DNA from: Naegleria gruberi
Lineage: Eukaryota
Length of the DNA stretch: 64,000 bases
Strand: one strand, 5' to 3'
NCBI GenBank assembly: GCA_000004985.1
Contig: GG738852.1
Below are positions 1-64,000 of this stretch, piece after piece. Below the pieces are notes generated by a model. The model saw nothing but the letters and a program-made list of their open reading frames with translations, was not told the origin of the DNA and did not search any database. Positions within the stretch are counted from its first letter, which is position 1. The number at the start of each line of letters is the position of its first letter. Made by a program: the position numbers and the translations under genes.

Positions 1-647
1 AATTTAAATTGTAATTGGTCAACTACAATTTTAGATTCAAAAACATGTTTACAAAATTCAATTCCACTCACAAGCGACACTAATGTCATTACATTCTTTG
101 TATTATCTACACAAACCATGAAAGGATAATAAACAGCAAATTGAACAGATGTTTGATTAATAAAATTATTCGAATCTAATTTGAAATTCAACTTATTGGA
201 AATATAAAATTGCTTAATTGATCCCATTGCCTCTCTTTGATAAGGAATAAACTCACATTCCTTATTGAGTGTAATTAATTTTCTTTTTCTATTATTTTTC
301 TTTTTACATTCCTTTTTTAAAAGTTGATGAAATAAATTTCCATTTTTAGAATCATCACGAATAAAATCCAATTTAATTTCATCAAATTGAGAATAAATTG
401 AATCGTCGGACCCGAATAATTCTCTATATTGTTCATTCAAGTTTAATCTTCCACTTGTCGAATTTAAATAACAAATTTTAATTAATGCATGATGAAATGA
501 TGAAGTTGATGAAAAGAAAGTTGAATTCCAATAATTGCATACAAGCGAACACGATTTAAAAAGTGTGCTGACATCCAAGTGAGAAAATATGATCAATAAC
601 ACATAGGGATCATCAATGTGTGAAATTGATATGGTCAATTTGTGCAT
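1..647 (-). CDS. F-box-like protein, N-terminal part only (ORF runs off the left window edge)
   Basis: ATG at 647-645 follows an A-run on the minus strand. The frame stays open to position 1, so with no stop in the window it is absent from the ORF track. N-terminus MHKLTISISHIDDPYVLLIIFSHLDVSTLFKSCSLVCNYWN fits the F-box pattern (hh..IF..L....L.....VC..W). Confidence 0.5.
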   Translation of the reverse strand, partial: MHKLTISISHIDDPYVLLIIFSHLDVSTLFKSCSLVCNYWNSTFFSSTSSFHHALIKICYLNSTSGRLNLNEQYRELFGSDDSIYSQFDEIKLDFIRDDSKNGNLFHQLLKKECKKKNNRKRKLITLNKECEFIPYQREAMGSIKQFYISNKLNFKLDSNNFINQTSVQFAVYYPFMVCVDNTKNVMTLVSLVSGIEFCKHVFESKIVVDQLQFK

Positions 648-751
648 TTTTTTGAAATAGTTTTTATCTAGATGGTATTCGAAGAAATTATAAGATAATG
701 CAGTTCATACGAATCCAATTGATATTTCAATCCACATTGTTACTTCTTTAT

Positions 752-1677
752 TTATCTAATCAAAAGCAAACTCATAACAAAACCAACAGTAATATAAATA
801 ATCATTACTAAGGAGAAAGTAGATGAAGATTCACTTTCCTTTCTATCCATATAATCATAATAATTGGATGGAAGTGGAGTAATGTAATCTGGAATTTTTC
901 CAATCATTTCAACAGTCTTACTACATGAGCTAGGTGCAAAAAAGTCAACCTTCATAATCTTGGCGTCATTATGTCTACACATATCATCCAATCCAGCTGG
1001 TCTTGGAGATTTAAAGTTGGTTTTGGCAAATAATATACTACTCTTATCTCCTTGTTTGAAATTGTAATACTTTTCGTATCCAGTTCCAGACATAACCAAT
1101 GGTCTTTCAAAGACAATATTAATATTGGATGAGGTATTAGTGGTTCTCGAATATCCTGCTCCTTTGAGTTGAGGAACAAGCTTATCAGGAATAGCATCGG
1201 AACCAGCAATGTATTCATGGAAGTAATGATTATAGTAGACATCTCTGTATCCAACATAGATTAAGCTGTTTAGCATTTTGGAATTATCTACACCTCCATC
1301 AACTGGAACTGGATCTAAATACTCATATCCCTATTTAATAATAGTAATATTTAAATATTAAAATTGAAGAAATTAATAATCTAAATAATTAATTATAAAC
1401 GTACACTTCTGAATCCGATGCCAGCCCACCCATTAGCAGCATCAGTAAAAACAGCTCTTCCATCTATCCATCATTTAATAATAATATATTAATTTCCAAT
1501 CTTTAAATACCATCAAATATTAAACCTACAAATCTTTGAATCCTTAATCGTCCAGAAGAAGTAATTATTATTGTACTCCACACAATTCTCATACACAACA
1601 TCAGCATCAACAAACAAAATACTTCCGAGCAGGAGGACTATCACCACAGCTGCAAATCCCAATCTAAGGCTCATCAT
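752..1677 (-). CDS. Secreted/membrane-anchored DOMON-like domain protein (3 exons)
   Basis: Exons 1530..1677, 1405..1463 and 752..1330 join in frame across GT-AG introns 1464..1529 (gtaggt..atag, 66 nt) and 1331..1404 (gtacgt..atag, 74 nt). N-terminal signal peptide MMSLRLGFAAVVIVLLLGS. DOMON-like motifs GWAGIGF and VFERPL. C-terminal TM FSLVMIIYITVGFVMSLLLI. Confidence 0.55.
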
Positions 1678-2206
1678 CAACAGCTAAGATTTTTTCTAAA
1701 TAAAAGAACAATATTTTCAGAGGGGAAATCAAGATAAGGTGATCAGTCTGATCTTACGGCGTTTTGAAACGCCCTTAAACATAACTAACTGTTGTATCGG
1801 AGGTTTTTGAGAAGATCCTCGAAATGAAATATTTCTTCAGGTGGTTATGATCTGACATCTAATCCATTATAATAGATAATACTTGTACGGTAACAATTCC
1901 ATTAAACCTGATATTGTTTCTAATAATTTTTCAGTTTGTTGAAGTTCGAATAAACTTATCCTTTAGAGGAAAACAAACACTCAAATTCCGAGCCAATGAG
2001 TAGCCCACAAATAGATGAATCTTATAAATGTTGTGAAATATTCACACAACCCATTCGATATCTCAACATCAGTAATGTAACATTCTTTGAAGATTCCTCC
2101 AAATTGACAACTTTTTTTGCATGAAACACCTTCAACCTCGCAGGGATCTAGCCGCAAACTGGATTTGGCGCGGTTTTGAAAACCAATTAAAATCCTCCTC
2201 GAAAAA

Positions 2207-3380
2207 ATGTCCAAAAAGCAAAGAATGGATCCACAAGGTTATCTCTTGGCCACTGATGAAATATCCGTTGTCCTATCATTCATCAATGATCACAAGACAT
2301 TAAATAATTTATCATTGTGTAACAAGGCCATACACAGTCAAATCGATCACATTGTGAATGGTTTGGTAGAAAGTCCACAGAAATTAATAGATTTTTGGAG
2401 AAGTAAATCGATTGATCCTGTTCTTGCATTCACCTATTTGAAGGAGACAAAAATCAAGTTACCATCCTATTCAGAAACTTTATTGAAATCATGCAATATG
2501 CATGTTGATTTGTTTTACAAAGCTTTCAAGTAAGTAGTTGTAGTATTGTTAATCATTATTTCACACATTTTAAAACCAAAACCTACTAAAATCATGATAA
2601 TGAAACAGTCGTTGTCCAGGAGGAAATGTTGATGCATTTATTCTAATGTGGAGACTTTTATTCACACATGATGAAGGACTCAAAGTTTGGCGTTGTTCTG
2701 CAAGAAACTGGGATGGCTCTTATTATGCATATAATCCATTTTGGAGTGAAGAAAAGAAGCCAAATTGGCCACAACTTTTGAAATGTATTATGAAGCAATC
2801 CATCAAGCATAAATCAGTTCTTTTCACCGAATTGATTCCTGAATTTGATAGTGATGAGTATGATACTGATTGGGCTCAAGTTCAAGCTCAAGTTTTTGTT
2901 AATAATGCCAAATTACTTGATTTTAAAAAGAAACTTGTAACAAACAAGAAGGAAAATACTAATCCAATCAAGACAGCTAAGAAATCTAAAAAGTCTAAAA
3001 AATCTGATACACCAACCTTAATTGACCACTCCAATCCATTAACTCTTCTAGATGAAATCAAAGAATTTTGTCAAGTCAAACTTCCTGTAAATGAATCAGA
3101 TGATTTTGAAGATGAGTATGGATCCATGTCAAAATCTGGAAAGGAGTTCAGAAGAGGTGCAAAATCAACTAGTCTTGCTGAAAATGATGGTGATTGTGAT
3201 GACGATTATCATGATGTTTTTGCATCTCATTTGGAAAATATTATTGAGAGAATTAAAAAGATTGAACCAGTTCCACCTAAACAAGTATTGAATCAAGATG
3301 ATGATGATCTAATGATAATGAAGACAATGATGAAGAACAAGATGAAGAGGAAGAGGATGAGGATGAATAAATCATCTTGA
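2207..3380 (+). CDS. Hypothetical protein with F-box-like N-terminus and acidic/lysine-rich C-terminus (2 exons)
   Basis: ORFs 2207..2533 and 2646..3380 join in frame through intron 2530..2608 (gtaagt..acag, 79 nt; phase 2). A-run before the ATG. N-terminal motif ISVVLSFINDHKTLNNLSLCNKAIHSQI. No other recognisable domain. Confidence 0.6.
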
Positions 3381-3475
3381 ATTTTACTGTATTTCCAATA
3401 AATACAAATTCAAACAACATTGATCTTGCAACAATTAAGTGGTTGTCAATTTTCTTTCAAGTTATTATTAAAAAA

Positions 3476-6400
3476 ATGAATAAATTGCGTTCTGTTGTGT
3501 CAAAGAAGAAACAACGTTACCAAAAGGAAGGTTTTGACCTCGACTTGACGTACATTAGTGATCGTGTCATTAGGTAAGTTTCTACTCGAAAGACAATAGT
3601 TTCGAATAAAGAATAGTATGGGTTTCCCTTCAACAGGTGCAGAAAGTTTGTACAGAAATCCTTTGGAAGAAGTAAAATCCTTTTTCCAGTCCAAACACGA
3701 CGACCACTACAAGATTTATAATTTGTGTTCGGAGAAGAATTATGATCCTAGTGTATTTTCGAATCGTGTTGCTAGGTAAGTTTCGAATAGAATAATAATA
3801 GTAACACCTTTTATAGATTCCCATTTGATGACCACAATGCTCCACATTTTTCATTAATTTTGGATTTTTGTGAAGGTGAGTTTAAAGTTTCGAATTGTTT
3901 GATGGAATTGTATAGATGCTTGTCGTTACTTGATGGAAGATAAACAAAATACTCTTGCTGTTCACTGTAAAGGTAAGTCTAAATTGCTATGAATTCATTC
4001 CATTGACATGTGACTTTAGCCGGCAAAGGAAGAACTGTATGTTTTTCTAATAGTATTTGAAAATTAATGTTTTAACAACAAAAAATATCCATTAACAATT
4101 ATCATCAACACACAACCGATATTTCATCATCAATCATACCAATTATGTCATTGCACAAATTTCTCTCTCAAATAGGGTACTATGGTTTCATCTTTGATGA
4201 TTTATACTGGTTTCTGCTCAACTGCATCCGAAGCTATGGAATTATTTGGTAGAATCAGATGTAATGATTCTAAAGGTGTGACTATTCCTTCTCAGAAGAG
4301 GTAAGTTTTGATGCATTTTTCTTCATTTACTAAAGATTTTCAATGTTAATCATTCGATCATTGTGAAATCTCTGAAATAGATATGTTCAATATTTTGAGG
4401 AATGTGTTGTTCATAGAGGAATGAGATTTCCAACAAAAGATGCGAAAATTACACTCAAAGCTGTTCATATGAATTCAGTTCCACACTTTGATAGAGATGA
4501 AGGAAGTGATCCATACTTTGTCATTCATCAACCTTTCTATGATAAGGAAACAAGAGATAATTATCGTATGGAAAAGTTATTTGATTATTCGGTAAGTTGA
4601 TCATTTTACATAATTTGCTGAAATTCACACAATTTGTAGCAAAATGAAAAAGTTAAACATTTAAAGAAGGGAGAGGAAGTTTGGATTAAAAATTTGAATA
4701 TTGACCTTTCTGGTGACTTTAGAATGATTTTCTATGATATGGATAAAGTCAAGAAGGATGAAAAAATGTTCATGCTTTGGTTGAATACAAACTTTTTACA
4801 CTTGCACCAACCTTACAATTCTTCCAATTCAATTCCACATAGAAAATTTTTGGGTCCTAATGATATTGTTGTTAGAATTCCAAAAGTTGAATTGGATAAA
4901 GCTGTAAAAGACAAGAAGAATCAAGCATTTGATGCTGATTTTTATGTTGACTTGATTATTGAAGTGAAGGAACCAAGTCAATATTCTGAACCACACAAAT
5001 TTGTGTACAATACACCAGACAGTGGAAAGGAATTGTTTGGAGAAATTCAACAATACGCTAAAACTGAAGCTTCAAGCAAGGAAAAGGAAAAAGCCAGAAA
5101 ACAATACGAACAAGGTAGAGAATTCTTTGCATTGAAACAATATTCCAATGCTGTTACATCTTTCTCGAATGCTATTTTGATTGATAGTGGATTTGAGGAA
5201 GCTTACATGTCAAGAGGTTTAGCTAACATGAATTTGAAACGTTTCCCTGAAGCAATTTACGATTTCACAACTGTTTTGAATATTCTGGCTAAGGGAACTA
5301 CAAGTTTGGGTGAAGATATTCCAATTCAAGATAGTATTACAATTACTTTAAGAGCATATCACTCCAGAGGTAAATGTCATACTAAAATGAAGGAATATGA
5401 ATTTGCCATCAAGGATTATGATAGTGCCACTTCAATTTTAGAACATGCTCAACATATTGGAAACGATGGATGTTCTACCACTACTGTATCCAACAATAAT
5501 CACTCTACATCTCCTTTCACTGATTCACTCTTCCAAACATTCTTTAGAGTTTATCTCGATAGAGGTCTCATTAACGATGCTCTTCAAAAATACTCTGACT
5601 GTATTATTGATTATACTAACTTTATCAAATATATGGATCCACTCTCTGAATCTCTAGTTGTTAAATTGAGAGAAGGTAAAATAACTGCAAACAAGTATGA
5701 ACAATACTTGTTTGAATTGTTCCAAGCCTTTTACAATAAGGCAATTGCTATTGGAAAGGTCGATAATTATCCTAACAAGGAAACTCAAGTATTCCATGAC
5801 TTGAACAAGGCAGTTGATTATATTGAAAAGATGTCTGACCCAATTAACAGTCCAGATGCTCTAGTATTTGGTCAAGTCTACCTTGCCAGAGGTGATAGAC
5901 AAACAGATAAGGAAGCTGCCATTAACGATTTCCTTAAATGTCTCTTATATGATAAGACTAACAGGATAGCTACAAAGAGATTGGCTGTTTTACTCTATGA
6001 ACAAAAGCAGTACAAGAGAGCTGTTCTCTATTTTTCAAAACTCATCAAGGATGAACCACAAAATGTCAAAATGCTTACCAATAGAGCTATTTGTTATTTA
6101 AAATTGGAACTTTATGAAAATGCCATTGTTGATTTTAAGGCAGCTCAGAATTTATCACCTGATACTATGAATTTATATGTACAATGTGCCAGATGCTACA
6201 GAAGAAAACACGAACTCTCAGACCCAGCTCAAATACCTCAAAAAGAATTGGAAGATTGTGAAATTCAATATTCAACAGCTATTGATTATCTTCAAAAGAG
6301 AAAGAAGGCAGCTACTCCATCCACTCCAAGCACACCAACTCTCTCTTCATCCTCAACTATTAAGGACGATGATCTTAAAACTCTCTACTTTGAACGTGGT

Positions 6401-6724
6401 ATGACTAGATTCGCTCTGAAAAAATACGAAAGTGCTATTCTCGATTATAGTCATTGTCTTGAACTCGACCCAAATCATTCCCTAGCTCTCTACAATAGAG
6501 CTTACACTCGTCAAAAATTCTTGAAACAATACGACAAGGCCATCACTGACTATGAACAAGTTCTGACCTTCAATTCATCTGATCTAAAGGCACGTCTTGA
6601 AAAGGGATGTTGCCTCTACTATTTAAAGAAAGATGAAGAAGCAATTATGGAATGGCAATTAGTATTGAAAAAAGATCCAAACAATGAAGCTGCCAAAGTG
6701 TATCTTTCCCAATTAGCTAAATAA
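3476..6724 (+). CDS. PTEN-type lipid/protein phosphatase plus C2 domain, fused to a long C-terminal TPR array (8 exons)
   Basis: Exons 3476..3573, 3617..3775, 3817..3875, 3916..3972, 4020..4036, 4176..4300, 4381..4591 and 4640..6724, all joined in frame by GT-AG introns of 43, 41, 40, 47, 139, 80 and 48 nt. The spliced product reads [42 protein letters not shown]...YKIYNLCSE...FPFDDHNAPHF...LAVHCKAGKGRTGTMV...KGVTIPSQKRYVQYF. This is collinear with human PTEN, including the HCKAGKGRTG P-loop. The last exon holds C2-like sequence followed by many 34-aa TPR-like repeats (e.g. AYMSRGLANMNLKRFPEAIYDFTTVLNI). Confidence 0.85.
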
Positions 6725-6808
6725 ATATTCACTCCATTTTAACTCAATTCAACAAAGTTTTTAAAAAAAAAATCAACAAATTTTCTCGCTTTTTAAAAAT
6801 AGAAAAAA

Positions 6809-9800
6809 ATGAATAAACGACTAGAGGAATTTTCTCCTAAGCCAGTTGTTCGGAGCAGTAGAACAGCTGCTGCATCATCAAGTAATAGTAATATGGATGC
6901 TGATGATGATCAATTAATGGTAATTGATGAAAAAATCCTTCAAGAATTTAAACAATTTCACTCATCAGAAATGATTGAATATAATTCTAAAAAGTTTATT
7001 GAAAAGTATTGGAGCAATACACAAGAGAAGAACGAAAAGACCATGTATTTGGTAACCTTTTTACGTGATGTGATATATAAAGTACCAGAACATGAAGAAA
7101 AGGAATTACAAGTTTCGGAGAGGACACAAACAAACAGACAAAGATTAGAAGATTTGTTGGGAGGCTTGACCGGAGGAAATACTCCTACCATTAACAATTT
7201 TATGCAGCTATTGTCTGGATTGAGAGATCAACCAATGCCCATCACTACTTATTCTGAAGTTATAGTAAATCCTGATGAAACGGTAGAGATTGGATCCGAT
7301 TGGTTGTCTTGCTTGTTATGTTATGGACAAATGCAAAAGGAAGCACAGTACAAGAGAATATTAACAACAAATAGAGGAGTTTGTGGTAAAACTTGGACAG
7401 TTGGACAAATTGCATTCAAATGTAAAACTTGTCAGATGGATCCAACTTGTGCTATTTGTGAAGAATGTTTCAAGAAGGGAAATCATGAAGGACATGATTA
7501 TTCCATGACTAGAAATTCTAATGGTATGTGTGATTGTGGTGATGTTGAAGCTTGGAGTGTATCAGGTTTTTGTTGTGATCATACTGGAAGAAGTGATCCT
7601 CTGGCCCACTTGACCCCTGATTATTTGGAACTTTTGAAAGCCATCACCAAAGGATTATTCTCTAAAGAGGGTGTCATTAATAATTACATTCGAGAAATTA
7701 CAACCAAGTACAAATCGTTAAAAGATGAAGGTTCCAGAAAAAAGTCATTCCAACTGCAAACTCTCTACCAAAATTTCAAACAAGTTCTAGAAACTGTTTT
7801 GGAAAATTTTGATTCATCACCTTGTCTCAAAAAGTTAGCATATTTGGAACTTAAAGAGTTGAAAAAGGGATCGACGTCTCTAGATGAAATATTACTGAGC
7901 ATACCATCAATGACTCAACCAATCAAGTATTTGTATTCTGATATCTTTATGTCTTTCATAACAGACATTGATTTTAAAACATTTTTCTCGGAGAGATTTA
8001 TTGCTCATTACTCCATAATTATTGAAGACTACAAGGAATATTTGAAAACAAAAAATAAGGAAAATCGTGAAGATGATGAGAGAAAGTCAGTCCACATCTC
8101 TTCTCTTTCTGTTCAGCTATTAACTACTCCAACCGTAGCTGCCCACTTGATAGAAAATTGCAACTTGGTCTCAGTTCTTTTAGATACGTTAATAGAAACT
8201 GTAGAGGATGAATCTATAATGGATGAGACTAGAAATAATAGATTAGTTTATAATCCTGAAGCCAATTCTAAAAAAGTAGAAGCTCTGTATCATATCATTT
8301 TTGATATTAACTATTGTGTTATGCATCAAAAATTCAGTGATCATGTTTTACTCAATGAAGATTGCTACCACAAATTTTTAACATTCCTCTCCTATCTTCA
8401 AGCAACAATTGATATTAATAGAAAAGATAGCGATGACTCTCAATGGTATACGGCCTTCAATTTGGAGATGGGTACTTTACCTAAAATCATTAGATCCATT
8501 ACCAGTTTTATCGAAGGATATGCTAATGATTCAAAATATAAGACTATCCTCCGTCAATTAATTATGAATCTCAGCAAGATCATTTTGGATGATAACTTTG
8601 AAATTGAAACAGATGGTACTGTAAAAGTTAATCCATTCAATATTCCAATTACATACAACTTACCATTGCACAGGTTTGCAACAACCATATTCAAACAATT
8701 AATGTCAATATTCCCAACTGTTTCTCTCAAGTCATCTATTTCTGAAATTTTAGAACAAACATCACCAAACTCGCCACAAGTAACAAATCAATTCTTAATA
8801 CAGTTACTTGAACAGCCACTCAAAATTTTTGTTACTTCAGCCCAAATTACTGCTAGACTTTGGCAAAGAAATCATGAACATAGTAAGTAATTTAAATTTG
8901 AAAATCTTAAGATCAATTTTTCCAGTTCTTGAGCAATCTTATAATTATAATTCTGAAGCTTTTGGTGATTACACCTATTGTAATGACATATTCTTGATTC
9001 AAATTATTAGTGGACTCATGGATAATCATGATTTAATATTTAGAACACTTATCAAAAAGTTCAACAACTCCTTGGATGAATTGAAATTGTTTACCAAGGA
9101 AAAGCTAAAAGAAGATGAAGATAAAAGATCCATTTTGGAAGAAGAGTTTGCAAGACTCTTAGTTTGCATAAGTACCAACAGAGTATTTATGGATTCAATG
9201 AGCAACTTTGATATTTGTAGAAAATATGTTCTTCATTACTTGTTTACTGAGGAAAAATGCAAATTTTCAGATATTGTTTCGGCAGTTCCAAAATCCTTCA
9301 GAGCAGCTGGTATTGATCTCAAAGTTATTGTAAACGAAGTTGCTAATTTCCACAAGCCAAAAGGATCTCACGATCAGGGTTATTTTACTGTAAAATCAAA
9401 TTATTGGGATGAATTGGATCCATACTTTATTGGTATGAGCTCTCAATTATTTTATCAAGCTACAGAACAATACAAGACACAAACAGGGCTAAAACAACCT
9501 CCACCAATTTGTCTGGAAAAGCCAATATTTGCTGCCAATCAACAACTTGAAAGTGGGCTTACAGGATTAATGCTCAGTAATTCACTTTACAAGATAATTT
9601 TCTTTATCATGTATAGAACGATAATTTGGAGAAAGGATTCTAGCCAAGAACAGTTACCAGCTTTTGTTCTTCATTTACTCTTACTCTCACTGAATCATGT
9701 TCCTACTGGTACAGCAGAAGTTTCCCAAATAACTGTTCCTTCTAAACAATCCTTGCTCTCACCAATTAATAGTTATTTGGACATTCCATTTAAAGATGGT

Positions 9801-12080
9801 GAATCTCCAGTCAAGCTCATTCTTCGACCAATAGAAGATAGTGAAGGCAATGAATATTCTATCATTAGAATGCTTTTCGAATTTGGAAATCAAGGTGAAC
9901 TTGTTAATAAGATTTTCAATAGATTGATTGAATTGAACGAAGCTTGTGATAAAATTGTTGTTGAGGCTAGATTAAAGAAAGAAAACACCAGTAATAAGGA
10001 AGAGAAGGAAGCCAAGAAGAAGAGAGCTTTAGCCAATCGTCAAAAATTGTTGGAAAAGATGAATGCCAGTCAGAAAATGTTTGCCCAGAGCTTGGAAGAA
10101 GAGGAAGACACTGTTGACGATTCCGACAAATTGAAATGTGCCCTCTGTCATGACCACAAGTCACCAGAAGGAAACGAGTCTCTTTCTCTCCTCTGCCAAA
10201 TTGTTAACAACCCATTCCCTCAAATCACTAGAAACAAGGAAAATGTATCCCTCTTTGGAAATATTAGAAACAAACCAATTGTTGATATTGGAGAATTAAC
10301 AGAAGCATTTGCTGATGTCAATAAGGAACACAATGTTCAAATTAATTTCTGCTCTCATGCTTGCCATGCCGATTGTTTTGATAGATACTATACAAATCTT
10401 GTTCAAGAAGAATCTAGACGAAGAAGATTTAAAGGTTTTGGTCAAATAGATTTGGAAAGTATGGAAATACTCTGTCCAATTTGTTCTAGAGTGGCAAATT
10501 GTCTCTGCCCAATTGTTTCAAATCATGCCAATTTGCTCCAATCATCCAATTCTGTATCAACAGAATTACCATCACTTGAAACAATCGCTTCATTCATGAA
10601 GGATATTAAGGTTAAGGACAAGGCAGAAGATGTGAAAACTTCCACTACTCTTTCAACTATTTGTGAGAAAATTATTAATAAGAAGAAAGAAGACTTGGGT
10701 GATACTCTCGATCCAATGCCAGTTGATATTGAACCTTTTGAGTTGATTGATTCGGCATACTTTTCCAATACGTTTAGTTCGGAGATCGCTGTAGAGGAAA
10801 TACTTCAAAGAAGTCAACCACATTTACAAGTATTGCCTGAAGCAGTCAGAAAATCCCTCAGCCACGTATTTGGTCTTCTCATTTCATTCCAACAACTTAA
10901 TGAAAAGAATAGAGGAAAGACTCTTCAAGAAATTAATGCAGTAGTTGGTTCAATGATGGGCTTGAAATCCTATGCAAATTTGAGCCTTTATGATGAAGGA
11001 TTTAGAGAAAGAAAGATGTATCTTCCATTCTTGAGTGGAGACATGTTTACACTATTTGTGAGGTTAACAACCTTGCTTTTCTCATCTGAAAGAAAGATGG
11101 ATTCAGCAATGTTCAGAGATTTGTTAATGGTATTCTATACATCACATATCATTCAGATAATTATGCAATGCAACTTGAGACTTCAACAATCATTTAGTAC
11201 AGGCATTCCATCTATTGATAAGGAAATCTCCACAATAGAGAATATTCCAATATTTGAAAGATTTGAACTCAGAACCCTTGAAACTGACATTATTTTATCT
11301 GAAGATGAAATTGCTAAAATGTCCTGCGGTTTCTTAAGAAGAGTTGCTCTGTATTATTCGTTACTTTTCCCAGAAGAAGAAATTCCAACCTCAAGCTCTG
11401 AACATGTAAATTTGACGAATTATCTCCACCTTCCAACAGTAGATAACCTTTTGGTAATGATTAGAGAATCTAACCCTTATTCTGAGTTGATAACTAAATG
11501 GATTGATCAAGTTAAATTGTCCATGCAAAGTCTTTCAAAAGCCCTCAATGAAGAAACACAAGATGAAGATGATGAAGATTTGTATGCTAGTCAAGCTGAT
11601 TCTTTGATACCTTGCTTTGCAACTCCAAAACCTTTCAGCTTTATTGAGCTACCAAGATTATACGAAGATCTCATTCTCAAGCATAACAATGAAAGATGCC
11701 CACTCTGTTCCAAGAAATTGGAAAATCCTGCCATTTGTTTAATCACTGGAGAATTAGTATGGCTGAAGCAATGCACATGTGAGAAGCACATTTGTGGTAA
11801 GCTTACAAGATATACCAGGGAGAAATATTCTGGATTTGGACTCTTCCTTGTTATTAAATCATCGAGAATTTTGCTTATGCACGAAAGTAGATCAGGAATT
11901 TTGCATTCCCCATACCTAGATAGTCATGGAGAAGAAGATAAGAACCTTAAAAGAGGTGTTCCTTTATTCTTCCACAAAGAAAGACTCGATGAAAACATTC
12001 AAAAGTTAGGAAGAATGAATTGGGATCATGATACCATCATTTTGGAAAAATGTTCTAATTTGCAAACTCATGTTTTGTAA
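6809..12080 (+). CDS. UBR1/UBR2-type E3 ubiquitin ligase (N-recognin), 2 exons
   Basis: ORFs 6809..8890 and 8808..12080 join in frame via intron 8883..8925 (gtaagt..ccag, 43 nt, phase 1). UBR-box zinc finger CGKTWTVGQIAFKCKTCQMDPTCAICEECFKKGNHEGHDYSMTRNSNGMCDCGDVEAWSVSGFCCDH. RING-like region CALCHD...CSHACHADCFDRY...CPICSR. Cys-rich C-terminal UBR-type tail (CPLCSKKLENPAICLITGE...). Confidence 0.9.
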
Positions 12081-12101
12081 ATCTAATTTATTTTCGATAA
12101 A

Positions 12102-13832
12102 TTAATTATATTTTGTTCCTTTGAACTCTTCTTCATTTTGAGTGCTACTTTGAATATTTCCATACTTTCTCTCATAAACTCTAAAGACTGCAACAATAGG
12201 AACAATGTAAATTGTTCTCATCAAGAAGAAGAGATAAACCAAAAGGTAACCAGCTGTAATTCCACCTCTTACACCAAGATCACTAATGTCAAGAATTTTG
12301 AGGGTAGCACTCCAAAGAATGAAAACAACTGGAGCCATAATAACAACAAGCAATACCTTAACCCAGAATAATTTTGGTCTAAAGTTGGCAACCTTTGCAA
12401 GTGGATGTTCTTCACCTGATTTGGAGATGAATGGCTTTTGTTCTTTCTTAGTCTTTTTCTTGGCATCTTGGCTTTCCAAATCGACAGCATCATCGTCACT
12501 TTCTTCATCACTAACCATTTCTACTGAATTAGTGGAAGCTTGTTGCTTATTACTCAAGTCAAGAGTTATTTCAGCAATAATAAACTTGTAGAAGAATAAA
12601 AGTACAACTGAAACAGTTGATGTCACCCAAGCATAACAAATAGTCCATCTGAGGAGAATGTCCCATTCATTTGATTGAATGGCATTGAAGAATAAAACTG
12701 AAATAAATGAAGTTAATGCCATCAAAATACAAGATATATATCCGATTCCTCTAATCTTTGAAGAAGTATTCATATTTGAGAAAAAAACTCTTCTCAAAAA
12801 GTTTCCACAAAAACCACAAGTGAAATCGTAAAGAGCAGACTTGTTGAAAAAGCTTTGTCTTCCAATAAAGTTGAAACATAGAGCAGCAACAATAATTGGC
12901 AAGATCAAGAGGAAGAATGGTGTAAAGTCAGGTGTGATTGATTGAACTGGCAATCTATTAAAGTAAGAAACCCATTCTTGACTCAAACCAAGGAATGGAT
13001 AAGAGTACCAATCCCAAGGTTTGACATACAAGTTATAGTTAATGATTCTCATACCTTGATTAACCATGTAATCCCAACTTGGCCTGTATGTATAATAAAG
13101 AGGTTCAAATCCATTCCAGTGAACTGGTAATCTAACAAGACCATCTGCCTTGGTATTACCCTCTTCAAGCATTGTATCATCAGCATATTCCGCAATTCTC
13201 CAATTATAATAAGTATTCAAGAAAGCTTGAGCGTTTCTATCGTAGGCCTTCTTGAGAACCTCTTCTTCTCTAGCAATCATATCATCAAAAGTAGCAATAC
13301 TTGGTTTAATAGCCATAAAGAAGGTATCCAAGTCATCAGGAATGGTCATTGAATTTGTTCCGCAAACCTTTCCTTTACACTTGAATAAACTATCAATATT
13401 ACGTTTAACTAGAACGTCTGTACTCAAGAAGATGACATTGTTAAAGCCATACTTTTCCAAATACCACAAAAAGATGTATGGGTAAATTTGTCCCTTTGAT
13501 GAAGGAATTTCATGAATAATAGTAATCTTGTCCTCCTTAAGAACTTTCTTACTTCTCTCGCTAACTCTATCTGTTACGATTGCAACAAATGGATGGGTTG
13601 ATTTAGTCTCTCGTACGCTTTTATGAATAACACGTACAGCAGCTAAATGTGAATCATCATCAAGTATTGTTACAAAGGCTTCTGATGATTTTTCTGTTGG
13701 TAAATTATCAATTGGATAAAGTAAACTAGATTGAGTATTTGCTCTCACAAATCCCGAATTTAAAACTACCACTACAAGAGCAAGACACAATAAAATTGTA
13801 TATAAAATCGATGAAGTTCTGGGTATTATCAT
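12102..13832 (-). CDS. GT8 (glycogenin-like) glycosyltransferase domain fused to a C-terminal multi-pass membrane region
   Basis: Single ORF with an N-terminal signal anchor. Collinear with glycogenin: EAFVTILDDDSHLAAV.., VIFLSTDVLVKRNIDSLF (versus FMDADTLVLANIDDLF), FFMAIKPSIATFDDMI, AQAFLNTYY. The C-terminal half has several hydrophobic helices (FFLLILPIIVAALCF, GYISCILMALTSFISVLFF, WVTSTVSVVLLFFYKFII, LLVVIMAPVVFILW, GYLLVYLFFLMRTIYIVPIV). Confidence 0.75.
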   Translation of the reverse strand: MIIPRTSSILYTILLCLALVVVVLNSGFVRANTQSSLLYPIDNLPTEKSSEAFVTILDDDSHLAAVRVIHKSVRETKSTHPFVAIVTDRVSERSKKVLKEDKITIIHEIPSSKGQIYPYIFLWYLEKYGFNNVIFLSTDVLVKRNIDSLFKCKGKVCGTNSMTIPDDLDTFFMAIKPSIATFDDMIAREEEVLKKAYDRNAQAFLNTYYNWRIAEYADDTMLEEGNTKADGLVRLPVHWNGFEPLYYTYRPSWDYMVNQGMRIINYNLYVKPWDWYSYPFLGLSQEWVSYFNRLPVQSITPDFTPFFLLILPIIVAALCFNFIGRQSFFNKSALYDFTCGFCGNFLRRVFFSNMNTSSKIRGIGYISCILMALTSFISVLFFNAIQSNEWDILLRWTICYAWVTSTVSVVLLFFYKFIIAEITLDLSNKQQASTNSVEMVSDEESDDDAVDLESQDAKKKTKKEQKPFISKSGEEHPLAKVANFRPKLFWVKVLLVVIMAPVVFILWSATLKILDISDLGVRGGITAGYLLVYLFFLMRTIYIVPIVAVFRVYERKYGNIQSSTQNEEEFKGTKYN

Positions 13833-14122
13833 TTTCCCACTATACTAATTAATAAAAAATTATTAATGGCCAAGTTGTTCGTATTGTTGTTGTTTTTAAA
13901 CGTTTCTCTCGTTTCCGTTGTTGTTATCTGTTAGCAATCGAACAAATTTTCCTTTACCAACTTGGCGCAATTTTTTTTTTAAAGTATTTTGGAACGTTGG
14001 CTTGCAAACGTTCATAATCCTAATCCAACTCAGCAAGTTGATGACGAATGGAAAAGTGCAACGTTCGAATTGGATATGGATTAATGAGCGAAGGAAATGT
14101 TTAAAAACTATGGGCTGTATGG

Positions 14123-15298
14123 TCAATCACGATTATGGTGTGTTTTATGGTGTTGATGATGGTCAAGTACTTTTTCATTCATGGATTGGAAATTCATTTG
14201 GATGGAATGAAGGAGAGCTAGTTGTGCTCTTGTTCTGATGAGATTGTGTTGTGGATAGGTAGTTTTGTAATAGGTATCACCGTTGATGTAATCTGTTAGA
14301 AATCTCAATGCCTGCTCAAAGGTAATATACTTGGCACTGAAAGCTAGATATTCAATTTCGATATCTGTGAGGAATTTGTAACCCTCAGAGAGATATCCAT
14401 TGGTAAAGCTTTCGAATATGTCCATTTTGAGATGAATGTTTTGAGTATTTGGATCATCTTCTGTAGATGTGTTACAATACGAACGAATGGCATCTCCAAA
14501 ATCATTCAATACTGTACTGCACATTACAGTGTCAAGGTCAATTAAGCAACATGCCTTATTGGTCTCAGTATCGAATAAAATATTACTTAATTTCGTATCG
14601 TTATGAGTAATTCTCAGTGGAATTTTGTTACTTTCTACCAATTCCCAAAAATCAATCATTTCCTTTCTATAATTTTCCACAATTCCAATTTCATCTTTCA
14701 CTTCCTCCAATCTGTTAACAATATTCCTTTCAATGGCTTGATCAAATTGTTCAAATCTGAATTTAATATTGTGAAATCCAGGTAACACATCCTTAATAAT
14801 GCATTCTCTATTTTCATAGGTGATATTTCCATGGCTCTCAGAAACCAAATCAGAAAGCATATTCTGGAATTTTCCAATCATTTTACCTCCTTCAAACGCC
14901 AACTCTTCCGAATCAGCCTTTTCATGAGTAGTGGTATTTTCTATAAACTTAAACATGGTCCAATATTGAGAGTTTTCCGAATCTTGATTCTCAATCAATT
15001 TGTAAAATAATTTTCCATCATTGATGGTAGGAACAATAGAAAGAGTCTCCCTATCCGGATTTCCTCCCAATTTTGCAATTTTCCCTCTCAAATGTTCAAT
15101 CACGAGGGAAATATTATTCATCATGAGTTGAATGTTTTTAAATATTTTGTGATTCTTTCGTTGGAGAATGTATTTATTGTTCGGAGAGGGAATGTTAAGT
15201 TCTACCAGATAGGTATCATTGATGAGTCCACTCGGAATTGGTTCGATATTTATATTTCCAAGATTTGGACCTAAAAATTGGCTTACGATTTCATTCAT
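14123..15298 (-). CDS. APH-fold phosphotransferase, N-acetylhexosamine 1-kinase (NahK)-like, bacterial-type
   Basis: Single intronless ORF with an A/T-run before the ATG. Motifs IPSGLINDTYLV, ILQRKNHKIF, ITHNDTKLSNILFD (catalytic HxD....N), CLIDLDTVM, FGDAIRSY and RFLTDYINGDTYYK match, as I recall it, the bacterial NahK/LnpB-type kinase family. Confidence 0.7.
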   Translation of the reverse strand: MNEIVSQFLGPNLGNINIEPIPSGLINDTYLVELNIPSPNNKYILQRKNHKIFKNIQLMMNNISLVIEHLRGKIAKLGGNPDRETLSIVPTINDGKLFYKLIENQDSENSQYWTMFKFIENTTTHEKADSEELAFEGGKMIGKFQNMLSDLVSESHGNITYENRECIIKDVLPGFHNIKFRFEQFDQAIERNIVNRLEEVKDEIGIVENYRKEMIDFWELVESNKIPLRITHNDTKLSNILFDTETNKACCLIDLDTVMCSTVLNDFGDAIRSYCNTSTEDDPNTQNIHLKMDIFESFTNGYLSEGYKFLTDIEIEYLAFSAKYITFEQALRFLTDYINGDTYYKTTYPQHNLIRTRAQLALLHSIQMNFQSMNEKVLDHHQHHKTHHNRD

Positions 15299-15340
15299 TT
15301 TTTTTTGTTGAAATACTTTACAATGACTATTATTTAATAA

Positions 15341-16516
15341 TTATTCTTGATCATCTTCTGCTTGATAATTTTCATCATTAGCATCTTCCTCTTCGTAATA
15401 TTCATCATCTTCATCAATATCTTCCTCATAATCCTCATCATCATCTTCCTCATCTTCTTCCTCATCATCGTCATCATCCATGTAAAGTGAAATTGGTCTT
15501 CTAATTCCAATGAGAACTGTTTTCATTTGAGTGACAAAGGCAACATTATTGGCCTCATCTCCCTCAATGCAGAATGCAAGTGTGAAATCATCCGTCTTGT
15601 CTGAGATAAATTGATTCGTTTCAAAGGTATTTCTTTGTAAAATCAAATTGATAGAGTGTTTCTTTTCCTGCTCTGAAACATATTCCTGTAATTTGCTGAC
15701 ATAGAGACAAATTTCAATTATCTTTTCTTTGAGTTCCTTTTTAATGTTTGCATGATTGGCTTCAATACTGTCCATGAAACTTAAATATGATCTCGATGTC
15801 AAGTACCAAATCATTTTTGGAGTTGAAGTTGTAACATCATGTTTCGAATAGGAAGCACTCATACCAAGATTTGGAATATTTTGCTTTGGAATAATTGAAA
15901 AACTCAATGTAAATGTTGAGCTTTGTCCCATTCCCAAATCTTTTGTAACTTGTTGACCTTTAAATGTTGAGAGAAATCTGTTTTGAAACCAATTCACATG
16001 TTTGACTTGTTCCAAAGGATAATACCTCGATGCCAATTCAAATGCCTTGCTCACTCTCATCATTTGAATGATTTCTCTCAATGTAAGAAATGGAAATATG
16101 TGATTATTAATAATTTTGAATGGAATTTGCTTTTTACAAATAGAATACTTTAACTTTTCAAGATCGGACCTGAAAGATTCATGATTTTGTGTTTTCTTTC
16201 TTTCCTTGATGAGTGATGATCTCATCTGACGAGCAAATTCTTCAATTTTTCCAATATTTAATTTTCTGTCTTCTGATGATGAGGTTTCGTCTGTTGGATT
16301 TTCGTTTTCTTGTTGAGGAGGATTGGCTGCCTCTTCATTATCGTCATCATTGGTTGATTCGTCATCTCGGGATTTAGTTTTCAACATGTCGTTGAATAGT
16401 TTCTCCTTCTCATGATATTCCTTTAGTCTTTGTTCAGTTTCTCCTAACAAATCACTATCGAATAAATTTTCAAAATTACCCAGAAGAGAAAGGTTCTTAA
16501 ATTGTTGTGGAAGCAT
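15341..16516 (-). CDS. Hypothetical protein with an F-box-like segment and an extremely acidic C-terminal tail
   Basis: Single ORF with a genuine ATG after an A-run. Internal motif IINNHIFPFLTLREIIQMMRVSKAF. The C-terminus DDDDDEEEDEEDDDEDYEEDIDEDDEYYEEED is low complexity. Confidence 0.55.
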   Translation of the reverse strand: MLPQQFKNLSLLGNFENLFDSDLLGETEQRLKEYHEKEKLFNDMLKTKSRDDESTNDDDNEEAANPPQQENENPTDETSSSEDRKLNIGKIEEFARQMRSSLIKERKKTQNHESFRSDLEKLKYSICKKQIPFKIINNHIFPFLTLREIIQMMRVSKAFELASRYYPLEQVKHVNWFQNRFLSTFKGQQVTKDLGMGQSSTFTLSFSIIPKQNIPNLGMSASYSKHDVTTSTPKMIWYLTSRSYLSFMDSIEANHANIKKELKEKIIEICLYVSKLQEYVSEQEKKHSINLILQRNTFETNQFISDKTDDFTLAFCIEGDEANNVAFVTQMKTVLIGIRRPISLYMDDDDDEEEDEEDDDEDYEEDIDEDDEYYEEEDANDENYQAEDDQE

Positions 16517-16677
16517 TTTTTTGTAATTGGTTAATTGGTTTTTGATGTGAAATATCCAGTTAGTTTATTATTGAAATAGAGCTTCATTTTGAGTTAATTG
16601 CTTTCACATCAAATGTTTAGTCTTCAAATGCCTCAATTTTGTTGATGTCTTAAATTTCTTAATATATCATCTTGTTA

Positions 16678-18483
16678 TTAGTAATCATTCCATAATCCAA
16701 TATCCAATTTTTTCTCATTAAGTTCAAATCTTGCACTGTTGTGTCCACAAAGACATTTGCAAATATCATTGAAACAGAATGATTGAATTCCATCAAACAT
16801 ATCTCTTGGAATGATTGGGGAATGATTGGCAATTCCTAGTAAATTTGGAATATCAAAATGCTTTGGAATATTGATATTTAGTGGAGAATCTCTTTCAAGG
16901 TATAAACTAATAATTTGAAGAGCTGTTTCTTTTGTAATTGGTAATTTTCCTGTTTTGAATAGCTCAATATCATACCAAGCTAACATTTGCTCTGGATGGT
17001 AACCTCTTCTTGCAATATCCAAAATTTCTGCATACGCATCTCCTTCTTTTAGTTTGATTGCAACCTCCATTGAAATTTCTTCGCTATTCTTTGAGTCATA
17101 TCTCACAGAATACAAGACAGGAAGGAATATTGTAACAAATTGTTCAATGGTACAATAGAATAACATGCAAGTACCAAAAGGAAAGAAATAGTCAACCAAT
17201 TGGACTATAATATCAATTTGACTAGTAATAATATAAATAAGACAAAAGATGAGTTGGACAACCACTACAGCTAGAGTTTCTTTCTTAATATACCAAATAT
17301 CCTTATCAGTCCTAATAGAAAGAATGACAAATATTGTCTCAATAATTATATAAATAACGGCCTCACATGTAACCAAAATAGAGGTATTCTTCTCCACAGA
17401 ACATCCTCTATCAAATAAAAAGGTTCCTCCATCTACAAAGAAAAGTTTTGTTTCCACAAGCTCATCCGAAACTCCAACTGAGACCCAAAGAGCTACATGT
17501 ATAAAAACAATCAAAATAAGTGCCGGTATTAAGAATTTTGAGCTCAAAAGAAATGAGTAAATTTTGATAAACCTCTTCTTGCGTTCAATGTCCCTGTTTG
17601 ATATTGCAGATGCATTTGTTGTTTTGTTTTCCGAATAAATACTTTGATCATGCATTTCATGTTCATTGCCTAATTCTTTCTGCAATGTAAACAGTTCAAT
17701 TTTTTTCTTACAGAGCTTAAATTTAAAGAAGAGTCTAAAGCATTTGTAAATGGTAGGAAGAAAAATACTTGCAGGAAATAAAAAGTAAATGCTCGAGTAC
17801 AAAATGCATGGAAATGCAGATCTCCCAACTATGAATCTAATACTAAGAATTGATTCAAATATCACATTTCCAGTTAGTGAAAATAATAGAGACAATGGAT
17901 GCCTCTCCTTAATGTGCCTACTCTTCCATTTCCACACTAGGCCAATAAAAGTCAAGAATGTTATCAGTAAATAGATCAAGTAAAATATTGCAGATAGAAT
18001 TGGTGTGAAAATAGTGTCAGGACACAGCCCATAAATCTCTGTAGGCCTCTCCTCTCTCGAATAGCCTCCATTAAACAGAAAAGGATCGCAACTCGTCGCT
18101 ACAGATGCATTATAATTTGGAGTTGTTGAGAGTATGGTATGAAATATTTGGTCCATGTATTCCTTAACTACATGGTCATGCAAGCCTAGATGTTGTGCTA
18201 TTGATTGCACAAACGTATTTTCATTTACAGACGATGATGAAGATGTCAATTCCAAATCATGTTCCGAACAAGTCACAACATTTATCAAAGTACTCATCAA
18301 GGCCACCATTATCAATGTATTTAGAAAAAGCCAGTTAGTTTGTTTCATCTTTTTAAAGCCAAAGTTTATGTTATATTGATGTTGCTGTTGATGTTGTTCT
18401 TCTTTTCGTTGGTGAGTTGATGAAATTGCTTTTGATGTCATTGTGCGTTCATTCTTTTTTTTATGGGATTCAAAAATGTTCAT
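16678..18483 (-). CDS. Seven-transmembrane protein with a C-terminal RGS domain (7TM-RGS)
   Basis: Single ORF. An N-terminal hydrophobic signal-like segment is followed by about seven predicted TM helices (ILSAIFYLIYLLITFLTFIGLVW ... FGTCMLFYCTIEQFVTIFLPVLY). The C-terminal ~130 aa fit the RGS pattern (MLAWYDIELFK....ALQIISLYLERDSPLNINIP....MFDGIQSFCFNDI). Confidence 0.7.
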   Translation of the reverse strand: MNIFESHKKKNERTMTSKAISSTHQRKEEQHQQQHQYNINFGFKKMKQTNWLFLNTLIMVALMSTLINVVTCSEHDLELTSSSSSVNENTFVQSIAQHLGLHDHVVKEYMDQIFHTILSTTPNYNASVATSCDPFLFNGGYSREERPTEIYGLCPDTIFTPILSAIFYLIYLLITFLTFIGLVWKWKSRHIKERHPLSLLFSLTGNVIFESILSIRFIVGRSAFPCILYSSIYFLFPASIFLPTIYKCFRLFFKFKLCKKKIELFTLQKELGNEHEMHDQSIYSENKTTNASAISNRDIERKKRFIKIYSFLLSSKFLIPALILIVFIHVALWVSVGVSDELVETKLFFVDGGTFLFDRGCSVEKNTSILVTCEAVIYIIIETIFVILSIRTDKDIWYIKKETLAVVVVQLIFCLIYIITSQIDIIVQLVDYFFPFGTCMLFYCTIEQFVTIFLPVLYSVRYDSKNSEEISMEVAIKLKEGDAYAEILDIARRGYHPEQMLAWYDIELFKTGKLPITKETALQIISLYLERDSPLNINIPKHFDIPNLLGIANHSPIIPRDMFDGIQSFCFNDICKCLCGHNSARFELNEKKLDIGLWNDY

Positions 18484-18727
18484 AACAATTTACTAATAAA
18501 TAAACTGAAGCACCGTATTGTGGATTTCTTAAATAGTCCTTCAGTGATGAAAATGGTAAAATGAACGATTTTCTTGTTACTTTGTGTTGGCATTTATAAC
18601 ACACTAGTTGAGAAAGTAAACAAGTGATTAAAAATCATTTCAACAATATTGCCAGTTCTCAGCCCGTAAAGAGTTACCTTAATGGAACAGTTTACAAGCA
18701 ACTCAGTAATTGTTTGCGTAAACAACT

Positions 18728-20491
18728 TTATTCTCTGATTTTCACGTGAGGATGGCTTACATGAACCTGTGTTTTATCTTCGTGTTGCTTCAACAGGCTC
18801 ACAATTTTTGTGTGCCCTTCTGTTAGTGCTATTTCCATTGGTGACTGAATTGTTAATGCTGACCAGAGCTGGCAGACAACTTACCAGCTTTTGGTTGTTT
18901 AAAAAAAGTGTTTCAGAGCCAATAATTTTAAATAGTACTTACTTCATCCTTATTTTGTTATAATGGCTTGTAAGGTGGAGAATACATACATTTTTAAAAA
19001 CCCACTACATAATAGAGCTTTAACATGCTTTGTGTTCCTCAACTTACATCCTTAAATAATCGTAAACATCATGTTGATGTGATTATCACATACGAAACTT
19101 ACAGTCTGCATGTTGTTAAACATCATCACACATGCCAGAAACTTACAAACTTTAGGACGTAAAAACAACATTTAACGGAAAATGGACTTACTTGCTTAAT
19201 AATATCACACAACATTATTTACATCAACATCTTAAATACATACTCCTCTTTTAACATCAACTCCTACAACATTCACTAATAATTGAGGAGTCTTCATCAA
19301 TGCATCCATGTTCAATGTTAAAAAAAGCTTACCTCCTATTACATCTTTCAAATGTAAATATTACAAGAAATACTTACATACTAATAATCAAGGTCATTAA
19401 AATTGATTCTTGAAAGCATGTAAAACATACAATCTATGTACATTTAGAAAATCAAATAAGCTGATCACTTACATCCTACATGGAGTGAGATCACTAATTC
19501 ATACTGCATACTTACATACTGGATGGCAAGTGAGTATTCAAATAACGAACATACGTACAGACTTGAATCATTCAAATAATAAGACTATATACATCGAAAG
19601 GTACTCACATACTATCGGATTATTTAAGTGGAGAAAATGGGAGTAACTTACACTCTGACAAATTGTAAAACAAGTTCAAAAGAAGCTCACTTACTCCTTT
19701 GTTGACATCAATCCTTTTTGATTTTAACAATATTTCTACAATGGCTAAATTTTCACTCTTACATGCAACATGAAGGGGACTCTTTTGATCTGTTAGAATG
19801 TCTTCAATCCATGCTACATACATACTAAACAAAAGGAAGAGACAATGGAACAATACGAATTGGAAATGAAACTTACGTAGTTCTATTAGATTGAAAGTCA
19901 ATTTTCCTTGTCAAAAAATTGAAATTGCTTACATTCTTATTACAATAATATTACAGAATAACAAGGATTGAATCTTACATTTTCCTATTTGGAATACTTC
20001 ATGTAATCTTGATTCTGAACTTACATACTAACATTATTATTTCTGATATATTGTTCAAATGCCTAAGACAACTTACTCCTCTATTTACATCAACTTCATC
20101 CCTTTCCACCAATAGTTTTACTATATTGACATGCCCGAACGTACATGCTGTATGTAAGGGAGACTTTTGAGAGATTAATTTCTGGTCTTTCCTCAAACTA
20201 CACTTACATTCTAATCACGCCAAATTCAATTCCTCAGATTATTGATAACTACGTACAGCCTTTTTAATAGAATCCAGTAAATTTTGATATCCACAAACTT
20301 ACTCCTTTATTTACATCAATTCCTTTTATTCCCAACAGAAATTGTACATAATCTGTATCACCTCTCTCACAAGCCTCAATCAATAATGTTTTCCCTTCAA
20401 CTTCATCATTGATAAAGCTTTCAAAATTCCGAATCTGACAAAATTGATGAAAGTTTCCGCTTCTAAGAATATTGAATGCCTTTTGAGCCAT
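18728..20491 (-). CDS. Ankyrin-repeat protein; predicted 27 exons and 26 introns, including chains of 3-nt micro-exons
   Basis: Clear ANK exons:
- 20303..20491: MAQKAF...GKTLLIEACERGDTDYVQFLLGIKGIDVNKG
- 20077..20163: SPLHTACTFGHVNIVKLLVERDEVDVNRG
- 19695..19781: SPLHVACKSENLAIVEILLKSKRIDVNKG
- 19244..19291: TPQLLVNVVGVDVKRG
- 18728..18844: SPMEIALTEGHTKIVSLLKQHEDKTQ...stop
Each is followed by GTAAGT or GTATGT directly after the ..DV(N/K)xG codon (phase 0). The intervening sequence parses entirely into GT-AG units of 39-55 nt separated by exons of 3, 6 or 15 nt. Exons (615 nt) plus introns (1149 nt) sum exactly to the 1764-nt span. The gene call is solid. Micro-exon usage is inferred from splice signals only. 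Confidence 0.65.
18845..19694 (-). other. Micro-exon linker 3 of the ANK gene: 17 introns (39-55 nt) and 16 small exons
   Basis: Small exons, in minus-strand order:
- AGT 19652..19654
- TAT 19609..19611
- TCT 19559..19561
- TAT 19516..19518
- GAT 19473..19475
- ATT 19431..19433
- TAT 19378..19380
- GAG 19333..19335
- 48-nt half-ANK exon 19244..19291
- CAA 19192..19194
- TTT 19147..19149
- ACT 19103..19105
- GAT 19048..19050
- 15-nt exon 18990..19004
- GATGAA 18943..18948
- CTG 18885..18887
Intron lengths are 40, 40, 47, 40, 40, 39, 50, 42, 41, 49, 42, 41, 52, 43, 41, 55 and 40 nt. Confidence 0.5.
19782..20076 (-). other. Micro-exon linker 2 of the ANK gene: 6 introns (49, 40, 43, 50, 52, 40 nt) and 5 micro-exons
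   Basis: Micro-exons TAT (20025..20027), GAAAAT (19979..19984), AAT (19933..19935), AACTAC (19877..19882) and TAT (19822..19824). Each lies directly between an AG acceptor and a GTAAGT, GTAAGA, GTAAGC or GTATGT donor. The last intron ends ..caaaag, and the next exon starts exactly at SPLH. Confidence 0.5.
20164..20302 (-). other. Micro-exon linker 1 of the ANK gene: 3 introns (43, 46, 44 nt) and 2 micro-exons
   Basis: Minus-strand parse:
- intron gtaagt..aaaaag (20260..20302)
- micro-exon GCT (20257..20259)
- intron gtacgt..gattag (20211..20256)
- micro-exon AAT (20208..20210)
- intron gtaagt..caaaag (20164..20207)
The next exon then starts exactly at SPLH. Confidence 0.5.
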
Positions 20492-20582
20492 TTTTTAAGA
20501 GATGATTCATCTCCTCTATTGAGGCTCATCATTATATTTTCAAATGTAATGTAATTCAGTAGTGACAGATGGAAATTACATT

Positions 20583-21185
20583 CTATTCAATTTCGCTCTT
20601 CAATTTTTCATAGATTGTCAAGGCTACTGAATCAGAGTCAATCTTATCCTTTCCCTTGCAGAGTGATTTGGCCATTTCCTTATCAACCTCCACGAGAAGA
20701 AGTTTATGTCTCGATTTACCTCCTCTATCTAAAGTTACTCTTGATTTTGAAACTCCCAAAACACCTGATACGTAATCACATAATTCCTTGTTGGCTTCTC
20801 CTTCTTTTGGTGGTGCAGCAATGTGTACTCCAATTTCTTCATCATTAATATTAGCTATTTGACTTGATGAGCTGTTAGGCTTAGCCAATATTGTCAATCG
20901 GATTGAATAGGGTAAATTTGCAGAGGCAATACTAATTGATTTTGGAATGGCAGTGCTGCTGCTACTTGATGAATTGCTACTACTGGCACTGCTGCTACTT
21001 GTTTCCGTCTTTTTCTTAGGAGCCATGATGGTAGTGAATGACGATGAATTAAATCTTTGATATGAACAGTGAGTGTGATATTCTGAGAGTGAACTAATCG
21101 GTGGTGAATAGATTAATGATGATGAGCCAATAATAATATTGTTATGTTTCTGATGAAGATGTCTTATCAAGCCTCTCTTCAACAT
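20583..21185 (-). CDS. DUF167/YggU (UPF0235) family protein with an S-rich N-terminal extension
   Basis: Single ORF with a genuine ATG. The C-terminal ~90 aa ([72 protein letters not shown]) fit the DUF167 pattern (AkP.ak...i......l.v.iaApp.eGeAN.eL..yl...Lgv.ks.v.l..G..SR.K). Confidence 0.65.
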
Positions 21186-21676
21186 GAATTATTTTTTCCA
21201 ATTTCTATCAATTAATAAACAATCACGATGAACAATAATTTCATCTTCATCATTTAAAATTCAGTCCAATATATGAGAGTATTAAACCATTTGATTCAGA
21301 AATTAGAATGAGAATAATATTCATCTTTTGATCCGACTAATCGCAATAGAAGACATTAGATTGTAGCACATTTGCAGCGCTGCAATCTTTCGCATCCAAC
21401 GGCTAACAAAAAAACAAGGGAAAATCAAACTCTATCTTCATCAAGTAAATCGGAAATACATCAAAGCCTCCATTAAGAATATTATCATCACCAACAACAA
21501 TTAATTGGATGAATAATAATTAAATAGAATAGTATTAATGAATATTCCTTCCTGGTAATAATATAATTATACAATGCCACCAAATATACCAATAGTTACA
21601 GTCACAACATCGACTACTTTAATTCCCAAACACAGATCATCAGCTGCTGTTCATAATACAAGTGGAGAAGGCTCGG

Positions 21677-23214
21677 ATGAATCACCAATTCCTCATCTCG
21701 ATCACAAGATATCTTCACCATTCCGTACGGATGACGTCGAACAGACAACAACAATTGAATAATAATAACAATGGTCAACAATCATCCTCTCCTAACATGA
21801 TGAATTCGAATAATTCTATATTCTTTGTAATTTGCTTTTGTTATTCATTCTTTTGTTCTGGATTGTCTATTAGCATGATTGGACCTCTATTGCCATCCTT
21901 TGTTGCTCAAATTAATTTATCAAAGTATAGAGAAGGTGACATGACAAAAGTCTCATTAGAGGATTTAGGATTGGTATTTCCGAGCAGAGGTTTAGGAACA
22001 ATGTTGGGAAGCTTGTTAGGAGGATTCTTATTGAATTATTCAATCAAACATTGCTCGAGACAACAACATTTAATTCCACTCTTATTTAGTACTACTGGAG
22101 CTATTTTCATGTTATGTGCAAAAGTTTCATTACTTTTGGCTTCACAAGTTCAAGTTTTTGCAATTATTTACTTTGTAGTTGGTTTTTGTAAGTGATTTAT
22201 TTTACAATTATTGAAATAATCCCAACAATTACAGCACATGGATTAATTAATGTCAGTTCTAGTAGTTATATTTTGGCCAAATTCCCTAAAGAGAAGGTTA
22301 CTTTTTATTTTCAATTATTGAATGCATTGTTTGGATTGGGAGCTGTATTTGGACCATTCTTGACAGCCATAACAAAAAAGTATTATTCTAAATCTATTCA
22401 AACCAATGTAGTTGCAGTAGCTATTCTTTCAGATAGTGCCACTACAAAGGCAATTATTATTACATTAATGCTATTATCTATTTCTATTTTCCTTTATATT
22501 TCCGAGATTAAAAAGACCAAGCCAATCAATTCATCATCACCACAAAAAGAGTCCAATAGTGTCACTAATTGGAGTTCTAGAAATATCAAGATTATTGTAT
22601 TTATTTGTTTGGGAATTGTTTGCGTGACAGGTGTTGAACATGGAGTTGGTGGTACTTTGTATTCTTTTATTCATACAAAGAATTTAACAACAGAATCAGA
22701 GGCCAGTATGATAAATTCATCCTTCTGGCTTTCATTTACATTGGGAAGAATTATTAGCATTTTCCTTTCCTACCACATGAGATCATCATCAATTTTGGTT
22801 ATGGACCTTGTTGGTTCATTATTGAGCTCAGTCCTCTTTTTACTTTTCAATGATAATGTTTCAGCAATATGGGCAGCTACTGTGCTTCTTGGTCTTTCAC
22901 TTTCTTCTCAATATCCAACATTGCTTTCATTCCCTTCCTCATACTTAGACATCAAAGTTTCGAGCATTATCACATCATTATTTATTGTGTGTGGAGGTGT
23001 TGGATCAATGGTATTGCCTTACATTATGATTTCACTTTTCAAGTTGAAGGGACCTGAGAGCATGTTTTATGTCTTGTTCTTTACCCTCATCGTGGTTTCA
23101 TTTATTTATTCATATCTGATTCTTGGTTTCAAAAAGAAGATTCTTGACCCATATTTAGGAGGTATTATTAGCGATACAGTCTATGAAGATGATTCATTAA
23201 AGAGAAGAAAATAA
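21677..23214 (+). CDS. Major facilitator superfamily transporter (2 exons; 5' end uncertain)
   Basis: ORFs 21662..22195 and 22192..23214 join in frame through intron 22188..22234 (gtaagt..acag, 47 nt, phase 1). About 11-12 hydrophobic helices. The first in-frame ATG is at 21677, since the track start at 21662 is GTG. An upstream ORF at 21574..21762 in another frame is unresolved. Confidence 0.65.
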
Positions 23215-23244
23215 CACGTAATTTTTCACAATTTTAAGAATTGT

Positions 23245-24630
23245 TTAAATGGATGATCTAGAGGATACACTCTTTCTTGATGTTTGATTTTCCATCATGG
23301 CTTCAATAGCTTGCTTTACCTTATTGTATTGATCTGGATTCTTTTCAAAGTACATTTCCAAAACTCTTGGTTCAGTTTTAGTACCTGGCTTAAAGGTGCA
23401 TGTGAGAATTAATGTTTGATTGAGTGTATCTTCTTCAAGTTCCAAAGTATCAGTGGATGAATTATCATCTTTAGAATGTGGAGCAAAAATAAATTCTTGC
23501 TTGGACAAAAATCCAGATCTTCTATTCAAGAGCAAGAGATCTGTGAAAACGTATAAATCTAAAATACCAGTCTTTCCATTTGATCTCTTATAGTTGACTT
23601 CATTGTCTCCCTCAAAATAATAGAGTAATCTTCTGGTTGGAATGAAAAAGTCCTTCAATTTGAAAGTTTCTCCCAATTCCAAGCTCTTATGAATGTTAGA
23701 ATATTCAAGTTGTCTATTATTCAATTCTGATGCAATTTCCTTAATGAGACTCAATGCATTCTCAATCAATACAAATGATTCATCATTATGATCAGTAAAT
23801 TCTTTCAATTGTTGTAATAAGAGTTGATATCTTGGAATTCTCTGAAGTGGCAATACAAGATGTCCATCAATGGTAAAATCTGATGATACAGTAGCCTCAT
23901 CACTCAATTTCTCTGCAATTTTATCCAACATTTTTCTCAATTTTCCATTCTTTTTCTTTTCCTCTTCAAGTGTTGAAACAGCAATTCCATAATTTCCAAT
24001 AAATCTCGTATAAAGTTTAAAAGAGTGAGCATAATGTAACATTAACTTGGCAACAGCTAGACAGGACAATCCATCAACTCCAAAATAAATCTTTTTCAAT
24101 TCTTGGAGGAAATTCTCATTAACACCCTTAATAATAGCAATATCATTAAATATTAAATCAAATGTTTCCTTTTGAAGAATTTCCTTGATTGGTTTCAAAT
24201 AATTTTCTTCCAAAGTTCTCAAACCTTTAACATAGCTCTCTTCAGTGGTCAAAATTTCTTCCAAAATTCGATCTCTTTTCTTTTCGATTGGTGACTTTTC
24301 AATAACCATTTTAATGTCATCAACCATTTCATCATCATTAATTGTTGTATTCATAATTTCATCAAAAATACTTTCATTACTCTTGACTGTTAAACTATCT
24401 TCTCTGGAGTGTTTCTTTGCAGGTGATGATAAATCTTCCTTGATCAAATTGTCAGTTGACATTTTGACTGGCATCTCCTTCTTCACAACTTCGGCTTCTT
24501 GTTCATCAAATAAATTATTATCAGCTTGTTGATTATTGGTTGATGATGTCTCGCTGGCTTGCTTGTAATACATCAAGACACCAGTCACTATCAACACCAG
24601 CACGTAGAATAATACTTCGAGTAATAACAT
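23245..24630 (-). CDS. RhoGEF (Dbl-homology plus PH-like) protein with an N-terminal TM anchor
   Basis: DH motifs RDRILEEILTTEESYVKGLRTLEENYLKPI and LVLPLQRIPRYQLLLQQLKEFT, followed by a PH-like C-terminal region. The track start at 24648 is TTG. The genuine ATG at 24630-24628 follows an A-run and gives MLLLEVLFYVLVLIVTGVLMYY (TM). Confidence 0.8.
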   Translation of the reverse strand: MLLLEVLFYVLVLIVTGVLMYYKQASETSSTNNQQADNNLFDEQEAEVVKKEMPVKMSTDNLIKEDLSSPAKKHSREDSLTVKSNESIFDEIMNTTINDDEMVDDIKMVIEKSPIEKKRDRILEEILTTEESYVKGLRTLEENYLKPIKEILQKETFDLIFNDIAIIKGVNENFLQELKKIYFGVDGLSCLAVAKLMLHYAHSFKLYTRFIGNYGIAVSTLEEEKKKNGKLRKMLDKIAEKLSDEATVSSDFTIDGHLVLPLQRIPRYQLLLQQLKEFTDHNDESFVLIENALSLIKEIASELNNRQLEYSNIHKSLELGETFKLKDFFIPTRRLLYYFEGDNEVNYKRSNGKTGILDLYVFTDLLLLNRRSGFLSKQEFIFAPHSKDDNSSTDTLELEEDTLNQTLILTCTFKPGTKTEPRVLEMYFEKNPDQYNKVKQAIEAMMENQTSRKSVSSRSSI

Positions 24631-24752
24631 TTTTTTCTTCTGCGCCAATTTAATATCCTAAATTTACTTTTAAAGGAAGAAACTTGTCAGCATTCGAATA
24701 ATTGTTATCTGCTTAACCTACCACACGAGTTTGAACTATTTTGGTTATTGAA

Positions 24753-26072
24753 TCAATTTTGAATAAAATTCAAGACACCAGTCATGCATCTCTTGAAATG
24801 TTGTGGAAGAATGTCAGAAATGAGGTGGAATGCATGGATTGGGATTTTTTCTACATGTTTGGAGAGTTTTACGCCACTATTGTTGAGCTTGTTGATGAAT
24901 GATTCAATTTCATCGACAAATCTTTCCCTCTCACTATATGAAATGAATATTCCCTTAGAAATGGTTTGGTTTACAATTTGATTGACACGTTCTTGACTCC
25001 AATAGAATGGAGAGAGATTTCTAGCTCTTTCTTGTTGGTTTAAACCACATGGTACTCCATTGGATTTCCAAGTACGAATTAATTTGTTAGAGATGGCTCT
25101 ATCTTGGTGATCGAGATCCATAATTGAGGAAGTTCCTTTCAGAGTTAAATCCAACCATGGTGAGAAGAGAATGGCTCCTTTCAAAATGGATTTGTAATTC
25201 ATTTCCTGCTCTCCTGTCAAGTTGGCAATCTTTTCACAAAGTAAAAGTCCCAAATTACCTCCAGATGATTCTCCAATAATGTAAATTTCATCCATTTTCT
25301 TTTCATTAACCAACCATTCAAAAGCACGAAATGCTTCCTCAACAATATCTTCAATTTGTGCATGTGGATAGAGTGAATATTCCAATCCTAATAAATTAAT
25401 TCCATTCCTCTTACAAAACTTTTCATAAATGTGACAAGTCCTGGCATTTCCCACAATATAGGCTCCTCCATGTAAATGCAAAAAACAACTTGTACTCTCG
25501 GATTTGTTCTTCTTTTTAAAATTGAAATATAACGACTTGTTTCCTTTCAATAAAACAGGTTGTTCAATCATTGTTTTGAAATTCACCTCCTCACTTGGTA
25601 CATAGAATGGACCAGCAAGCAGTACATGAGGAGAGGCAGGAGATTGTTGCTGAATTTCCAACAAGTCATGAATAATTAATTCCTTTGATTTTGTCTTATC
25701 AATAAAGTAATCATCTACATCGGGATGAGGTTGTGGCTTTCCATTCAATAATTCAAACCACCTCAGGCAAGCCAATTCTCTCGAATCCAATCCTTGCAAG
25801 GCAGCTTTCTTTTTATAAAGTGGTGTATCCTCATCCTCTTCATCATCATCCTCTCCTTCAGTATTATCCATCATCATGATTGGATCTACTCGAGTCTTGT
25901 AAATATTCCTCTCTACAAAATAAAAGGCTTTGAATAAGAGTTGGAGAATTGTGGCTGGAATGGATAATCTAAATAATAACCATGACATGGCAAAGAAAAT
26001 TGCCCAAAATATTATACTGAAAAGAATTAACCATTTAAGCCACCACGGAATTAATTGTACAATATAATTCAT
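24753..26072 (-). CDS. Alpha/beta-hydrolase fold-3 esterase/lipase (arylacetamide deacetylase/HSL-like) with an N-terminal TM
   Basis: Oxyanion-hole motif LHLHGGAYIVG (HGG type) and nucleophile elbow IIGESSGGNLG (GxSxG). The track start at 26078 is TTG. The genuine ATG is at 26072-26070. Confidence 0.8.
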   Translation of the reverse strand: MNYIVQLIPWWLKWLILFSIIFWAIFFAMSWLLFRLSIPATILQLLFKAFYFVERNIYKTRVDPIMMMDNTEGEDDDEEDEDTPLYKKKAALQGLDSRELACLRWFELLNGKPQPHPDVDDYFIDKTKSKELIIHDLLEIQQQSPASPHVLLAGPFYVPSEEVNFKTMIEQPVLLKGNKSLYFNFKKKNKSESTSCFLHLHGGAYIVGNARTCHIYEKFCKRNGINLLGLEYSLYPHAQIEDIVEEAFRAFEWLVNEKKMDEIYIIGESSGGNLGLLLCEKIANLTGEQEMNYKSILKGAILFSPWLDLTLKGTSSIMDLDHQDRAISNKLIRTWKSNGVPCGLNQQERARNLSPFYWSQERVNQIVNQTISKGIFISYSERERFVDEIESFINKLNNSGVKLSKHVEKIPIHAFHLISDILPQHFKRCMTGVLNFIQN

Positions 26073-26440
26073 TTCCAAATGTATTAATTAATAATTATTG
26101 TGATGATGAATTTTTTGTTTTTTTTAAAAAAAATGAATGAACATTATTTTCAACATTTTGTTTTTCATATTGGAGAATGGAGTGATAATTTTGGTGTTAT
26201 TTTAATATTTTTGGAGAATATTGTTAATAATAATTTACAATTTTATCAATTTTTATTTTTTAAACTTTCTTTTTTTGAGGATATGGAAATGAAATATTAT
26301 AATAACTTCCAAATCTTACTAGAATTTTTGAAAACCTGTCATCTAATTCAAATTCACGTAGGTAGCTTATGATACATTTTCAATATTATTGTATCACCAA
26401 CTTTATGGTTATATCTAATCTCCTTGATGATACTTAGATC

Positions 26441-26930
26441 CTAATGTTTACCAGTGAAATCCTCATCAGCGGATTCCTTATTAGAGTCTTCATCAAGTTG
26501 ATTAGCTTGTTGCAGAATAGATGAAACAGCTTCAAGATGCTTTATTCTCTCACCCAAAGAAGTGATGTTGAGCTACCATTATCAGTAACTGGGATGTAAC
26601 TTGACTTGTAGAAGTTGAAGACTTGTTTGCTGAAACTCTTTGACGATGCTTGTGACTATTGGAATGGTATGAGTGATATAGGATAAAGTGGTTAGATTTT
26701 TGATTAAATCTTCTCTTTTGAAAGTTGCCACTACTTTTCTTTGGTCTTTCTTCTCTCAATTTCTCACCTTTCTTAATGGCCTTTTGTTGTTGCTTGGATA
26801 TAATATCATTGATTGTGCCATCAGATTTATAAGTATTGATAAATTCTTTTGCAGCTTCAAAACCACCAGAACCGGCACTCAATTTAATGGCAATACAATT
26901 TAAGTCAGCAATATTCTGTTACATTGTAAA
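26441..26930 (-). CDS. Fragmentary unknown coding region (exon structure and 5' end unresolved)
   Basis: The open frame NIADLNCIAIKLSAGSGGFEAAKEFINTYKSDGTINDIISKQQQKAIKKGEKLREERPKK.. begins right after an ..aacag acceptor near 26930. The track 'M' at 26882 is TTG. A second coding-looking piece (KHLEAVSSILQQANQLDEDSNKESADEDFTGKH-stop) ends at 26441. It could join via a weak 37-nt gtagct..aaag intron. No family recognised. Confidence 0.3.
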
Positions 26931-27620
26931 TTAATAAAAACAAGATTGAGAACAAGTAATTATACTAATGAATATTAAAGCTCAAAGACTGTTTCACTTT
27001 TATTGATGAAGAATAAGTATGAAAAAATATTCAACTTATATTAAGTTTACAATAAAAACAAATCCATTCTTTACTTCGCTCAGAATTAGACATTATATCC
27101 TCAAATACTACTGCTCTCACTAATTCTTAATCTTAAACAATCTGATTCATCATTTGAGAGATATATCATTATACTCTCGTAAAATACAAGTTGAAAAAAT
27201 TGTAACACTTTAATTATGAGTTAATCAATAATTCAAGAAACCATTGTCTACATATGGAAGAACTAGTGTATTATTATAACAAAATTATTAAAATATTTTA
27301 AAAATTATCCTCAAAAAATAAGTCTCAACATCATGTCTTCATCATTATTAAGACAAAAAAAACCACTACTCCACCCTAAATCGAAAATATCTGTAAGTAT
27401 TGTATTTGCTTAATAAATTGGCTGGATGGTTGAATGAAAAGAGGATAAAATGTATACAATTTGTGTAGTAGAAAAATAAATTCACTGTTTTCAAAATCTG
27501 TTGTCCCATTGTTTTTACAAAAAAATTGATTATTTCAAAAGATTCATTCAAACTATCAATATGAAATACCAAATCAATATTACACATTTTTTTTAATTTT
27601 AAAAAAAAAACAAAATTATC

Positions 27621-29960
27621 ATGTTATCATTTACTTCTATTCAATTACAAAAGAATTTTAATTCCATCCAAGAAAATTTAATGACAAGGAATATACTATT
27701 AACTCCTGGAGAGACGATTCAAATTAATTCTCAAGTATTTTCAGTGAATTTATATTCATCATCGGATCAAAATAATTTAAATGATGAATTTCAAAAATCA
27801 ATTAGTGGACAAGTAGAAAACACAGAATTTATTCAATGTAAAGATCATTTGTTTACAATTGATAATTTATTACACGCTGATGAGTGTAGAGAAATTTTAC
27901 GCATGGAAGATTCCATTTACTTTACACCAATTTCGTCCGAATATCCTGAAGAGTATAGAAATAGCAAACGAATTGTTTATAATGATAAAGAACTTTCACA
28001 GAGATTATGGCGACGATTGAAAAAGTTTCTAGTTGATTGCAATTTCATGAAACCGTATGGTTTAGACACGGATGGATATTGGATTCCAATTGGTGTGAAT
28101 GAATGTTTGAGATTGAGTAAATATGAACCAGGGAATTATTTCAAACCTCACACAGATGGTCAATTTCTCAGAAATGATAATGAGAGAAGTATTTATACTT
28201 TACTAATCTATTTGAACGATGATTTTAAAGGAGGAGAAACCGAATTCTTACAAAGAGTAGATCCAACAGAGGAGTCTATCACCAAATTCAAACATATTTG
28301 TGCAATTAATCCAAGAATGGGATCTGCTGCAATATTTAATCATGAATTGTATCATCAGGGATGTATGGTCACTTCAGGGATCAAGTATATTTTGAGAACT
28401 GAGATAATGTTCAAGAGAATTGATTCAACAGAACAATTGGTGAATAAGAAGAATGATTTGCTTCACAATCAAATTATGAATCTCTTGAAAACAAGTGATG
28501 ATCTAGAAAAGAAAGGTGAAGTGATGGAATCTACCTATTACTATAGAAAAGCACAAGAGCTGTTAATTCAATATGGACATTCCACCTCATTATTGCTGGT
28601 ACCTACCTTTTCCAAGTCAAAAATCAGTTCCGAAGATTATTCTCTGAAAAGTACATTTTCTCAATTACCTGATGAGCTACTCATTCACATTTTCAAATAT
28701 TTGATGGATTGGGAAATTTGCCAACTCATTCTTCCACTCGATAGGTATTTCAATTATATTGGCAGAGACTTACAATTATGGGAATGGATGTATATGAACA
28801 AATGGGGAAATTCTATCACAAATTTATTGAAACAATTTAATGCAAGAAATACTGAGGAACTAAGAGAATTCAATTCACAAGACAATACGAGCTCACTTGA
28901 GGAAACACCAGCTGAGGAACAAGATTGGTTTCATATCTATATTATGAAACGTTATTTTGAAAAGGAATTTGAGCCAGTCTTTATTGATTATGGAAGTAAC
29001 CTATATGCAAACACCTATTTTTCATCAATTGATGGTCCTGTTCAAACTACTTTAACTAAAGTTCTTAGACCTCCAGCCTCTCAGTAAGTATTTCTATAGT
29101 TCATCTAGTTGATGACCATTATTTCAGCTTTTCACTTCCAAGATTTTCTTCTTATGGATTAATGGGAGATAATATTGATAGAGGACGTACTATAGATATG
29201 TTTGATGGTAATGGATTTAAAAAGCATATTCAAGTATTCACCTTTTTAATATACAAGAAAATGAAAAAGAGTTGTCAACGAAATCCACTTGTTGTCAGCT
29301 TGAATTCTAGAGCAATGGTTGACTTTGCAAAGGTCAAGGAAAGTATTTTGAATTTTTTGGTAAGTAGTATTGAAAATTCAACTATTAAATAATGTGAAAT
29401 AGTTCAGAATTCGTATTCCAGCCGTTTGCATTCTTCCAAGATGTTATCTATTGTCAATTTATTATAATCTTCCAACTTGCATAGTAGTGGATATTGGCAA
29501 ATATGATATTTATGTTCATACAGTTATTCAACATGATAAGGATCAAATAGGTACATTACATGCTGAATTTGATATTTATGGATCAAGTATCAACTTGTTC
29601 GAAACAGCTCAATCTACTGAAGAAAAAATCAAGTACATTGAAAATTGTGAAATTACTAAAGCCATTAATCAATTATTAGATCAGCATCCAAAAGAACTGA
29701 GAGCAGAATTGTTGGATAATATTATTTTCTCTGGAAATCTTGTGGAAATGGAATCATTATCAGACGTTCAACATGAAAGGAATCAAATTCTTAACATGTT
29801 CAATTCACCACATTCCACCTATCGAGTGAAACATCAAACGAGTGGTGAGGAGGCCATTCAGTCAGCCATTAATTTCTCAAAACTTCCAAACTTTAAAGAT
29901 TATTGCTCTTTCTGGTTTGATTGTGAAAAGATTGTTGAGTCAAAAGACACATTTATTTAA
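27621..29960 (+). CDS. Fusion protein: prolyl-4-hydroxylase-like 2OG-Fe(II) oxygenase, F-box and divergent actin-fold (ARP-like) domain (3 exons)
   Basis: Exons 27621..29083, 29128..29359 and 29403..29960 join in frame through introns 29084..29127 (44 nt) and 29360..29402 (43 nt).
- Oxygenase core: LRLSKYEPGNYFKPHTDGQF (HxD)...YTLLIYLNDDFKGGETEF...HELYHQG...KYILRTEIMF.
- F-box: LPDELLIHIFKYLMDWEICQLI.
- Actin-like C-terminus: VFIDYGSNLYANTYF (phosphate-1 DxGS), NPLVVSLNSRAMVDFAKVKESILNFLFRIRIPAVCILPRCYLLSIYYNLPTCIVVDIGKYDIYVHTVI (phosphate-2 DxG), collinear with actin. Confidence 0.75.
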
Positions 29961-30138
29961 TTTGGATATTTGAAAGTGGAACTGTGTTTATTTCAGTAAG
30001 GATGAACAGTTTCTTTAGTCTTTTTTCAACATTCGTCTCACTAATTTTAACAGCGCTTAATTTGGTAAACAGTAAAAAACCTGCCCTTAGAGATACAATT
30101 AGAGCAGAGCACTACTTATATGCATATACAAGAAAAAT

Positions 30139-31540
30139 ATGTCTCAACTCATGGTTCGAAGCTATTCATTCCTCCTGTTGATGATGCTCTTGAGTGCAGT
30201 ATTGATGATGTTCATCTCAGCAGCATCACCAATGAATGCTCAATCCACCAGAGCATCCAATGTTCTTTCATTATTGAATGAAAAGAAGGAACAATTAGAG
30301 AAGGTAAATAATGGCTTGTCGGAAACGAGCTTGTTGATGATTGCAAGCAAGAGGGAACAATCTTCCCCTCTCTACACTGCCTACAGTGAGGAAAAGAATA
30401 GAATTTATAATGTATTGGTAGCAACAAAGGCAGAATTGGAATATGAAGTTCAACTTCCTTCAAAAATTATACAATTCATCGATCAATGAATCAACAACCT
30501 CAACAACAAGTGAAGCAGATTTGAAAAAGCAGATGAAACTTGAGCAAGAAGCTGCTGCTGTCAAGAAAGTAGAACAAGAAAGAAAATTGAAAGAGGAACA
30601 GGAAAAGAAGATTAAGGAAGAACAAGAAAAGAAACTGAAATTAGAACAAGAAGCTACTGTTGTTGCTGCCAAGAAAGCAGAACAAGAAAAGAAGATTAAG
30701 GAAGAACAAGAGAGAAAACTCAAAGCTGCTGAAGAAGAAGAAAGAAAGTTGAAAGAAGAAGCTGCTAAAAAAGCTGAACAAGAGAAAAAACTGAAAGAAG
30801 AACAAGAAAAGAAATTGAAATTAGAACAAGAAGCTGCTGCTGTCAAGAAAGCAGAACAAGAAAGAATTCAAAAGGAAGAGCAAGCGAGAAAAGCACTCGA
30901 ACTTGAAAGAAAGGCAGAACAAGAAAGAAAGGCCAAGGAAGAAAAAAGAATCCAAGAAGAAAGAGATAGATTAATCCCAACTATTGGTGAATTGGTCGAT
31001 TCTGATTTATTGACACCTTCTCAATCTGAAAGATTTATGAAAGAAATCATGAAAGGAGTCAACCAACAATTACCTCACAGAATTTGGAAAGCCAAGAAGC
31101 ACGGCTCATCAATTGCTAATTTCCATGCTACATGTGATAACATGGGACCAACCATTGTGTTGGCCAAGACTAGAAATGGAGCTGTATTTGGAGCCTATTC
31201 AAAGATTTCATATTCCCTATCAGGTGATTATGTTTCTGATCCAGCTGCTTTTATGTTTAGTTTGATTTCGGCTGAGGGAGAACAAAGATTTGTCAAGTTG
31301 ACCCAAACACCACAAATTGTTGATGGAAAACAAACTTATCCAACTTCAAAGATTCATAACGCAAATCATTTGATTACTTTTGGAGGTGGTTATGACTTGC
31401 TCATATCAGACAATACTGTTAGCTTGAGTTCTTCCCTTGTTTGTCATACTTATTGTGCTCCACAAGTTACAAATCCAAAGACTTACCTTGCTGGTGAAAG
31501 AACATTTATGATTGACGATTTTGAAGTTTATAGAGTTTAA
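30139..31540 (+). CDS. TLDc-domain protein with a long charged coiled-coil repeat; possible signal-anchor first exon
   Basis: The main ORF 30443..31540 ends in a TLDc domain (HRIWKAKKHGSSIANFHATCDNMGPTIVLAKTRNGAVFGAYS...PAAFMFSL...FGGGYDLLISDN). That frame is open from 30422, directly after an AG. ORF 30139.. (MSQLMVRSYSFLLLMMLLSAVLMMFISAAS, ATG after an A-rich context) reaches a phase-0 GTAAAT donor at 30304. A tentative 118-nt intron 30304..30421 would therefore join the two in frame. Confidence 0.65.
30540..30960 (+). repeat. Degenerate in-frame coding repeat (K/E/Q-rich coiled coil) inside the TLDc gene
   Basis: Reiterated KLKEEQEKK(I/L)K(L)EQEAAAVKKAEQE(R/K)K units. The same DNA gives the spurious S/C/F-rich antisense ORF 30460..30846. 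Confidence 0.7.
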
Positions 31541-31596
31541 ATTAATACACATTCGAAATATCTTTGTGAAATTTTGTTTGTATTATAGAATGTAAT

Positions 31597-32019
31597 TTAA
31601 GGTCTTCCTCTTCCACTAGTTCGCAAGCATTCACATGTTGGACAACCATGTCTATCTCTCTCAAATCCATTTTCACAAAACATTGTACAAGTGGCACGAT
31701 TACACTTCTTCACTCTCAATGGACGAATAAAATTACATTTACAAATTGGACAACCATTTCTTCTGTTCACTCTGAGTCCATATCGACACTTCTTTACAGT
31801 ACAAGAGGTACTTTGACCATAGCATTTGATGAATTGAAATCTAATCCAACGAACGAAATCATTGAGATCACCCTTGTGTCTTCTGTAGAGGAAACGATCT
31901 TTAGGATAACCAAAGAGTTTTTGATGAGTTTCGGCTTTCTCTTCTTGGAAACTGAATTGAATAAAGAGGCAGAGAATGATAGCAAGCAATGAAAGGGCAA
32001 TGATTTGTTTTGATTTCAT
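31597..32019 (-). CDS. Small secreted cysteine-rich protein with two antistasin-like domains
   Basis: Signal peptide MKSKQIIALSLLAIILCLFIQFSF. Two units, CTVKKCRYGLRVNRRNGCPICKC and CNRATCTMFCENGFERDRHGCPTCEC, match the antistasin-type spacing C..C..G....D..GC..C.C. Genuine ATG after an A-run. Confidence 0.6.
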   Translation of the reverse strand: MKSKQIIALSLLAIILCLFIQFSFQEEKAETHQKLFGYPKDRFLYRRHKGDLNDFVRWIRFQFIKCYGQSTSCTVKKCRYGLRVNRRNGCPICKCNFIRPLRVKKCNRATCTMFCENGFERDRHGCPTCECLRTSGRGRP

Positions 32020-32224
32020 TTTTTAAGCTAAATTGATGATGATCTGAATCTAGAAGTTTCTATTTATGATAAAAGAAATGAGGAATTCGAATTAGAACCG
32101 AATGAATGAAGAAAATTTCTTTTTCTGAAAGGACGAAAAGAGAAATTAACTAAACTCGATGGGAATTCACAACGTTTAAAAAGATATCACTCATAACTTT
32201 GAATTGACAACTTTCCAATTAAAA

Positions 32225-32623
32225 ATGAAATCAAATCGTTTGGTTATTATTGCACTTCTCATGGTTCTGGTTGGCTTGATGATTGCAACGACAATTGTAA
32301 GCTGCCAAGAAGCTAGTGATACTACTATAATTGCTGAAGACAGTTCTGGTCAATCAGGAGAACAACAAGGTGGTGATTCTGATAGTGCAGATACATTGAG
32401 TCCAGGTGATGTAGAAGATTCAGATACTACCGACATTCCAGTTGACATTAACGTTGGTAGAGGAGGAAATACAAGAGATGTTAATAGTTTAAGGGGATTT
32501 AATATACTTCACGAACATTTAGATTGTAAGCCAAGTTCCAAAATGTTATTGGCTTGTAGTAAGTGTGCAGAAAAAGTATTAAGCTTTGACAGAAATGGGT
32601 GTTTGGTCTGTTCTTGTAATTAA
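32225..32623 (+). CDS. Small secreted/anchored acidic protein with one C-terminal antistasin-like motif
   Basis: The genuine ATG at 32225 follows an A-run; the track start at 32204 is TTG. Hydrophobic leader LVIIALLMVLVGLMIATTIVSC, then an acidic low-complexity middle. The C-terminus is CKPSSKMLLACSKCAEKVLSFDRNGCLVCSC. Transcribed divergently from 31597..32019. Confidence 0.5.
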   Translation: MKSNRLVIIALLMVLVGLMIATTIVSCQEASDTTIIAEDSSGQSGEQQGGDSDSADTLSPGDVEDSDTTDIPVDINVGRGGNTRDVNSLRGFNILHEHLDCKPSSKMLLACSKCAEKVLSFDRNGCLVCSCN

Positions 32624-32635
32624 ACAACTAATAAA

Positions 32636-34129
32636 TTAATTGAGCAAATTGAGAGCTTCAATCAAATTCTTTCTGGCAGTATCTACATCTTCAAATTGAA
32701 GTGAACTAATTGCAAATTTACATAATTTTTGTGCCTTCATCATATCATCGAGAGAGACTTCTCTCTTTGGTCCATTAGTATTGAGAACTGGTTGAGTAGT
32801 AGTGGTGGAATATGTTGGAGTTACAGGAGATGAGCTAATTGGAGTAGATGATGAGCTTGCTGGTTTTGGAATTGTTGAAACAGATTTTGGTTGTTGAAGT
32901 GGTTGTTGAGGTGGTTGAGTAAAAACAGGAGGTTGTACAAATTGTTGTTGTTGAGGTGGTTGAGGAGGAGGTTGATTAAATGTTGGTTGTTGTTGTTGAG
33001 GAGGAGGTTGTACAAATTGTTGTTGTTGTTGAGGTGGTTGTTGATATTGTGGTGGAACAAATGAAGGAGGTGAAACTTGTCTTGGAGGTTCATAAACAGT
33101 TGGTGAAGTGTTAAATGCAGATCTATTATTTGTTGGTGGAATAGGAGGTTGATTCCATGATGGGAAAGATTGTTCTTCTGTTGTTGTTGGAGAAATTTTC
33201 ATGGCATCATGATTAGTGTCAAAACTCCATGATGAAGGTTGTGGAATATTATTGTTGATATTAACTGAAGATGTTTGTTGTGAAGTTGACAAATTGAGTA
33301 ATCGTTGTTGTTCCATCAAATATTTAGTAACTTCATCTTCGTCATTGGAAGCATCATTGTTAATAGTATTTGCTGTTTGAGTTGGCATGTATTGCAATTG
33401 ATCATCTTCCTCTTCAGCTGTTTCTTCACTTGTAACTGGAGTAACAGGTTGACCTGTTCTAACTGATTTTTGAATTTCAGCAGCTCTCCACTTGGCATAC
33501 TTTTGTTTTTCCATCATCTATTAGTAATAATTAAATATGTTATTATATAATATGAAATTATTCAATGGAACCGAATGATAATAAAACACATACATCCGAA
33601 CTTAAATCACCAAATTGTTTGGTAACTTCAATCAAAATAGAGGCAGCATAATATAATTTAGCAATTTGACTATTTTCCAATGTTTTTAAACAATGATTGG
33701 TTGTTAATCAATTTAAATTATTATTATTATCATCATCATATTCATAAATATGTTTAATTAATATTATTAAATATATAAATAACAATAATAATAATAAACT
33801 TACGTATCGTGTCTTCCTGCACGATCGGCATCATCAGCCTTTTTAAAAACCTTCAAAGCAAAAACTTCAACAACACCCTTGGCTTCATCTTCTTGTGCTT
33901 CAATATTCAATTGTTCCTTATCTTGTTCCAATTGATCCATCAATCCAGTAAGTAAATTAGTAGCTTCATCATCGGCCTGATCTTGCGATTGAATAATTGA
34001 AATTCCCAATTGTGCAGCATAGGTTCTACAATAAAAACTCACAATAGGAGCTCTCTTTTCAAATTCATTGGCTCTTTGAATATAGGGAACGAGCGGCTTC
34101 AAGGAGGCTGGGTAATCATTGAGGGACAT
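32636..34129 (-). CDS. VTA1: Vta1/LIP5 (Vps4 cofactor, ESCRT-III disassembly), 3 exons
   Basis: Exons 33804..34129, 33594..33669 and 32636..33517 join in frame through introns 33670..33803 (134 nt) and 33518..33593 (76 nt). Collinear with human VTA1:
- LKPLVPYIQRANEFEKRAPIVSFYCRTYAAQLG
- ALKVFKKADDADRAGRHDT|QIAKLYYAASILIEVTKQFGDLSSD|MMEKQKYAKWRAAEI
- a Q/P-rich linker
- C-terminal VSL domain MMKAQKLCKFAISSLQFEDVDTARKNLIEALNLL. Confidence 0.85.
32928..33040 (-). repeat. Q/P-rich coding low-complexity region with a ~35-bp direct repeat (Vta1 linker)
   Basis: The plus-strand string aggaggttgtacaaattgttgttgttgaggtggttg occurs twice (near 32928 and 33003), encoding QQQQFVQPP twice. It also produces the spurious overlapping ORF 32821..33093. 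Confidence 0.6.
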
Positions 34130-34985
34130 TTTTTTTTAATAATTTTAATGGGAAGAAATTGTTGTATTTTAATGTTCCTCTATGAACATCTTCCTCTTCT
34201 AATTGAAAAACATTAAAATTTTATAAAAAAAAAATGAAAAGAAGCGCGGAGATTTGAATTGGAAGGTTAATTGGAAGATGGAGTAGGGATTTGATGATCT
34301 TAATGCAATTACTTTGTAAGAAATATCGCTCCTCTAAAATTAAGCAACTTATGTTCATGAATTAAATTATTATTTGAGTAAACTAATCTCGAATGATTGA
34401 TGGAATTAGGTTGGATTTGAAATTGGCATTGGTACGTTAAATACTTAATATTTTGGATGATGATTTATATAGTAAGAAATCTTATCCTAAAACAATGACT
34501 GGCTTTTTGAATCAAAGTTAGTTTCACTTAAGCTTTGTTGTCAATAATTCACAAGTCAACTAACCTGTATATGGGGAAGATAACTCTAGTTTTCTGAATT
34601 GATTCTTGATTATTTGGTAATTGTAAGTTATTTGAATAATTCAATGCATTCACACAACCTAAATTGTTAGCGTTTATTCTTGTAATTTGAAACTTGATAG
34701 TTAGTGTCAGTTCATTCCAGAACTTGTAAAATTTCAATAAAGTTGAACTGTAAATTTGATACCTTGTTTATTGAAAATTGAGTACCATTTCATAAAAAAC
34801 AAGGGTAATAGATTAGTAGAAATTGGTGTATTGTTGGATAAAACAATTTTTAACCAAGCCAGACCTAAATCCATCACAGTAAGTGTGTTTTGAAATAAAC
34901 AAGAGACCTTCTTTCATTACCATTGAAAATGATTTAGAGAATATCAAGAGTTTAATGAACTAGAGCTCAAGTTGAAAATGATTCT

Positions 34986-35381
34986 TTATTTACAATCATC
35001 CATAATTTCCTTACTGATCTGTTCAACGATTTTGGCTTCCTTTGCTGCTGTTTCATTATCAGAATCAATCATTCCTATTAATTGAGTTGGTAACATCGTT
35101 GTCATCTTTAATGGTCCACCTTTTACTTCAGAATAGATCATTACTCTACAAGGAAGTGCCAAAGCAATCATTCTGTTCGATTTCACAACAGACGAAGCAA
35201 TCACAGGATTACAAATCTCGCACACTATACATTCCTCATCATATTCAATTTGTTTTTCATTGAATTTTTGCTTGAAATTATGAGAAATCAAAACTCCGAA
35301 CTGTCTCTTCTGACAAGATTGTTTGAAACGTTCGATGAGAATTGATGGCTCAGTTTCACTAGTTTCAACAGTGTAATACAT
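34986..35381 (-). CDS. DUF302-family small protein (bacterial-type)
   Basis: Single 131-aa ORF with a genuine ATG after an A-run. The pattern FGVLISHNF...IVCEICNPVIASSVV...ALALPCRVMIYSE..G...M fits DUF302 (F.v....d......il..CnP..a......lPCrv.vye). Confidence 0.65.
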   Translation of the reverse strand: MYYTVETSETEPSILIERFKQSCQKRQFGVLISHNFKQKFNEKQIEYDEECIVCEICNPVIASSVVKSNRMIALALPCRVMIYSEVKGGPLKMTTMLPTQLIGMIDSDNETAAKEAKIVEQISKEIMDDCK

Positions 35382-35511
35382 TTTTTTGAGTTGTTTTTAT
35401 ATGAAACTGTTCGTGTTGATCTCAAACCTTAAATAGATTTGAATAGGACGGCAGATTTGGTCGGCGAAAATTGAGGGGAAATTTGTGTTGTAAAAACTGA
35501 AATTCTTTCCA

Positions 35512-36420
35512 TCAATCAGCATCACAACCACAACTGCCACACGAGCCATCTGAATAATAATCATAGGTGTAGGTATCAGAAGTGGAGGTATTGTCAATTG
35601 GTGGGTCATCTTTTTTGTTGTTAACTTTCTCTGTTTTAGATGCCCAACAAAAAATCAAAACAATTACAACAATTCCACCTACGATGATAAAGGGTGGAAT
35701 GCTTGATGGAGTGCATAATTCAATTGTTGAACTCTTTACAATTCCTTTCAAATTAATACTCATGACACTTTGTGGAGAAAGTTGTCTGAAATGTTCTTCA
35801 ATTCTATGCATTCCTTTTTCAATAACCTTTGGAGAAACATCATCGTTCAGTCGATACAATTTTGAAGGATATTCAATTCTGAAAGTAGCTTTGTCAACAT
35901 ATCCCTTTTTAAATTTCATATTCCATCCCAATTCGAAAGTCTTTCGTTCACCATCTTGATAGCCAGCCAGTGGTCCTTTAATTAAATAGGTGAAAGTGAA
36001 TTTGACATAGGTAGTTTGATCTGTTGGTGTTCTTTCTTTTAGGAAAGCAATTATGGAAAAACAGGATTTTTTCTGAGATAGATCTGTTTCAGTTTTGAAC
36101 ACTTTCGAATAATTGGAAGAAACCATCAAATCTTCAACAATAAACTGCCCTGCATTAAAAGGTAAATTAGAATGACAAATAGCTCTCTCAACTCTTCCAA
36201 AATCTCCCTCAAAACCAAACACTATTTCTTCCTGCACATTGATCATACATGAACTGCCCAATCTCAGAGTTGACATTACAGAAGAAACCCAATAATACTT
36301 TTTTGATTTTGAATTGAAAAACCATGCCTCTACCAATGAACCCCCAACAATCATCAACACGATCACGAACACTCCCATTACAAGAGGCAGCAATGATCCT
36401 TTTCTAAGTAGTTGAGCCAT
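35512..36420 (-). CDS. Hypothetical type-I/II membrane protein
   Basis: The genuine ATG is at 36420 (MAQLLRKGSLLPLVMGVFVIVLMIVGG); the track start at 36471 is TTG. A second TM lies near the C-terminus (IPPFIIVGGIVVIVLIFCW), with a Cys-rich end GSCGSCGCDAD. No family recognised. Confidence 0.5.
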   Translation of the reverse strand: MAQLLRKGSLLPLVMGVFVIVLMIVGGSLVEAWFFNSKSKKYYWVSSVMSTLRLGSSCMINVQEEIVFGFEGDFGRVERAICHSNLPFNAGQFIVEDLMVSSNYSKVFKTETDLSQKKSCFSIIAFLKERTPTDQTTYVKFTFTYLIKGPLAGYQDGERKTFELGWNMKFKKGYVDKATFRIEYPSKLYRLNDDVSPKVIEKGMHRIEEHFRQLSPQSVMSINLKGIVKSSTIELCTPSSIPPFIIVGGIVVIVLIFCWASKTEKVNNKKDDPPIDNTSTSDTYTYDYYSDGSCGSCGCDAD

Positions 36421-36874
36421 TTTGTTTTTGAAGAATTTTTGTTTTCTCGCAGAGATGGAAATTGCAACCAACTTTCAACTTGGAACATTGCTCTGCATTT
36501 ACAGCTTGAATTGATATGGAAAACACGTGTTTTTTTGAAACAAGATTCTATCAATAGCACAGTTGCAATCCAAGCTATCAGTTTGAATCATTTCCTGAAA
36601 AGAAAATCAATACTGACACTCAATACATTAAGCAGTACAACTCGATGTGAAATATCTTGGAGGAAGATCTGCGAAAAGGCGGACAAGTTGAACGTTAGGA
36701 AAAATCAAATTTCGATTTTTTTCAAAAACTTTAAAAAAACCAACAAATTAAATTTCCTTCATAGAGAGTTTGTGTGCTCCGAAGATTACTTGTTAAATGG
36801 AAGGAAGAGAATAGAGGATATTTAGATATTGAATAGAATATTATCAAAACAAAAGAATATAAATCTAATATATA

Positions 36875-37729
36875 ATGCTGCTGCGAGGAATTACCAACAT
36901 CAAGTTTAATCATACAACAACAAGAAGAAACAGCCTAACAATGACGATGATGATGATAAATATTGCTTCACTATTATTAATCATTAATATGATGATAATG
37001 GTGATACAGAGTAATGGATTGGTGGAGGCTCAAAACTTTTGTAAGACTTATACAGACTGCTCGGGATGTGTTCAATCACCAGATAATGGTTGTGTTTGGT
37101 GTTCTTCATCGAGATTGTGTGTACCAGTGACTTCTACCTTCTCACCATCGATAGGTTATACTATTGAAGCTGAGTGTCCTATTCAGAGTGAACCAATTTC
37201 ACTATTTACAGAGATGTGTACTGATCCACTTTTTGAAATTTGTGGTAATAGAGAATTGCCCAATATTGTGGAATCTAATTCATCTCTTTTCGATGCTTCT
37301 TCATCAACATTTGAAAGTACTAAATCTAATCAAAGTGTAAAGGATGTTTCATTGTGTCAGGAACATACAGATTGTGTTTCTGATAAGAATTGTGTCTATG
37401 TTTCAAGGGGTTTTTTCACAATTACTGATCCAGAGAGTTTGGAATCGAGAGTTATTCCACTTGGAGCGAATGGAACTTGTTGGAGAGCTTTACCTGTTCT
37501 TGGCTCACCTGTTTCATATAATGTTCATCGTGGAGGTTTAATTTACTCTCTCACTACACAAGAAACCTACTATGCAACATGTGTCATTAGAGAAGTGTAC
37601 TATTGGGTCATTATTGGATGCAGTTTATTGGCCATTTCATGTTGCATTTGTACTGGATGTGTTTGTTGTCTGTGTTGTTTCTGTTTCTATTGTAAGAGAG
37701 ATAGAAGATACATTTCACTCAATGGTTAA
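36875..37729 (+). CDS. PSI-domain membrane protein with a Cys-rich (palmitoylation-like) tail
   Basis: Leader IASLLLIINMMIMVIQS. PSI-like motif CKTYTDCSGCVQSPDNGCVWCSSSRLC. C-terminal TM YWVIIGCSLLAISCCICTGCVCCLCCFCFYC followed by KRDRR. Confidence 0.6.
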   Translation: MLLRGITNIKFNHTTTRRNSLTMTMMMINIASLLLIINMMIMVIQSNGLVEAQNFCKTYTDCSGCVQSPDNGCVWCSSSRLCVPVTSTFSPSIGYTIEAECPIQSEPISLFTEMCTDPLFEICGNRELPNIVESNSSLFDASSSTFESTKSNQSVKDVSLCQEHTDCVSDKNCVYVSRGFFTITDPESLESRVIPLGANGTCWRALPVLGSPVSYNVHRGGLIYSLTTQETYYATCVIREVYYWVIIGCSLLAISCCICTGCVCCLCCFCFYCKRDRRYISLNG

Positions 37730-37881
37730 TTTATTTTTCAATATTGTGAAACACTCAACTTGTTGATTAAATATAACATTACTTTTGAAACATTCTATTC
37801 AATTATTTAATATTATTTAATATTATTTATAAGATTTAAAATTTCCCCTTTTTTAGAAATTTAAAATTTGAATAGAAAAAA

Positions 37882-39891
37882 ATGTTATCACAAACTGCTG
37901 CTACTATCAGCACACCCTCCGAAGAACCGTCATCAAATTCTTCTTCTGCTTGTACAAGTGGTGGTTGTGGTGGTGCAACTTTGAAATATAACTTCCAAAA
38001 ACCTAAAGATGAAAGCCTTCCGACTTGTTGTCTCTTCATTACCAATCTTCCATCACTTGGAGAAACATTGTCATCAAAGGAAGAAAATCGTAAAATTTAT
38101 CAAGATTGGTTACATGAAGAATTATCGGAAAATGTTCAAGAGATTGAAATTGAAGCCATTCTTGCACATGAACAAAAATTGAATAAGAAAAAGAAGGATA
38201 AATTGGAAAAGAAGAAAGAATTGGAAGGAGGTGTTGTTGAGCATCCTACCATGCAATTATATGCAGTTTTTGGAAGTGATGATGACTCTGTAAAGGTAAA
38301 GAGTTATCTTTCGGAAAAGTATAGAAGTATGCACATTTCATTTGCTGAACTTGCTGCTGAATCAAAGGAACAACGTAAGAAGAAACATGTTAAAGGATGG
38401 AATATTGATTGTACTTCATCTACTGATCATGTTTCAATTCCTGGATTGTATGTGATTGAAAATTTCATTACAGAAGAGGAAGAAGCTAAAATTATGGAAC
38501 AAGTGGAACCTAAGAATTGGGTTATTGAATTACAAAGACGTGTTCAACATTATGGATTTAAATTTGATTATGATATTAGATCTATTGATTTTAATACTCA
38601 AGTTGAACCAATTCCAGAATATACCACTAATATTATGAATAGAATGAAAGAAGCAATGAAAAAGAAAAAGGAAGAAAATGATTCAACTATTATGAGTGAT
38701 GAATTTATTTCTACTTTTGATTTTGAGACATACAATCCAGATCAATTGACCATTAATGAATATCAACCTGGACAAGGAATTAGACCGCATATTGATGTTC
38801 ACACTCCATTCAATGATGGTCTATTCATTGTTTCTATGCTCGGTAGTGCTGTCATGTACTTTTCTAAATGTGTAGGAGAGGAGGTTGTTGAAAAGAAGTA
38901 TGTCGATCTTCCAAGAAGGTCATTACTTATCCTCGTTGGAGAAGCAAGGTATTTGTGGAGACACGCCATTATGTGTAGAGAACTCGATAGAGTGAATGGA
39001 AAAATCAGAAAGAGACAACGAAGAGTTTCATTGACCATCAGATCAGTTAGAAAGGAAGGATTGTGCACATGCAAGTATACTGATGTTTGTGACTCTCAAC
39101 AAAATAATGAAATTGCTCACAATCTTCCATATTCTCAACAATTGGGAACTACCAATCTAGAAATTGAATACGTTCAAAAGACCTACAATCAAATTGCCTC
39201 TCATTGGGATAAAACAAGACATACACCATGGCCTAGAGTTCACGAATATATTAAGAGTCTATCTGACTATACATTAATTGGAGACATTGGATGTGGAAAG
39301 TAAGTAGTTTATTTCTAAAATGTTGTTGGATATAATAATAATTCAAATAATAGTGGAAAGTATATTAACCTGAATCCAAAATGTATTTGGGTAGCAACTG
39401 ATAGAAGTGAAAAATTATGTGAAATTTGTGTTGAGAAGGGATATGATGTCTCAGTTTCAGATGCTCTCAATCTTCCTTACAAGTCCAACCTTTTCGATGT
39501 CACTCTCAATATTGCCGTTCTCCATCACATTAGCTCTGTTGCCAGAAGAATCAGATTACTAAAGGAATTGGTTAGAGTTACGAGACCAGGAGGTGAAATT
39601 TTAATCTATGCCTGGAGTTATGAGCAAGAAAATTCATCCAAGAGAAAGTTCCAAAGTCAAGATGTGTTTGTACCTTGGAAACTCCAAGCTAAATACTTGA
39701 ATGGTGAGGATGATCAACCATCTCCTGCACTTATTGAAGAAAATGAAGTTACCATCAAGAGATATTGTCACGTTTACAGAAAAGGAGAATTGGATGAGTT
39801 GGTGACAACTAAGGTTAAGGGAGTGGATATTTTGGATTCTTACTTTGATGTTGGAAATTGGTGTTTATTGTTACGTAAGCACAGCAACTAA
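37882..39891 (+). CDS. ALKBH8: ALKBH8-like tRNA wobble-uridine modifying enzyme (RRM-like, AlkB 2OG oxygenase and Trm9-type methyltransferase), 2 exons
   Basis: ORFs 37882..39303 and 39568..39891 join in frame via intron 39300..39353 (54 nt, phase 2). AlkB core: LTINEYQPGQGIRPHIDVHTPF (HxD)...LLILVGEARYLWRHAI...RRVSLTIRSV. SAM motif I, IGDIGCG|NGKY, is split by the intron. Methyltransferase motifs VLHHISS..RR and LVRVTRPGGEILIYAW follow. Confidence 0.85.
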
Positions 39892-41730
39892 GTAAAGTTT
39901 GATTTTCTCTTCAATGATAGTAAGGTAGCTGCCAGGAATTTCTTTTTCACACCAATAGAACTGACATAGATTGGTTCTTTGAAGGAATCAACTTTCATGC
40001 CACTATTTGATTTCAATTGAGAATTATTGGCCAAATCATCGATATACAAACTTCCTCCATCTCCAACAAACATAAGGAAAGTATCCTCTACTTGAGGTTT
40101 ATCTAAGGTTGTCATTGTCATTGATAAATCATCCAAAATAACATTGGATTCTGTAATTTGCAATTGTCTATTAATAAAATAAAAGCAATTCAATTTGCTG
40201 CCACATTTCATAACAGTACAGCTAGATTGCTCAAATTTTGGTTTGAAAACCTTTCCATAGGTAGCCACAAGTGCAAAATAGTTATTCTCATCCGTATTGG
40301 AAATGTTAGATTTTTCAGAGATGGTAAATTTGAAACTGCAATTAATTGATCCAGCACGAACATTAGGAATATTGTAAACCTGACCTTTCACTGGAATGAA
40401 AGGTAAAATTGTTGTAATATTTGAATTGTCAGAGTTGGTTCTTGTTATCACTCGTTCTCCTCTCGATATCTTATTAAATGAGGAAGAAGGATTAGAAACG
40501 ACTGGTTTCGAATTTCCTTTGATCGTTGGATTATAGGTTCCCACTGATTGACCATTCTTATGAATACCACTTCCAGATGTATAAAATCCAAATCCACTCG
40601 ATGCTCCTAAAATGGTTGTGTTATAAGTTTTGGATACAGATTGTTGAAATTGTAAACTATTCCAATAAGGTGGGAAATTAACCCACCAACTTGAAAATAC
40701 CACTCCATCAACTTTTTCATCAAAAATCAAATTCTTGAATGGAGATTCGAATACAATATCAAAACAAATAATTAATCCAAATTTCATTCCAAAATCTGTT
40801 GTGAAATAAACTGGTTTACCATCTCCTCTATCTATTCCATCTTCAAAATACTATTTTCATATTTCAATCCACTATTTACTTATCAAATAACTTACCAAAT
40901 GAGTTTTGTGATATTTGGTAACAAACTATTACAGTAATTAATATGAAAATTCCAAATATTATTATACTTACATTTCCATTCCTATCAAACACAACATTTG
41001 TATTATAAAGATACCTCCTATCTATTAATATGTGCATTAGAAAATTCCACCAAATCACAAACATACCACTTGGACATTGAGAATCAACACTTGGATCACA
41101 ATACTGCACATCTCCCATATTAATCACCAAATAAGTGTGATACTTCTTGGCAATGCAACTTGCCCTCTTCAAAACCAAATACTCATTCGGATCACTACAA
41201 AGATCATTCACTGACTCATTCGGCACTTGTTCAAAAAACATGCTCAATCGAGTTCTATTAACCAAACCAGGTCCAAACAATCCATATTCTATTTTCCTCA
41301 ATAACTATTTCCAAAAAACCATTAGAAACCTACCTGGAAAGACAACAATATCCAATGGCGACTGCAATCCCGAAACAATCTTTTCATATTCATCCAAATT
41401 TGCATTCAAAATCTTGTTCGCTTCCTGTTGATTCAAATTTGGATAAAACACATGCATAGCTACAGGTGCATAATCCACCACAGCTGCTCTATATTCCTTC
41501 TCTTCATTCTTTCCTATTGATGATGATATTATTATACGAGATGACAAAATTGTAGAAGGGATTGGCAAGGCTTGTTTTCCATCATTATTATTCTTAATAT
41601 TATTGTTATTATTATTTACAATGTGTCCATTCACTACGACACCTATCCATGAAATCAAACTCAACACCACCACCATCAGCATCACTCCGAGTAAGTTCGA
41701 GTGAGAATCATCAATCAATTTTCTTGCCAT
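39888..41730 (-). CDS. Biotinidase/vanin-type amidase (nitrilase superfamily), 5 exons, N-terminal signal anchor
   Basis: Exons 41334..41730, 41067..41288, 40972..41021, 40896..40925 and 39888..40850 join in frame through introns of 45, 45, 46 and 45 nt (41289..41333, 41022..41066, 40926..40971, 40851..40895). Collinear with human biotinidase:
- YRAAVVDYAPV
- IVVFPG|EYGLFG (catalytic Glu)
- CPS|DRRYLYNTNVVFDRNGN|FVTKYHKTHL|YFEDG (Lys)
- KFGLIICFDIVF (Cys). Confidence 0.85.
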
Positions 41731-42105
41731 TGAAAGTTTGTTTTTTTTTTAAGTTTTTTGGATTTTTGGTTTTTCTGTGTTTTTAAAAGAACGAAGGAGA
41801 ATTTTGAGGTTCGGACCTTAATGATTAAAGTGCTTGTGTGTGTTGAGAATGATAATTGAAGGTTCTGGGAGGAGAGGAGTTGAAATAGCCGTTCAGAGAT
41901 GTTAGATTCTTCAAGAATAAAGGTTCAATTTGACTGATTCAATTATTCGAAAGTAAATCAAAATCAAAACTATCCAATTCGAATAGTGATTATATTCGAA
42001 ACTCAATCCTAGTACTAGTTTTAAACTGTTCAACTTGGAATGATATGCTCTTTACTAGTTTGTTTGGAGATAATAAAAAGATGCTTCTCCATTCACTTGT
42101 CCTTT

Positions 42106-42909
42106 TCATTGAGTTTTATTCATCTTCCATTGAGAGGAATTGTTAAAACTCATGAAATAGCCCAATATAGCAGATATGAAATAGGTAATGGTAGCAAACA
42201 AGGCATGTCCTGGAGCAAATACTTCACCATCCTCGACAAGATCTGCCATTTTGGAAGTATCCTGTCCATAGAAAATGGCTCTGGTCATGAAAATTCCCAT
42301 TCCAATATATAAACTCAATGCAATCCAAAAACTCTTGAAAATTCTTTCATTTCCATATTTAGTGGCAATGATAAATATTGCACCAATCCAATGGAATGCA
42401 ATTTCCAATAAGCAATTCTCAAATCTTGACCAATTTTCCCAAGTGGCAAATCCAATCTTTTGGGAGGTGAATGGCGGAAGGATGGCCACATCATTTCTTC
42501 TCACAATCACATCCAACAACCAATGAGAGGCAATGGCCATGAAGAATACTCCATATATTGATAGAAAGGAACGATTCTTTGGTCTATTGATTGCACAATA
42601 AAGCAATGACATGCACAATGTCCAAATTACTGAACCAGTCAAACTGTATGAAATGTCATTATGAGGTTCGAATGGGAAAATCTTATTTTCTCTCATGGCT
42701 TTCACATTATATCTACCATATTCCAAACAAAATACATTCTCACATCTTGCATTCGATTCAATTTTCATTTCACATGCCAAATGACAAGTCCAAGAAAATG
42801 AATAAAACATGACATCTATGACTTGAGTAGCAACCATCAACCATGCCAAGGATATATCTCGGAAAAAGTAATGAAGCACTCCTGCAGGGCCGTAATGTCC
42901 TTGAAACAT
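42106..42909 (-). CDS. Multi-pass membrane protein of unknown family
   Basis: Single 267-aa ORF with a genuine ATG after an A-run and 6-7 hydrophobic segments. The N-terminal GHYGPAGVLHYF is weakly reminiscent of membrane-bound metal-dependent hydrolases (DUF457/YdjM), which I cannot verify. Confidence 0.5.
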   Translation of the reverse strand: MFQGHYGPAGVLHYFFRDISLAWLMVATQVIDVMFYSFSWTCHLACEMKIESNARCENVFCLEYGRYNVKAMRENKIFPFEPHNDISYSLTGSVIWTLCMSLLYCAINRPKNRSFLSIYGVFFMAIASHWLLDVIVRRNDVAILPPFTSQKIGFATWENWSRFENCLLEIAFHWIGAIFIIATKYGNERIFKSFWIALSLYIGMGIFMTRAIFYGQDTSKMADLVEDGEVFAPGHALFATITYFISAILGYFMSFNNSSQWKMNKTQ

Positions 42910-43290
42910 TTTTTTTAATCAACTTTTTCACATACCCAACCAGTAGGTCGGACAAATAAACGCTAACAAAGATTCATCTTTGGAAATGAACATGTGATTC
43001 AACGAAAATGCATCTAAACACATGTTTACACTTTGAAAATGAGGATTTCAGATGTTTGGTTAGCTTACCGAGACTTGCTTTCTCTATTATTAATAAAGTT
43101 TGCTGAGTTTGGTTATTAAGCAAGTAACTTGTTTGGGATTTTGTGTAAAAAGTATTGTAAAGGGAAAGTAGCAACAAACGTCCCAAATGATGAATCAAAT
43201 TTACAATACTTTTGCTGCTAGCTATTTATCCGTGATCATTTTGAAAGGTCGACTCTTTTGCCATTTCTTCCACTTTAGTTACTTAAAAAA

Positions 43291-45258
43291 ATGTCGAAAC
43301 ACAATTTGCTACTGTTATTACTATTAATACTGCTATTTATCCATGTCTATCACAGTGACTTGGTTACATGTCAAAGCAGTATCGATGTCAAGTATAAAAT
43401 AACAACTTTAGTGAGTGGAATTTCAGCTGATGGTAGAATTGACCAAGGATTAAATGGCGATATTTACTTTACTGAAAAAGTTGATAATTACATATCCAAG
43501 GCCAATATCAAAACAGGAATAGTTACACGACTCATTGGCACAGGTATTGGTGGATTCAATGGAGATGGATTATTAGCCAATTTGACACAAGTCAACTCGC
43601 CAAAAGGAGTTTCAATTTCTCAAATAAGTGGTGACATTTATTTTGCAGATTCGTCTAATAATTTGATCAGAGTAATGAATGCTGCAACGAATATTGTATC
43701 CACCATTGCTGGAACTGGTTCTTTTGGTTTCAGTGAAGGAAATGCCACATCCAGCAAGTTAAATAAGCCAACTGAACCAGTTTATTGGAATGGTCAATTG
43801 TTGTTTGCTGATTCGTTGAATTATAGAATTAGAAAGGTGGATCTTTCGAATGGAATGATTTCTACCTTGACAGGAACTGGAATTTCTGAATTTAATGGTG
43901 ATGGATTGGCATTGATTGTTTCAATTACTGAAATTCAGGCATTGACAGCAACTTTGAATGGAGATTTATATTTTGCAGATTCGGATAGTTTTAGAATTAG
44001 AAAATATATTCAATCGACAAAATCTGTAATTACATTGGTTGGCTCCACCAATAATTATAGAGATGGATTGGTCAACCAATCACTTTTGAGTTATCCAGAA
44101 GGTGTTTCAGTAGCTTCAAATGGAGATGTCATATTTAGTGATAATTCTAATCATGTTATTCGAAAGATTTCCATTTCTAAGGGTATGGTATCAACCATTG
44201 CAGGTACTGGAAGTGCAGGAGCTGCAATTGACAATGTGGATGCTACCAATTCTCCAATGCAGTTTCCTTCAGGTGTTTTGGTCAACTCACAAGGAATTAT
44301 TTATGTGAATGATAATGATAATAATCGAATTAGAGTATTGACACCGTATTGCAGTGATTCGAATTATGAATTGATTGATGGAGTTGTTTGTAGAATGAAA
44401 AATTGTTTTGGAATTGCAATTAATGAGTCAACTGTGTGTTCTGGACATGGAAAATGTAATTCGGATAATAATTGCACGTGTTCTTTTGGATATTCTGGTA
44501 ATGATTGCTCAATATTGGATGCGTGCTCACTTTTTACTAGTAATTATGCATGCTCATCAAGTTTTAACACGAGTGAGACTAAATTGCTTACAGTTTCGAA
44601 TATTACACAACTAGATTCGTCGATTATTCAATTTTCATCCACTAGTTCAATTTCAATTTCACTTCCTTCCTCAATTTCACAATATTTACAAGCCACAGAT
44701 ACAAACTTATCCAATGAAACCATTTCAGTACTGAGTTTACTTTCTGCTAACAATGCCAAAGATTCCAACTTGGTTTCTCCAATAGTTTCGTTAACTTTAT
44801 ACAAATCCAGCACAAAATCTGAAATCCAAATTCAAAATCTCAAAGATCCAATTTCAATCCAATTCCAAATCAACACAACTGTACCATCCATCTCATCATT
44901 GAATATCACATGCTCGTATTTCAATGAAATTCAAAAACTTTGGATTTCAGATTCGACCATCAAAACAATAATTTCCAAAATTGATACAATTAACACTCTC
45001 TCAGATGGAAATGTAACAATTTCTGTTTCATTGAATTGTGAAACGAGTCACTTGACTTCATTTGGAATAATCGATCAGAATTATAAGAAAGCAAATAAGG
45101 AATCTCAAACCAAAGATGATTCAGTCATGTTACAAGATAATACTACTGTATTAATTGCTGCAATTGTTGGAAGTGTTGGTGGATGTTGTGTTTTGGTAAC
45201 TATTCTCGTGATCATTATTTCAGTTATCATTCTATTAAGAAGAAGACATAAACATTAA
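43291..45258 (+). CDS. Type-I surface protein: signal peptide, six NHL repeats (beta-propeller), EGF-like module, S/T-rich stalk, TM
   Basis: Six NHL-like blades: GDIYFTEKVDNYISKAN, GDIYFADSSNNLIRVMN, GQLLFADSLNYRIRKVD, GDLYFADSDSFRIRKY, GDVIFSDNSNHVIRKIS and GIIYVNDNDNNRIRVLT. EGF-like CSGHGKCNSDNNCTCSFGYSGNDCS. TM LIAAIVGSVGGCCVLVTILVIIISVIILL followed by RRRHKH. Confidence 0.8.
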   Translation: MSKHNLLLLLLLILLFIHVYHSDLVTCQSSIDVKYKITTLVSGISADGRIDQGLNGDIYFTEKVDNYISKANIKTGIVTRLIGTGIGGFNGDGLLANLTQVNSPKGVSISQISGDIYFADSSNNLIRVMNAATNIVSTIAGTGSFGFSEGNATSSKLNKPTEPVYWNGQLLFADSLNYRIRKVDLSNGMISTLTGTGISEFNGDGLALIVSITEIQALTATLNGDLYFADSDSFRIRKYIQSTKSVITLVGSTNNYRDGLVNQSLLSYPEGVSVASNGDVIFSDNSNHVIRKISISKGMVSTIAGTGSAGAAIDNVDATNSPMQFPSGVLVNSQGIIYVNDNDNNRIRVLTPYCSDSNYELIDGVVCRMKNCFGIAINESTVCSGHGKCNSDNNCTCSFGYSGNDCSILDACSLFTSNYACSSSFNTSETKLLTVSNITQLDSSIIQFSSTSSISISLPSSISQYLQATDTNLSNETISVLSLLSANNAKDSNLVSPIVSLTLYKSSTKSEIQIQNLKDPISIQFQINTTVPSISSLNITCSYFNEIQKLWISDSTIKTIISKIDTINTLSDGNVTISVSLNCETSHLTSFGIIDQNYKKANKESQTKDDSVMLQDNTTVLIAAIVGSVGGCCVLVTILVIIISVIILLRRRHKH

Positions 45259-45302
45259 ATCTTAAATTCATTACAAAACGAAATTCTGGTTGACTTGGAA
45301 AA

Positions 45303-45743
45303 TTATTTACTTGGAATGAATTTCAATATCATTCCAAGCATATATCCTGCACTGTAAACAGCTCCCTTAATTATTGAAAAAACAATATGAAAAGCCGTTG
45401 GGGAAAAGTACCACAAGGCACAGGAAGCAATTACAAAAGCAGCTATTCCTAATTTGAATGAAAGTGGAATTGATTTTGGTGGAGAGGAAGAAGAATCGTC
45501 TGTTTCGTCTTGTTGTGGAATGTTGGAAGGAAAATTCGATTCTATTTTGTCATTGACATACTTGTTGATATCTTGCTCGATTTTATCTGCTTGTTCATTC
45601 AATTCTTTGGAAAGTTTATCTGAAATTTGAGTCGTATCTATATTGGAAAGGTTAGAGATTCGGAACGTTTGGAAGGGATTCCTGTAATTTATCAAAGAGT
45701 GATTTTTCAGAAGGGGAAGACTCGGAATTGGCATTCTTTTCAT
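45303..45743 (-). CDS. Hypothetical small protein with a hydrophobic C-terminus
   Basis: 146-aa ORF with a genuine ATG but no A-run. Two C-terminal hydrophobic segments (LGIAAFVIASCALWYF, VYSAGYMLGMILKFI). No recognisable family. The overlapping ORF 45652..45972 makes the 5' structure uncertain. Confidence 0.35.
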   Translation of the reverse strand: MKRMPIPSLPLLKNHSLINYRNPFQTFRISNLSNIDTTQISDKLSKELNEQADKIEQDINKYVNDKIESNFPSNIPQQDETDDSSSSPPKSIPLSFKLGIAAFVIASCALWYFSPTAFHIVFSIIKGAVYSAGYMLGMILKFIPSK

Positions 45744-46111
45744 CTAATTGTTGATTTTCATCTTTTTGCAAAGAAATCAAATTTATGTGAAAAGTTTGTT
45801 TTTGAAAGTGTTGAATTTTAAAAGAAAATAATTGTCGATGATTCGAGTGGAACATGCTGCAGGGAGGTCTAGCTCTGTGACCAATACAATGAATTGATTT
45901 TATCATTTTTTTAAAATTGATTAGTTTCTCTGAATGCAACCAATCATTTTGGAACTCCAATAACTGGAACAATGAAATGGTCTGTACAATTGTAATTAGG
46001 TGTCACCTGTTTCTTCAAGATCACTTTTCTGAATATCAGTTGAGAGCTGTGGCCACTAATGAATGAAATAATAATCTTTTTAATAATTTAATAAATTCCC
46101 TAGTTATTAAC

Positions 46112-47389
46112 CTAGAAAAGTGACTTGATGGCGTCCCAAGCTCCAGAGAAAACGTCAGAAACCTTTTCAGCAACCTTAAGGTAGGTTTCACTTTGTTGCA
46201 TCTTGAAAGCAAAGATTGAAAGTCCATACAGAGCACTCAAATGAATCAATGATCCAAAGAATAATTTTGTGGCATTGTCATAATCAACATTCTTCTTGAA
46301 AACAATGGATGGTTTGACAAGATAATACCAATTGATTGGAGTAGAAACAACAGCAAACCACCATGGAACAACTCCAAATGCAGGGAGAGCCCAACAAATT
46401 GGGAATAAGGCAAGTGAGTGAATTAATGATTGAGTTGCAGCAGCTTCTGGATTAGAAATTGAAAGCATCTTATAACCAGCTTTACCATAATCTCCTCTAC
46501 ATTTATATGAAATTGCCATAAAGTGAGAAATTTGCCACAAATACATGGATCCGAACATGAACAATCCTGTCACCAAGAGTTTTGTATTATAATCGGAAGT
46601 AGAAGGAAGTAAACCATCAAGAGGAGAAGGTTTTGGAGAAAGATGTTGTGTTAGAGAAAGTGGTAACATGGCTGCAGTGACACCCATAAGTGGAGGTAAA
46701 CTACCATTCAATGTTCCTACCCAAGTATTAATCCAATGGAGTGGTTTTGTTGGTGTATAAACACAAACATAGAGTAATAAATTAGCAAGACCAAGTAAAG
46801 CAGTCTCCTTGTTTGTATACTTGTTTAAAATATAGGTACCAGCAGCACCAGTAATAACGGCTTGAGTAATAGCATGAGTTACACTAATTTTGTTTCTTGG
46901 GAGTGGTCTATTGAATGTTCTACTCATCAATTTATCCCTCTCAATTTCAATAATTTCATTAAAACTATTAGCAGAAGCAGACTGTAAGAATGTTCCGACA
47001 CATAATCCGATCACACTTGTTGATGATGAAGATGACGCATTAATGAGTTGGAGTATCTCATCTCGTTCCGCCGAAATTAAATGGATTTTGTTTGCAGCAT
47101 AATAACCACCAGCTGCTGTGAAAACAACAAGAGCACTCAATCTAGTCTTCCACAATTCATAGTAACATCTCATATAGTGTCTGAAGGCTCCGACCTTCTT
47201 TTCCTCTATGATTGGTTTTTCAATTGGATTTTCAATAGCTGGTTCTACAATAGCAGCCTCACTTTTCTTCATTTTAATTTCGTGGAGAGATTCTTCAACT
47301 GGACAAACATCCTTTGTAGCCAATGAAAAATTAGCCTCGGAGGCTGGTGTTTCAGGCGATAAAGATTTGTTATCTTGTTGTGTTGCCAT
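46112..47389 (-). CDS. COX10: Protoheme IX farnesyltransferase (heme O synthase, COX10; UbiA family)
   Basis: UbiA-type motif NEIIEIERDKLMSRTFNRPLPRNKIS, multiple TM helices and WKTRLSALVVFTAAGGY. The genuine ATG at 47389 follows an A-run (MATQQDNK..); the track start at 47401 is TTG. Confidence 0.85.
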   Translation of the reverse strand: MATQQDNKSLSPETPASEANFSLATKDVCPVEESLHEIKMKKSEAAIVEPAIENPIEKPIIEEKKVGAFRHYMRCYYELWKTRLSALVVFTAAGGYYAANKIHLISAERDEILQLINASSSSSTSVIGLCVGTFLQSASANSFNEIIEIERDKLMSRTFNRPLPRNKISVTHAITQAVITGAAGTYILNKYTNKETALLGLANLLLYVCVYTPTKPLHWINTWVGTLNGSLPPLMGVTAAMLPLSLTQHLSPKPSPLDGLLPSTSDYNTKLLVTGLFMFGSMYLWQISHFMAISYKCRGDYGKAGYKMLSISNPEAAATQSLIHSLALFPICWALPAFGVVPWWFAVVSTPINWYYLVKPSIVFKKNVDYDNATKLFFGSLIHLSALYGLSIFAFKMQQSETYLKVAEKVSDVFSGAWDAIKSLF

Positions 47390-47560
47390 TTTTTTATGCA
47401 ATTTTTTTGACCTTTTTAAATTCTTTCAAGCAAATTTAGTAATTTTGGTTGCTGACTGAATTTTCATTCGTTACTACTGGATTCTTCTGAAATGGCGTCA
47501 TTAATAATGATTGTTTCGAATTATGCTTCAGTCAATTAAAATAATCAACATTTAGAGGCT

Positions 47561-49428
47561 TTATTCTTTGGATTGATCGGCTAGATCAGGAAGTTTGTGT
47601 GTTTCTACTTGATTGGAGAGTGGCGAAATTATTTCAAATGAAAAATCAACAGGGAATGAATGTGGATTGAAACAGGTACAACCTTCGACTTTTGTATTGA
47701 ATGGTTGGCATCTATCGGCTAGAATGAGTGAATGTGGAGATGGGAATAGACTCAATGAGTGATCTTGTTCCCAGAATACAGGTTGTAAATGCATGGCGAA
47801 GGGACTCAAATGAGATTGTGCAAGAACTGTTTCACACATCTATTTTTTTCAATATTAATAAAAAGAAAGAATTGTAAACTTACTGATTGATAAATTTGAG
47901 TTTCCTCCTTGTGTTCTATCACAGTGTGTCTTCTCATTTGTTGTTGTAAATCTTGTCTGAATACAACAAGCTCTTGAGTGTAGAACCGTATTCTGCATGG
48001 ATTTGTGGCAAAGAAGCTGTTTGGAATTCTTGATTTAAAGGTTCTGCTGATACTATCTAAAATTGGAGATCTTGGAAGTACGCCATTTGGAGAGAATGTT
48101 GGATCATTTGGACCTGGTACAAATACAAACGTTGGAGCATTTTCATTTTCTTTGGAATTGTAAATGAAATTAGGGAATCGTTCTTCAATCATCTTGGCAA
48201 GCTTTTCAAAATTCTTTTGATATAAAACACGATCAGAGGTTGTTGAACTAGAGGAGGAAGAGGAATAGAATTGGAATGGTCTAGATATGAAATTACCAAT
48301 AAATAAAAACATTGCTGGCATCAATTCGTATGAGTCCTCAGAAGTTCTATTGTGTTGATTCCACTTGATATATTCAAATAAGAGAGCTAGCTTTTCAAAT
48401 ACTAAAGGCTTATCAAGGCAAACATCTGAAACAACCACAATGAAGGCATTCTTGTTGATATCTTCCTTATTTTTGAGCTCTTTTAACTTTTCTGGTGAAG
48501 ATGAACCAAACATGTCCAACATGCTGCTTCTTCCCACAGATAAGAATCTTTCACTATCATCTCTATCTTCACAAGTTGGTAAAACAATAGCAGATGCTTT
48601 GAATACCTTTGTCACACTATCATAAACACCTGAAGCAATAACAAAAGATCCTTCCAAAATCGTTCCTCTATTATTAGTTGTCTATTTCAGCGTTCAATGA
48701 TTCAAATAAAATTGATGAGAAACTTACTGACTCAGAAATATCAACCTGTGTGACACCATTCAAATCTTCAATTTGATAAATGTCTGCAGACTTTCTTGTA
48801 ATTAATCCCATAATATATTTTGATCCTCTACTTCCTAAAAGTGAATCAATACTAGTTAAAGAGATTGCATTAGGGTCTGTTGGATTGAATTGTTTTCCTC
48901 TCATTACTTTTTGATAAATCATTTTATATCTGTCACGGAATACTTCAACCTTTTGTTGAACCTCTGAGAAGAAGGTAGTATCTCTTTGTTCAGGTTCAAA
49001 AACCTTTCTTGACATGTTATAGGAATAGAATGGTTTATCCTCAGCATTAATTATTTGAATGGCATCTCTGTGTCCAAGAACTGCTGTATTATCATCCACT
49101 AAATCATCTGATGTATCCATTCTCTTGGATTGGAACTCTTTTAATTTCTCTTCTATTAATTCGCCCGATAAATTTTTATCTATTCATCACACAATTGTAG
49201 CATCACATATTATTATTCAATAATCGGGATCATTCCACACAATCACTCACCTTTAACATTCTTATCCTGCAAAAATTTAAAAAATTCTGGTAAAAATTCA
49301 TTGATTTCATCCTTGCTCATTAATTTATTTACACAATAATCAGGAAGTGCCGAATTTGACAAGGTAAATTGGTACTTTTTAGCTGCCGTCACGCAGAGCT
49401 TTGATGCGATGGCTTTATTTGCACTCAT
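47561..49428 (-). CDS. POLE2: DNA polymerase epsilon subunit B (POLE2/Dpb2), 4 exons
   Basis: Exons 49251..49428, 48728..49179, 47884..48681 and 47561..47839 join in frame through introns 49180..49250 (71 nt), 48682..48727 (46 nt) and 47840..47883 (44 nt). Conserved pieces include EGSFVIASGVY.., FLFIGNFIS, FVFVPGPNDP, NPCRIRFYTQELVVFRQD and LAQSHLSPF...VFWEQDHSLSLFPSPHSLILAD...FNPHSF. Confidence 0.85.
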
Positions 49429-49458
49429 TTTTTTTTAAATTAATTAATTTGAATCACT

Positions 49459-49469
49459 TTTGGCGGGAA
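49459..49469. promoter_or_regulatory. E2F-like site TTTGGCGGGAA about 30 bp upstream of the POLE2 start codon
   Basis: The GC-rich 11-mer tttggcgggaa sits in an AT-rich spacer, 31 nt from the ATG at 49428. It matches the classical E2F core TTT(G/C)(G/C)CG(C/G). Function is inferred only. Confidence 0.35.
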
Positions 49470-49922
49470 GAATTTTTGGAGGGAAATTCAGATCGAAAGA
49501 AAATATGAGAAACAAGTTGATTTCCTTCACAAACAACATTAAGATTTTACAATTCAAATAATTTTTATTACAAAAATTCTTTTAAAGTTAAACTCAAAAC
49601 CACTGTTTATCCAAAAATTTAAATGGCAACTCTCCTTTCCTTCTTCATGTGAATCAACAACAGAATATATTGACTTGAGAAAATCCAAGAGATTATAATG
49701 AATATGCACTCCTCACCATCAACAACCACCAACAGCTACACTTCACATGAACAGTAAGAGTCTAGGCCACATTTTCGTTGTGGGTTTTCCGCAAAATTAT
49801 GCGCTCCTCATCCTAGAGGGCAAACACTTCTACTTTTGAAACAAAACTAACACATTGTTATCAATCACAAGCTCCTTTGTGCTCACAAATCACCATCACC
49901 ATCATTATAATATCGAAAAAAA

Positions 49923-52139
49923 ATGTTTCTTCGTCGTATGATTAATGCCATCTCACAATCATCAGAGTCTGGCAAATCTGATAATTCGGCCTATGCTCTC
50001 AATATTGACCATATGGAAATACCTATAGAGGAGTGGAGTCATAAAGTGGTCACATGTTTTTTGTATAAGGAACAATTTTTCGAATTAATTCCCAAAGTTA
50101 CGAAACTGAAATATGAAGGTGTTGATTTTCTGACAAAAAACAAGGAACAATTGACTGCCGAGTTGAAAGTACATGAAGACGAAATTACTGAGTTGATGGC
50201 TAGAATCGAAAGTGTAAAAGTGAAACAAAAGTATTATTCGAAGGCTAATAGATTGACACTTTCAGAGACAGATACAGCAGATATTAATTCTCAACCAGCA
50301 GTTGGAGACCCATCATCGCCAAACAATACTTCAAACGGAATTGCCATCAAAAACAAACCAATCGATTCAACAAGAAATATGTCAGGCTCGCCGAGTGCAC
50401 AAACTTTATCTGCATCACCAATGAATGGAAGTAGAGTTCCTCCACCTGGCCTCACTGAATTGGATAGACAGAGGAGAGGCACTGGGTTGGAGAGGGGCAA
50501 ACTTCCAAGCTCTCCAACAGGAGCAACCTCTCCTTCGAGCTCATCAATTTCACCACCAGCATCATCATCAGGAGAAGCACATTTAAATATTAGTAATATT
50601 CAACTTTTGAAAATTGTGGAATCATTTAAGAGACAACTCAAGGAAAATGATCTTCTCGCAGAAAGATCATACCGACTCAATAAGTATAAGAATACATTTA
50701 CTGGAAGCGATGCAACCACATTATTGCATAAATTGATGAGAGATGTGGCAAAATCTGCAACGAGATTCGATGCCATTGATTTGGGAAATGCAATGATAAG
50801 AGATGGATTCATAAAACATGTTGCCGAAGATGAAGACTTTAAAGATGAGCCAGGTCAATTGTACTTTATTTCCGACGATCCTAGAGCAAGAGACAGTTTG
50901 AACTTGAATAATAAGAAGGGAAGTTCTGCATTCTTTGCCGAAGAGGACAGATCCATCACCAAAGATATAATGACACCTGCAGCTACTGATTTAATTTATA
51001 GAGGTGATTGTGCCTCCAAGATGATTGTACTGATTAAGAATACAGACACTTTGCTCGAGTCTTTAATTTTCCAAGCAGGAATGCTCAATGATAAGGAGAA
51101 GAAGACATTGGAAGCCGTTACTAAAAAGCTCAAAAACTTGAACTATCCTGTCCCAGAGGTTCAAATTAGTTTGGTAGCTCAAGATTTGAGTTTGTCAGAG
51201 AGATACTTGTACAGTTATTTGAATCCAAACAGAATTCCAAGAGCTAAGAAGACTCTTTTGCAAGAAAAATCATGTGGAAAACAATTTATGGATATTGGAT
51301 TGGCCTTGACATGTACAGAAGGATTGGCTGGAGAATTTTACACTTTCGCATTAATTGTAGGAACATTTATTGTGGAATTTTCGGATAGATGTCATTTGGC
51401 ATTGGTAAGAGAAAAGGATTCGAGCTTTGTCAACTTTTTCCATATCACAACTATCAATGATAAGGAAAATATCGAATTGTGCTTAAAAACAGTTAGTAAG
51501 TGCTGTGTAAAGTGGAATGAAAAACCAGTTGCAAAGAATATCAACTCTAAAACTTTTGTAACTGAACTTTTCAGATGGATTGACATTCCTGAAAGTGTGA
51601 TTGAAACTGTTGCCTCAGATATGGACTTTATATCAAACTATCCAATCAACTCAAAATCACTCTTCTTACAAAAGGGACAACTGGAAGAAATTTACAAAGT
51701 ATCCGAGACTGTAGAAATTACTTCATCACTTCAAACACTTCTCAGTCAAATTACCAATCAAACCATTACATTCTACAAACATTCTGATTTGGCTGAATTC
51801 TACTTGATTGCATCCCACCTTTTGAATCCTGTTCAAAAACTTCTCATTTCCTCCTTTGCCAAGACATTTATGAGACAATTCAATGAGGGTATTAATTTAC
51901 CAAACTCTGAACCAATGTCCTACAAGGCAGCAAAGAAAATAACCAAAGAGAGATTATGTAAAATAGATGATGTTTTTACATGCCCATTTAAAGGTCATGG
52001 AATTTGCACAAAGAATGTAAAATATCCAAAAGCTGCAAATAGTGAAAACGAAACTCCAGTCCAATCTGAAAGCTCTCCTTCCGATTCTCTGACCTACCAA
52101 TACTTCCCTTGTAACATTTCATTACCTACCAGACAATAG
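49923..52139 (+). CDS. DEP-domain signalling protein
   Basis: Single 738-aa ORF with an A-run before the ATG. DEP-like segment RSYRLNKYKNTFTGSDATTLLHKLMRDVAKSATRFDAIDLGNAMIRDGFIKHVAEDEDFKDEPGQLYFI. An S/P-rich linker lies upstream. The C-terminal half is unassigned. Confidence 0.65.
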   Translation: MFLRRMINAISQSSESGKSDNSAYALNIDHMEIPIEEWSHKVVTCFLYKEQFFELIPKVTKLKYEGVDFLTKNKEQLTAELKVHEDEITELMARIESVKVKQKYYSKANRLTLSETDTADINSQPAVGDPSSPNNTSNGIAIKNKPIDSTRNMSGSPSAQTLSASPMNGSRVPPPGLTELDRQRRGTGLERGKLPSSPTGATSPSSSSISPPASSSGEAHLNISNIQLLKIVESFKRQLKENDLLAERSYRLNKYKNTFTGSDATTLLHKLMRDVAKSATRFDAIDLGNAMIRDGFIKHVAEDEDFKDEPGQLYFISDDPRARDSLNLNNKKGSSAFFAEEDRSITKDIMTPAATDLIYRGDCASKMIVLIKNTDTLLESLIFQAGMLNDKEKKTLEAVTKKLKNLNYPVPEVQISLVAQDLSLSERYLYSYLNPNRIPRAKKTLLQEKSCGKQFMDIGLALTCTEGLAGEFYTFALIVGTFIVEFSDRCHLALVREKDSSFVNFFHITTINDKENIELCLKTVSKCCVKWNEKPVAKNINSKTFVTELFRWIDIPESVIETVASDMDFISNYPINSKSLFLQKGQLEEIYKVSETVEITSSLQTLLSQITNQTITFYKHSDLAEFYLIASHLLNPVQKLLISSFAKTFMRQFNEGINLPNSEPMSYKAAKKITKERLCKIDDVFTCPFKGHGICTKNVKYPKAANSENETPVQSESSPSDSLTYQYFPCNISLPTRQ

Positions 52140-52565
52140 TCAACCCATTTTGCCACCTTAATTTCCAATTTTGATTAAAAATAATTCTCTGTTCAATTGG
52201 AATGTTGCTATTATTCACACAAAATACAATACAATATTGAGCGAATTCAATTATCCAGCTATTGAGAATATTCCAGTATCATCAGCCAAGTATCAACGAC
52301 CTATAGAACTACTTAATACCCAGCTGTTTTTCTGATATTATCCAGATGTCGATACTTCCAAACAAGAACCAGAGAATATTCTAACATCCACACTCAGCAC
52401 TACACCCCAACAATGTTTGGCATTAATTCCTTGTTTATCTTGCGCTTGATGGTTTACAGATTGACTTGTTTGGTCTCGAGCGTTTAAAAGTGGAGCTTCT
52501 GAAAAAAACGAATCAAAAAAAAAATAACTTTAATTCTCTCCCTATTTAATAATAATAATAACAAA

Positions 52566-53737
52566 ATGAAGATTGCTGTTTTCAGTGCCAAGCCATACGA
52601 TGAAGAATACATGACCAAGACTAATGAAGTTTTGGGTCAAGGAAAGCACGAAATTAAATATATCAAGTCTCCTCTTGATGAAGCTCACGTTCCATTGGCT
52701 CAAGGCTGTGATGCTGTCTGTGTCTTTGTTAATGATCCTGTTACTGAAGTTGTTGTTGATGCTCTTGCATCATATGGAATCAAGTTGATTTTGTGTAGAT
52801 GTGCGTAAGTATCTTTTCCGAATCTATTGGATTAATAGTTCAATTTTGTATTCAAAATATCTTTCTTCCATATTTGATATTATTAATGTTTTATACAAAA
52901 CTATCTAATACAAAAAATCTAATACAACAACAACAACAACAACAATAACAACGAAACAGTGGATACAATAATGTTAATCTTGCTGCTTGTAAGAAACACG
53001 GAATTACAGTTGCTCGTGTTCCAAAATATTCACCATATGCCACTGCTGAACATTCTGTTGCCTTGATGATGACTCTCAATAGAAAGACTCATCGTGCTTA
53101 TAATCGTGTTAGAGAAGGTGATTTCAGTATTAATGGATTGATGGGATTCGATATGAATGGTAAGAAAGTTGGTGTTATCGGAACTGGTAAAATTGGATAT
53201 TTGGTCTGTAAGATCTTAAAGTGTGGATTTGGTTGTGATGTTGTTGCCTATGATGTTTACCAATCTGCTGAAGTTAAAAGCATCGGAGTTGAATATGTTG
53301 ATTTGGATACACTTTTCAGAACATGTGACATTATTTCTCTCCACTGTCCACTTTTCAATAATACCAAGTATATTATCAATGATGAAGCTTTGGAAAAGAT
53401 GAAGAAGGGTGTTATGATTATCAATGCTTCTAGAGGTGCTTTGGTTGATACTAAGGCAGTTATTAAGCATTTGAAGAATGGTAAAGTTGGATCTTTGGGT
53501 GTTGATGTTTATGAAAACGAAGCCAATACTTTCTATGAAAATCACTCATCTGATCTCTACTTGAGCGACGAATTATTGCTCCGTCTCATGTCTTTCAAGA
53601 ATGTCCTTGTTACATCTCACCAAGCTTTCTTCACACAAGAAGCCATGCAAAATATTGCTGACTCTGTTTTCCACAGTGCCACCCAATACCAAACTGAAGG
53701 TAAGGTCACTGGTGAAGAATTTGTCCCATGCGAATAA
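52566..53737 (+). CDS. ldhA: Fermentative D-lactate dehydrogenase (LdhA-type D-2-hydroxyacid dehydrogenase), 2 exons
   Basis: Exons 52566..52804 and 52960..53737 join in frame via intron 52805..52959 (gtaagt..acag, 155 nt, phase 2). Collinear with E. coli LdhA:
- MKIAVFSAKPYDEEY
- GCDAVCVFVNDP
- ILCRCA|GYNNVNL
- RVPKYSPYATAEHSVALMMTLNRKTHRAY
- VGVIGTGKIG
- ISLHCPL
- MIINASRGALVD
- GSLGVDVYENE
- VLVTSHQAFFT. Confidence 0.9.
52925..52945 (+). repeat. (CAA)7 microsatellite inside the ldhA intron
   Basis: Seven perfect CAA units, followed by TAA CAA. This explains the spurious poly-Cys antisense ORF 52891..53079. Confidence 0.9.
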
Positions 53738-54203
53738 GTGCTACACACTCTAAGAAAACTGTAAATAAAAACAAATAATTATTTAATTGGTGGGCTTGCC
53801 TTAGTATCAACCTTTCTCATAAATGTCTTCTTTGGAAAGGCAATTCCAGATATTTGCAATAATTATGAGTTCAGATTGACTATTCTTTAATCTAACTGAA
53901 ATTTGAAACTGATATCGCTCAACAATCTGTTTGCTGTTTTTTCCAACAAGCTATCCTTCCTTATTTCCTTCATAATTTTGAACTGATAGTTAATATAGAC
54001 AACCGAATCGTTATTAATTTTCTTCTTTTGAGGAGCAGTACGTTGTTCTGTAACCAACACAGTGCAAAACACATTAATAAGGGAAGGAATAGAGTGTGCA
54101 AATGGTTTGAAAGAGGACAGACTGATTTGAGAAAAGTCACATATCTTGGTCATTGTAGCTGAATTTTCCCTCCTTCTCGTATTATGTTGTTACAATATAT
54201 CTT

Positions 54204-55415
54204 CTATTCCTCTTTATGTTGAGTGATAAATCCATCCTCATCCACCACTTGATTTTCAGGTTCAAATGAAGGTTTTTCAAGTGATGGAAGTAATTTCATC
54301 GAGTAGGGATGAATCTCTTGAACCGATAAATCTTCCAAATCTATCAGTATCCATTTAGTTTGTTGAGAAAATTCTTGAATATTATCGAATTTCAATCTAG
54401 ACTCAATAGATGGTGTACACAACTTGTACAGAAAGCATGTATCATTCAATCGACAATGTCCAATAATTTTCATCTTATCACTGAAATGTTTGTAGAAATT
54501 TTTAAAGTCACTTCTTGCTAACTTTCCATTCGTTTTTCCATCATCCATTACCTCGAAAGTTAATTTCCTGATGAGATGATGATTTTTCTTTGATTTCCTA
54601 TCTTCATAACTGATAATCAAATAATTATTCTCTTCACTGCTGCTACTCTGATTCAATCTTGATAAAATATTCGAATGAATAAGAAAACAGTGTGCGAATG
54701 GCATTGGAGAAATATTCACCACTTCCTTAATAAGTTTTGAAGAATCATTTGGTGCTTGTTTCAAAAAGGTTGGTTCAATTTGTAAAGTGTCTCGATGATG
54801 CTCCTCAAACATTAGAAACATGTCATGTTTGATGAAAGGCGTAGGAATAAGGTAATTCAAATGAGTAAAATGATCATTATTTGAAAATATAGGCAAGATG
54901 GGAGTCACTTCAAGCTTTGATCTTTCAATATCTTTCTGATCCAGCTCAATTGTAAACCTTTGAGCATAATATCCACAATAATAATCAAAAACCTTTAAAG
55001 TACCATTCCTTGTACTAGGATGTCCATTAATCAATGCTTGTTTAAACACATAATCATATCTATCATATTCCAATACTGTTTGTTTCCCACAAAAATCAAA
55101 AAAGTATTTTCTTGTTAAATTTCCATCATTTTCATTATGCAACAACAAGGAATTTAATCTCAACATTTTCACCTTCATATTCACTGTAACTCCTTCATTA
55201 TATTTTCCCTCTCGTTCCGATCTCTTCACCAAACACACTGCATGGGAAATGTTCGGATCATGTTTTGAAGGAAGATTTAAATGATTGGTTTCATCATTTT
55301 GATTTTCCAAAAAGTAATAACGAGAATGTAAATTATTGGTTAATGGGGGTGAGGAACAAACAAAAGCAATGGGAATGGTGGCATATTCTTCCTCCCTAAA
55401 ATCTAAATGCGCCAT
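54204..55415 (-). CDS. Hypothetical protein (403 aa), no recognisable domain
   Basis: Long uninterrupted ORF with a genuine ATG after an A-run. The composition looks like ordinary coding sequence. Confidence 0.55.
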   Translation of the reverse strand: MAHLDFREEEYATIPIAFVCSSPPLTNNLHSRYYFLENQNDETNHLNLPSKHDPNISHAVCLVKRSEREGKYNEGVTVNMKVKMLRLNSLLLHNENDGNLTRKYFFDFCGKQTVLEYDRYDYVFKQALINGHPSTRNGTLKVFDYYCGYYAQRFTIELDQKDIERSKLEVTPILPIFSNNDHFTHLNYLIPTPFIKHDMFLMFEEHHRDTLQIEPTFLKQAPNDSSKLIKEVVNISPMPFAHCFLIHSNILSRLNQSSSSEENNYLIISYEDRKSKKNHHLIRKLTFEVMDDGKTNGKLARSDFKNFYKHFSDKMKIIGHCRLNDTCFLYKLCTPSIESRLKFDNIQEFSQQTKWILIDLEDLSVQEIHPYSMKLLPSLEKPSFEPENQVVDEDGFITQHKEE

Positions 55416-55784
55416 TTTTTTTTAAAAGATTTTGAAATTTCAATTTTAAGAGTTTACAATAAATAGGTGAAGTATTCAAAGTCAATTTAATTAATATCTG
55501 AAAAGTACTTGTTTAGTTCAGATTGGTTCTCCAGTAGTGAATTAGTTCTGAAAAAGATTCACACACAAAAAGGTTCTTATTGACTTGGTCTTTCCCATTG
55601 AATGTTATTTTCATGCATGTGTTTTAACAATGCAAGGAGAAAAGAAATTACATTTTTCAATTCAGAAACAAATTGAGAAACAACTTGATTGTGATGAACA
55701 AGTGAAGAAAGTACTGATTGAATCACTCATTACAATGATTCAAAGAGATTCAACAAAGAGACTGAATTCACTTACAAATTAATT

Positions 55785-56228
55785 ATGGAAAATTTAATCA
55801 AATTTTTGAAAGGTGAAATTGCTGATTGTTCTCAAGGAATTTCCTCTTACATGCCCAAATTCGATCGCCTTACAGAAAACAAAGGAAATATCTCTGCACT
55901 TACCACTCACAAATACGAATTGACCAAGAAAAACAAGTTACTAATGGAAGAAATTGAACAGTTACGATCCCAAGAAGGTACTTTGGATGTTTCTGTATTG
56001 GTTAATGATCTTGAGACTAGACAAGCATCTCTTAATGAAGAAATAGAACAAGTCAACCTTTCAAAACAAATGATTCTGGAGGAACAGTTAGAAATTAACG
56101 GGCAGAGCAATGCATTGACCATGTTAAACCTTGCTCAACAAGAAGAAATTGAAGAATTGAAGAAGGAATTAGCAAAACTAATTTTTCAATGTTTGAGTAT
56201 TGACATTCTTGTAGTTTACCTTCTCTAG
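55785..56228 (+). CDS. Small coiled-coil protein (boundaries uncertain)
   Basis: ORF rich in heptad-like E/L/Q sequence (LLMEEIEQLRSQEG..., LNEEIEQVNLSKQMILEEQLEING, EEIEELKKELAKL). A 50-aa ORF (ATG 55630..55782) ends 2 nt upstream in another frame. The relation between the two is unresolved. Confidence 0.4.
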   Translation: MENLIKFLKGEIADCSQGISSYMPKFDRLTENKGNISALTTHKYELTKKNKLLMEEIEQLRSQEGTLDVSVLVNDLETRQASLNEEIEQVNLSKQMILEEQLEINGQSNALTMLNLAQQEEIEELKKELAKLIFQCLSIDILVVYLL

Positions 56229-56295
56229 TTTTCATAAAAGCGCCATTATTTCCTATTAATATTCTCCAAAATGTTAAAATTTTCTTATTGCTAAT

Positions 56296-58272
56296 TTACT
56301 GAGCTGGAGTGGTTTGAGTCTGTTGCTGATTTCTGGCAAGTTGATAAGCTGCTCTATGAGCTTGAATCTTTTTTCTAATCAAAAATTCATTATAAACAAA
56401 GCATACAACTAGAATGATAAGAACAAGATAGAATACTGGCTTATCAAACATGTCATCCCAAATAGTGTCTTCATCTCTAGAATTCTTTGAGTGATAATCA
56501 GAATTGAAATAGCTTCCATAGGTAGATCCCTTTCTATCAGAGTCGAGAGAAGTTACATCATAAACAGAAATGGAGCCATCATCCAACATTACTGCCAAGT
56601 TATTATCTGAAATAAAGGTAAGTGATTGAATTGGAGCAGAGTAGTACTTTAAATGACTTCCTTCTCTTTCTATTCTCAAGTTTAACATGGACTTGAGAGC
56701 GAGTCCTTTTCCTTCAATCTTGAACACAAATCCTACAATTTGATGAACAACCACAATGTAAGAACCATCATGATTAATGGCTATAAAATCAGGATGGTTA
56801 TATCTTTCCAATCGTTTCTTAAGAGACTCGAAAACTGCCAAAGTTAATTGATCTTGAGAATAGTATCTCTCCTGTAATGATCTGACATCGTACAAGCCAA
56901 ATCCTGTACCAACAAAACTGTAATAGGTTGTCTTGTCAACACTGAGGTTCTCTCCAGAAGGTCTGTAAATGTACATGCAACCACCGTGAGCTGGGAAAAC
57001 AGTTGTCCTGCCATCTCCACTTTGATAGGAAATCTCCTTTCCTCTATAGTAAACATCATATAAACGATGAGCACTTCTTGAAAGAATTCCTGTAAGAGCT
57101 CCTGGAAGATTATTGTCAATTCTGCTCTTTTCCCACGTGCCATTAATAAGCTTGTATGTGTTGGATTCTACTAATGGACCATGTTTGAAATCATTATCAT
57201 ACATGGAGTGGAATTGTTGATTTCTTACATCTATAACATCAGCATTCTCCTTTAAACTCAAAACTGAGAATTGATTGTCTGGAAGCTTAACCTCATGAAG
57301 AGCTAAAACATTGTGAAGATCTTTCATTCTTGGAATTCTTGGATTTGTCTTGTCCATTTTGAGAAGAGGTGGTCCATTCTGTAATAATGTTCCATTTGCA
57401 CAAATGATTCGATATTCATAAAAATCATTAACGAACGAAGCCATTACACAATCCTCATCCAATGAAGTATCAGAAATACTAGTAACTTCCGGTCCATATT
57501 CATACAAATTAAAAATTCTATTCCTTTCCTTCTGTGGACATATTTTCCTTGCCTCCACATAGGTTTTCACTCTATCACTTTCATGAATATCAACACGTTC
57601 TGTCACCATAAATATGCAATCTCTATTTCTATAGTGTGCAGAACCCTTCTTTGTAAAATAAACTTTAGAATTTTCAATTAGTTGATCATCAGCAAGTTCC
57701 CATCTCAGAATATTAGCTTCCTCCAATTTCATCAACATTTCCGTATCAACTCTCGATAATTCATTCTTCAAATTAAAAAGCTGTAATCTAATAATAGATC
57801 CCACAAATTCAAATGTTGAATTCAAAGCTGTATCCTCATGAATAACCAACTTGGAAATATCAGCAGCTGCTTTTCCAATATTATTAATATTATTATTATT
57901 ATTAATATTACTATTTAATTCCTTCTCTTGATGAGATGATGGTGATAACAATAAATAGGTTGAAAAGTAATTACTCTGTCTAGAATCCATCGCTGAAGGT
58001 GAAACCTTATATTTGTATAATTGACGAGTATTGGGAATGGAAAATACTTTTCGTGGCAAATTTAATATTCTCGAATCGAATTGATTCTCAGAGTAGGCTG
58101 ATAAATCTCTCCTATAATGATCACTGCCAGCACTGTTGTATGATGATGATGATGAATCATTGGGTCCTCCCGAATAGAAATCCAAAATTTGATTAAAGAA
58201 TTGAAAAAAGATAAATAATCCAATGAAAAAGATGGTTACCCTCGGGCTTCCTCCAATGAATATAACGGGCAT
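56296..58272 (-). CDS. Large membrane protein with N-terminal anchor, luminal/extracellular domain and C-terminal TM; family unknown
   Basis: Single 658-aa ORF with a genuine ATG. N-terminal TM VTIFFIGLFIFFQFF and C-terminal TM PVFYLVLIILVVCFVYNEFLI followed by a basic stop-transfer sequence. The middle could be a beta-rich domain, but I cannot assign it. Confidence 0.55.
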   Translation of the reverse strand: MPVIFIGGSPRVTIFFIGLFIFFQFFNQILDFYSGGPNDSSSSSYNSAGSDHYRRDLSAYSENQFDSRILNLPRKVFSIPNTRQLYKYKVSPSAMDSRQSNYFSTYLLLSPSSHQEKELNSNINNNNNINNIGKAAADISKLVIHEDTALNSTFEFVGSIIRLQLFNLKNELSRVDTEMLMKLEEANILRWELADDQLIENSKVYFTKKGSAHYRNRDCIFMVTERVDIHESDRVKTYVEARKICPQKERNRIFNLYEYGPEVTSISDTSLDEDCVMASFVNDFYEYRIICANGTLLQNGPPLLKMDKTNPRIPRMKDLHNVLALHEVKLPDNQFSVLSLKENADVIDVRNQQFHSMYDNDFKHGPLVESNTYKLINGTWEKSRIDNNLPGALTGILSRSAHRLYDVYYRGKEISYQSGDGRTTVFPAHGGCMYIYRPSGENLSVDKTTYYSFVGTGFGLYDVRSLQERYYSQDQLTLAVFESLKKRLERYNHPDFIAINHDGSYIVVVHQIVGFVFKIEGKGLALKSMLNLRIEREGSHLKYYSAPIQSLTFISDNNLAVMLDDGSISVYDVTSLDSDRKGSTYGSYFNSDYHSKNSRDEDTIWDDMFDKPVFYLVLIILVVCFVYNEFLIRKKIQAHRAAYQLARNQQQTQTTPAQ

Positions 58273-58681
58273 TTTGTTTTTTTCTATTATTATTATTAAA
58301 ATTATTAAAATTATGTAATATTTGTATTGATGATGTTATTGTTGTTGGACGGAGGAGAAAAAATCAAGTCCGATAGACACGTTTTTTTTGTAAAGTTTTT
58401 GCATTAGTTATTGCGCTTGGAAGAGTTTCTAATATCAAAATATTGAAAAGATCTTTTATTCGACATGAATATTGAAAATAGTATGAAATGGAATTTCTTA
58501 TTAAGCTTCAATTTCCAAGCATGTGAAAGATTAGTTTGAAAAATTACCATTTGTTCAACTTGCATTACATTAATAACTATAAAAAGGTCATTCTCGTATA
58601 TCTCCAAACTTTTGTAATAATATTAAATCAATGAAACAAAACAGCTGTTAATATTGTTTTGATTTTTTAAATTACAAAAAA

Positions 58682-59537
58682 ATGGTCAAACGTAAATTAT
58701 TGCTCATTTCCAATTCGACAAATTTCGGAGGAGAATATTTGGAACATTGTGCTAGTCAGTGCAGAGATTTCTTATCGGGATGTAAAACTGTTTGTTTTGT
58801 TCCGTATGCCTTGACTGATACTGAAGGCTATTTTAATAAGGTGGAAAATGGTATGAATTTAATATGAATTTTAGGAATTTAATTATTATTAATATTTGGA
58901 AAATATTTGGAAAATATTCGGAATGGAATATTAATTGTTATTATTATTATTTTAAATATTTGATGTAGCCTTTAAAAAGTATAATATTTGTGAACAAGTT
59001 ACAAATGTTGCTCAAAAGGGTGGAAATCCAAAGGAAATTATTCAATCGGCTGATGCTGTTTTTGTTGGAGGTGGAAATACATTTAGATTGTTGAAGAAAC
59101 TTTATGATAATGATTTAATTTCATTGATTAGAAAGAGAGTTTTTGAGGAAAATATGAGATACATGTCTGCTTCAGCTGGCACAAATGTTTCCTGCCCAAC
59201 TATAAGAACTACAAATGATATGCCAATCCTCTTCCCTCCATCTTTCAATGCTCTTCAACTTGTTCCATTCCAAATTAATCCTCACTTTATTGACAAGCAC
59301 ACTTTGGAATCATTAAAACATAATGGAGAAACTCGTGAACAAAGAATTCAAGAGTTCCACGAAGAATTGGAAAATCAACATGTTCCAGTAATTGGCCTCA
59401 GAGAAGGAGCCATGTTATTGGTCGAAGATGATACCATGACTTTGTGTGGAGCTAACGGGGCCAAAATATTTGCAAATTCACAAGAAATTGAAAAGGTAAC
59501 AGGAGATGATTTATCATCCTATTTGAAATCCAATTAA
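58682..59537 (+). CDS. pepE: Peptidase E (S51 alpha-aspartyl dipeptidase), 2 exons
   Basis: Exons 58682..58850 and 58969..59537 join in frame via intron 58851..58968 (gtatga..gtag, 118 nt, phase 1). Collinear with E. coli PepE: LLLISNST, VCFVPYA, AVFVGGGNTFRLLKKL, SAGTNVSCPTIRTTNDMPI (Ser nucleophile), LVPFQINPHF, NGETREQRIQEF. Confidence 0.85.
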
Positions 59538-59674
59538 AAGAATTTCAAATACTAGTAATTTCAATAATTTCAATTGAGTTTACAATTTGATCTTAACATT
59601 CAATGCCAGAACTAAAATAGAAGTCGTACCTATTAAACGCTTTATCTCTCTGCTTTTAAAGATCACAAGAAAAA

Positions 59675-60691
59675 ATGCACGCACTCAGTCTAATAACAAT
59701 TCTTGATCATTTGATTTGTTATTCAGATGATGAATCAATATATAAATTATCACAATGTTCAAAAGATTGTCATGAATCAATTCATCAAATTAAAAGACGT
59801 CAATTATTTAAATTAATCAAGGATGGAAATATTCTTCATAATCAACACTTGAGATCAATTGAAAATATTGAATCAGTACATAATGAAGAAACGTTAAAAT
59901 TGTTAGAAATGATTAAAAGGAAAGAAGACGAATTGAAAATTATTTTGCCTTCCTATTTGAAGGAATTTATTTTAATTTGTGGAGATTTAGATTGTAGATT
60001 TACTCCACATTTAAATGGATATTATTCCTCACATCCTTGTTACAGTTTTATTCCCTTCCAAGAATGGGAATTTTTAAAAACTCATTTTCTGAAAATTCCA
60101 TCAAGAACAGAAATTGAAAAGAAATTTAAAGCTCACCAAAGAGATTCTTTAGTTATTGTTGGATATGATCCAATTACTCATTGTTGTTTATTATTAGAAT
60201 CTAATAGTGGTTTATTGTACGAATTTGGAAGGAACGAATTAACTAAATTTGGAAGTTTATTTGAATGGTATACAAAATTAAATAGTAACAAAACATTTAA
60301 ACATTCTATAAATAATAATCATCATTTGAATCAATTACAACATCCTGTTACAACAGTGGAATCAGCAATTAAATTATTAAAATTCAAATCAGGAGATTAC
60401 TCACAAATTTATAAATATTTACCAATTGATTTTAAAAAGAATGAACAACTAATTATGGAAGTAATGAAATCTGGATATGTAGAAAAATATATTCCTTTCA
60501 AATATAAAGATAATGCAGATTTCATGTTACAATACATTAAACAAAATTTAGATGCTTTCCAAATTTGTTCAGCCAGATTAAGATATGATATTGACTTTGT
60601 AAAGAGAGTTTTTGAAATTAATCCAAAAATTATTTATCAAAATAATTCAAGAGAATGGAATTTCAAAGTTAAACCTTTTATTGATGTATAA
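59675..60691 (+). CDS. Hypothetical protein with F-box-like N-terminus and DUF4116-like C-terminal repeats
   Basis: Single ORF with an A-run before the ATG. N-terminus LSLITILDHLICYSDDESIYKLSQCSKDCHESI. C-terminus NEQLIMEVMKSGYVEKYIPFKYKDNADFMLQYIKQNLDAFQICSARLRYDIDFVKRVFEINPKII resembles DUF4116 repeats. Confidence 0.55.
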   Translation: MHALSLITILDHLICYSDDESIYKLSQCSKDCHESIHQIKRRQLFKLIKDGNILHNQHLRSIENIESVHNEETLKLLEMIKRKEDELKIILPSYLKEFILICGDLDCRFTPHLNGYYSSHPCYSFIPFQEWEFLKTHFLKIPSRTEIEKKFKAHQRDSLVIVGYDPITHCCLLLESNSGLLYEFGRNELTKFGSLFEWYTKLNSNKTFKHSINNNHHLNQLQHPVTTVESAIKLLKFKSGDYSQIYKYLPIDFKKNEQLIMEVMKSGYVEKYIPFKYKDNADFMLQYIKQNLDAFQICSARLRYDIDFVKRVFEINPKIIYQNNSREWNFKVKPFIDV

Positions 60692-60740
60692 ATAAACAAC
60701 ATTTTAAAAAAGTTGAAAATTCAAGTTTAATTACAAAAGT

Positions 60741-61493
60741 TTATTTGCAAATCAATTGAAGAATCTTTTCCCTTAGATCTCTAACTTCCTCCTCGGAATA
60801 TCTCTGATAGAGACCATCCACATTCGGTGGACTACTCTCCCTACAATAGAATTCTCCTGGATAACTCTCTGGCACAACATCTGGATATTGTTGCAGGAAG
60901 AGAACTGTTGGCTCCTTTTCACTCACTTGGATGGTATGAATTTCATTCGGTGAAAGATCATAACTCTCGCCCACCTCACAATGATCAATATGATTCAAAT
61001 GAAGCAAGACCTTATTCAATCTCTCAAATTGATGTGTATGATGAAAATAAGCATACTTCCAATAGAGATCTGAATGATCTTCCTGAGCTTGTCTCTCCTC
61101 AAATACCAAATTCTTTAAACTTCCATTCAATACAGTTGTTTTAAAGTGATACCTGTGATTGTGTGGATTGGCAACATATCCCTTTCCATGCTCAACAGGA
61201 TCCAACAAGTAGACCTTCGTAGTAATATTACAACTTCTCTCCAAACATAAATAATTGACTCCCCTCACATGATAATCTTTAAATGAGTGTTCACACAACT
61301 TTTTCAATGGTAATTGCCTCAGCGACCTCTCCACATACAAACCATCCATCTGAAATACTCGATTTATCAATGTTGACATTTTTTTGTTATTGCTTTCATC
61401 AATCTCTAATTTGAATTCAAGCATCAAGGAACTTTGAAATTCGAACACGTCTTCTGATTGAAAATCAAAGATGATCAATAAATTCTTGCACAT
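60741..61493 (-). CDS. Hypothetical protein (possible cupin-like His-rich motif)
   Basis: The first genuine ATG is at 61493 (MCKNLLIIFDF..); the track start at 61559 is GTG. GYVANPHNHRYHF and SPNEIHTI are weakly cupin-like. Not verifiable here. Confidence 0.45.
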   Translation of the reverse strand: MCKNLLIIFDFQSEDVFEFQSSLMLEFKLEIDESNNKKMSTLINRVFQMDGLYVERSLRQLPLKKLCEHSFKDYHVRGVNYLCLERSCNITTKVYLLDPVEHGKGYVANPHNHRYHFKTTVLNGSLKNLVFEERQAQEDHSDLYWKYAYFHHTHQFERLNKVLLHLNHIDHCEVGESYDLSPNEIHTIQVSEKEPTVLFLQQYPDVVPESYPGEFYCRESSPPNVDGLYQRYSEEEVRDLREKILQLICK

Positions 61494-62119
61494 ATTAATG
61501 TTTTCCTCATCATCGTGGTCTCTTCGGTTTTTGTTCCGTAACCACCAGCCAGCAGCCACTTAGAAAGCCTTCATCATCACTTCTGCCAACTATTCAATGG
61601 ATTGTTTTTTTGCGGCAAAGTGCAAAATGCAAAGACGTGTTCTTAACGTTGATGAAAAAGTAGGTGCAAAAAAAATTCTCTCTTCTACACCTACCTCATA
61701 GTTTTTCAAACTTTTTTGACAAGTTCTTGTTGTTGTTTTGTGGTTTTCCTCTAAATTCCTACTACTATTACTACTCCTTTTTTAAATTATTATCAACTAT
61801 AAACCTTCCGCTCTTCATCAATATATTGACGCGAAAGGACCTACAAACTCTATCTATTTTTTAATTCTTTCAAATACAACAATTTTGTTACGTGTGCTCG
61901 TAAACTCGATACAAATTCATAATCACTAATTAGAGCCGAGTTTAGATCATTATTTACCTATAATTTCTCTCAGACTCTACTGTAGATGCCTTAACTTATT
62001 TAATATGACAATCAATTATAATTCAAACCACCATCACAAAACAACAACACCATCATCACATCTTTCTTCATCTTAAAACACCTTTTGAACAAATTTACAA
62101 TAACAATAATAATTTCAAT

Positions 62120-64000
62120 ATGGCACCAAAACATAAACCAAAGAATAATAACAAACCTAAAAACACACCGAGTAATAACACCAAGAGGCAGGATCACTCT
62201 GATCCTTCTCAGACAGGTGTTAACAAAACCAGTAATAATAACGCAATGTCAGGTATGTAATATTATACTTTTCACTGTTGATTAACCATTCTGTTTAGAA
62301 CCTAATGTACAGGGAAGATCTTTTAATTCTAATAATCAAGCCAATAGTAATAATGGTAATAACAATATTAGGAGAAATACAAGCACTTCTTCTATCACAA
62401 GTACTGACAGCAATTCGAGTAATGATGGATCTAATTCTCCACTTCCTAGAAGGAACAATACAAATTCTTTGAAGAAGAATAATCTATCAAACAACAACAA
62501 CATATCACCAACTTCTCCTAGTACTCATCAAATTAAGAGAAAACAACACGTTCCACCTCCTTTGAATACTAATTTAACACCAAAACCTAGTGAGAGGATT
62601 GAACTTGTATGGAACTGTTTAAAATCACCACTTAAACCACCAGTAAGAGGGTTTCACTCTTGTACACTAGTGGGCGATAAACTTTATATTATTGGAGGTG
62701 ATAATAGAGTGGAACACTTTAAGGATGTTTGCATTTATGATTTGAGTAAGTTTGTTCTTTTTGAAAAACAAATTGATTAACAAATTTTGATAGAAACCAA
62801 TTATTGGATTAAACTATCAGAAAATTCAAATCTTCCAATGCCTAGAACAGGCCACTCAGCAGTACTGTATCAAGATAAATTGTATTTATTTGGTGGAAAA
62901 AACGAAAACTATTACACCTCTGATCTATTTATTTACGATCTGAGGGAAAAACTATGGGACAAAGACGTACAACCCCACAATAAGAAAGTAAGTCTGACAC
63001 CAAGAGCAGCACATAGCTGCTGTTGTGTAGACGATAAAATGTATATATTCGGAGGTATCACATCATATCAAGCTAATGACGGCAGAAAAGCAAGTGAATA
63101 TATTGATGTATTATCTATGTATGATATTAGTCAAAGAAGGTGGAAAAAACCAAAAAATAAGGGTGCAGCACCTTCTGCACGTGCCGGTCATTCTTGTTGT
63201 GTTATCAACAGAGACATTTACATTTTTGGAGGAAGACAAGGAACAATTCTTTTCAATGATTTGTACAAGTATAATGTAGATTCTGAAAAATGGTCTAAAA
63301 TACAAACTAAAGGTGAGGCTCCTCAACCAAGTGCTGGACATACAATGAGTGCTTACATGGATAAGATTGTAATTCTAGGAGGTTCTGATTGGAAGAAATA
63401 TCCAACAGAAATTTATGTATTCCACATTCCAAGTAAGGTTTGGGTAAAATGCGCCTCACTCGGAATTACCACTGGTAGATTTTGGCATACAGCCACTGTC
63501 TATGAGGACAATCTTTATGTTTACGGAGGTGGTACAGTTGAACTCATTGACGATATTTATTCAATCAACTTGAGATCATTGAATGCCATTTCTGAAGCTA
63601 CTGCACTGACACCTCAAAGTTCAGCGTCTCCTGTTCCACTACCAGAAATGCCACTTCAAACATTCGCATCAGCGCTCAAATTTAAAACTATTTATAAGGC
63701 TGAGATGAGAGTGTTTGCAAAAGTTCCAAGAGATGTCACCTACTTGGAATTAAAAGAAACCATCAGCAAATCATATGGTTTCCCAGTTGTACTCAAGTAT
63801 GTAGAGCTGGATGACGAAAAAGACGAAATAACCATTGGATCAGACCGAGAATTAAGAGATTTTATCGAATGCTTTGAAGAAATGGGTAAGGGTCTGAGAT
63901 TAGAGCTTAGCGAGGAAAGAGTTGAATCTGATAGTGATTCAGAAATTGATCAAGAAGAGGAAATTCAAGCAACCACTAACGGCACAGGCATAATGTGGAG
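62120..64000 (+). CDS. Kelch-repeat protein with a C-terminal PB1 domain (3' end beyond the window), at least 3 exons
   Basis: Exons 62120..62252, 62299..62745 and 62794..64000+ join in frame through introns 62253..62298 (46 nt) and 62746..62793 (48 nt). Exon 3 is open to the window edge and so is absent from the ORF track. Kelch blades: GFHSCTLVGDKLYIIGG, RTGHSAVLYQDKLYLFGG, RAAHSCCCVDDKMYIFGG, RAGHSCCVINRDIYIFGG, SAGHTMSAYMDKIVILGG, FWHTATVYEDNLYVYGG. PB1: LKFKTIYKAEMRVFAKVPRDVTYLELKETISKSYGFPVVLKYVELDDEKDEITIGSDRELRDFIECF. Confidence 0.8.

Follow-up and report, generated by a model that had tools for sequence, protein, structure and literature searches.

Introduction

PTEN of animals is composed of a phosphatase domain, a C2 domain and a tail of ~50 residues that is regulated by phosphorylation and carries a PDZ-binding motif. 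In crawling Dictyostelium cells and neutrophils, PTEN defines the back and sides of the cell. The catalytic-C2 cassette of PTEN is also found with added modules. It is joined to a voltage sensor in Ci-VSP/TPTE, and in many protist homologues that we found it is fused to PH, kinase, RGS, DEP, EF-hand, myosin TH1 or 7TM domains. In the PTEN-formins of plants and stramenopiles, the same cassette is coupled to a targeting or regulatory module (PMC2386819, PMC8296547).

TPRs are linked to enzymes in two systems that are relevant here. PP5 is a phosphatase of the Ser/Thr PPP fold that is covalently linked to three N-terminal TPRs with an Hsp90-binding clamp. In the TTC7-PI4KIIIalpha-FAM126-EFR3 complex, a long TPR solenoid places a phosphoinositide enzyme at the plasma membrane. 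In this study, we analysed a gene of Naegleria gruberi in which a PTEN module is followed by a long TPR array. A literature search on PTEN of Naegleria and Heterolobosea and on PTEN combined with TPRs found no description of such a fusion.

Results

Gene structure

The window analysed here is a stretch of 64,000 nt of contig GG738852.1 from N. gruberi strain NEG-M. In our splice model, eight exons on the + strand between positions 3476 and 6724 give an in-frame CDS of 2811 nt (936 codons and a TAA stop), which encodes a protein of 936 aa (Table 1). The seven introns are 40-139 nt in size, with GT[AG]AGT or GTATGT at the 5' ends and AG at the 3' ends. The micro-exon that encodes the P-loop core was found with the same flanking AG and GT at the loci of relatives (L002, L003, L005 and L006), and Willaertia is intronless at this site. 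The last exon opens at codon 243 within the C2 domain. An earlier note on this DNA had claimed that this exon runs uninterrupted from the PTEN part to the end of the TPR array, and it is indeed one ORF, stop-free across the linker and the entire array. The N. gruberi reference gene set appears to be without this gene, so proteome-based surveys would list no canonical PTEN. No tRNA gene was found in the 64,000-nt window. Two neighbouring ORFs at 14123-16516 are equal in length (both 391 codons including the stop), yet they are not paralogues.

Table 1. Coordinates of the features of the PTEN-TPR gene in the window
Feature	Residues (aa)	Position (nt)	Strand	Basis and remarks
Start ATG; stop TAA		3476-3478; 6722-6724	+	
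Exons 1-8	1-936	3476-3573, 3617-3775, 3817-3875, 3916-3972, 4020-4036, 4176-4300, 4381-4591, 4640-6724	+	Splice model; collinear with N. fowleri XP_044559738.1
Micro-exon, 17 nt, CCGGCAAAGGAAGAACT		4020..4036	+	P-loop core; required for the reading frame and the invariant P-loop
Phosphatase domain	1-185	3476..4420	+	Exons 1-7; Pfam, PTEN structure match, PTEN alignment
N-terminal polybasic motif (RSVVSKKKQR)	5-14	3488..3517	+	Human PTEN alignment; counterpart of the PI(4,5)P2-binding motif
P-loop HCKAGKGRTG	122-131	3963..4178	+	Divided among exons 4, 5 and 6
PTEN-type C2 domain	186-352	4421..4969	+	Pfam PTEN_C2; intron 4592-4639 between codons 242 and 243
Linker, motif FGEIQQ[YF]AK	353-385	4970..5068	+	Predicted helix aa 368-382 (AF2)
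TPR N-block: TPR1, TPR2, TPR3	388-423, 428-459, 471-518	5069..5467	+	AF2; each unit alone matches Pfam TPR_1/TPR_2
Short disordered loop within the N-block	462-468			AF2
Disordered Ser/Thr/Asn-rich loop	519-536	5468..5521	+	pLDDT <50; 33-40% identity, poorly conserved
Middle block: divergent long hairpins 4-6	538-586, 592-638, 649-679	5525..6313 (block)	+	AF2 helices
Middle block: canonical TPR7, TPR8; long hairpin 9	684-713, 718-747; 752-800	5525..6313 (block)	+	
Disordered Ser/Thr/Pro-rich loop, PSTPSTPTLSSSST	802-815	6317..6358	+	pLDDT <50; low conservation
C-block: three canonical TPRs; capping helix	818-851, 856-886, 891-920; 925-935	6365..6721	+	

The PTEN phosphatase-C2 half

According to the earlier note, the N-terminal ~330 aa are collinear with PTEN. 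The collinearity was borne out, since aa 4-359 matched human PTEN structures with an E-value of 3.8e-65, but the PTEN part is longer than claimed, ~355 aa. An HMM search of the spliced protein, which the note had proposed, detected all three expected families. PTEN_C2 of Pfam matched aa 193-350 with an E-value of 2.4e-19 and a score of 69.8 bits (cut-off, 27.1), aa 69-158 matched phosphatase models of the DSP type, and the TPR_1 matches are described below. The C2 domain lies directly 3' of the phosphatase domain, its alignment with PTEN reaches residue 358, and the AF2 model of an orthologue shows a confident beta-sandwich there. The phosphatase-C2 core is 40% identical to human PTEN (PDB 1d5r, 7jvx) over 362 aligned residues, although the internal loop of the C2 domain is shorter in Naegleria. 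VSP structures were also matched, with an E-value of 4e-57.

The P-loop sequence is identical to that of human PTEN, and C123, K124, K127 and R129 correspond to PTEN C124, K125, K128 and R130. The WPD-like Asp/His pair D91/H92 (PTEN D92/H93) and T166, I167 and Q170 of the TI loop (PTEN T167, I168 and Q171) are kept. Thus all PTEN positions checked (D92, H93, H123, C124, K125, K128, R130, T167, I168 and Q171) are conserved. Most of the N-terminal basic motif is also retained: PTEN K6, R11, K13, R14 and R15 are replaced by R, K, K, Q and R, respectively, so that basic residues are present at R5, K10, K12 and R14 of the Naegleria protein and only PTEN R14 has become Q. Judging from these intact residues, the first ~355 residues are most likely a catalytically competent PTEN module, and lipid phosphatase activity with PI(3,4,5)P3 as the substrate is the most likely function.

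A different job for this module would be that other 3-phosphoinositides or phosphoproteins are its main substrates, or that it is mostly a scaffold. This has to be weighed because PI(3,4,5)P3 signalling is unproven in Naegleria, and PTEN itself is a protein phosphatase in addition to its lipid activity. Definite evidence for PtdIns(3,4,5)P3 is lacking in such protists; however, a class I PI3K, a possible source of the substrate, has been reported in N. gruberi (PMC3823935). The elements that give the PIP3 pocket of PTEN its shape (K125, K128, TI loop) are all conserved as well, and we regard a different main job as improbable.

The linker and the TPR array

The canonical metazoan tail, with its phosphorylation cluster and PDZ-binding motif, is missing. 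After aa ~352 the protein continues into the linker, of which 16 of 35 residues are invariant over four lineages, and then into a TPR solenoid of 550 residues that ends in QLAK. Pfam TPR_1 matched eight stretches of the array (E 7e-35; 117.8 bits against a cut-off of 27.8), where at least three units make a tandem TPR array. When the units were scanned singly, units 1, 2, 3, 7, 8, 10, 11 and 12 matched TPR models whereas units 4, 5, 6 and 9 did not, so that within the middle block only units 7 and 8 are recognised. The earlier description of a ~550-aa run of TPR-like 34-mers was therefore right in extent (aa 386-936) and wrong in uniformity. The region is predicted to form 12 helical hairpins and a cap helix; eight of the hairpins are recognisable as TPRs, four are longer and divergent, and three disordered loops are interspersed. 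A search for tandem DNA repeats with a period of TPR size found none, and a recent internal DNA duplication was rejected as the origin of the array.

The AF2 model of aa 355-936 (pLDDT 83, pTM 0.69) is a continuous, right-handed alpha-solenoid, and the closest folds to it are peptide-binding TPR solenoids. TTC7B is among the Foldseek matches, at rank 20, in a match that is generic to TPR solenoids. A protein-partner-binding role is the most likely one for the array.

In both sequence and structure, the C-block comes closest to the TPR domains of SPAG1, RPAP3, SGT, HOP/STI1, PP5, Cns1 and Tom70. These matches would fit a chaperone-coupled phosphatase, in which a block of three TPRs binds the C-terminal EEVD of Hsp70/Hsp90 in the manner of a co-chaperone. 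Such binding depends on a carboxylate clamp of five residues, K-N-N-K-R, on the concave face of the Hsp70/Hsp90-binding TPRs of HOP, PP5, RPAP3 and SGT. In an alignment to RPAP3 TPR1 that was read at the clamp positions of HOP, the C-block keeps only two of the five (K to F, N to M, N kept, K kept, R to E). At the positions of the clamp N, N and R, inspection of the N-block shows R and S. We reject the identity of an EEVD-clamp co-chaperone since the clamp residues are not conserved, and consider coupling to chaperones very unlikely.

The absence of the metazoan tail raises another alternative, that of an intramolecular gate. Here the solenoid, possibly aided by the Ser/Thr/Pro-rich loops, would fold onto the membrane-binding face of the phosphatase-C2 module and autoinhibit it until a ligand binds or phosphorylation occurs. 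Such a gate would stand in for the phospho-tail switch of animal PTEN and be similar to autoinhibition in PP5, where the TPR domain contacts and blocks the catalytic site. TPR1, TPR2 and the linker, which adjoin the C2 domain, are the best-conserved portion of the array (TPR2 has 91% identity inside Naegleria and 69% with Willaertia), the structural neighbours include TPR domains of the PP5 type, and the disordered loops at aa 519-536 and 802-815, rich in Ser, Thr and Pro, are candidate phosphorylation sites. These loops, however, are poorly conserved. The full-length AF2 model, which was made for the N. lovaniensis orthologue from an input with a faulty segment, has confident domains without confident packing between them; since its pTM is only 0.52, it does not give the placement of the TPR array relative to the catalytic face. 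We think that such a gate is unlikely.

Conservation of the fusion

In each of five independent lineages (N. gruberi, N. fowleri, N. lovaniensis, a Naegleria from a metagenome, and Willaertia magna), one uninterrupted ORF spans the C2-TPR junction, and no stop codon is found between the C2 domain and the TPR array in any lineage compared. In N. fowleri, the independent, RNA-seq-guided BRAKER1 model XP_044559738.1 (943 aa) is a single gene that is collinear with our spliced model from end to end, with 77% identity and gap-free exon junctions. These data uphold the claim of the earlier note that the junction is not an artefact of the splicing model. Within N. gruberi, the last exon and its counterpart on a metagenomic contig differ in 10 synonymous and three conservative non-synonymous codons. 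Between N. fowleri and N. lovaniensis, dN/dS is 0.047 for the C2 half, 0.047 for the linker and the TPR N-block, and 0.089 for the remaining TPR array. The TPR part is under purifying selection in the same range as the C2 domain (dN/dS 0.05-0.09).

Willaertia has the same order of PTEN and then TPR as Naegleria, but the annotation of W. magna divides the locus into two adjacent genes with the break after TPR2. The annotation would agree with a gene-model artefact or with separate halves, in which PTEN-C2 and TPR products are made through internal polyadenylation or an internal promoter. If GCA_041937235.1 corresponds to the genome described in PMC11702301, the assembly was probably polished with short reads, and RNA-seq was used for its annotation. 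However, the first W. magna gene already has the linker and TPR1-2 in a single ORF with C2, and coding homology extends upstream of the ATG of the second gene. Both frame breaks (~7731-7763 and ~8990-9015 of the W. magna sequence L001) sit in A/T-rich low-complexity loop regions. No canonical intron that joins the two ORFs keeps the homologous residues, and a single additional base in their overlap (~7731-7763), where an A5 run occurs, would bring the two frames together. Together with the stop-free junction in all lineages, the conserved linker at a dN/dS of 0.047 and the single RNA-seq-guided gene of N. fowleri, this makes an artefact or separate products hardly credible.

A search of 1.84 billion representative proteins found collinear relatives of the TPR array in Naegleria and Willaertia only. 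TPRs are absent from all of the best 120 homologues in other organisms, which sets the protein apart from other multidomain PTENs.

Discussion

The PTEN-TPR fusion is a variant, specific to one lineage, within a known family of enzymes whose protist members often acquire additional domains. We find it useful rather than surprising, because PTENs of protists commonly have extra domains and TPRs are generic adaptors. The earlier note suggested that, with a TPR array, the enzyme would be recruited or regulated in a different way. This is reasonable, given that the phosphorylated tail and the PDZ-binding motif of metazoan PTEN are absent.

We propose as the probable explanation that the protein is an active PI(3,4,5)P3 3-phosphatase that is recruited or regulated by way of a protein partner of its TPR solenoid. 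The PTEN module would take the 3-phosphate off PI(3,4,5)P3 at the plasma membrane, and the N-terminal polybasic motif may serve as its lipid-binding element. In place of the metazoan regulatory tail, a conserved 33-residue linker leads into 12 predicted TPR or TPR-like hairpins and the cap helix. The solenoid may then bind a protein or peptide partner and thereby set the place or time of phosphatase action.

Among systems with TPRs, PP5 is similar in that a phosphatase is covalently linked to TPRs, and its TPR domain is a structural neighbour of the C-block. The Naegleria protein differs from PP5 in that its 12 hairpins are C-terminal, its phosphatase has a Cys-based PTP fold and the clamp is missing. 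In the TTC7 complex, unlike in the fusion described here, the TPRs reside on a subunit of their own, and the phosphoinositide enzyme is a kinase.

A more far-reaching reading is that this gene is the main, possibly the only, canonical PTEN of Naegleria and Willaertia and has traded the phospho-tail switch for a TPR solenoid, which would work as a PP5-like intramolecular gate or as a tether to a cortical partner. PI(3,4,5)P3 polarity would thus be wired via a lineage-specific scaffold. This reading is speculative, and we doubt that it holds as a whole.

Naegleria offers an independent model of how amoeboid motility evolved, and one of its species, N. fowleri, is a lethal pathogen. If the genus uses this gene as its working PTEN, regulation of the enzyme departs from the textbook model of tail phosphorylation and PDZ binding. 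The TPR array could be used as a handle to find partners of PTEN in an excavate amoeba, and its absence from the human enzyme may offer selectivity. If the solenoid does act as a gate or a tether, the scaffold behind PI(3,4,5)P3 polarity in this non-amorphean, fast-crawling amoeba, the pathogen N. fowleri included, would be one that the human enzyme lacks.

Results

Structure of the PTEN-TPR gene

The PTEN-TPR gene lies in an AT-rich region (G+C about 30-36%), and its introns are short (40-139 nt), starting with GTAAGT, GTGAGT or GTATGT and ending with AG. When joined, its eight exons (see table) yield an in-frame coding sequence of 2811 nt, that is, 936 codons plus TAA. Start and stop fall where the earlier note had placed them, and the last exon, which begins at codon 243, also runs as proposed there, carrying the C2-to-TPR junction in one open reading frame (ORF). 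The open frame contains no in-frame ATG ahead of 3476, orthologues share the N-terminal start MNKLRSVVSKKK, and the largest minus-strand ORFs beneath the gene are at most 79 aa. The micro-exon encodes the P-loop core (A)GKGRT; thus, two introns interrupt the PTEN active-site loop. All four Naegleria lineages have this micro-exon, with its AG/GT flanks. The P-loop coding sequence of Willaertia magna is intronless.

Features of the PTEN-TPR gene, its product, orthologous loci and neighbouring genes
Feature	Location	Strand	Remarks
Exon 1	3476-3573	+	splice model
Exon 2	3617-3775	+	splice model
Exon 3	3817-3875	+	splice model
Exon 4	3916-3972	+	splice model
Exon 5	4020-4036	+	splice model; 17-nt micro-exon
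Exon 6	4176-4300	+	splice model
Exon 7	4381-4591	+	splice model
Exon 8 (last)	4640-6724	+	splice model; begins within the C2 domain
Micro-exon, L002 (metagenome contig, within N. gruberi)	~597-613		AG/GT flanks
Micro-exon, L003 (N. fowleri)	~4200-4216		AG/GT flanks
Micro-exon, L005 (metagenomic Naegleria)	~1071-1087		AG/GT flanks
Micro-exon, L006 (N. lovaniensis)	~5760-5776		AG/GT flanks
Linker helix	aa 368-382		AlphaFold2 model
Disordered loop 1	aa 462-468		AlphaFold2 model
Disordered loop 2	aa 516-536		AlphaFold2 model
Disordered loop 3	aa 802-815		AlphaFold2 model; Ser/Thr/Pro-rich
Capping helix	aa 925-935		AlphaFold2 model
Upstream ORF	2646-3380	+	no Pfam match
UBR1/PRT6-type N-recognin E3 ligase gene	6809-12080	+	zf-UBR, UBR1-like winged helix, PRT6_C
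Aminoglycoside-phosphotransferase/choline-kinase-like ORF	14123-15298	-	Pfam APH, E 3e-12

The fusion in orthologous loci

Orthologues were found in N. lovaniensis (P0001, locus L006), N. fowleri (P0003, L003, whose neighbours cluster with FDP41_005777 and FDP41_005780), a metagenomic Naegleria (P0004, L005) and W. magna (P0007 and P0124, L001). In tblastn searches of all four other loci, PTEN exons lie immediately upstream of a long exon that encodes C2 (second half), linker and TPRs, and the intron that separates codon 242 from codon 243 (DYS from QNEK) is conserved in the orthologous loci. The N. fowleri protein XP_044559738.1 (FDP41_005778, 943 aa, 'uncharacterized protein'), which shares a cluster with P0003, aligns with the spliced N. 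gruberi model from end to end (77% identity), and no exon junction shows a gap. Since the N. fowleri annotation was made with RNA-seq-guided BRAKER1 (PMC6831594), this collinear model provides indirect transcript support for a single PTEN-TPR gene. In N. lovaniensis, the protein as annotated has 875 aa; two frame changes in the assembly (PYSW02000004.1), at L006 7198 and 7413, cost it about 65 residues of the TPR array, and tblastn found the coding sequence for these residues in the assembly.

In W. magna, the locus is annotated as two adjoining genes, the first encoding PTEN-C2-linker-TPR1-2 and the second the remaining TPRs, and coding homology extends upstream of the ATG of the second gene. 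One ORF is read in frame 0 and the other in frame 2; they share about 30 nt of A/T-rich low-complexity sequence that codes for Asn, the frame changing from 0 to 2 at L001 7731-7763 (JBEGDK010000159.1). No canonical intron fits to join them, and a single added base in the overlap, which has an A5 run inside, would join both frames. A second change, from 2 to 0, occurs at about L001 8990-9015, at the equivalent of the S/T/P loop; these A/T-rich, Asn- or Ser/Thr-coding low-complexity sites correspond to the disordered loops of Naegleria. The frame changes could be residual assembly indels or could reflect real gene fission. A true fission in Willaertia is possible because GCA_041937235.1, if it is the T5(S)44 assembly of PMC11702301, was short-read polished and RNA-seq-annotated. 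Whichever explanation applies, C2 and the first TPRs share one ORF in W. magna.

PTEN module and TPR solenoid

The earlier note had read the product as a PTEN phosphatase-C2 module fused to a TPR array of about 550 aa and had proposed HMM searches as a check; the PTEN_C2, phosphatase and TPR models of Pfam all match. PTEN_C2 covers aa 193-350 with 69.8 bits (cut-off 27.1; E 2.4e-19), and dual-specificity and PTP-type phosphatase models are at aa 69-158. In a search of solved structures, aa 4-359 matched human PTEN with E 3.8e-65, followed by Ci-VSP and TPTE2 (~1e-55 to 1e-57), auxilin being far weaker. Residue-by-residue alignment gave 40% identity to human PTEN across 362 aligned positions, with D92, H93, H123, C124, K125, A126, G127, K128, G129, R130, T131, T167, I168, Q171 and R173 kept, the N-terminal basic motif mostly kept and the C2 basic patches partly kept. 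No sign of a catalytically dead PTEN was found in the sequence. The C-terminal tail and PDZ-binding motif of metazoan PTEN are missing, and the N. gruberi protein ends in QLAK.

TPR_1 matched in eight separate stretches (117.8 bits against a cut-off of 27.8), together with many further TPR models. For aa 355-936, AlphaFold2 with an alignment of four Naegleria sequences gave a model (mean pLDDT 83, pTM 0.69) that has twelve helical hairpins after the linker helix. When each unit was scanned singly against Pfam, eight (1, 2, 3, 7, 8, 10, 11 and 12) were recognised as TPRs, and the four longer ones (4, 5, 6 and 9) gave no match. The solenoid of the earlier note therefore stands, but as a TPR or TPR-like one and not as a uniform run of 34-mers. 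Co-chaperone TPR domains are the nearest sequences to the C-terminal three-TPR block. At the carboxylate-clamp positions, which we take to be those of HOP TPR1 as transferred via an RPAP3 alignment, just two of five are kept (K to F, N to M, N kept, K kept, R to E), so we do not assign the block as an Hsp70/Hsp90-binding domain.

Between N. fowleri and N. lovaniensis (dS about 0.47), dN/dS was 0.047 for the C2 half, 0.047 for the linker and TPR N-block and 0.089 for the remaining TPRs. N. gruberi and N. fowleri are 90% identical in the phosphatase, 80% in C2, 77% in the linker, 89% in TPR1 and 91% in TPR2, and TPR2 retains 69% identity even to Willaertia. These values indicate that the TPR part is translated in this frame and functionally constrained, and comparison of the sequences places the strongest constraint in the array on the units adjoining the C2 domain. 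Within N. gruberi, the last exon differs from L002 at 13 codons, 10 synonymous and three conservative non-synonymous (V/A, I/V, and S/P in a loop).

Distribution and annotation

An exhaustive HMMER search of 1.84 billion cluster representatives with aa 375-936 gave two collinear single-stretch matches: one was the Naegleria cluster, and the other, at 47% identity and E 2e-105, was the second W. magna gene. No collinear relative was found there beyond Naegleria and Willaertia; the other matches were multi-stretch generic TPR matches, mainly to the three C-terminal repeats. A survey of the architecture, also suggested in the earlier note, found TPR domains confined to Naegleria and Willaertia entries among the best 120 full-protein homologues. 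Among the matches listed, PTEN catalytic-C2 cassettes of other protists are fused to PH, protein kinase, RGS, DEP, EF-hand and myosin TH1 domains, and also to family-3 7TM receptors and ion-transport/voltage-sensor domains. The cassette seems to accept a wide variety of partner domains.

No second Naegleria/Willaertia PTEN of at least 241 bits was among the matches listed, although the database searched covers the proteomes of both N. fowleri and N. lovaniensis, and the PTEN-TPR protein is probably the closest-to-canonical PTEN of these genera among those matches. N. fowleri formins bear PTEN-like domains that are separate from it (PMC8296547).

No N. gruberi protein was among the homologues, the sole match at least 99% identical being a last-exon ORF on a metagenome contig (P0002), and both the spliced protein and the last-exon ORF were absent from a 15-billion-sequence collection. 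Thus, the N. gruberi NEG-M reference gene set appears to lack the gene. Window ORFs 43291-45258 and 49923-52139 are identical to N. gruberi XP_002680686.1 and XP_002680687.1, which identifies the window as N. gruberi NEG-M. No published description of the protein was found in a literature search, and its orthologues in public databases are uncharacterised predictions only.

Neighbouring genes

The upstream ORF ends in an odd Met/Lys/Arg-rich tail (3290-3380), and an alternative frame over this segment reads an acidic tail, NDNEDNDEEQDEEEEDEDE, with TAA at 3368-3370, which suggests that, near 3305, the frame changes or a small intron is unmodelled. Only 84 nt separate the start of the N-recognin gene from the PTEN-TPR stop. 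The PTEN-TPR genes of N. fowleri and N. lovaniensis are instead flanked by an amidase downstream and a DEP-domain gene upstream, so local synteny varies within Naegleria. The ORF at 15341-16516, which adjoins the phosphotransferase-like ORF and equals it in length, is unrelated to it.

Discussion

Both the PTEN-TPR fusion and its interpretation in the earlier note hold: a single conserved gene encodes a PTEN core whose catalytic and membrane-binding parts are intact, with a conserved, folded TPR solenoid replacing the tail. PTEN removes the 3-phosphate of PI(3,4,5)P3 and binds membranes through its N-terminal basic motif and C2 domain, and the concave face of TPR solenoids binds peptides or partner proteins. 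The N. gruberi protein is most likely an active PI(3,4,5)P3 3-phosphatase, and partner binding by the TPR array probably sets its location or activity. A class I PI3K has been reported in N. gruberi, although such protists have yet to be shown to contain PI(3,4,5)P3 itself (PMC3823935). PP5-like autoinhibition by the array is a less favoured alternative, which we retain because the full-length AlphaFold2 model (pLDDT 83, pTM 0.52, with a faulty segment in the input orthologue model) cannot place the array relative to the catalytic face. We favour partner binding as the role of the array. In conclusion, PTEN-TPR is a lineage-specific form, found in Naegleria and Willaertia, of a familiar enzyme family already known to acquire accessory domains; it is unsurprising in kind, and it is useful for the cell biology and annotation of Naegleria.

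What the first reader, a model, noticed from the sequence alone, without database searches (positions are those of the whole stretch)
16678..18483. 7TM receptor with a built-in RGS domain
One uninterrupted ORF carries about seven TM helices followed by an RGS-like domain. Receptor-GAP fusions of this kind (the plant AtRGS1 type) underlie self-activating G-protein systems, where signalling is controlled at the deactivation step. Finding one here says something about how heterotrimeric G-protein signalling is wired in this organism.
Basis: partly seen in the sequence, partly recalled or inferred. Interest (0 to 1): 0.5.

Follow-up and report, generated by a model that had tools for sequence, protein, structure and literature searches.

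The report
Divergent Naegleria seven-helix receptor with RGS tail
This is a real Naegleria gruberi gene for a seven-helix membrane receptor with a G-protein "off-switch" (RGS) domain on its inner tail, a kind of protein already known in Naegleria, though this copy is cut short in the public annotation and has an unusually altered RGS domain.

Summary
The 601-codon ORF at 16678-18483 (minus strand) is real, and the window is Naegleria gruberi. Its parts are a signal-peptide-like segment, a short ectodomain, seven TM helices and a 140-residue cytosolic tail.

The tail fails the direct Pfam RGS test (13.1 bits against a cut-off of 23.9). Three deeper tests show it is an RGS domain:
- All 45 aligned homologues hit Pfam RGS.
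- An HMM built from their tails alone scores the window tail at 71 bits.

Every named relative is heterolobosean. 7TM-RGS proteins are already described in Naegleria: 28 in N. fowleri, with GAP activity shown for several (PMC9283941). This is therefore a new member of a known kind.

Two details are specific to this locus. The public model (NAEGRDRAFT_63794, 162 aa) starts inside TM7 and misses the receptor part. The RGS box alone has diverged: the catalytic Asn and Glu are kept, but the equivalents of RGS4 D163 and R167 read K and G. GAP competence is therefore uncertain.

The parts
16678..18483 (-). Complete 601-aa ORF including the stop codon: a 7TM-RGS protein
   Evidence: It is homologous over the 7TM and the tail to 166 proteins.
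18268..18348 (-). Residues 46-72: Met46 (context AAAAAGATG) followed by a signal-peptide-like hydrophobic segment, MKQTNWLFLNTLIMVALMSTLINVVTC|SEHD. This is a possible true start with a cleaved signal, or a signal anchor if Met1 is used.
   Evidence: Hydropathy peak at 49-70. Low-confidence helix at 49-71. Met positions. Relatives lack this segment. The cleavage site is inferred, not tested.
18010..18267 (-). Residues 73-158: short extracellular N-terminal region. It carries the family motif C-D/H-P-x-L-F...S-R-E...G-L-C-P-D just before TM1 and one NxS sequon at N125.
   Evidence: Consensus, N-termini of relatives, sequon. pLDDT is low to moderate.
17089..18009 (-). Residues 159-465: seven-helix transmembrane bundle with a class C GPCR-like fold
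17533..17748 (-). Residues 246-317: long basic second intracellular loop, modelled as cytosolic helical extensions of TM3 and TM4
   Evidence: Helices 226-278 and 290-342. 16 of 72 residues are K or R. Its length varies across the family.
16708..17073 (-). Residues 471-592: divergent RGS domain
16990..16992 (-). Codon for E498, equivalent to RGS4 E87; retained
   Evidence: This column is E in 45 of 45 relatives.
16870..16872 (-). Codon for N538, equivalent to the catalytic-loop residue RGS4 N128; retained
   Evidence: This column is N in 44 of 45 relatives.
16744..16758 (-). Codons for K576 to G580, the segment that holds the equivalents of RGS4 D163 and R167. It reads K...G here, where the family has D...R.
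   Evidence: The family has D in 40 of 45 and R in 43 of 45. No other frame or intron restores the consensus helix. An alternative alignment with a 5-residue insertion would give H581 and R585 instead.
16678..17166 (-). Extent of the public gene model NAEGRDRAFT_63794 / XP_002680843.1: 162 aa, equal to residues 440-601, starting inside TM7
   Evidence: P0003 is 100% identical to residues 440-601.

Best explanation
The ORF encodes a divergent paralogue of a Heterolobosea-wide family of receptor-like proteins. In this family a class C GPCR-like seven-helix bundle is fused at its cytosolic C-terminus to an RGS domain.

Shown here:
- the gene is intact;
- the topology places the tail in the cytosol;
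- the tail is homologous to bona fide RGS domains and is predicted to fold like RGS4;
- the 7TM core is as well conserved as in its relatives.

Inferred: like the N. fowleri 7TM-RGS proteins and plant AtRGS1, the protein holds an RGS box at the membrane. There the box binds the GTP/transition-state form of one or more of Naegleria's many G-alpha subunits and speeds GTP hydrolysis. A signal sensed by the 7TM/ectodomain would change that braking action.

The catalytic-loop Asn (N538) and the invariant Glu (E498) are kept. The helix that carries the equivalents of RGS4 D163 and R167 has been rewritten. I therefore expect an altered, probably narrower or weaker, G-alpha specificity rather than a standard GAP.

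Identity as a 7TM-RGS family member: about 0.9. Still binds a G-alpha: about 0.55-0.6. Still an efficient GAP: about 0.4-0.5.
For: ORF and coordinates.

Organism: N. gruberi, from exact matches of two other ORFs in the window, one of them the gene next to the target.

Topology: seven TM helices and positive-inside loops.

Homologues: 166 at E<=1e-3, 53 at E<=1e-30, aligning across both the 7TM and the tail.

RGS identity:
- all 45 aligned homologues hit Pfam RGS, best 1.4e-14;
- the family profile finds only RGS domains in the PDB, RGS10 at 5e-14;
- a leave-one-out tail HMM scores 71 bits against the window tail;

Conserved residues: the equivalents of E87 and N128 are retained.

Constraint: the 7TM core keeps 13 of 14 family-conserved columns.

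Functional precedent: RGS domains of N. fowleri 7TM RGS2-4 accelerate GTP hydrolysis on Nf G-alpha 2, 3, 5 and 7, two of which are self-activating (PMC9283941). The AtRGS1 mechanism is described in PMC3386157 and PMC3718340.
Against: The window protein fails Pfam RGS.

Its RGS domain is much more divergent than its relatives' domains: 28.5% mean identity against 42.6% (sd 3.3), and 19.5% against 40.4% in the C-terminal third. Only 9 of 15 family-conserved RGS columns are kept, against a family median of 0.92.

The equivalents of RGS4 D163, R167 and E126 read K, G and N. From my own knowledge of the RGS4-Gi-alpha1 structure (Tesmer et al. 1997), D163 and R167 line the pocket that receives switch I Thr182.

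There is no expression evidence, no close orthologue with which to test selection, and no biochemical data for any N. gruberi member. The structural models were built with alignments dominated by canonical relatives, so the RGS fold partly reflects the family rather than this sequence.
Confidence: 0.6

Rival explanations
1. A pseudo-RGS receptor. The 7TM part is still under constraint, but the RGS box has lost canonical G-alpha recognition and GAP activity. It now serves as a scaffold, as an effector-like G-alpha binder (as in GRK or rgRGS domains) or as a docking module for another partner. The protein would then behave as a class C-like receptor rather than a receptor-GAP.
Against: The invariant Glu (E498) and the catalytic-loop Asn (N538) are retained. 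The best structural match is the canonical GAP RGS4 in its G-alpha-bound form, not the RH or rgRGS domains. The C-terminal helix can also be aligned with a 5-residue insertion that restores an R-F pair (R585-F586), so the loss of the Arg is not certain. With 30-44 G-alpha paralogues in the genome, co-evolved atypical interfaces are plausible.
Confidence: 0.3
2. A decaying or non-functional paralogue, or a locus whose real product is only the short 162-aa C-terminal protein of the public annotation.
For: The public model is only residues 440-601. No orthologue above about 37% identity was found apart from a 97-aa fragment from a near-identical strain. The RGS box is fast-evolving.
Against: A 601-codon open frame in 33% GC DNA has a chance probability of about 2.5e-17. 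The upstream 439 codons align with the family's ectodomain motif and all seven helices, and keep 13 of 14 conserved columns. A model that starts inside TM7 makes no structural sense. The second-strain fragment keeps the frame across a 2-codon indel.
Confidence: 0.06
3. The RGS resemblance is a chance similarity in a helical tail, and the protein is just a 7TM protein with an unrelated C-terminus.
For: There is no Pfam RGS hit for the full protein and only E=0.13 for the tail. BLASTP to RGS4 is not significant. Foldseek E-values for RGS hits with the full-length model were only about 0.02.
Confidence: 0.02

Closest known systems
Naegleria fowleri 7TM RGS proteins (28 genes; Nf 7TM RGS1-4 studied by Bosch et al., J Biol Chem 2022, PMC9283941)
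   Same: Same genus and the same architecture: seven TM helices with a C-terminal RGS domain. The family found here includes N. gruberi, N. lovaniensis, Willaertia, Acrasis and Pharyngomonas proteins, all with Pfam-positive RGS domains. The expected mode of action is a membrane-tethered GAP for G-alpha subunits, including self-activating ones.
   Different: The studied N. fowleri proteins have large ectodomains with EGF-like repeats, lectin domains and GPS motifs. This protein has only about 85 extracellular residues and no recognised domain. Its RGS box falls below the Pfam threshold and lacks the family's D and R in the last helix. Orthology to any of the 28 N. fowleri genes was not established.
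Arabidopsis AtRGS1 (plant 7TM-RGS; PMC3386157, PMC3718340)
   Same: An N-terminal 7TM domain fused to a cytosolic RGS box, and the concept of controlling G-protein signalling at the deactivation step.
   Different: There is no evidence that the 7TM domains are homologous; here the bundle is class C GPCR-like. The plant regulators (WNK8 phosphorylation, sugar-induced endocytosis) are not known in Naegleria. A plant has one G-alpha and one RGS, whereas N. gruberi has dozens of G-alpha genes and hundreds of RGS genes.
Class C GPCRs, especially the orphans GPR158/GPR179 that recruit RGS7-Gbeta5 (PDB 7ewp, 7shf; PMC8611064)
Canonical R4-type RGS domains (RGS4, RGS10, RGS16; Pfam PF00615)
   Different: About 15% identity. 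The SEEN motif reads HPEQ. The equivalents of D163 and R167 are K and G in the gapless alignment, and the terminal helix is rewritten. The domain scores below the Pfam gathering score.

Membership tests
RGS domain (Pfam PF00615) | Match to the Pfam RGS HMM at or above the gathering score (23.9 bits) | tested here: not met
   The full protein gives no hit at E<=10. The tail alone gives 13.1 bits, E=0.13, profile positions 26-71 of 117.
RGS domain (Pfam PF00615) | Significant sequence homology to proteins whose RGS domains are themselves recognised | tested here: met
   All 45 aligned homologues hit Pfam RGS at E<=0.01, best 1.4e-14. A leave-one-out HMM of their tails scores the window tail at 71 bits. 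The A1 profile finds 35 PDB hits, all RGS, with RGS10 at 5e-14.
RGS domain (Pfam PF00615) | All-helical RGS fold | tested here: met
RGS domain (Pfam PF00615) | Conserved G-alpha-contact residues (equivalents of RGS4 E87, N88, N128, D163, R167) | tested here: inconclusive
   E498 (E87) and N538 (N128) are kept. N88 reads Q499, D163 reads K576 and R167 reads G580. An alternative gapped alignment gives H581 and R585. The roles of these residues come from my own knowledge of the RGS4-Gi-alpha1 structure.
RGS domain (Pfam PF00615) | GTPase-accelerating activity on a G-alpha subunit | not testable with these tools
   This needs recombinant protein and GTP-hydrolysis or SPR assays like those in PMC9283941.
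7TM-RGS receptor-GAP architecture (AtRGS1 / Nf 7TM RGS type) | Seven transmembrane helices N-terminal to the RGS box, in one polypeptide | tested here: met
7TM-RGS receptor-GAP architecture (AtRGS1 / Nf 7TM RGS type) | RGS box on the cytosolic side | tested here: met
   K and R are enriched in ICL1-3 (5 of 11, 16 of 72, 2 of 8) against ECL1-3 (1 of 6, 2 of 22, 0 of 14). With an odd number of helices after an extracellular N-terminus, the tail lies inside the cell. This is a prediction only.
7TM-RGS receptor-GAP architecture (AtRGS1 / Nf 7TM RGS type) | Homology of the 7TM domain to that of AtRGS1 | not tested
   No AtRGS1 sequence or model was available. The afdb50 library was not available, and the word-indexed protein search returned nothing.
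7TM-RGS receptor-GAP architecture (AtRGS1 / Nf 7TM RGS type) | Presence of cognate, including self-activating, G-alpha subunits in the organism | not testable with these tools
   No G-alpha gene lies in the window. The literature reports more than 30, or 44, G-alpha genes in N. gruberi (PMC5784254, PMC8584482) and self-activating Nf G-alpha 5 and 7 in N. fowleri (PMC9283941).
Class C (glutamate-type) GPCR transmembrane domain, Pfam 7tm_3 | Match to the Pfam 7tm_3 HMM | tested here: inconclusive
   The window protein gives no hit. Relative P0113 (Pharyngomonas kirbyi) scores 41.1 bits against a cut-off of 33.5, E 2.2e-10, and is linked to the window protein at phmmer E 1.1e-11 and BLASTP 1e-19. 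Only 2 of 45 relatives hit.
Class C (glutamate-type) GPCR transmembrane domain, Pfam 7tm_3 | 7TM fold closest to solved class C receptors | tested here: met
Class C (glutamate-type) GPCR transmembrane domain, Pfam 7tm_3 | Large Venus-flytrap / cysteine-rich extracellular ligand-binding module | tested here: not met
   Only about 85 extracellular residues, with no Pfam domain. Some class C orphans also lack this module.

The most novel reading that the evidence does not exclude
This paralogue may be a natural pseudo-GAP: a class C-like 7TM-RGS whose receptor half is conserved while its RGS box has been remodelled at the switch I pocket (D to K, R to G). It would then no longer switch G-alpha off. 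Instead it would bind G-alpha in an effector-like way, or bind a different partner. That would be a case of a receptor-GAP turning into another kind of receptor within a large lineage-specific expansion.

A second, family-level point: the heterolobosean family would be a single-chain counterpart of the animal GPR158-RGS7 pair (a class C bundle plus an RGS). I could not find this stated in the papers I could read.
Probability: 0.25. Interest if true: 0.45.

Novelty: new member of a known kind. Interest (0 to 1): 0.3.

Why it matters
The gene adds one unrecognised member to the Naegleria 7TM-RGS repertoire. The public model is a 162-aa fragment that starts inside TM7 and has no detectable domain. 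Domain-based censuses of G-protein components will therefore have missed it, and the locus needs re-annotation.

It also shows that Pfam-threshold screening undercounts this family.

The divergence is confined to the RGS box while the 7TM core stays conserved. That makes this copy a reasonable candidate for asking how receptor-GAPs change G-alpha specificity, or lose GAP function, in a genome with dozens of G-alpha paralogues.

The class C-like nature of the 7TM bundle links these protist receptor-GAPs structurally to animal class C receptors that recruit RGS proteins.

None of this changes the established picture that Naegleria uses 7TM-RGS proteins extensively.

Tried and rejected
- **Direct Pfam scan.** The full protein gave no RGS hit and the tail alone was below threshold.
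- **Direct phmmer against PDB sequences.** Nothing found.
- **BLASTP of the tail against an RGS4 sequence typed from memory.** Not significant, though in the correct register.
- **Word-indexed protein search.** It returned nothing for the single sequence and nothing for alignment A1. The exhaustive HMMER search found 166 relatives, so I treat this as a failure of the index, not as absence.
- **afdb50 fold library.** Not available, so similarity to the AtRGS1 7TM could not be checked.
- **Anantharaman et al. 2011 (PMC3396428).** Not held.
- **An intron or frameshift that would restore the family's terminal 'TDLFERLK' helix.** All three frames downstream of residue 560 were read and none encodes it.
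- **Linkage to the RhoGEF gene 5 kb away.** No RGS domain was detected in it, so I found no evidence of a functional link.
- **Chance ORF.** Rejected.

Full report
**The observation**

It runs from 16678 to 18483 on the minus strand, is 601 codons long, starts with ATG and includes the stop (sequence read). The window has 33% G+C and a stop-triplet frequency of 0.0616. An open stretch of 601 codons therefore has a chance probability of about 2.5e-17.

Exact matches of two other ORFs in the window, one of them the gene next to the target, identify the source as Naegleria gruberi, on a 938,756-bp scaffold. The window is gene-dense and carries typical eukaryotic genes, including a UBR-type N-recognin, a RhoGEF, an MFS transporter and F-box proteins.

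**Transmembrane part**

A 19-residue Kyte-Doolittle scan gives one N-terminal hydrophobic segment (about residues 49-70) and seven further peaks between residues 152 and 457.

An AlphaFold2 model was built on an alignment of 46 family members (A1). It has mean pLDDT 80.6 and pTM 0.74, with most of the bundle above 90. Its TM helices lie at 159-184, 196-219, 226-245, 318-342, 365-390, 399-422 and 437-465. TM3 continues as a long cytosolic helix to residue 278, and TM4 is preceded by one from residue 290.

Basic residues are concentrated in the predicted intracellular loops. ICL1 has 5 K/R of 11 residues, ICL2 has 16 of 72 and ICL3 has 2 of 8. The extracellular loops have 1 of 6, 2 of 22 and 0 of 14. 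This fits an N-out, C-in topology, so the tail is predicted to be cytosolic.

The first 45 residues are hydrophilic and low in complexity. Met46 (window 18348, context AAAAAGATG) is followed by a signal-peptide-like sequence. Whether Met1 or Met46 is used, the orientation of the seven helices does not change. Most relatives have shorter N-termini without such a segment. They do share a Cys...CPD motif just before TM1.

**The RGS question**

The full protein has no Pfam RGS hit even at E<=10. The isolated tail gives PF00615 as its top hit, but at only 13.1 bits (E=0.13; gathering score 23.9), covering profile positions 26-71 of 117. phmmer against PDB sequences finds nothing, and BLASTP against RGS4 is not significant.

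An exhaustive HMMER search of 1.84 billion representative proteins finds 166 homologues at E<=1e-3 and 53 at E<=1e-30. They are typically 30-37% identical and align across both the 7TM and the tail.

I aligned the window protein with 45 of them (A1). Four results followed:
- All 45 homologues hit Pfam RGS at E<=0.01, best 1.4e-14.
- The A1 profile searched against PDB sequences returns 35 hits. All are RGS domains, led by RGS10 at 5e-14, and the alignment spans the whole domain.
- To avoid circularity, I built an HMM from the 45 tails without the window sequence. It scores the window tail at 71 bits, E 3.7e-24 for a single comparison.

The tail is therefore a genuine but divergent RGS domain. 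One caveat is that the model inherits information from canonical relatives through the alignment.

**How divergent, and where**

I aligned the tail with the family and with RGS10 and RGS4. The RGS10 sequence came from the printout. The roles of the RGS4 residues below are my own knowledge of the RGS4-Gi-alpha1 structure (Tesmer et al. 1997).

| RGS4 residue | Family (of 45) | Window protein |
|---|---|---|
| E87 | E in 45 | E498, kept |
| N128 (catalytic loop) | N in 44 | N538, kept |
| E126 | E in 38 | N536 |
| D163 | D in 40 | K576 |
| R167 | R in 43 | G580 |

The family's terminal helix 'TDLFERLK' is replaced by 'CKCLCGHNSARF'. A 5-residue insertion would instead align H581 and R585-F586 with D and R-F. 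The loss of the Arg is therefore not certain. The segment cannot be aligned with confidence, and the HMM alignment stops there. No other reading frame or plausible intron restores the consensus.

The divergence is specific to the RGS domain:

| Region | Window vs 19 closest relatives | Relatives among themselves | Family-conserved columns kept |
|---|---|---|---|
| 7TM core | 35.3% | 36.9% | 13 of 14 |
| Whole RGS domain | 28.5% | 42.6% (sd 3.3) | 9 of 15 (family median 0.92, 10th percentile 0.70) |
| RGS N-terminal two-thirds | 36.1% | 48.6% | not computed separately here |
| RGS C-terminal third | 19.5% | 40.4% | not computed separately here |

**What kind of 7TM**

Foldseek hits fall mainly into two groups, class C bundles and RGS domains, with a few class A receptors lower in the list. 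The E-values are weak (5e-3 or worse) because two domains compete in one query.

At the sequence level the window protein has no 7tm_3 hit. Two of the 45 relatives do. One is P0113 from Pharyngomonas kirbyi, which passes both 7tm_3 (41.1 bits against a cut-off of 33.5) and RGS (54.9 bits). It matches the window protein from TM1 into the RGS domain (phmmer E 1.1e-11; BLASTP 1e-19).

I conclude that the bundle is class C-like, with moderate confidence. It has no Venus-flytrap or cysteine-rich module.

**Family range and annotation**

Every named relative is heterolobosean: N. gruberi paralogues, N. lovaniensis, Willaertia magna, Acrasis kona and Pharyngomonas kirbyi. The rest come from unnamed environmental assemblies.

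The public model at this locus is NAEGRDRAFT_63794 / XP_002680843.1 / D2V5E5. It is only 162 aa and equals residues 440-601, so it begins inside TM7 and omits the receptor part. A 97-aa fragment from another assembly is 96% identical to residues 1-97 and keeps the frame across a 2-codon deletion. It shows that the 5' part of the ORF exists in a second strain.

No G-alpha gene and no second family member lie in the window.

**Comparison with what is known**

7TM-RGS proteins were first described as AtRGS1 in Arabidopsis. There they accelerate GTP hydrolysis on a self-activating G-alpha, and sugar-induced phosphorylation and endocytosis uncouple them from it (PMC3386157, PMC3718340). They are widespread in bikonts and in some early-branching opisthokonts (PMC3971589).

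In N. fowleri, Bosch et al. catalogued 28 7TM-RGS genes. [quoted passage not shown] N. gruberi is reported to have more than 30, or 44, G-alpha genes and 229 RGS genes (PMC5784254, PMC8584482).

The kind of protein, and what it implies for G-protein wiring in Naegleria, are therefore already known. Two things are specific to this locus: the truncated annotation and the unusually diverged RGS box. The class C-like nature of the 7TM bundle is a family-level observation. It parallels the animal class C orphan GPR158, which recruits RGS7-Gbeta5 as a separate protein (PMC8611064). I did not find this point in the papers I could read, and Anantharaman et al. 2011 was not available.

**Mechanism**

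My best explanation is a membrane-tethered RGS whose access to, or activity on, GTP-bound G-alpha is set by the 7TM/ectodomain. Architecture, topology, homology and fold are shown here. G-alpha binding and GAP activity are inferred from the N. fowleri and plant precedents and from retention of E498 and N538.

The helix carrying the D163/R167 equivalents is rewritten. I therefore give about 0.55-0.6 that the tail still binds a G-alpha and about 0.4-0.5 that it is an efficient GAP.

The main rival (0.3) is a pseudo-RGS that has been repurposed. Lesser rivals are a decaying gene or a short product as annotated (0.06), and chance similarity (0.02).

**Verdict**

The locus is a new, mis-annotated and divergent member of a known kind. 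Interest is modest.

Noticed in passing
window 16678-17166 (-): The public N. gruberi gene model NAEGRDRAFT_63794 (XP_002680843.1, 162 aa) covers only residues 440-601 of the 601-aa ORF. It starts inside TM7, so the locus is under-annotated.
   Followed up: yes
window 6809-8890 (+) and 8808-12080 (+): Two overlapping ORFs carry a zf-UBR box, and a UBR1 winged-helix plus PRT6_C domain. They look like one UBR1/PRT6-type N-recognin gene split by an intron or frame change near 8808-8890.
   Followed up: no
window 23245-24648 (-): A RhoGEF (DH domain) gene lies about 5 kb from the 7TM-RGS gene. An RGS-RhoGEF is a G-alpha effector in N. fowleri, but no RGS domain was detected in this ORF.
   Followed up: partly
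window 27621-29087 (+): A single ORF combines a 2OG-Fe(II) oxygenase domain with an F-box-like motif, which is an unusual pairing.
   Followed up: no
window 4694-6724 (+): This ORF has a PTEN C2 domain followed by many TPR repeats. It starts at TTG in the ORF list, so upstream exons (a phosphatase domain?) probably exist.
   Followed up: no
window ~18730-19900 (-): Ankyrin-repeat coding segments lie immediately upstream of the 7TM-RGS gene on the same strand and are interrupted by stops, probably introns. The gene ends about 250 nt before Met1 of the target, so it is a separate gene.
   Followed up: partly
window 18184-18483 (-) vs P0027: A 97-aa fragment from a Logan/ENA contig is 96% identical to residues 1-97. 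It differs by S6P, E88Q and an in-frame 2-codon deletion (GF) upstream of Met46. It probably comes from another N. gruberi-like strain.
   Followed up: partly
family alignment A1 (relatives P0101, P0123): Of the ten relatives whose Pfam scores were listed individually, P0123 (19.5 bits) and P0101 (17.9 bits) also score below the Pfam RGS gathering threshold. Threshold-based censuses therefore undercount this heterolobosean 7TM-RGS family in general.
   Followed up: partly
tools (vs 21): The word-indexed protein search returned no hits for the protein or for its family alignment. The exhaustive HMMER search found 166 relatives, including N. gruberi paralogues present in the same collection. A null result from the indexed search is not informative for this low-complexity, AT-rich proteome.
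   Followed up: yes

What the first reader, a model, noticed from the sequence alone, without database searches (positions are those of the whole stretch)
18728..20491. Ankyrin-repeat gene built from 26 minimal GT-AG introns separated by eighteen 3-nt micro-exons
On the minus strand, the sequence between the obvious ANK-repeat exons is not ordinary intron. It parses end to end into units of the form [GTAAGT-type donor ... AG] + NNN + [GTAAGT-type donor ... AG].

What I counted:
- 26 GT-AG units of 39-55 nt.
- All 26 donors carry G at +5: gtaagt x16, gtatgt x4, gtacgt x2, gtaagc x2, gtgagt x1 and gtaaga x1.
- All 26 end in AG.
- Between them lie eighteen exons of exactly 3 nt (GCT, AAT, TAT, AAT, TAT, AGT, TAT, TCT, TAT, GAT, ATT, TAT, GAG, CAA, TTT, ACT, GAT, CTG), three of 6 nt, one of 15 nt and one of 48 nt.
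- Exon (615 nt) and intron (1149 nt) lengths sum exactly to the 1764-nt gene.

The unit lengths match the introns I could validate by protein collinearity elsewhere in the window (40-48 nt in PTEN, UBR1, biotinidase and POLE2), so they look spliceable in this genome. GTAAGT should be rare by chance in 1.7 kb of AT-rich DNA, yet it recurs about every 45 bp on one strand only.

Chains of consecutive 3-nt exons are, to my knowledge, not a described gene architecture. The nearest analogy is the Schistosoma micro-exon genes, whose exons are 6-36 nt.
Basis: partly seen in the sequence, partly recalled or inferred. Interest (0 to 1): 0.92.

Follow-up and report, generated by a model that had tools for sequence, protein, structure and literature searches.

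The report
Ankyrin gene with chained single-codon exons
A small ankyrin-repeat gene of the amoeba Naegleria gruberi appears to be interrupted by 26 back-to-back minimal introns, most separated by a single codon; I found no description of such a gene layout, and no RNA data were available to confirm it.

Summary
On the minus strand, 18728-20491 parses end to end into 27 exons and 26 GT..AG units of 39-55 nt, with eighteen 3-nt exons.

- **Signal strength:** 16 of the 26 minus-strand GTAAGT in the 64 kb lie here, and none on the opposite strand. The junction motif AG-N3-donor occurs 18 times against 0.5 in shuffles.
- **Source:** the window is Naegleria gruberi. Its validated introns are 40-54 nt with GTAAGT donors, matching the units.
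- **Frame:** every small exon is a multiple of 3 with almost no freedom of parse. There are no stops in the 45 small-exon codons, and only 3 of 26 units have a length divisible by 3.
- **Second strain:** a metagenome contig covers the first 626 nt. Unit interiors differ at 4.9% with non-3n indels, the large exons at 0.36%. Every GT and AG is kept, and the only micro-exon change is synonymous.
- **Excluded:** the units are not repeats, introner copies, hairpins or known RNAs.

The best reading is serial removal of tandem minimal introns, leaving single-codon exons in the ankyrin loops. No transcript evidence exists either way. PTEN in the same window has 80- and 139-nt single-step introns, so micro-exon skipping cannot be excluded. 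I found no description of such chains.

The parts
18728..20491 (-). Whole coding region of the ankyrin-repeat gene, ATG to TAA: 1764 nt genomic, 615 nt if all 26 units are removed
   Evidence: Parse and translation. Pfam Ank_2 115.5 bits, E=1.7e-33.
20303..20491 (-). Exon 1, 189 nt (63 aa): N-terminal cap plus first ANK repeat, ending ...IDVNKG
   Evidence: One substitution in 189 nt against strain L125.
20260..20302 (-). Unit 1, 43 nt, GTAAGT...AAAAAG
   Evidence: The donor is GTAAGC in L125.
20257..20259 (-). Micro-exon GCT (Ala)
   Evidence: Identical in L125.
20211..20256 (-). Unit 2, 46 nt, GTACGT...ATTAG
   Evidence: Identical in L125.
20208..20210 (-). Micro-exon AAT (Asn)
   Evidence: Identical in L125.
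20164..20207 (-). Unit 3, 44 nt, GTAAGT...AAAAG
   Evidence: The acceptor context is AAG here and CAG in L125.
20077..20163 (-). Exon 2, 87 nt (29 aa): ANK repeat SPLHTACTFGHVNIVKLLVERDEVDVNRG
   Evidence: No differences in 87 nt against L125.
20028..20076 (-). Unit 4, 49 nt, GTAAGT...GTTAG
   Evidence: It is 43 nt in L125, with 6 substitutions and indels of -7 and +1.
20025..20027 (-). Micro-exon TAT (Tyr)
   Evidence: Identical in L125.
19985..20024 (-). Unit 5, 40 nt, GTAAGT...AATAG
   Evidence: Three substitutions in L125, AG kept.
19979..19984 (-). 6-nt exon GAAAAT (Glu-Asn)
   Evidence: Only one AG is available, so the parse has no freedom. Identical in L125.
19936..19978 (-). Unit 6, 43 nt, GTAAGA...ATAAG
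19933..19935 (-). Micro-exon AAT (Asn)
   Evidence: Identical in L125.
19883..19932 (-). Unit 7, 50 nt, GTAAGC...AATAG
   Evidence: It is 46 nt in L125 after a 4-nt deletion, so it is not coding.
19877..19882 (-). 6-nt exon AACTAC (Asn-Tyr)
   Evidence: Only one AG is available. L125 has AACTAT, a synonymous change.
19825..19876 (-). Unit 8, 52 nt, GTAAGT...TTTAG
19822..19824 (-). Micro-exon TAT (Tyr), giving Y-SPLH
   Evidence: The YSPLH motif is present in 3 of the 6 nearest homologues.
19782..19821 (-). Unit 9, 40 nt, GTATGT...AAAAG
19695..19781 (-). Exon 3, 87 nt (29 aa): ANK repeat SPLHVACKSENLAIVEILLKSKRIDVNKG
19655..19694 (-). Unit 10, 40 nt, GTAAGT...GTCAG
19652..19654 (-). Micro-exon AGT (Ser)
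19612..19651 (-). Unit 11, 40 nt, GTAAGT...GATAG
19609..19611 (-). Micro-exon TAT (Tyr)
19562..19608 (-). Unit 12, 47 nt, GTGAGT...TCAAG
19559..19561 (-). Micro-exon TCT (Ser)
19519..19558 (-). Unit 13, 40 nt, GTACGT...TCCAG
19516..19518 (-). Micro-exon TAT (Tyr)
19476..19515 (-). Unit 14, 40 nt, GTAAGT...TGTAG
19473..19475 (-). Micro-exon GAT (Asp)
19434..19472 (-). Unit 15, 39 nt, GTAAGT...CATAG
   Evidence: Its length is 3n, but it has an in-frame stop if retained.
19431..19433 (-). Micro-exon ATT (Ile)
19381..19430 (-). Unit 16, 50 nt, GTATGT...ATTAG
19378..19380 (-). Micro-exon TAT (Tyr)
19336..19377 (-). Unit 17, 42 nt, GTAAGT...AATAG, followed by GAG. The acceptor is a tandem TAGGAG.
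   Evidence: This is the only place where an AG directly abuts the next donor (k=0).
19333..19335 (-). Micro-exon GAG (Glu)
19292..19332 (-). Unit 18, 41 nt, GTAAGC...TGAAG
   Evidence: It shows no detectable similarity to the 5' halves of the ANK exons.
19244..19291 (-). 48-nt exon TPQLLVNVVGVDVKRG: the 3' half of an ANK repeat, i.e. a truncated exon
   Evidence: It is similar to the 3' halves of exon 2 (p=0.0005), the exon-1 repeat (p=0.009) and exon 3 (p=0.03).
19195..19243 (-). Unit 19, 49 nt, GTATGT...TTAAG. It contains an exon-end relic.
   Evidence: The relic was found.
19216..19231 (-). Relic GATGTTGATGTAAATA (D-V-D-V-N) of an ANK exon end, inside unit 19
   Evidence: 15 of 16 nt identical to the end of exon 2. 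Local alignment z=4.5, with 0 of 200 shuffles reaching the score.
19192..19194 (-). Micro-exon CAA (Gln)
19150..19191 (-). Unit 20, 42 nt, GTAAGT...TAAAG
   Evidence: It is the only unit whose retention would stay in frame without a stop.
19147..19149 (-). Micro-exon TTT (Phe)
19106..19146 (-). Unit 21, 41 nt, GTAAGT...TGCAG
19103..19105 (-). Micro-exon ACT (Thr)
19051..19102 (-). Unit 22, 52 nt, GTAAGT...TTAAG
19048..19050 (-). Micro-exon GAT (Asp)
19005..19047 (-). Unit 23, 43 nt, GTAAGT...TGTAG
18990..19004 (-). 15-nt exon TGGGTTTTTAAAAAT (WVFKN)
18949..18989 (-). Unit 24, 41 nt, GTATGT...ATAAG
18943..18948 (-). 6-nt exon GATGAA (Asp-Glu)
   Evidence: Only one AG is available.
18888..18942 (-). 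Unit 25, 55 nt, GTAAGT...AAAAG
18885..18887 (-). Micro-exon CTG (Leu)
18845..18884 (-). Unit 26, 40 nt, GTAAGT...TTCAG
18728..18844 (-). Last exon, 117 nt including TAA: final ANK repeat SPMEIALTEGHTKIVSLLKQHEDK... plus tail

Best explanation
This is a live ankyrin-repeat gene of Naegleria gruberi. Each inter-repeat intron position (phase 0, after ...DVNxG) is occupied by a head-to-tail chain of ordinary minimal U2-type GT-AG introns rather than by one intron. The chains hold 3, 6, 9 and 8 introns.

**How it works (inferred).** The splice signals of this species lie inside the intron: control introns show no exon-side consensus. Each 39-55-nt unit can therefore be recognised by intron definition. 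The units are removed one after another, most simply 5' to 3' as the RNA emerges. Two spliceosomes cannot sit on neighbouring 40-nt introns at once.

Each removal leaves the 3 nt (sometimes 6, 15 or 48 nt) between one unit's AG and the next unit's GT in the mRNA. None of these small exons starts with GT. No 5' splice site is therefore regenerated at the junction, so recursive splicing cannot remove them.

The product is a 204-aa protein. The micro-exon codons, mostly Tyr, Asn, Asp and Ser, lengthen the loops between ankyrin repeats. Retention of any unit but one causes a frameshift or a stop.

**Shown:** the anatomy, its statistical reality, the intron-like nature of the units, preservation of the reading frame, and the conservation pattern between two strains.

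**Inferred:** that every unit is actually spliced, and that the micro-exons are included.

**Origin (weaker inference, about 0.35).** The chain may be what is left of a much longer ankyrin-repeat gene. Dead 87-nt repeat exons would have shrunk in frame to the smallest exon that still separates two introns. The flanking introns would have been kept by purifying selection.
For: 1. The parse and its significance are reproduced.
2. Seventeen control introns in the window are 40-54 nt (median 45), and 14 of them have a GTAAGT donor. The units have a median of 42.5 nt and the same T-rich, G-poor composition: T 39.5% and G 14%, against A 38% and G 22% in the gene's exons.
3. PTEN reassembles into an uninterrupted 937-aa ORF with such introns. 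N. fowleri annotates 943 aa for the same gene.
4. All 23 internal exons are multiples of 3. The five that are not 3 nt long have essentially a single possible parse, so the chance of all being 3n is (1/3)^5 = 0.004.
5. There is no stop in the 45 small-exon codons (p=0.04).
6. Only 3 of the 26 unit lengths are divisible by 3 (p=0.011). Retention of 25 of the 26 units gives a frameshift or a stop.
7. In second strain L125 over 626 nt, unit interiors show 13/264 substitutions and 3 indel events, including a 4-nt deletion. The large exons show 1/276, the AG acceptors 0/14 and the donor hexamers 1/48 (GTAAGT to GTAAGC, a variant used elsewhere in the array). The micro-exons show 1/24, a synonymous TAC to TAT. 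Unit lengths stay at 40-46 nt.
8. The neutral yardstick is 3.6% at DUF167 third codon positions.
9. The 87-nt exons encode 29 aa, about 4 short of a 33-aa ankyrin repeat. The nearest homologues have 7-8 residues between ...VN and SPLH, often ending in Y-SPLH, which is what the last TAT micro-exon of array 2 produces. Adding loop residues raises the Ank_2 score by a few bits.
10. For the erosion origin: the 48-nt exon is a half ankyrin repeat (p=0.0005). An exon-end relic lies inside unit 19. Internal exon sizes of 48, 15, 6, 6 and 6 nt plus eighteen of 3 nt look like a decay series.
Against: - There is no transcript, EST or gene model. Exon 1 finds only a 74-aa genomic read-through ORF among 1.84 billion representatives. 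None of 10 spliced isoforms is in the 15-billion-protein collection. N. gruberi sequencing reads seem not to be represented there, so this is absence of data rather than evidence of silence.
- The same genome removes 80-nt and 139-nt introns without internal donors in one step. Skipping of micro-exons is therefore possible.
- No other 3-nt exon exists in the window to show that the machinery handles them.
- The branch-point test was uninformative, because the antisense strands score the same.
- The gain in ankyrin profile score from micro-exon residues is small, and poly-Gly spacers give the same gain.
- With about 2-5% divergence, the two-strain comparison cannot prove selection on the internal signals (about 4 changes expected, 2 seen).
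- For the erosion origin, only two relics were found, and unit 18 shows no trace of the missing exon half. The nAT bias of the micro-exons remains unexplained.
Confidence: 0.6

Rival explanations
1. Block or partial skipping. The three intervals (139, 295 and 850 nt), or large parts of them, are removed by pairing an upstream donor with a far downstream acceptor. Most or all micro-exons would then be absent from the main mRNA (159-aa product). The internal sites would be minor alternative sites or recently abandoned ones.
For: PTEN in the same window has 139-nt and 80-nt introns with no internal donor-like motif, so array 1 (139 nt) is within proven single-step range. All skip products stay in frame. 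The 159-aa product still scores as an ankyrin protein (Ank_2 81 bits).
Against: - It gives no reason for 26 strong donors, each with an AG exactly 3 nt (or 3n nt) upstream, nor for unit lengths held at 39-55 nt in two strains despite indels.
- It gives no reason for the absence of stops in the small exons or the shortage of 3n unit lengths.
- Internal sites left unused would decay at the roughly 5% interior rate.
- With co-transcriptional intron definition, the first donor meets a usable acceptor after 43 nt.
- Nothing in the window shows that an 850-nt intron can be spliced. The longest seen is 139 nt.
- The 29-aa repeats would lack about 4-5 loop residues.
Confidence: 0.22
2. Dead or silent gene. 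The locus is a decaying ankyrin pseudogene and the chain is a fossil without present function.
For: No gene model or transcript-derived protein was found. The gene contains a truncated repeat and an exon relic. The third array separates the last repeat from the rest by 36 odd residues.
Against: - The large exons differ at 1/276 between strains, against 13/264 plus indels in the unit interiors. That is purifying selection on the exons.
- All five larger exons (about 175 codons) are open, which is very unlikely in DNA where 7% of trinucleotides are stops.
- All 52 splice dinucleotides are intact, and 16 of the 26 donors are perfect GTAAGT.
Confidence: 0.07
3. Repeat or mobile-element product. 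The chain was made recently, either by tandem duplication of an intron-plus-codon unit or by serial insertion of an introner-type element with a 3-bp target duplication. It is essentially a minisatellite or transposon array.
For: The micro-exons are biased to nAT, with TAT five times (p about 1e-4). The 13-mer TTAGTATGTAAGT, or close variants, recurs at three junctions. This could be a remnant of a common founder junction or of a target-site preference.
Against: - Tandem Repeats Finder finds nothing.
- Unit-to-unit similarity equals that of shuffled sequences and of unrelated introns.
- The units have no similarity to anything else in the window or in 42 kb of N. fowleri and Willaertia.
- They have no terminal inverted repeats or structure (mean folding z = 0.01).
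- Neighbouring micro-exons are not identical pairs, as target-site duplications would be.
Confidence: 0.04

Closest known systems
Schistosoma micro-exon genes (MEGs)
   Same: The coding sequence is interrupted by many very short exons that are all multiples of 3. Any exon can therefore be skipped without breaking the frame, which is a possible route to protein variation.
   Different: - MEG exons are 6-36 nt, separated by ordinary, often long, introns, and make up most of the coding sequence of secreted proteins with a signal peptide.
- Here the exons are mostly 3 nt, and the introns are at the species minimum and directly abut one another.
- The small exons supply only 135 of the 615 coding nt.
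- The protein is a cytosolic-type ankyrin repeat protein of a heterolobosean amoeba.
- There is no homology to MEGs.
Recursive splicing at ratchet points (Drosophila Ubx and other long introns; vertebrate RS-exons)
   Same: A 3' splice site is juxtaposed with a strong GTAAGT 5' splice site inside what would otherwise be one interval, and removal is stepwise.
   Different: - Ratchet points have zero nucleotides between AG and GT and leave nothing in the mRNA. They subdivide introns tens of kb long.
- Here the spacing is 3 nt (18 cases) and essentially never 0.
- No small exon starts with GT, so no 5' site is regenerated and the codon must stay.
- The steps are about 45 nt.
Isolated 3-nt micro-exons (e.g. 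RPS24, MAP4K5, PICALM)
   Same: Single-codon exons that are really spliced into mRNA exist, so a 3-nt exon is not mechanistically forbidden (papers listed).
   Different: Those are single micro-exons, or two or three of them, between long introns in exon-definition genomes. Here up to eight occur in a row between minimal introns.
Introner elements / introner-like elements (Micromonas, Aureococcus, fungi, dinoflagellates)
   Same: Many introns gained in one gene or genome. Target-site duplications can supply splice-site-adjacent bases.
   Different: Introners are recognisable multi-copy sequence families. The 26 units share nothing beyond the splice signals.
Stwintrons (spliceosomal twin introns of fungi)
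   Same: More than one splicing reaction is needed to clear one interval.
   Different: Stwintrons are nested, with one intron interrupting a splice signal of another. Here the introns are strictly side by side with intact signals.

Membership tests
U2-type GT-AG spliceosomal introns of Naegleria gruberi | GT at the 5' end and AG at the 3' end | tested here: met
   26 of 26 units. All are conserved in the 7.5 units covered by strain L125.
U2-type GT-AG spliceosomal introns of Naegleria gruberi | 5' splice-site consensus of the species (GTAAGT, G at +5) | tested here: met
   16 of 26 are GTAAGT and all have G at +5. Among the controls, 14 of 17 are GTAAGT.
U2-type GT-AG spliceosomal introns of Naegleria gruberi | Length within the species' intron length distribution | tested here: met
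   Units are 39-55 nt with a median of 42.5. Controls are 40-54 nt with a median of 45, plus 80 and 139 nt in PTEN.
U2-type GT-AG spliceosomal introns of Naegleria gruberi | Branch-point motif at the right distance from the AG | tested here: inconclusive
   T[TC][AG]A[ACT] is present in 19 of 26 units and 14 of 17 controls, but also in 20 of 26 antisense units and 47% of random windows.
U2-type GT-AG spliceosomal introns of Naegleria gruberi | Evolves as non-coding sequence between conserved exons | tested here: met
   Interiors show 4.9% substitutions plus non-3n indels, against 0.36% in the large exons. The neutral proxy is 3.6%.
U2-type GT-AG spliceosomal introns of Naegleria gruberi | Absent from mature mRNA | not testable with these tools
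   No transcript data are reachable. Public RNA-seq exists under ENA PRJEB23822 (PMC6142364).
Micro-exons | Very short exon flanked by two functional introns, frame-preserving | tested here: met
   There are 22 exons of 3-15 nt. All are multiples of 3 and none contains a stop.
Micro-exons | Included in mRNA | not testable with these tools
   Same limitation as for intron removal. The only indirect support is one synonymous change and no non-synonymous change in 24 nt between the strains.
Schistosoma-type micro-exon genes (MEG) | Most of the CDS is made of 6-36-nt symmetric exons; secreted product with a signal peptide | tested here: not met
   Small exons supply 135 of the 615 coding nt and are mostly 3 nt. 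The product is an ankyrin protein whose N-terminus MAQKAFNILRSGNF... does not look like a signal peptide by eye; no signal-peptide predictor was run.
Recursive splice sites (ratchet points) | AG immediately followed by GTAAGT (zero-length exon) regenerating a 5' splice site | tested here: not met
   The spacing is k=3 in 18 cases and k=0 in 1 case, a tandem TAGGAG acceptor. No small exon begins with GT.
Introner / transposon-derived intron family | Sequence similarity among copies; terminal repeats or target-site duplications | tested here: not met
   Unit-to-unit alignment scores equal the shuffled controls. There is no tandem repeat and no matches elsewhere.
Mirtron or other structured intronic RNA | Stable hairpin, or a match to a known RNA family | tested here: not met
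   Mean folding z-score is 0.01 over the 26 units. There is no Rfam match at E<=1.
Ankyrin-repeat protein (Pfam Ank, Ank_2) | Significant match to the ankyrin repeat profiles | tested here: met
   Ank_2 scores 115.5 bits for the 204-aa model and 81.1 bits for the 159-aa model. Ank scores 76.5 bits, with three repeats.

The most novel reading that the evidence does not exclude
The chain is a combinatorial loop-diversity device. Every small exon is a multiple of 3, and the genome can splice introns of at least 139 nt. Any donor could therefore pair with any later acceptor of its array and stay in frame. That allows up to 2^2 x 2^5 x 2^16 isoforms.

The isoforms would differ only in the length and Tyr/Asn/Asp/Ser content of the inter-repeat loops. 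From established knowledge of ankyrin repeat structure, those loops form the target-binding face. One gene would then encode a population of binders, analogous to MEG or Dscam-type variation but built from single codons.
Probability: 0.07. Interest if true: 0.92.

Novelty: new variant of a known kind. Interest (0 to 1): 0.7.

Why it matters
If the chain is spliced as it reads, it sets a new extreme for gene architecture: up to eight consecutive single-codon exons, each sandwiched between introns at the species' minimum length.

- **Splicing mechanism.** It would show that pure intron definition can work with a 3'SS and the next 5'SS only 3 nt apart. It also forces an ordered or alternating assembly of spliceosomes.
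- **A natural splicing substrate.** The gene could be used to measure splicing order and fidelity. Productive expression scales as roughly the 26th power of per-intron efficiency.
- **Intron and exon evolution.** The series of exon sizes (87, 48, 15, 6, 3 nt) in one gene suggests that dead repeat exons can erode to an irreducible codon while their introns survive. This idea is testable in other Naegleria strains.
- **Annotation.** No gene model with exon 1 of this gene was found in the protein collections searched, which hold N. gruberi reference proteins such as P0007, so such genes may be missed and could hide in other intron-definition genomes.

Tried and rejected
- **Homologue search with the 204-aa model.** It returned only distant generic ankyrin proteins, with no orthologue or gene model.
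- **Exact look-ups of five intact window ORFs, the exon-1 ORF and the N. gruberi protein P0007.** None is on record, so the reference genome is not in the contig index. Its annotation of this locus could not be seen.
- **Third protein search on the 601-aa neighbour to reach N. fowleri synteny.** It found no hit at all, so the search was wasted.
- **N. fowleri and Willaertia loci around heme O synthase.** Gene order differs, the ANK locus is not covered, and these 42 kb contain no chains.
- **Metagenome scan for three-donor chains.** It was swamped by (GTAA)n microsatellites and exact tandem repeats. Nothing comparable appeared among the 120 loci returned, and the pattern should have excluded simple repeats.
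- **Branch-point motif enrichment.** Not discriminating in AT-rich DNA.
- **Ankyrin profile scores as a test of micro-exon inclusion.** Most of the 34-bit gain comes from the third array, including the 48-nt exon. Loop residues add about 5 bits, and glycine spacers do the same.
- **An extra ANK repeat downstream via the GTAAGC at 18760.** No support.
- **Derivation of unit 18 from the missing half of the 48-nt exon, and of unit 17 from an exon end.** Not supported.
- **Exact look-up of 10 spliced isoforms.** None found.
- **Literature.** Nothing on chains of 3-nt exons, and nothing on Naegleria intron arrays.

Full report
**Observation.**
- There are 27 exons and 26 GT..AG units of 39-55 nt.
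- Donors are GTAAGT x16, GTATGT x4, GTACGT x2, GTAAGC x2, GTGAGT x1 and GTAAGA x1.
- Eighteen exons are 3 nt, three are 6 nt, one is 15 nt and one is 48 nt.
- Exons (615 nt) and introns (1149 nt) sum to 1764 nt.

The pattern is not chance.
- 16 of the 26 minus-strand GTAAGT of the whole 64 kb fall in these 1.76 kb, with none on the plus strand there.
- A three-donor chain pattern matches twice here and in none of 100 shuffles.
- The junction motif AG-N3-donor occurs 18 times in the arrays, against a mean of 0.53 (maximum 5) in 2000 dinucleotide shuffles.
- The same motif occurs 16 times in the remaining 124 kb of both strands, and none of those joins two introns.
- The spacing between an AG and the next donor is sharply 3 nt: k=3 gives 18, k=6 gives 4, and every other k gives 2 or fewer.

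**Source and context.** ORF 46112-47401 is 100% identical to the Naegleria gruberi heme O synthase. The N. fowleri protein is 72% identical and the Willaertia protein 57%. The window is therefore N. gruberi nuclear DNA, from a heterolobosean amoeba and not an animal. Neighbouring genes are mostly long, intron-poor ORFs. The ankyrin gene starts 92 nt downstream of a DUF167 gene and ends 245 nt upstream of an orphan 601-aa ORF.

**Do the units look like this organism's introns?**
- An ORF-joining screen plus reading of the PTEN and biotinidase-like genes gave 17 short control introns of 40-54 nt (median 45). Fourteen have GTAAGT donors, and there is no exon-side consensus.
- With seven introns removed, PTEN gives an uninterrupted 937-aa ORF. 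This agrees with the 943-aa model of N. fowleri.
- The units (median 42.5 nt, mode 40) match the controls in length, donor type and composition. Units have T 39.5% and G 14%; the gene's exons have A 38% and G 22%.
- A branch-point motif test was uninformative, because antisense strands and random windows score similarly.
- Two PTEN introns are 139 and 80 nt long and contain no internal donor-like motif. The species is therefore not restricted to roughly 45-nt introns.

**Is the reading frame carried through the small exons?**
- All 23 internal exons are multiples of three. For the three 6-nt exons there is only one possible acceptor, and for the 15-nt and 48-nt exons the first AG at a legal distance gives the 3n solution. 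The chance that these five are all 3n is 0.004.
- The 45 small-exon codons contain no stop (p=0.04, given 7% stop trinucleotides in the unit interiors).
- Only 3 of the 26 unit lengths are divisible by 3 (p=0.011).
- Retention of any unit except unit 20 would shift the frame or introduce a stop.
- None of these regularities is expected if each array were simply one long intron.

**A second strain.** A full HMMER search with exon 1 found one near-identical protein. It is a 74-aa ORF that reads from the ATG into unit 1, on a 3.7-kb ENA metagenome contig. That contig (L125) carries the same MFS, DUF167 and ANK gene order. It overlaps the first 626 nt of the gene. Differences over the overlap:

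| Region | Substitutions | Note |
|---|---|---|
| Large exons | 1/276 | |
| Unit interiors | 13/264 | plus three indel events: -7 and +1 in unit 4, -4 in unit 7 |
| Donor hexamers | 1/48 | GTAAGT to GTAAGC, a variant used elsewhere in the array |
| Acceptor AG | 0/14 | |
| Micro-exons | 1/24 | TAC to TAT, synonymous |

- The seven complete units in L125 are 43, 46, 44, 43, 40, 43 and 46 nt. All remain within range, and none has a length divisible by 3.
- The local neutral yardstick is about 3.6% (DUF167 third codon positions), and the MFS exons differ by 0.4%.
- The architecture is therefore real in two assemblies. The unit interiors drift neutrally and are not coding. The ankyrin exons are under purifying selection, so the gene is alive. 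Every splice dinucleotide is kept.
- Divergence is too low to prove selection on the internal signals by itself.

**What it is not.**
- Tandem Repeats Finder finds nothing.
- The units are no more alike than shuffled sequences or unrelated introns.
- They match nothing else in the window or in 42 kb of N. fowleri and Willaertia DNA. Those 42 kb also contain no chains.
- They have no RNA structure (mean z = 0.01) and no Rfam match.
- A metagenome-wide scan for donor chains returned only microsatellites and exact tandem repeats.

**How it most likely works.**
- The splice signals of this species are intronic. Each unit can therefore be defined on its own and removed, leaving its flanking codon.
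- No small exon begins with GT. No 5' site is regenerated after a splice, so recursive removal of the codon is impossible. If the units are used, the codons stay.
- Adjacent 40-nt introns cannot hold two spliceosomes at once, so removal must be sequential. The simplest order is 5' to 3' during transcription, where each donor meets its own acceptor first.
- The product would be a 204-aa protein with three good ankyrin repeats, a degenerate region and a last repeat.
- The 87-nt exons encode 29 of the canonical 33 residues. The nearest homologues have 7-8 residues between ...VN and SPLH, often ending in Y-SPLH, as the micro-exons of array 2 supply.
- The profile-score support for this point is weak.
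- I put 0.6 on serial splicing with inclusion as the main route, 0.22 on substantial skipping, and 0.07 on a silent or dying gene.

**Origin.** Two models were compared.
- *Proliferation* (duplication of intron plus codon, or insertion with a 3-bp target duplication) predicts similarity among the units, which is absent.
- *Erosion* proposes a longer ancestral ankyrin gene. Dead 87-nt exons would have shrunk in frame to the smallest exon that still separates two introns, while the introns were kept because each must still be removed.
- Erosion needs no creation of signals, and it explains the lack of similarity and the uniform phase 0. It fits the 48-nt half repeat (p=0.0005), the exon-end relic in unit 19 and the size series 48, 15, 6, 6, 6, 3.
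- The relics are few, and unit 18 shows no trace of the lost exon half. I hold this model at about 0.35.
- Neither model explains the nAT consensus of the micro-exons. T is at -1 in 15 of 18, and TAT occurs five times. This gives p about 1e-4 against codon usage and 2.5e-5 against control donors.
- One possible link: the ankyrin motif D-V-N is encoded GAT|GTAAAT in exons 1 and 2, one transition away from GAT|GTAAGT.

**Comparison with what is known.**
- Single 3-nt exons are documented in RPS24, MAP4K5 and PICALM.
- Zero-length recursive sites are known in Drosophila, and 6-36-nt symmetric micro-exons in Schistosoma MEGs. The differences from each are set out in the comparison and membership sections.
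- Four literature searches found no chain of single-codon exons and nothing of the kind for Naegleria.
- The components, U2-type introns and micro-exons, are known. The arrangement is not. I therefore class it as a new variant of a known kind.

**Limits.**
- No RNA evidence was reachable. The reference genome is not in the contig index, and the tools refuse spliced models.
- None of ten isoforms is present in the protein collection. That collection seems to lack N. gruberi read-derived proteins altogether, since P0007 has no Logan source.
- Public RNA-seq (ENA PRJEB23822; PMC6142364) could settle the matter with junction-specific mapping.

Noticed in passing
window 3477-6724 (+); L121 961-4426: The PTEN gene is a fusion of the PTEN phosphatase/C2 domains with a C-terminal TPR array. 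It gives 937 aa after removing 7 introns of 43, 41, 40, 47, 139, 80 and 48 nt. The same fusion is annotated in N. fowleri at 943 aa.
   Followed up: partly
window 3.5-52 kb versus L121 1-13.7 kb: There is a synteny break between the two species. In N. fowleri, PTEN-TPR, the DEP protein, POLE2, heme O synthase and the CN-hydrolase (biotinidase-like) gene are adjacent. In N. gruberi about 43 kb lies between PTEN and the DEP gene, including UBR1 and the ankyrin gene.
   Followed up: no
window 20028, 19825, 19612, 19519, 19381 (-): At the five TAT micro-exons the junction reads AG|TAT|GTAAGT. A second donor-like GTATGT therefore starts at the G of the acceptor AG, 4 nt upstream of the used donor. 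More generally, the micro-exons follow an nAT consensus that control introns and codon usage do not show.
   Followed up: partly
window 19333-19338 (-): A tandem acceptor TAGGAG ends unit 17. Use of the distal AG would make a zero-length exon that directly abuts the GTAAGC of unit 18. This is the only such site in the arrays.
   Followed up: no
window 18755-18769 (-): A donor-like CAT|GTAAGC lies inside the last exon, preceded by AG-N6, with an AG 59 nt downstream. Using it would replace the C-terminus with a 35-aa tail. That tail has no ankyrin profile match.
   Followed up: yes
window 16678-18483 (-): This 601-aa intact ORF, with several hydrophobic stretches by eye, lies next to the ankyrin gene. 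It has no detectable homologue, not even itself, in the 5.8-billion-protein database.
   Followed up: partly
window 20028-20076 (-) versus L125: Unit 4 alone carries 6 substitutions and 2 indels between the two strains, far more than any other unit. This may be a single complex mutational event.
   Followed up: no
window 20583-21185 (-) versus L125 2449-3027: The DUF167 (YggU-like) gene differs from the second strain by 24 gap columns, probably in its Ser-rich N-terminal part, since the L125 product is 192 aa against 200 aa here; gap positions were not located. Seven of its 9 substitutions are at third codon positions.
   Followed up: no
window 14123-15298 (-): An intronless 391-aa protein of the aminoglycoside/choline kinase-type phosphotransferase (APH) family.
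   Followed up: no
L022, L023, L038 and many other loci: JGI metagenome contigs, many from a few related JGI projects (origin not checked), carry long imperfect (GTAA)n / GTAAGTAAAG microsatellite arrays. These mimic chains of GTAAGT donors.
   Followed up: yes

Follow-up and report, generated by a model that had tools for sequence, protein, structure and literature searches.

How is an exon of a single codon recognised, and what is a whole chain of such exons for? One-codon exons are rare, and how they are defined is hardly addressed by present models of exon and intron recognition. The question is raised by an ankyrin-repeat (ANK) gene of Naegleria gruberi with 18 one-codon exons, found in the 64,000-nt stretch of DNA analysed here (the window). 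The gene is a natural test object for the minimum size of an exon, for spliceosomes that would have to work 3 nt apart and for the order of intron removal. The chain structure itself is real and very unusual; it is visible in the anatomy of the gene, in the statistical excess of its motif, in the likeness of its introns to verified ones and in the signatures of its reading frame.

The rebuilt gene runs on the minus strand from an ATG at 20491 to the stop at 18730-18728. It consists of five large ANK exons separated by four runs of 2, 5, 8 and 7 micro-exons, with 26 introns altogether (Table 1). With full inclusion the predicted mRNA has 615 nt, i.e. 204 codons and a stop, and unites the ANK repeats in one ORF; the micro-exons make up 87 of the 615 nt (14%), or 29 codons. 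The assembled protein passes the curated Pfam thresholds for three families, Ank_2 (E=1.7e-33), Ank_3 (2.6e-22) and Ank (8.4e-22). Exon 4 corresponds to the C-terminal half of a repeat and is 39 nt short of the 87-nt repeat exons; it aligns to positions 47-87 of a DNA profile of the ANK exons (nhmmer, E=0.0075) and is also a phase 0-0 cassette. An in-frame TAA lies 6 nt 5' of the ATG, and three upstream ATGs, all out of frame, are found at most 41 nt before the start. On inspection by eye, the N-terminus (MAQKAFNILRSGNFHQFCQIRNF) shows no hydrophobic core or signal. An antisense gene or a structured RNA in the region was considered and rejected: the plus strand has no ORF of note, and no Rfam family or tRNA was found within the whole 64-kb window. 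Two 391-codon ORFs of the window (14123-15298 and 15341-16516), apparent tandem paralogues, proved to be unrelated.

Table 1. Exons, linker arrays, micro-exons and ANK-like relics of the N. gruberi ANK gene, in the order of transcription.
Feature	Position	Strand	Remark
Exon 1, 189 nt: start codon, N-terminal cap, ANK repeat 1	20303..20491	-	codon-boundary end ..IDVNKG
Linker array 1, 139 nt, 2 micro-exons	20164..20302	-	3 introns (43, 46, 44 nt)
Micro-exon GCT (Ala), array 1	20257..20259	-	
Micro-exon AAT (Asn), array 1	20208..20210	-	
ANK repeat 2 exon, 87 nt, 29 codons	20077..20163	-	SPLH..VDVNRG
Linker array 2, 295 nt, 5 micro-exons	19782..20076	-	6 introns (49, 40, 43, 50, 52, 40 nt)
Micro-exon TAT (Tyr), array 2	20025..20027	-	
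Micro-exon GAAAAT (Glu-Asn), array 2	19979..19984	-	
Micro-exon AAT (Asn), array 2	19933..19935	-	
Micro-exon AACTAC (Asn-Tyr), array 2	19877..19882	-	
Micro-exon TAT (Tyr), array 2	19822..19824	-	
ANK repeat 3 exon, 87 nt	19695..19781	-	SPLH..IDVNKG
Linker array 3, 403 nt, 8 micro-exons	19292..19694	-	9 introns (40, 40, 47, 40, 40, 39, 50, 42, 41 nt)
Micro-exon AGT (Ser), array 3	19652..19654	-	
Micro-exon TAT (Tyr), array 3	19609..19611	-	
Micro-exon TCT (Ser), array 3	19559..19561	-	
Micro-exon TAT (Tyr), array 3	19516..19518	-	
Relic CACTCCATGTAG/GAT/GTAAGTGA, resembling (P)LHVACK coding DNA of an ANK exon	19465..19487	-	nhmmer, ANK-exon DNA profile positions 5-27, E=0.11, weak
Micro-exon GAT (Asp), array 3	19473..19475	-	within the ANK helix-1 coding-DNA relic
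Micro-exon ATT (Ile), array 3	19431..19433	-	
Micro-exon TAT (Tyr), array 3	19378..19380	-	
Micro-exon GAG (Glu), array 3	19333..19335	-	
Exon 4, 48 nt, 16 codons, TPQLLVNVVGVDVKRG	19244..19291	-	half ANK repeat, TPQLL..VDVKRG
Linker array 4, 399 nt, 7 micro-exons	18845..19243	-	8 introns (49, 42, 41, 52, 43, 41, 55, 40 nt)
Relic AAGATGTTGATGTAAATAA in intron 19, copy of an ANK exon end (..VDVN..)	19215..19233	-	blastn E=0.001-0.003; nhmmer profile positions 65-83
Micro-exon CAA (Gln), array 4	19192..19194	-	
Micro-exon TTT (Phe), array 4	19147..19149	-	
Micro-exon ACT (Thr), array 4	19103..19105	-	
Micro-exon GAT (Asp), array 4	19048..19050	-	
Micro-exon TGGGTTTTTAAAAAT (Trp-Val-Phe-Lys-Asn), array 4	18990..19004	-	
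Micro-exon GATGAA (Asp-Glu), array 4	18943..18948	-	
Micro-exon CTG (Leu), array 4	18885..18887	-	
Last exon, 117 nt, C-terminal ANK repeat SPMEIALTEGHTKIVSLLKQ..	18728..18844	-	starts SPME; TAA stop 18730-18728

Eighteen of the 22 micro-exons are 3 nt long, three have 6 nt and one has 15 nt. Each of these lengths is divisible by 3, every junction is phase 0 and none of the micro-exons carries a stop, so that any subset can be skipped in frame without creating new junction codons. The original prediction, made from the letters alone, had claimed just this, and the rebuilt gene bears it out. The linkers listed there (A-N; Y-EN-N-NY-Y; S-Y-S-Y-D-I-Y-E; Q-F-T-D-WVFKN-DE-L) are reproduced exactly, the micro-exons do lie in the inter-repeat loops, and the range given, 18845-20302, coincides to the base with the stretch that opens with intron 1 and closes with intron 26. 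That the four longer micro-exons are all multiples of 3 is significant from these alone (P=0.012), and the absence of stops across the 29 micro-exon codons has a P of about 0.09.

The introns are uniform in their signals: all 26 are GT..AG introns of 39-55 nt with donors of the form GT(A/G)(A/T/C)G, and the floor of their length is sharp, i.e. one intron has 39 nt and seven have exactly 40 nt. The consensus donor GTAAGT is found in 16 of the 26 as compared to 15 of 19 reference introns, which is about an equal match. Two features set the arrays apart from ordinary introns. AAG acceptors, which are usually weaker, are enriched (11/26 vs 2/19, P=0.024), and the donor context NAT/GTAAGT is unusual, with T at position -1 in 17 of 22 cases but in only 3 of 19 reference introns (P=1e-4). 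A 'CAT..AG' motif before the acceptors was also considered; counted by eye it occurs at 4/22 micro-exons and 1/19 reference introns, is thus not enriched and was dropped.

Of the 14 matches to the strict pattern AGNNNGTAAGT in the 64-kb window, both strands counted, 11 lie within the ANK gene, whereas 1.15 would be expected for the entire window (sd 1.1, maximum 5; 100 shuffles). With a looser pattern, 20 of the 27 minus-strand matches fall inside 18885-20259. Neither the rest of the window nor some 75 kb from N. fowleri and N. lovaniensis holds a similar cluster. It is conspicuous that the intron interiors are mutually unrelated (mean local score 6.5 within the arrays vs 7.0 between array and reference introns) and that in spite of this divergence the splice sites are intact in 52 of 52 cases. 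Just three of the 26 introns are multiples of 3 (P=0.011), and retention of 25 of them would shift the frame or introduce a stop. Taken together, the unrelated interiors, the few 3n introns and the disruptive retention suggest that these are genuine, selected mini-introns, spliced individually, and that the micro-exons are translated.

The introns of the neighbouring genes, verified or candidate, are mostly 40-57 nt long with a floor of 40 nt, and carry the same signals as the arrays. In the PTEN-TPR gene (3476-6724) the introns have 43, 41, 40, 47, 139, 80 and 48 nt; its 936-residue ORF with the motif HCKAGKGRTG is uninterrupted only once they are removed, and one of its exons is just 17 nt long. 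The intron of the UBR1 gene has 43 nt and additional candidates have 43-57 nt. It had been proposed that the arrays are a ratchet for removing a long spacer by a spliceosome tuned to introns of about 40 nt. The tuning agrees with the 40-nt floor, but the strict form of the ratchet is weakened, because the same window also contains verified single introns with lengths of 80 and 139 nt.

With regard to the protein, the large exons alone give a DVN-to-(S/T)PL spacing of 2 residues and a period of 29 residues (DVN-xx-SPLH), while full inclusion gives loops of 4, 9, 10 and 14 residues. In other words, the claim that the canonical hairpin of about 7 residues (33-residue period) is approached only by inclusion did not hold. 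Skipping all micro-exons does leave 2 residues, as predicted, but a loop of this length is itself a recurrent natural class: among the best ANK matches the spacing from D-V-N to (T/S)P(L/M) is bimodal, with 7 residues in 390 of 631 cases and 2 residues in 65 of 631, and one database protein with IDVNLGGPLS and a 29-residue period is a natural example of the short class. Structural modelling, one of the checks proposed beforehand, was run with AlphaFold2 for the large-exon isoforms, with or without exon 4. The four large ANK exons alone yield a confident ANK stack (pLDDT 88-97 over residues 61-140, paired helices in each repeat); with exon 4 added the mean pLDDT is 76.7, the half repeat itself being low. 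A need for the micro-exons in forming a sensible ANK loop is thus not supported. As the short-loop stack is already complete with the large exons, the micro-exon residues would be tolerated insertions on the loop face rather than parts of the fold. We note that the best-modelled product lacks both the micro-exons and exon 4, which would equally suit a functional mRNA that skips them.

A possible source of the arrays is indicated by traces of ANK coding DNA in the linkers. The relic AAGATGTTGATGTAAATAA shares a 13-nt exact match with exons 1 and 2, and the relics of linkers 3 and 4 were jointly reached in none of 300 splice-site-preserving shuffles, although these relics are weak evidence (E=0.1-0.2), which depends in part on splice-site-like letters. 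These traces suggest that the arrays were derived from decayed or duplicated ANK-repeat DNA, the weakest step of our reading. The half repeat of exon 4 and the unusual NAT/GTAAGT donor context point the same way. ANK coding DNA is only one or two substitutions away from splice signals, as seen in GAT GTA AAT (DVN) and in AG CAT GTA CGT of exon 2, where AG/CAT/GTACGT occurs natively at 20149-20139, and piecewise intronization is therefore conceivable. If the chains did arise in this way, damaged coding sequence would have been rescued as introns, and this in Heterolobosea, a group distant from the usual models. Another segment, GATGTAATAG/GAG/GTAAGC (19345-19327), resembles by eye the ANK exon end GATGTAAATAGAGGA/GTAAGT. 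An attempt to explain the linker lengths as whole decayed repeats (43 + n x 130 nt) gave a rough fit only and was set aside.

Orthologues were sought as a further check. Synteny walks from UBR1 and from the neighbouring DUF167 gene revealed no ANK gene beside the DUF167 orthologue of N. fowleri and N. lovaniensis, and a closer relative has only a degenerate exon 1, frameshifted and with stops. The latter is uninformative on the arrays, as nothing but this exon is kept. The gene is evidently dispensable, and it could be decaying in N. gruberi too. In a word-index search the full protein found generic ANK proteins only (up to 39% identity) and no N. gruberi protein. An exhaustive search by HMMER, in which the skip-all isoform was the query, returned 58,836 ANK matches, none of them an orthologue. 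Neither isoform is present in the protein collection searched. A metagenome scan with exon 1 returned a single locus, an unrelated contiguous ANK gene that looks bacterial by eye. The gene appears to have no annotated model in the N. gruberi reference genome, which has reportedly been public since 2010. Such an omission is to be expected: exons of 3 nt are beyond what gene finders can place, and genes of this kind are overlooked. RNA-seq data of N. gruberi are deposited under PRJEB23822.

The explanation that we consider probable, with some reserve, is that this is a real protein-coding gene in which the four loop positions are occupied by chains of minimum-size spliceosomal introns (3, 6, 9 and 8 in number) in place of a single intron each, the micro-exons being included and the chains being of ANK-DNA origin. 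We infer from the sequence that the introns are actually spliced, in sequential order, and that inclusion is constitutive. Each 39-55-nt unit would be equipped with a GTAAGT-type donor, a branch region and an AG acceptor of its own, and would be recognised by intron definition and removed singly. As neighbouring units are 3 nt apart, simultaneous assembly of adjacent spliceosomes is probably impossible; adjacent units would not be occupied at the same time, and the chain would be cleared in successive rounds. Each removal would leave a micro-exon of 3-15 nt in the mRNA, which stepwise removal could not discard, since the only upstream donor is the preceding one. Intron-defined splicing of short introns predicts constitutive removal of each unit, i.e. 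one main isoform. The default product would accordingly be a single 615-nt mRNA with 29 extra, Tyr/Asn/Asp-rich codons in the ANK loops. As to origin, decayed or locally duplicated ANK-repeat DNA may have been made into introns stepwise; the new introns would then have been shortened to the 40-nt floor, leaving in-frame triplets as remnants between the new splice sites.

The spacing of the units, which return at intervals of 43-58 nt, and the repeated use of TAT, AAT and GAT as micro-exons might raise the suspicion of chance, of a simple tandem repeat or of a mobile 'introner' family. Such an explanation is hardly credible in view of the 11 strict motif matches in the gene, and a tandem-repeat or introner origin is rejected on the result of Tandem Repeats Finder, which found nothing, together with the comparison of introns, in which the interiors of the units resemble one another no more than they do unrelated introns and come near the level of shuffles; moreover, 40 nt is too short for a transposon. 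A second alternative, raised for the micro-exons in the original prediction, is that the 22 symmetric cassettes and the 48-nt exon 4 are variably included, so that many ANK proteins with different recognition-face loops would be made. This would be a new kind of protein diversification, but we hold it to be improbable. It is equally doubtful that the gene serves as a splicing-based generator of loop diversity with up to 2^22 combinations, stochastic or chosen by condition, a protist analogue of hypervariable binding scaffolds. The phase 0-0, stop-free cassettes would allow it, the skipping of one cassette would create an intron of 85-105 nt, inside the verified range (80, 139 nt), and the enrichment of the AAG acceptors leaves room for alternative use. 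The micro-exon residues are rich in Tyr, Asn, Asp and Ser, which is typical of binding loops, and the shortest and the longest forms are both compatible with the ANK core. However, agreement of the donors with the consensus is about as frequent as in ordinary introns, and every unit is a complete minimal intron, for which constitutive removal is predicted. Exon skipping is a minority mode outside animals (PMC6142364), and a diversity system under strong selection would hardly be expected to consist of a single, small gene that is lost in relatives.

Two further alternatives concern whether the arrays matter for a functional product. It is conceivable, though unlikely, that the micro-exons are mostly outside the functional mRNA: the short-loop product would do the work, the internal sites would be relics, decoys or a ratchet aid for clearing the 139-403-nt spacers, and mRNAs with micro-exons would be by-products. 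The large exons alone do encode a natural 2-residue-loop class and give the most confident model, the loop lengths on inclusion are atypical, and the linkers contain decayed ANK DNA. Nevertheless, stepwise use of the internal sites necessarily keeps the triplets, there being no donor between an acceptor and its triplet, and skipping would require that up to 8 proximal consensus acceptor/donor pairs be ignored. Had the sites been unused, they would be expected to show the same decay as the intron interiors. Selection on a translated micro-exon mRNA is indicated by the 3n lengths, the scarcity of introns of 3n length and the lack of stops, and an aid for spacer clearing is hard to reconcile with the single 80- and 139-nt introns removed in the same genome. 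That the gene is dying or non-functional, its structure having no present function, seems improbable as well. It is apparently unannotated, no N. gruberi protein matches it, it is missing from the syntenic position in two Naegleria species and damaged in the closer relative, its fourth repeat is a half and out-of-frame ATGs precede the start. Yet 26 donors, 26 acceptors, 22 3n lengths and a 204-codon frame are intact next to randomised intron interiors; a neutral locus would have lost several such features, and non-annotation is expected of 3-nt exons.

In the searchable literature we found nothing relevant on arrays of one-codon exons or on micro-exons of Naegleria. The 3-nt micro-exons of animals (cytohesin-1, RPS24, MAP4K5) and the neuronal ones of 3-27 nt are likewise spliceosomal, preserve the frame and typically add to surface loops (PMC6314551, PMC11162997, PMC8632122). 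They are, however, isolated, with long flanking introns and dedicated regulators, whereas the N. gruberi gene, that of a protist, has 18 one-codon exons in runs of up to 8 with minimum-length introns. The micro-exon genes (MEGs) of schistosomes and tapeworms also contain symmetric 3n micro-exons in series, any of which can be skipped in frame, and are proposed to generate variants by alternative splicing. The symmetry is common to both (22/22 in the N. gruberi gene), but in MEGs the greater part of the coding sequence consists of micro-exons of 6-81 nt, the introns are large and the products secreted, while here the micro-exons are mostly 3 nt, amount to 87/615 nt, are flanked by 39-55-nt introns and belong to an ANK protein. 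A tapeworm genome paper mentions 'consecutive micro-exons'.

Recursive splicing in Drosophila and vertebrates also removes a spacer in successive steps via internal acceptor-donor pairs. Its ratchet points are zero-length (AG/GTAAGT) or involve a discarded RS-exon, in introns of tens of kb; in the N. gruberi arrays 3-15 nt separate AG from GT in 22/22 cases, the residues would be kept in the mRNA and the spacers have 139, 295, 403 and 399 nt. Intron gain by intronization or tandem duplication likewise starts from near-splice exon sequence or local duplication (PMC3629103, PMC4974935, PMC2891723, PMC3488318), which the ANK-DNA relics fit. The reported cases yield one intron per event, whereas in our reading repeat DNA would have been converted serially into chains of minimal introns with one-codon exons left over, a process not found in the searchable literature. 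Finally, the large exons encode exactly the short-loop class of ANK repeats (29-residue period, DVN-xx-(S/T)PL); the database examples of this class have contiguously encoded loops, but in the N. gruberi gene an intron chain lies at each loop position.

The ankyrin-repeat (ANK) gene on the minus strand contains four runs of micro-exons (2, 5, 8 and 7) which separate five larger ANK-coding exons. Of these 22 micro-exons, which amount to 29 codons, 18 have a length of 3 nt, three of 6 nt and one of 15 nt; an AG stands before each of them and a GTAAGT-type donor after it. The 26 array introns measure 39-55 nt, and the assembled product has 204 residues (Pfam Ank_2, E=1.7e-33). The translated linker peptides are exactly those of the original prediction: A-N; Y-EN-N-NY-Y; S-Y-S-Y-D-I-Y-E; Q-F-T-D-WVFKN-DE-L. 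All boundaries are in phase 0, therefore any subset of the micro-exons can be omitted with the frame unchanged and with no new codon at the junction, as had also been proposed. The predicted coding sequence measures 615 nt when all micro-exons are included, 528 nt when all are skipped and 480 nt if exon 4 is left out too.

Features of the ANK gene and of the repeat relics in its linkers
Feature	Position	Strand	Remarks
Start codon ATG	20491-20489	minus	in-frame TAA 6 nt upstream
Large ANK exon 1	20491-20303	minus	ends in IDVNKG
Large ANK exon 2	20163-20077	minus	SPLH..VDVNRG
Large ANK exon 3	19781-19695	minus	SPLH..IDVNKG
Relic CACTCCATGTAG/GAT/GTAAGTGA	19487-19465	minus	like (P)LHVACK coding DNA; provides acceptor, micro-exon and donor
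Exon 4	19291-19244	minus	TPQLLVNVVGVDVKRG; 16 codons only
Relic containing TTGATGTAAATAA	19233-19215	minus	13-nt exact copy of exon 1 and exon 2 ends
Last ANK exon	18844-18728	minus	SPMEIALTEGH..stop
Stop codon TAA	18730-18728	minus	

Three out-of-frame ATGs (20532, 20529 and 20510, minus strand) lie at most 41 nt 5' of the start codon, and one opens a 50-codon ORF overlapping the ANK ORF. They would lower the translation of the ANK ORF if they were part of the 5' UTR, so transcription may start very near the ANK ATG.

The accumulation of such units is well above chance. The strict motif AGNNNGTAAGT has 14 matches in the 64-kb window (both strands), 11 of them inside the ANK gene; the expected whole-window count is 1.15 and the maximum among 100 shuffles was 5. 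Relaxing the donor pattern gives 27 minus-strand matches, of which 20 fall within 18885-20259; 18 of these 20 are 3-nt exons. The rest of the window has no comparable motif cluster, nor do the roughly 75 kb of DNA examined from N. fowleri and N. lovaniensis.

The array introns resemble those of other genes in the window. The PTEN-TPR gene (3476-6724) yields a single 936-residue ORF with the catalytic HCKAGKGRTG, which requires the removal of introns of 43, 41, 40, 47, 139, 80 and 48 nt; the UBR1 intron is 43 nt long, and other candidate introns that bridge ORFs have 43-57 nt. We note that this PTEN-like phosphatase-TPR fusion has a 17-nt exon (4020-4036, plus strand) between the 47- and 139-nt introns which codes for part of the catalytic loop (HCK-AGKGRT-G), so in N. 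gruberi the splicing of very small exons extends to a conserved gene. The donor is GTAAGT in 16/26 array units vs 15/19 introns of the other genes, and the intron ends are also alike. The lower limit of intron length is sharp in the arrays (one of 39 nt, seven of exactly 40 nt) and is the same in the reference introns, as expected if every unit must be spliceable alone. Acceptors ending in AAG, which are usually weaker, are more frequent in the arrays (11/26 vs 2/19, P=0.024).

The possibility that the array units are copies of one another was rejected, as Tandem Repeats Finder reported no repeats and the unit interiors are no more alike than unrelated introns (mean alignment 6.5 among array units vs 7.0 against introns of unrelated genes), their alignment to one another being barely above that of shuffles. 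The interiors have thus drifted to randomness while 52/52 splice sites and 22/22 exon lengths stayed intact, a pattern that points to selection acting on splicing and reading frame.

Each of the 22 micro-exons has a length divisible by 3 (P=0.012 for the four longer than 3 nt taken alone), no stop codon is found among the 29 codons (P ~0.09), and only 3/26 array introns have a 3n length (P=0.011). These are signs that the micro-exons may be translated. Retention of an array intron would lead to a stop or a frameshift in 25/26 cases. Since there is no donor between an acceptor and its triplet, the use of an internal site would always leave the triplet in the mRNA.

The structural role suggested for the micro-exons was not borne out. 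It had been proposed that their inclusion brings the loops of linkers 2-4 near the canonical 7-residue ANK length, i.e. that they are needed for a sensible loop; the loops of the full-inclusion isoform in fact have 4, 9, 10 and 14 residues. When all micro-exons are skipped, 2 residues indeed separate DVN from SPLH, as had been stated. However, in a sample of the 150 best database relatives of this skip-all isoform, which is biased towards short loops, the spacing from D-V-N to [TS]P[LM] has two peaks, at 7 residues (390/631 repeats) and at 2 (65/631), with in-between values being rare. A database ANK protein, P0143, for example has IDVNLGGPLS with a 29-residue period. By themselves, the large exons thus code for a natural ANK class with short loops, and AlphaFold2 models the four full ANK exons alone with pLDDT 88-97 across residues 61-140. 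With exon 4 added the mean pLDDT is 76.7, the half repeat being modelled poorly. Judging from the models and the short-loop class, the micro-exon residues would therefore be insertions into already complete loops rather than parts of the fold that are otherwise absent.

Several features bear on the origin of the arrays. Exon 4 aligns to positions 47-87 of a DNA profile built from the 87-nt repeat exons and is thus a C-terminal half repeat that lacks 39 nt. This profile also detects two short relics within the linkers; both matches together occurred in 0/300 splice-site-preserving shuffles, the better match alone in 4.7%. The DVN codons GAT GTA AAT are a single substitution away from GAT/GTAAGT. 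The exon ends in T, directly in front of the donor, in 17/22 micro-exons vs 3/19 ordinary introns (P=1e-4), and NAT codons make up 12/29 micro-exon codons vs 13% expected (P=2e-4). The relics, the near-splice codons and the donor context are compatible with the units having descended from ANK coding DNA, and also with selection in favour of Tyr/Asn/Asp or with some constraint peculiar to 3-nt exons. Splice-like signals also occur within helix-1 coding DNA, AG/CAT/GTACGT in exon 2 (20139-20149) and GCAT/GTAAGA in exon 3 (19757-19766), both on the minus strand; if used, these cryptic sites would split the repeat exons.

The ANK gene lies on the same strand as a DUF167 gene, 94 nt downstream of it. 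Its product matched no N. gruberi protein in the database, and neither the full-inclusion nor the skip-all isoform occurs in a collection of 15 billion proteins, so the locus seems to be without a gene model. N. fowleri and N. lovaniensis, whose UBR1 is 57-58% identical to that of the window, have an ABC-transporter gene after the DUF167 orthologue and no ANK gene there. A metagenome contig of a closer relative (ENA ERZ4903137 k141_3740013; DUF167 coding sequence 79% identical at the DNA level) has, downstream of DUF167 at 520-640, a stretch of 92 nt with 86% identity to ANK exon 1, a higher conservation than that of the adjacent coding gene. This stretch contains a frameshift and stops and is not followed by array-like sequence; it is the remnant of a pseudogene or else an error of the assembly. 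Taken as a remnant, it would make the ANK gene older than the split from this relative and, given its absence in N. fowleri and N. lovaniensis, dispensable. None of the three provides an orthologue usable for loop comparison.

We lean slightly towards the reading that the units are genuine minimal introns in chains, with all micro-exons kept in one main mRNA. Each mini-intron would be recognised and spliced out individually, with one round probably following another, given that neighbouring introns are 3 nt apart. ANK-repeat DNA that had decayed or been duplicated would have been intronized, with the arrays as a by-product, in a genome with an intron-length optimum of 40-55 nt. It is rather unlikely that the micro-exons are mostly skipped: this agrees with the structural results, but the internal splice sites are maintained and the frame signatures are present.

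Combinatorial use of the micro-exons to diversify the ANK loops, as originally proposed, is permitted by the frame arithmetic and could draw on the enriched AAG acceptors; we nevertheless regard it as improbable, since intron-defined splicing favours a single isoform and exon skipping is uncommon outside animals (PMC6142364). That the gene is dying is just as improbable: its loss in relatives and the out-of-frame upstream ATGs point that way, whereas the intact splice sites do not.

The literature searched describes neither chains of one-codon exons spaced by minimal introns nor Naegleria micro-exons. The 3-nt exons known in animals (cytohesin-1, RPS24, MAP4K5) are isolated, in contrast to the chains seen here. 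The micro-exon genes of schistosomes and tapeworms are defined by runs of symmetric micro-exons, in which they resemble the ANK gene, but their exons are at least 6 nt long, form the bulk of the coding sequence and encode secreted products. Recursive splicing differs in that its sites have zero length and its introns are very long. Single intron gains through intronization or tandem duplication have been documented.

Across the 64 kb (1-64000) no tRNA genes or Rfam families were detected at threshold. The gene order around the locus (window 12080-20600) is rearranged with respect to the N. fowleri and N. lovaniensis loci (L001-L004), which carry a gene of 1541-1572 residues, teneurin/NHL-like in N. 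fowleri, between UBR1 and a 576-residue gene. The corresponding region of the window has three unmatched ORFs and the ANK gene, and an NHL/EGF gene is located elsewhere (43291-45258). An identical match of the ORF at 49923-52136 to XP_002680687.1 (NAEGRDRAFT_46676) identifies the window as N. gruberi.
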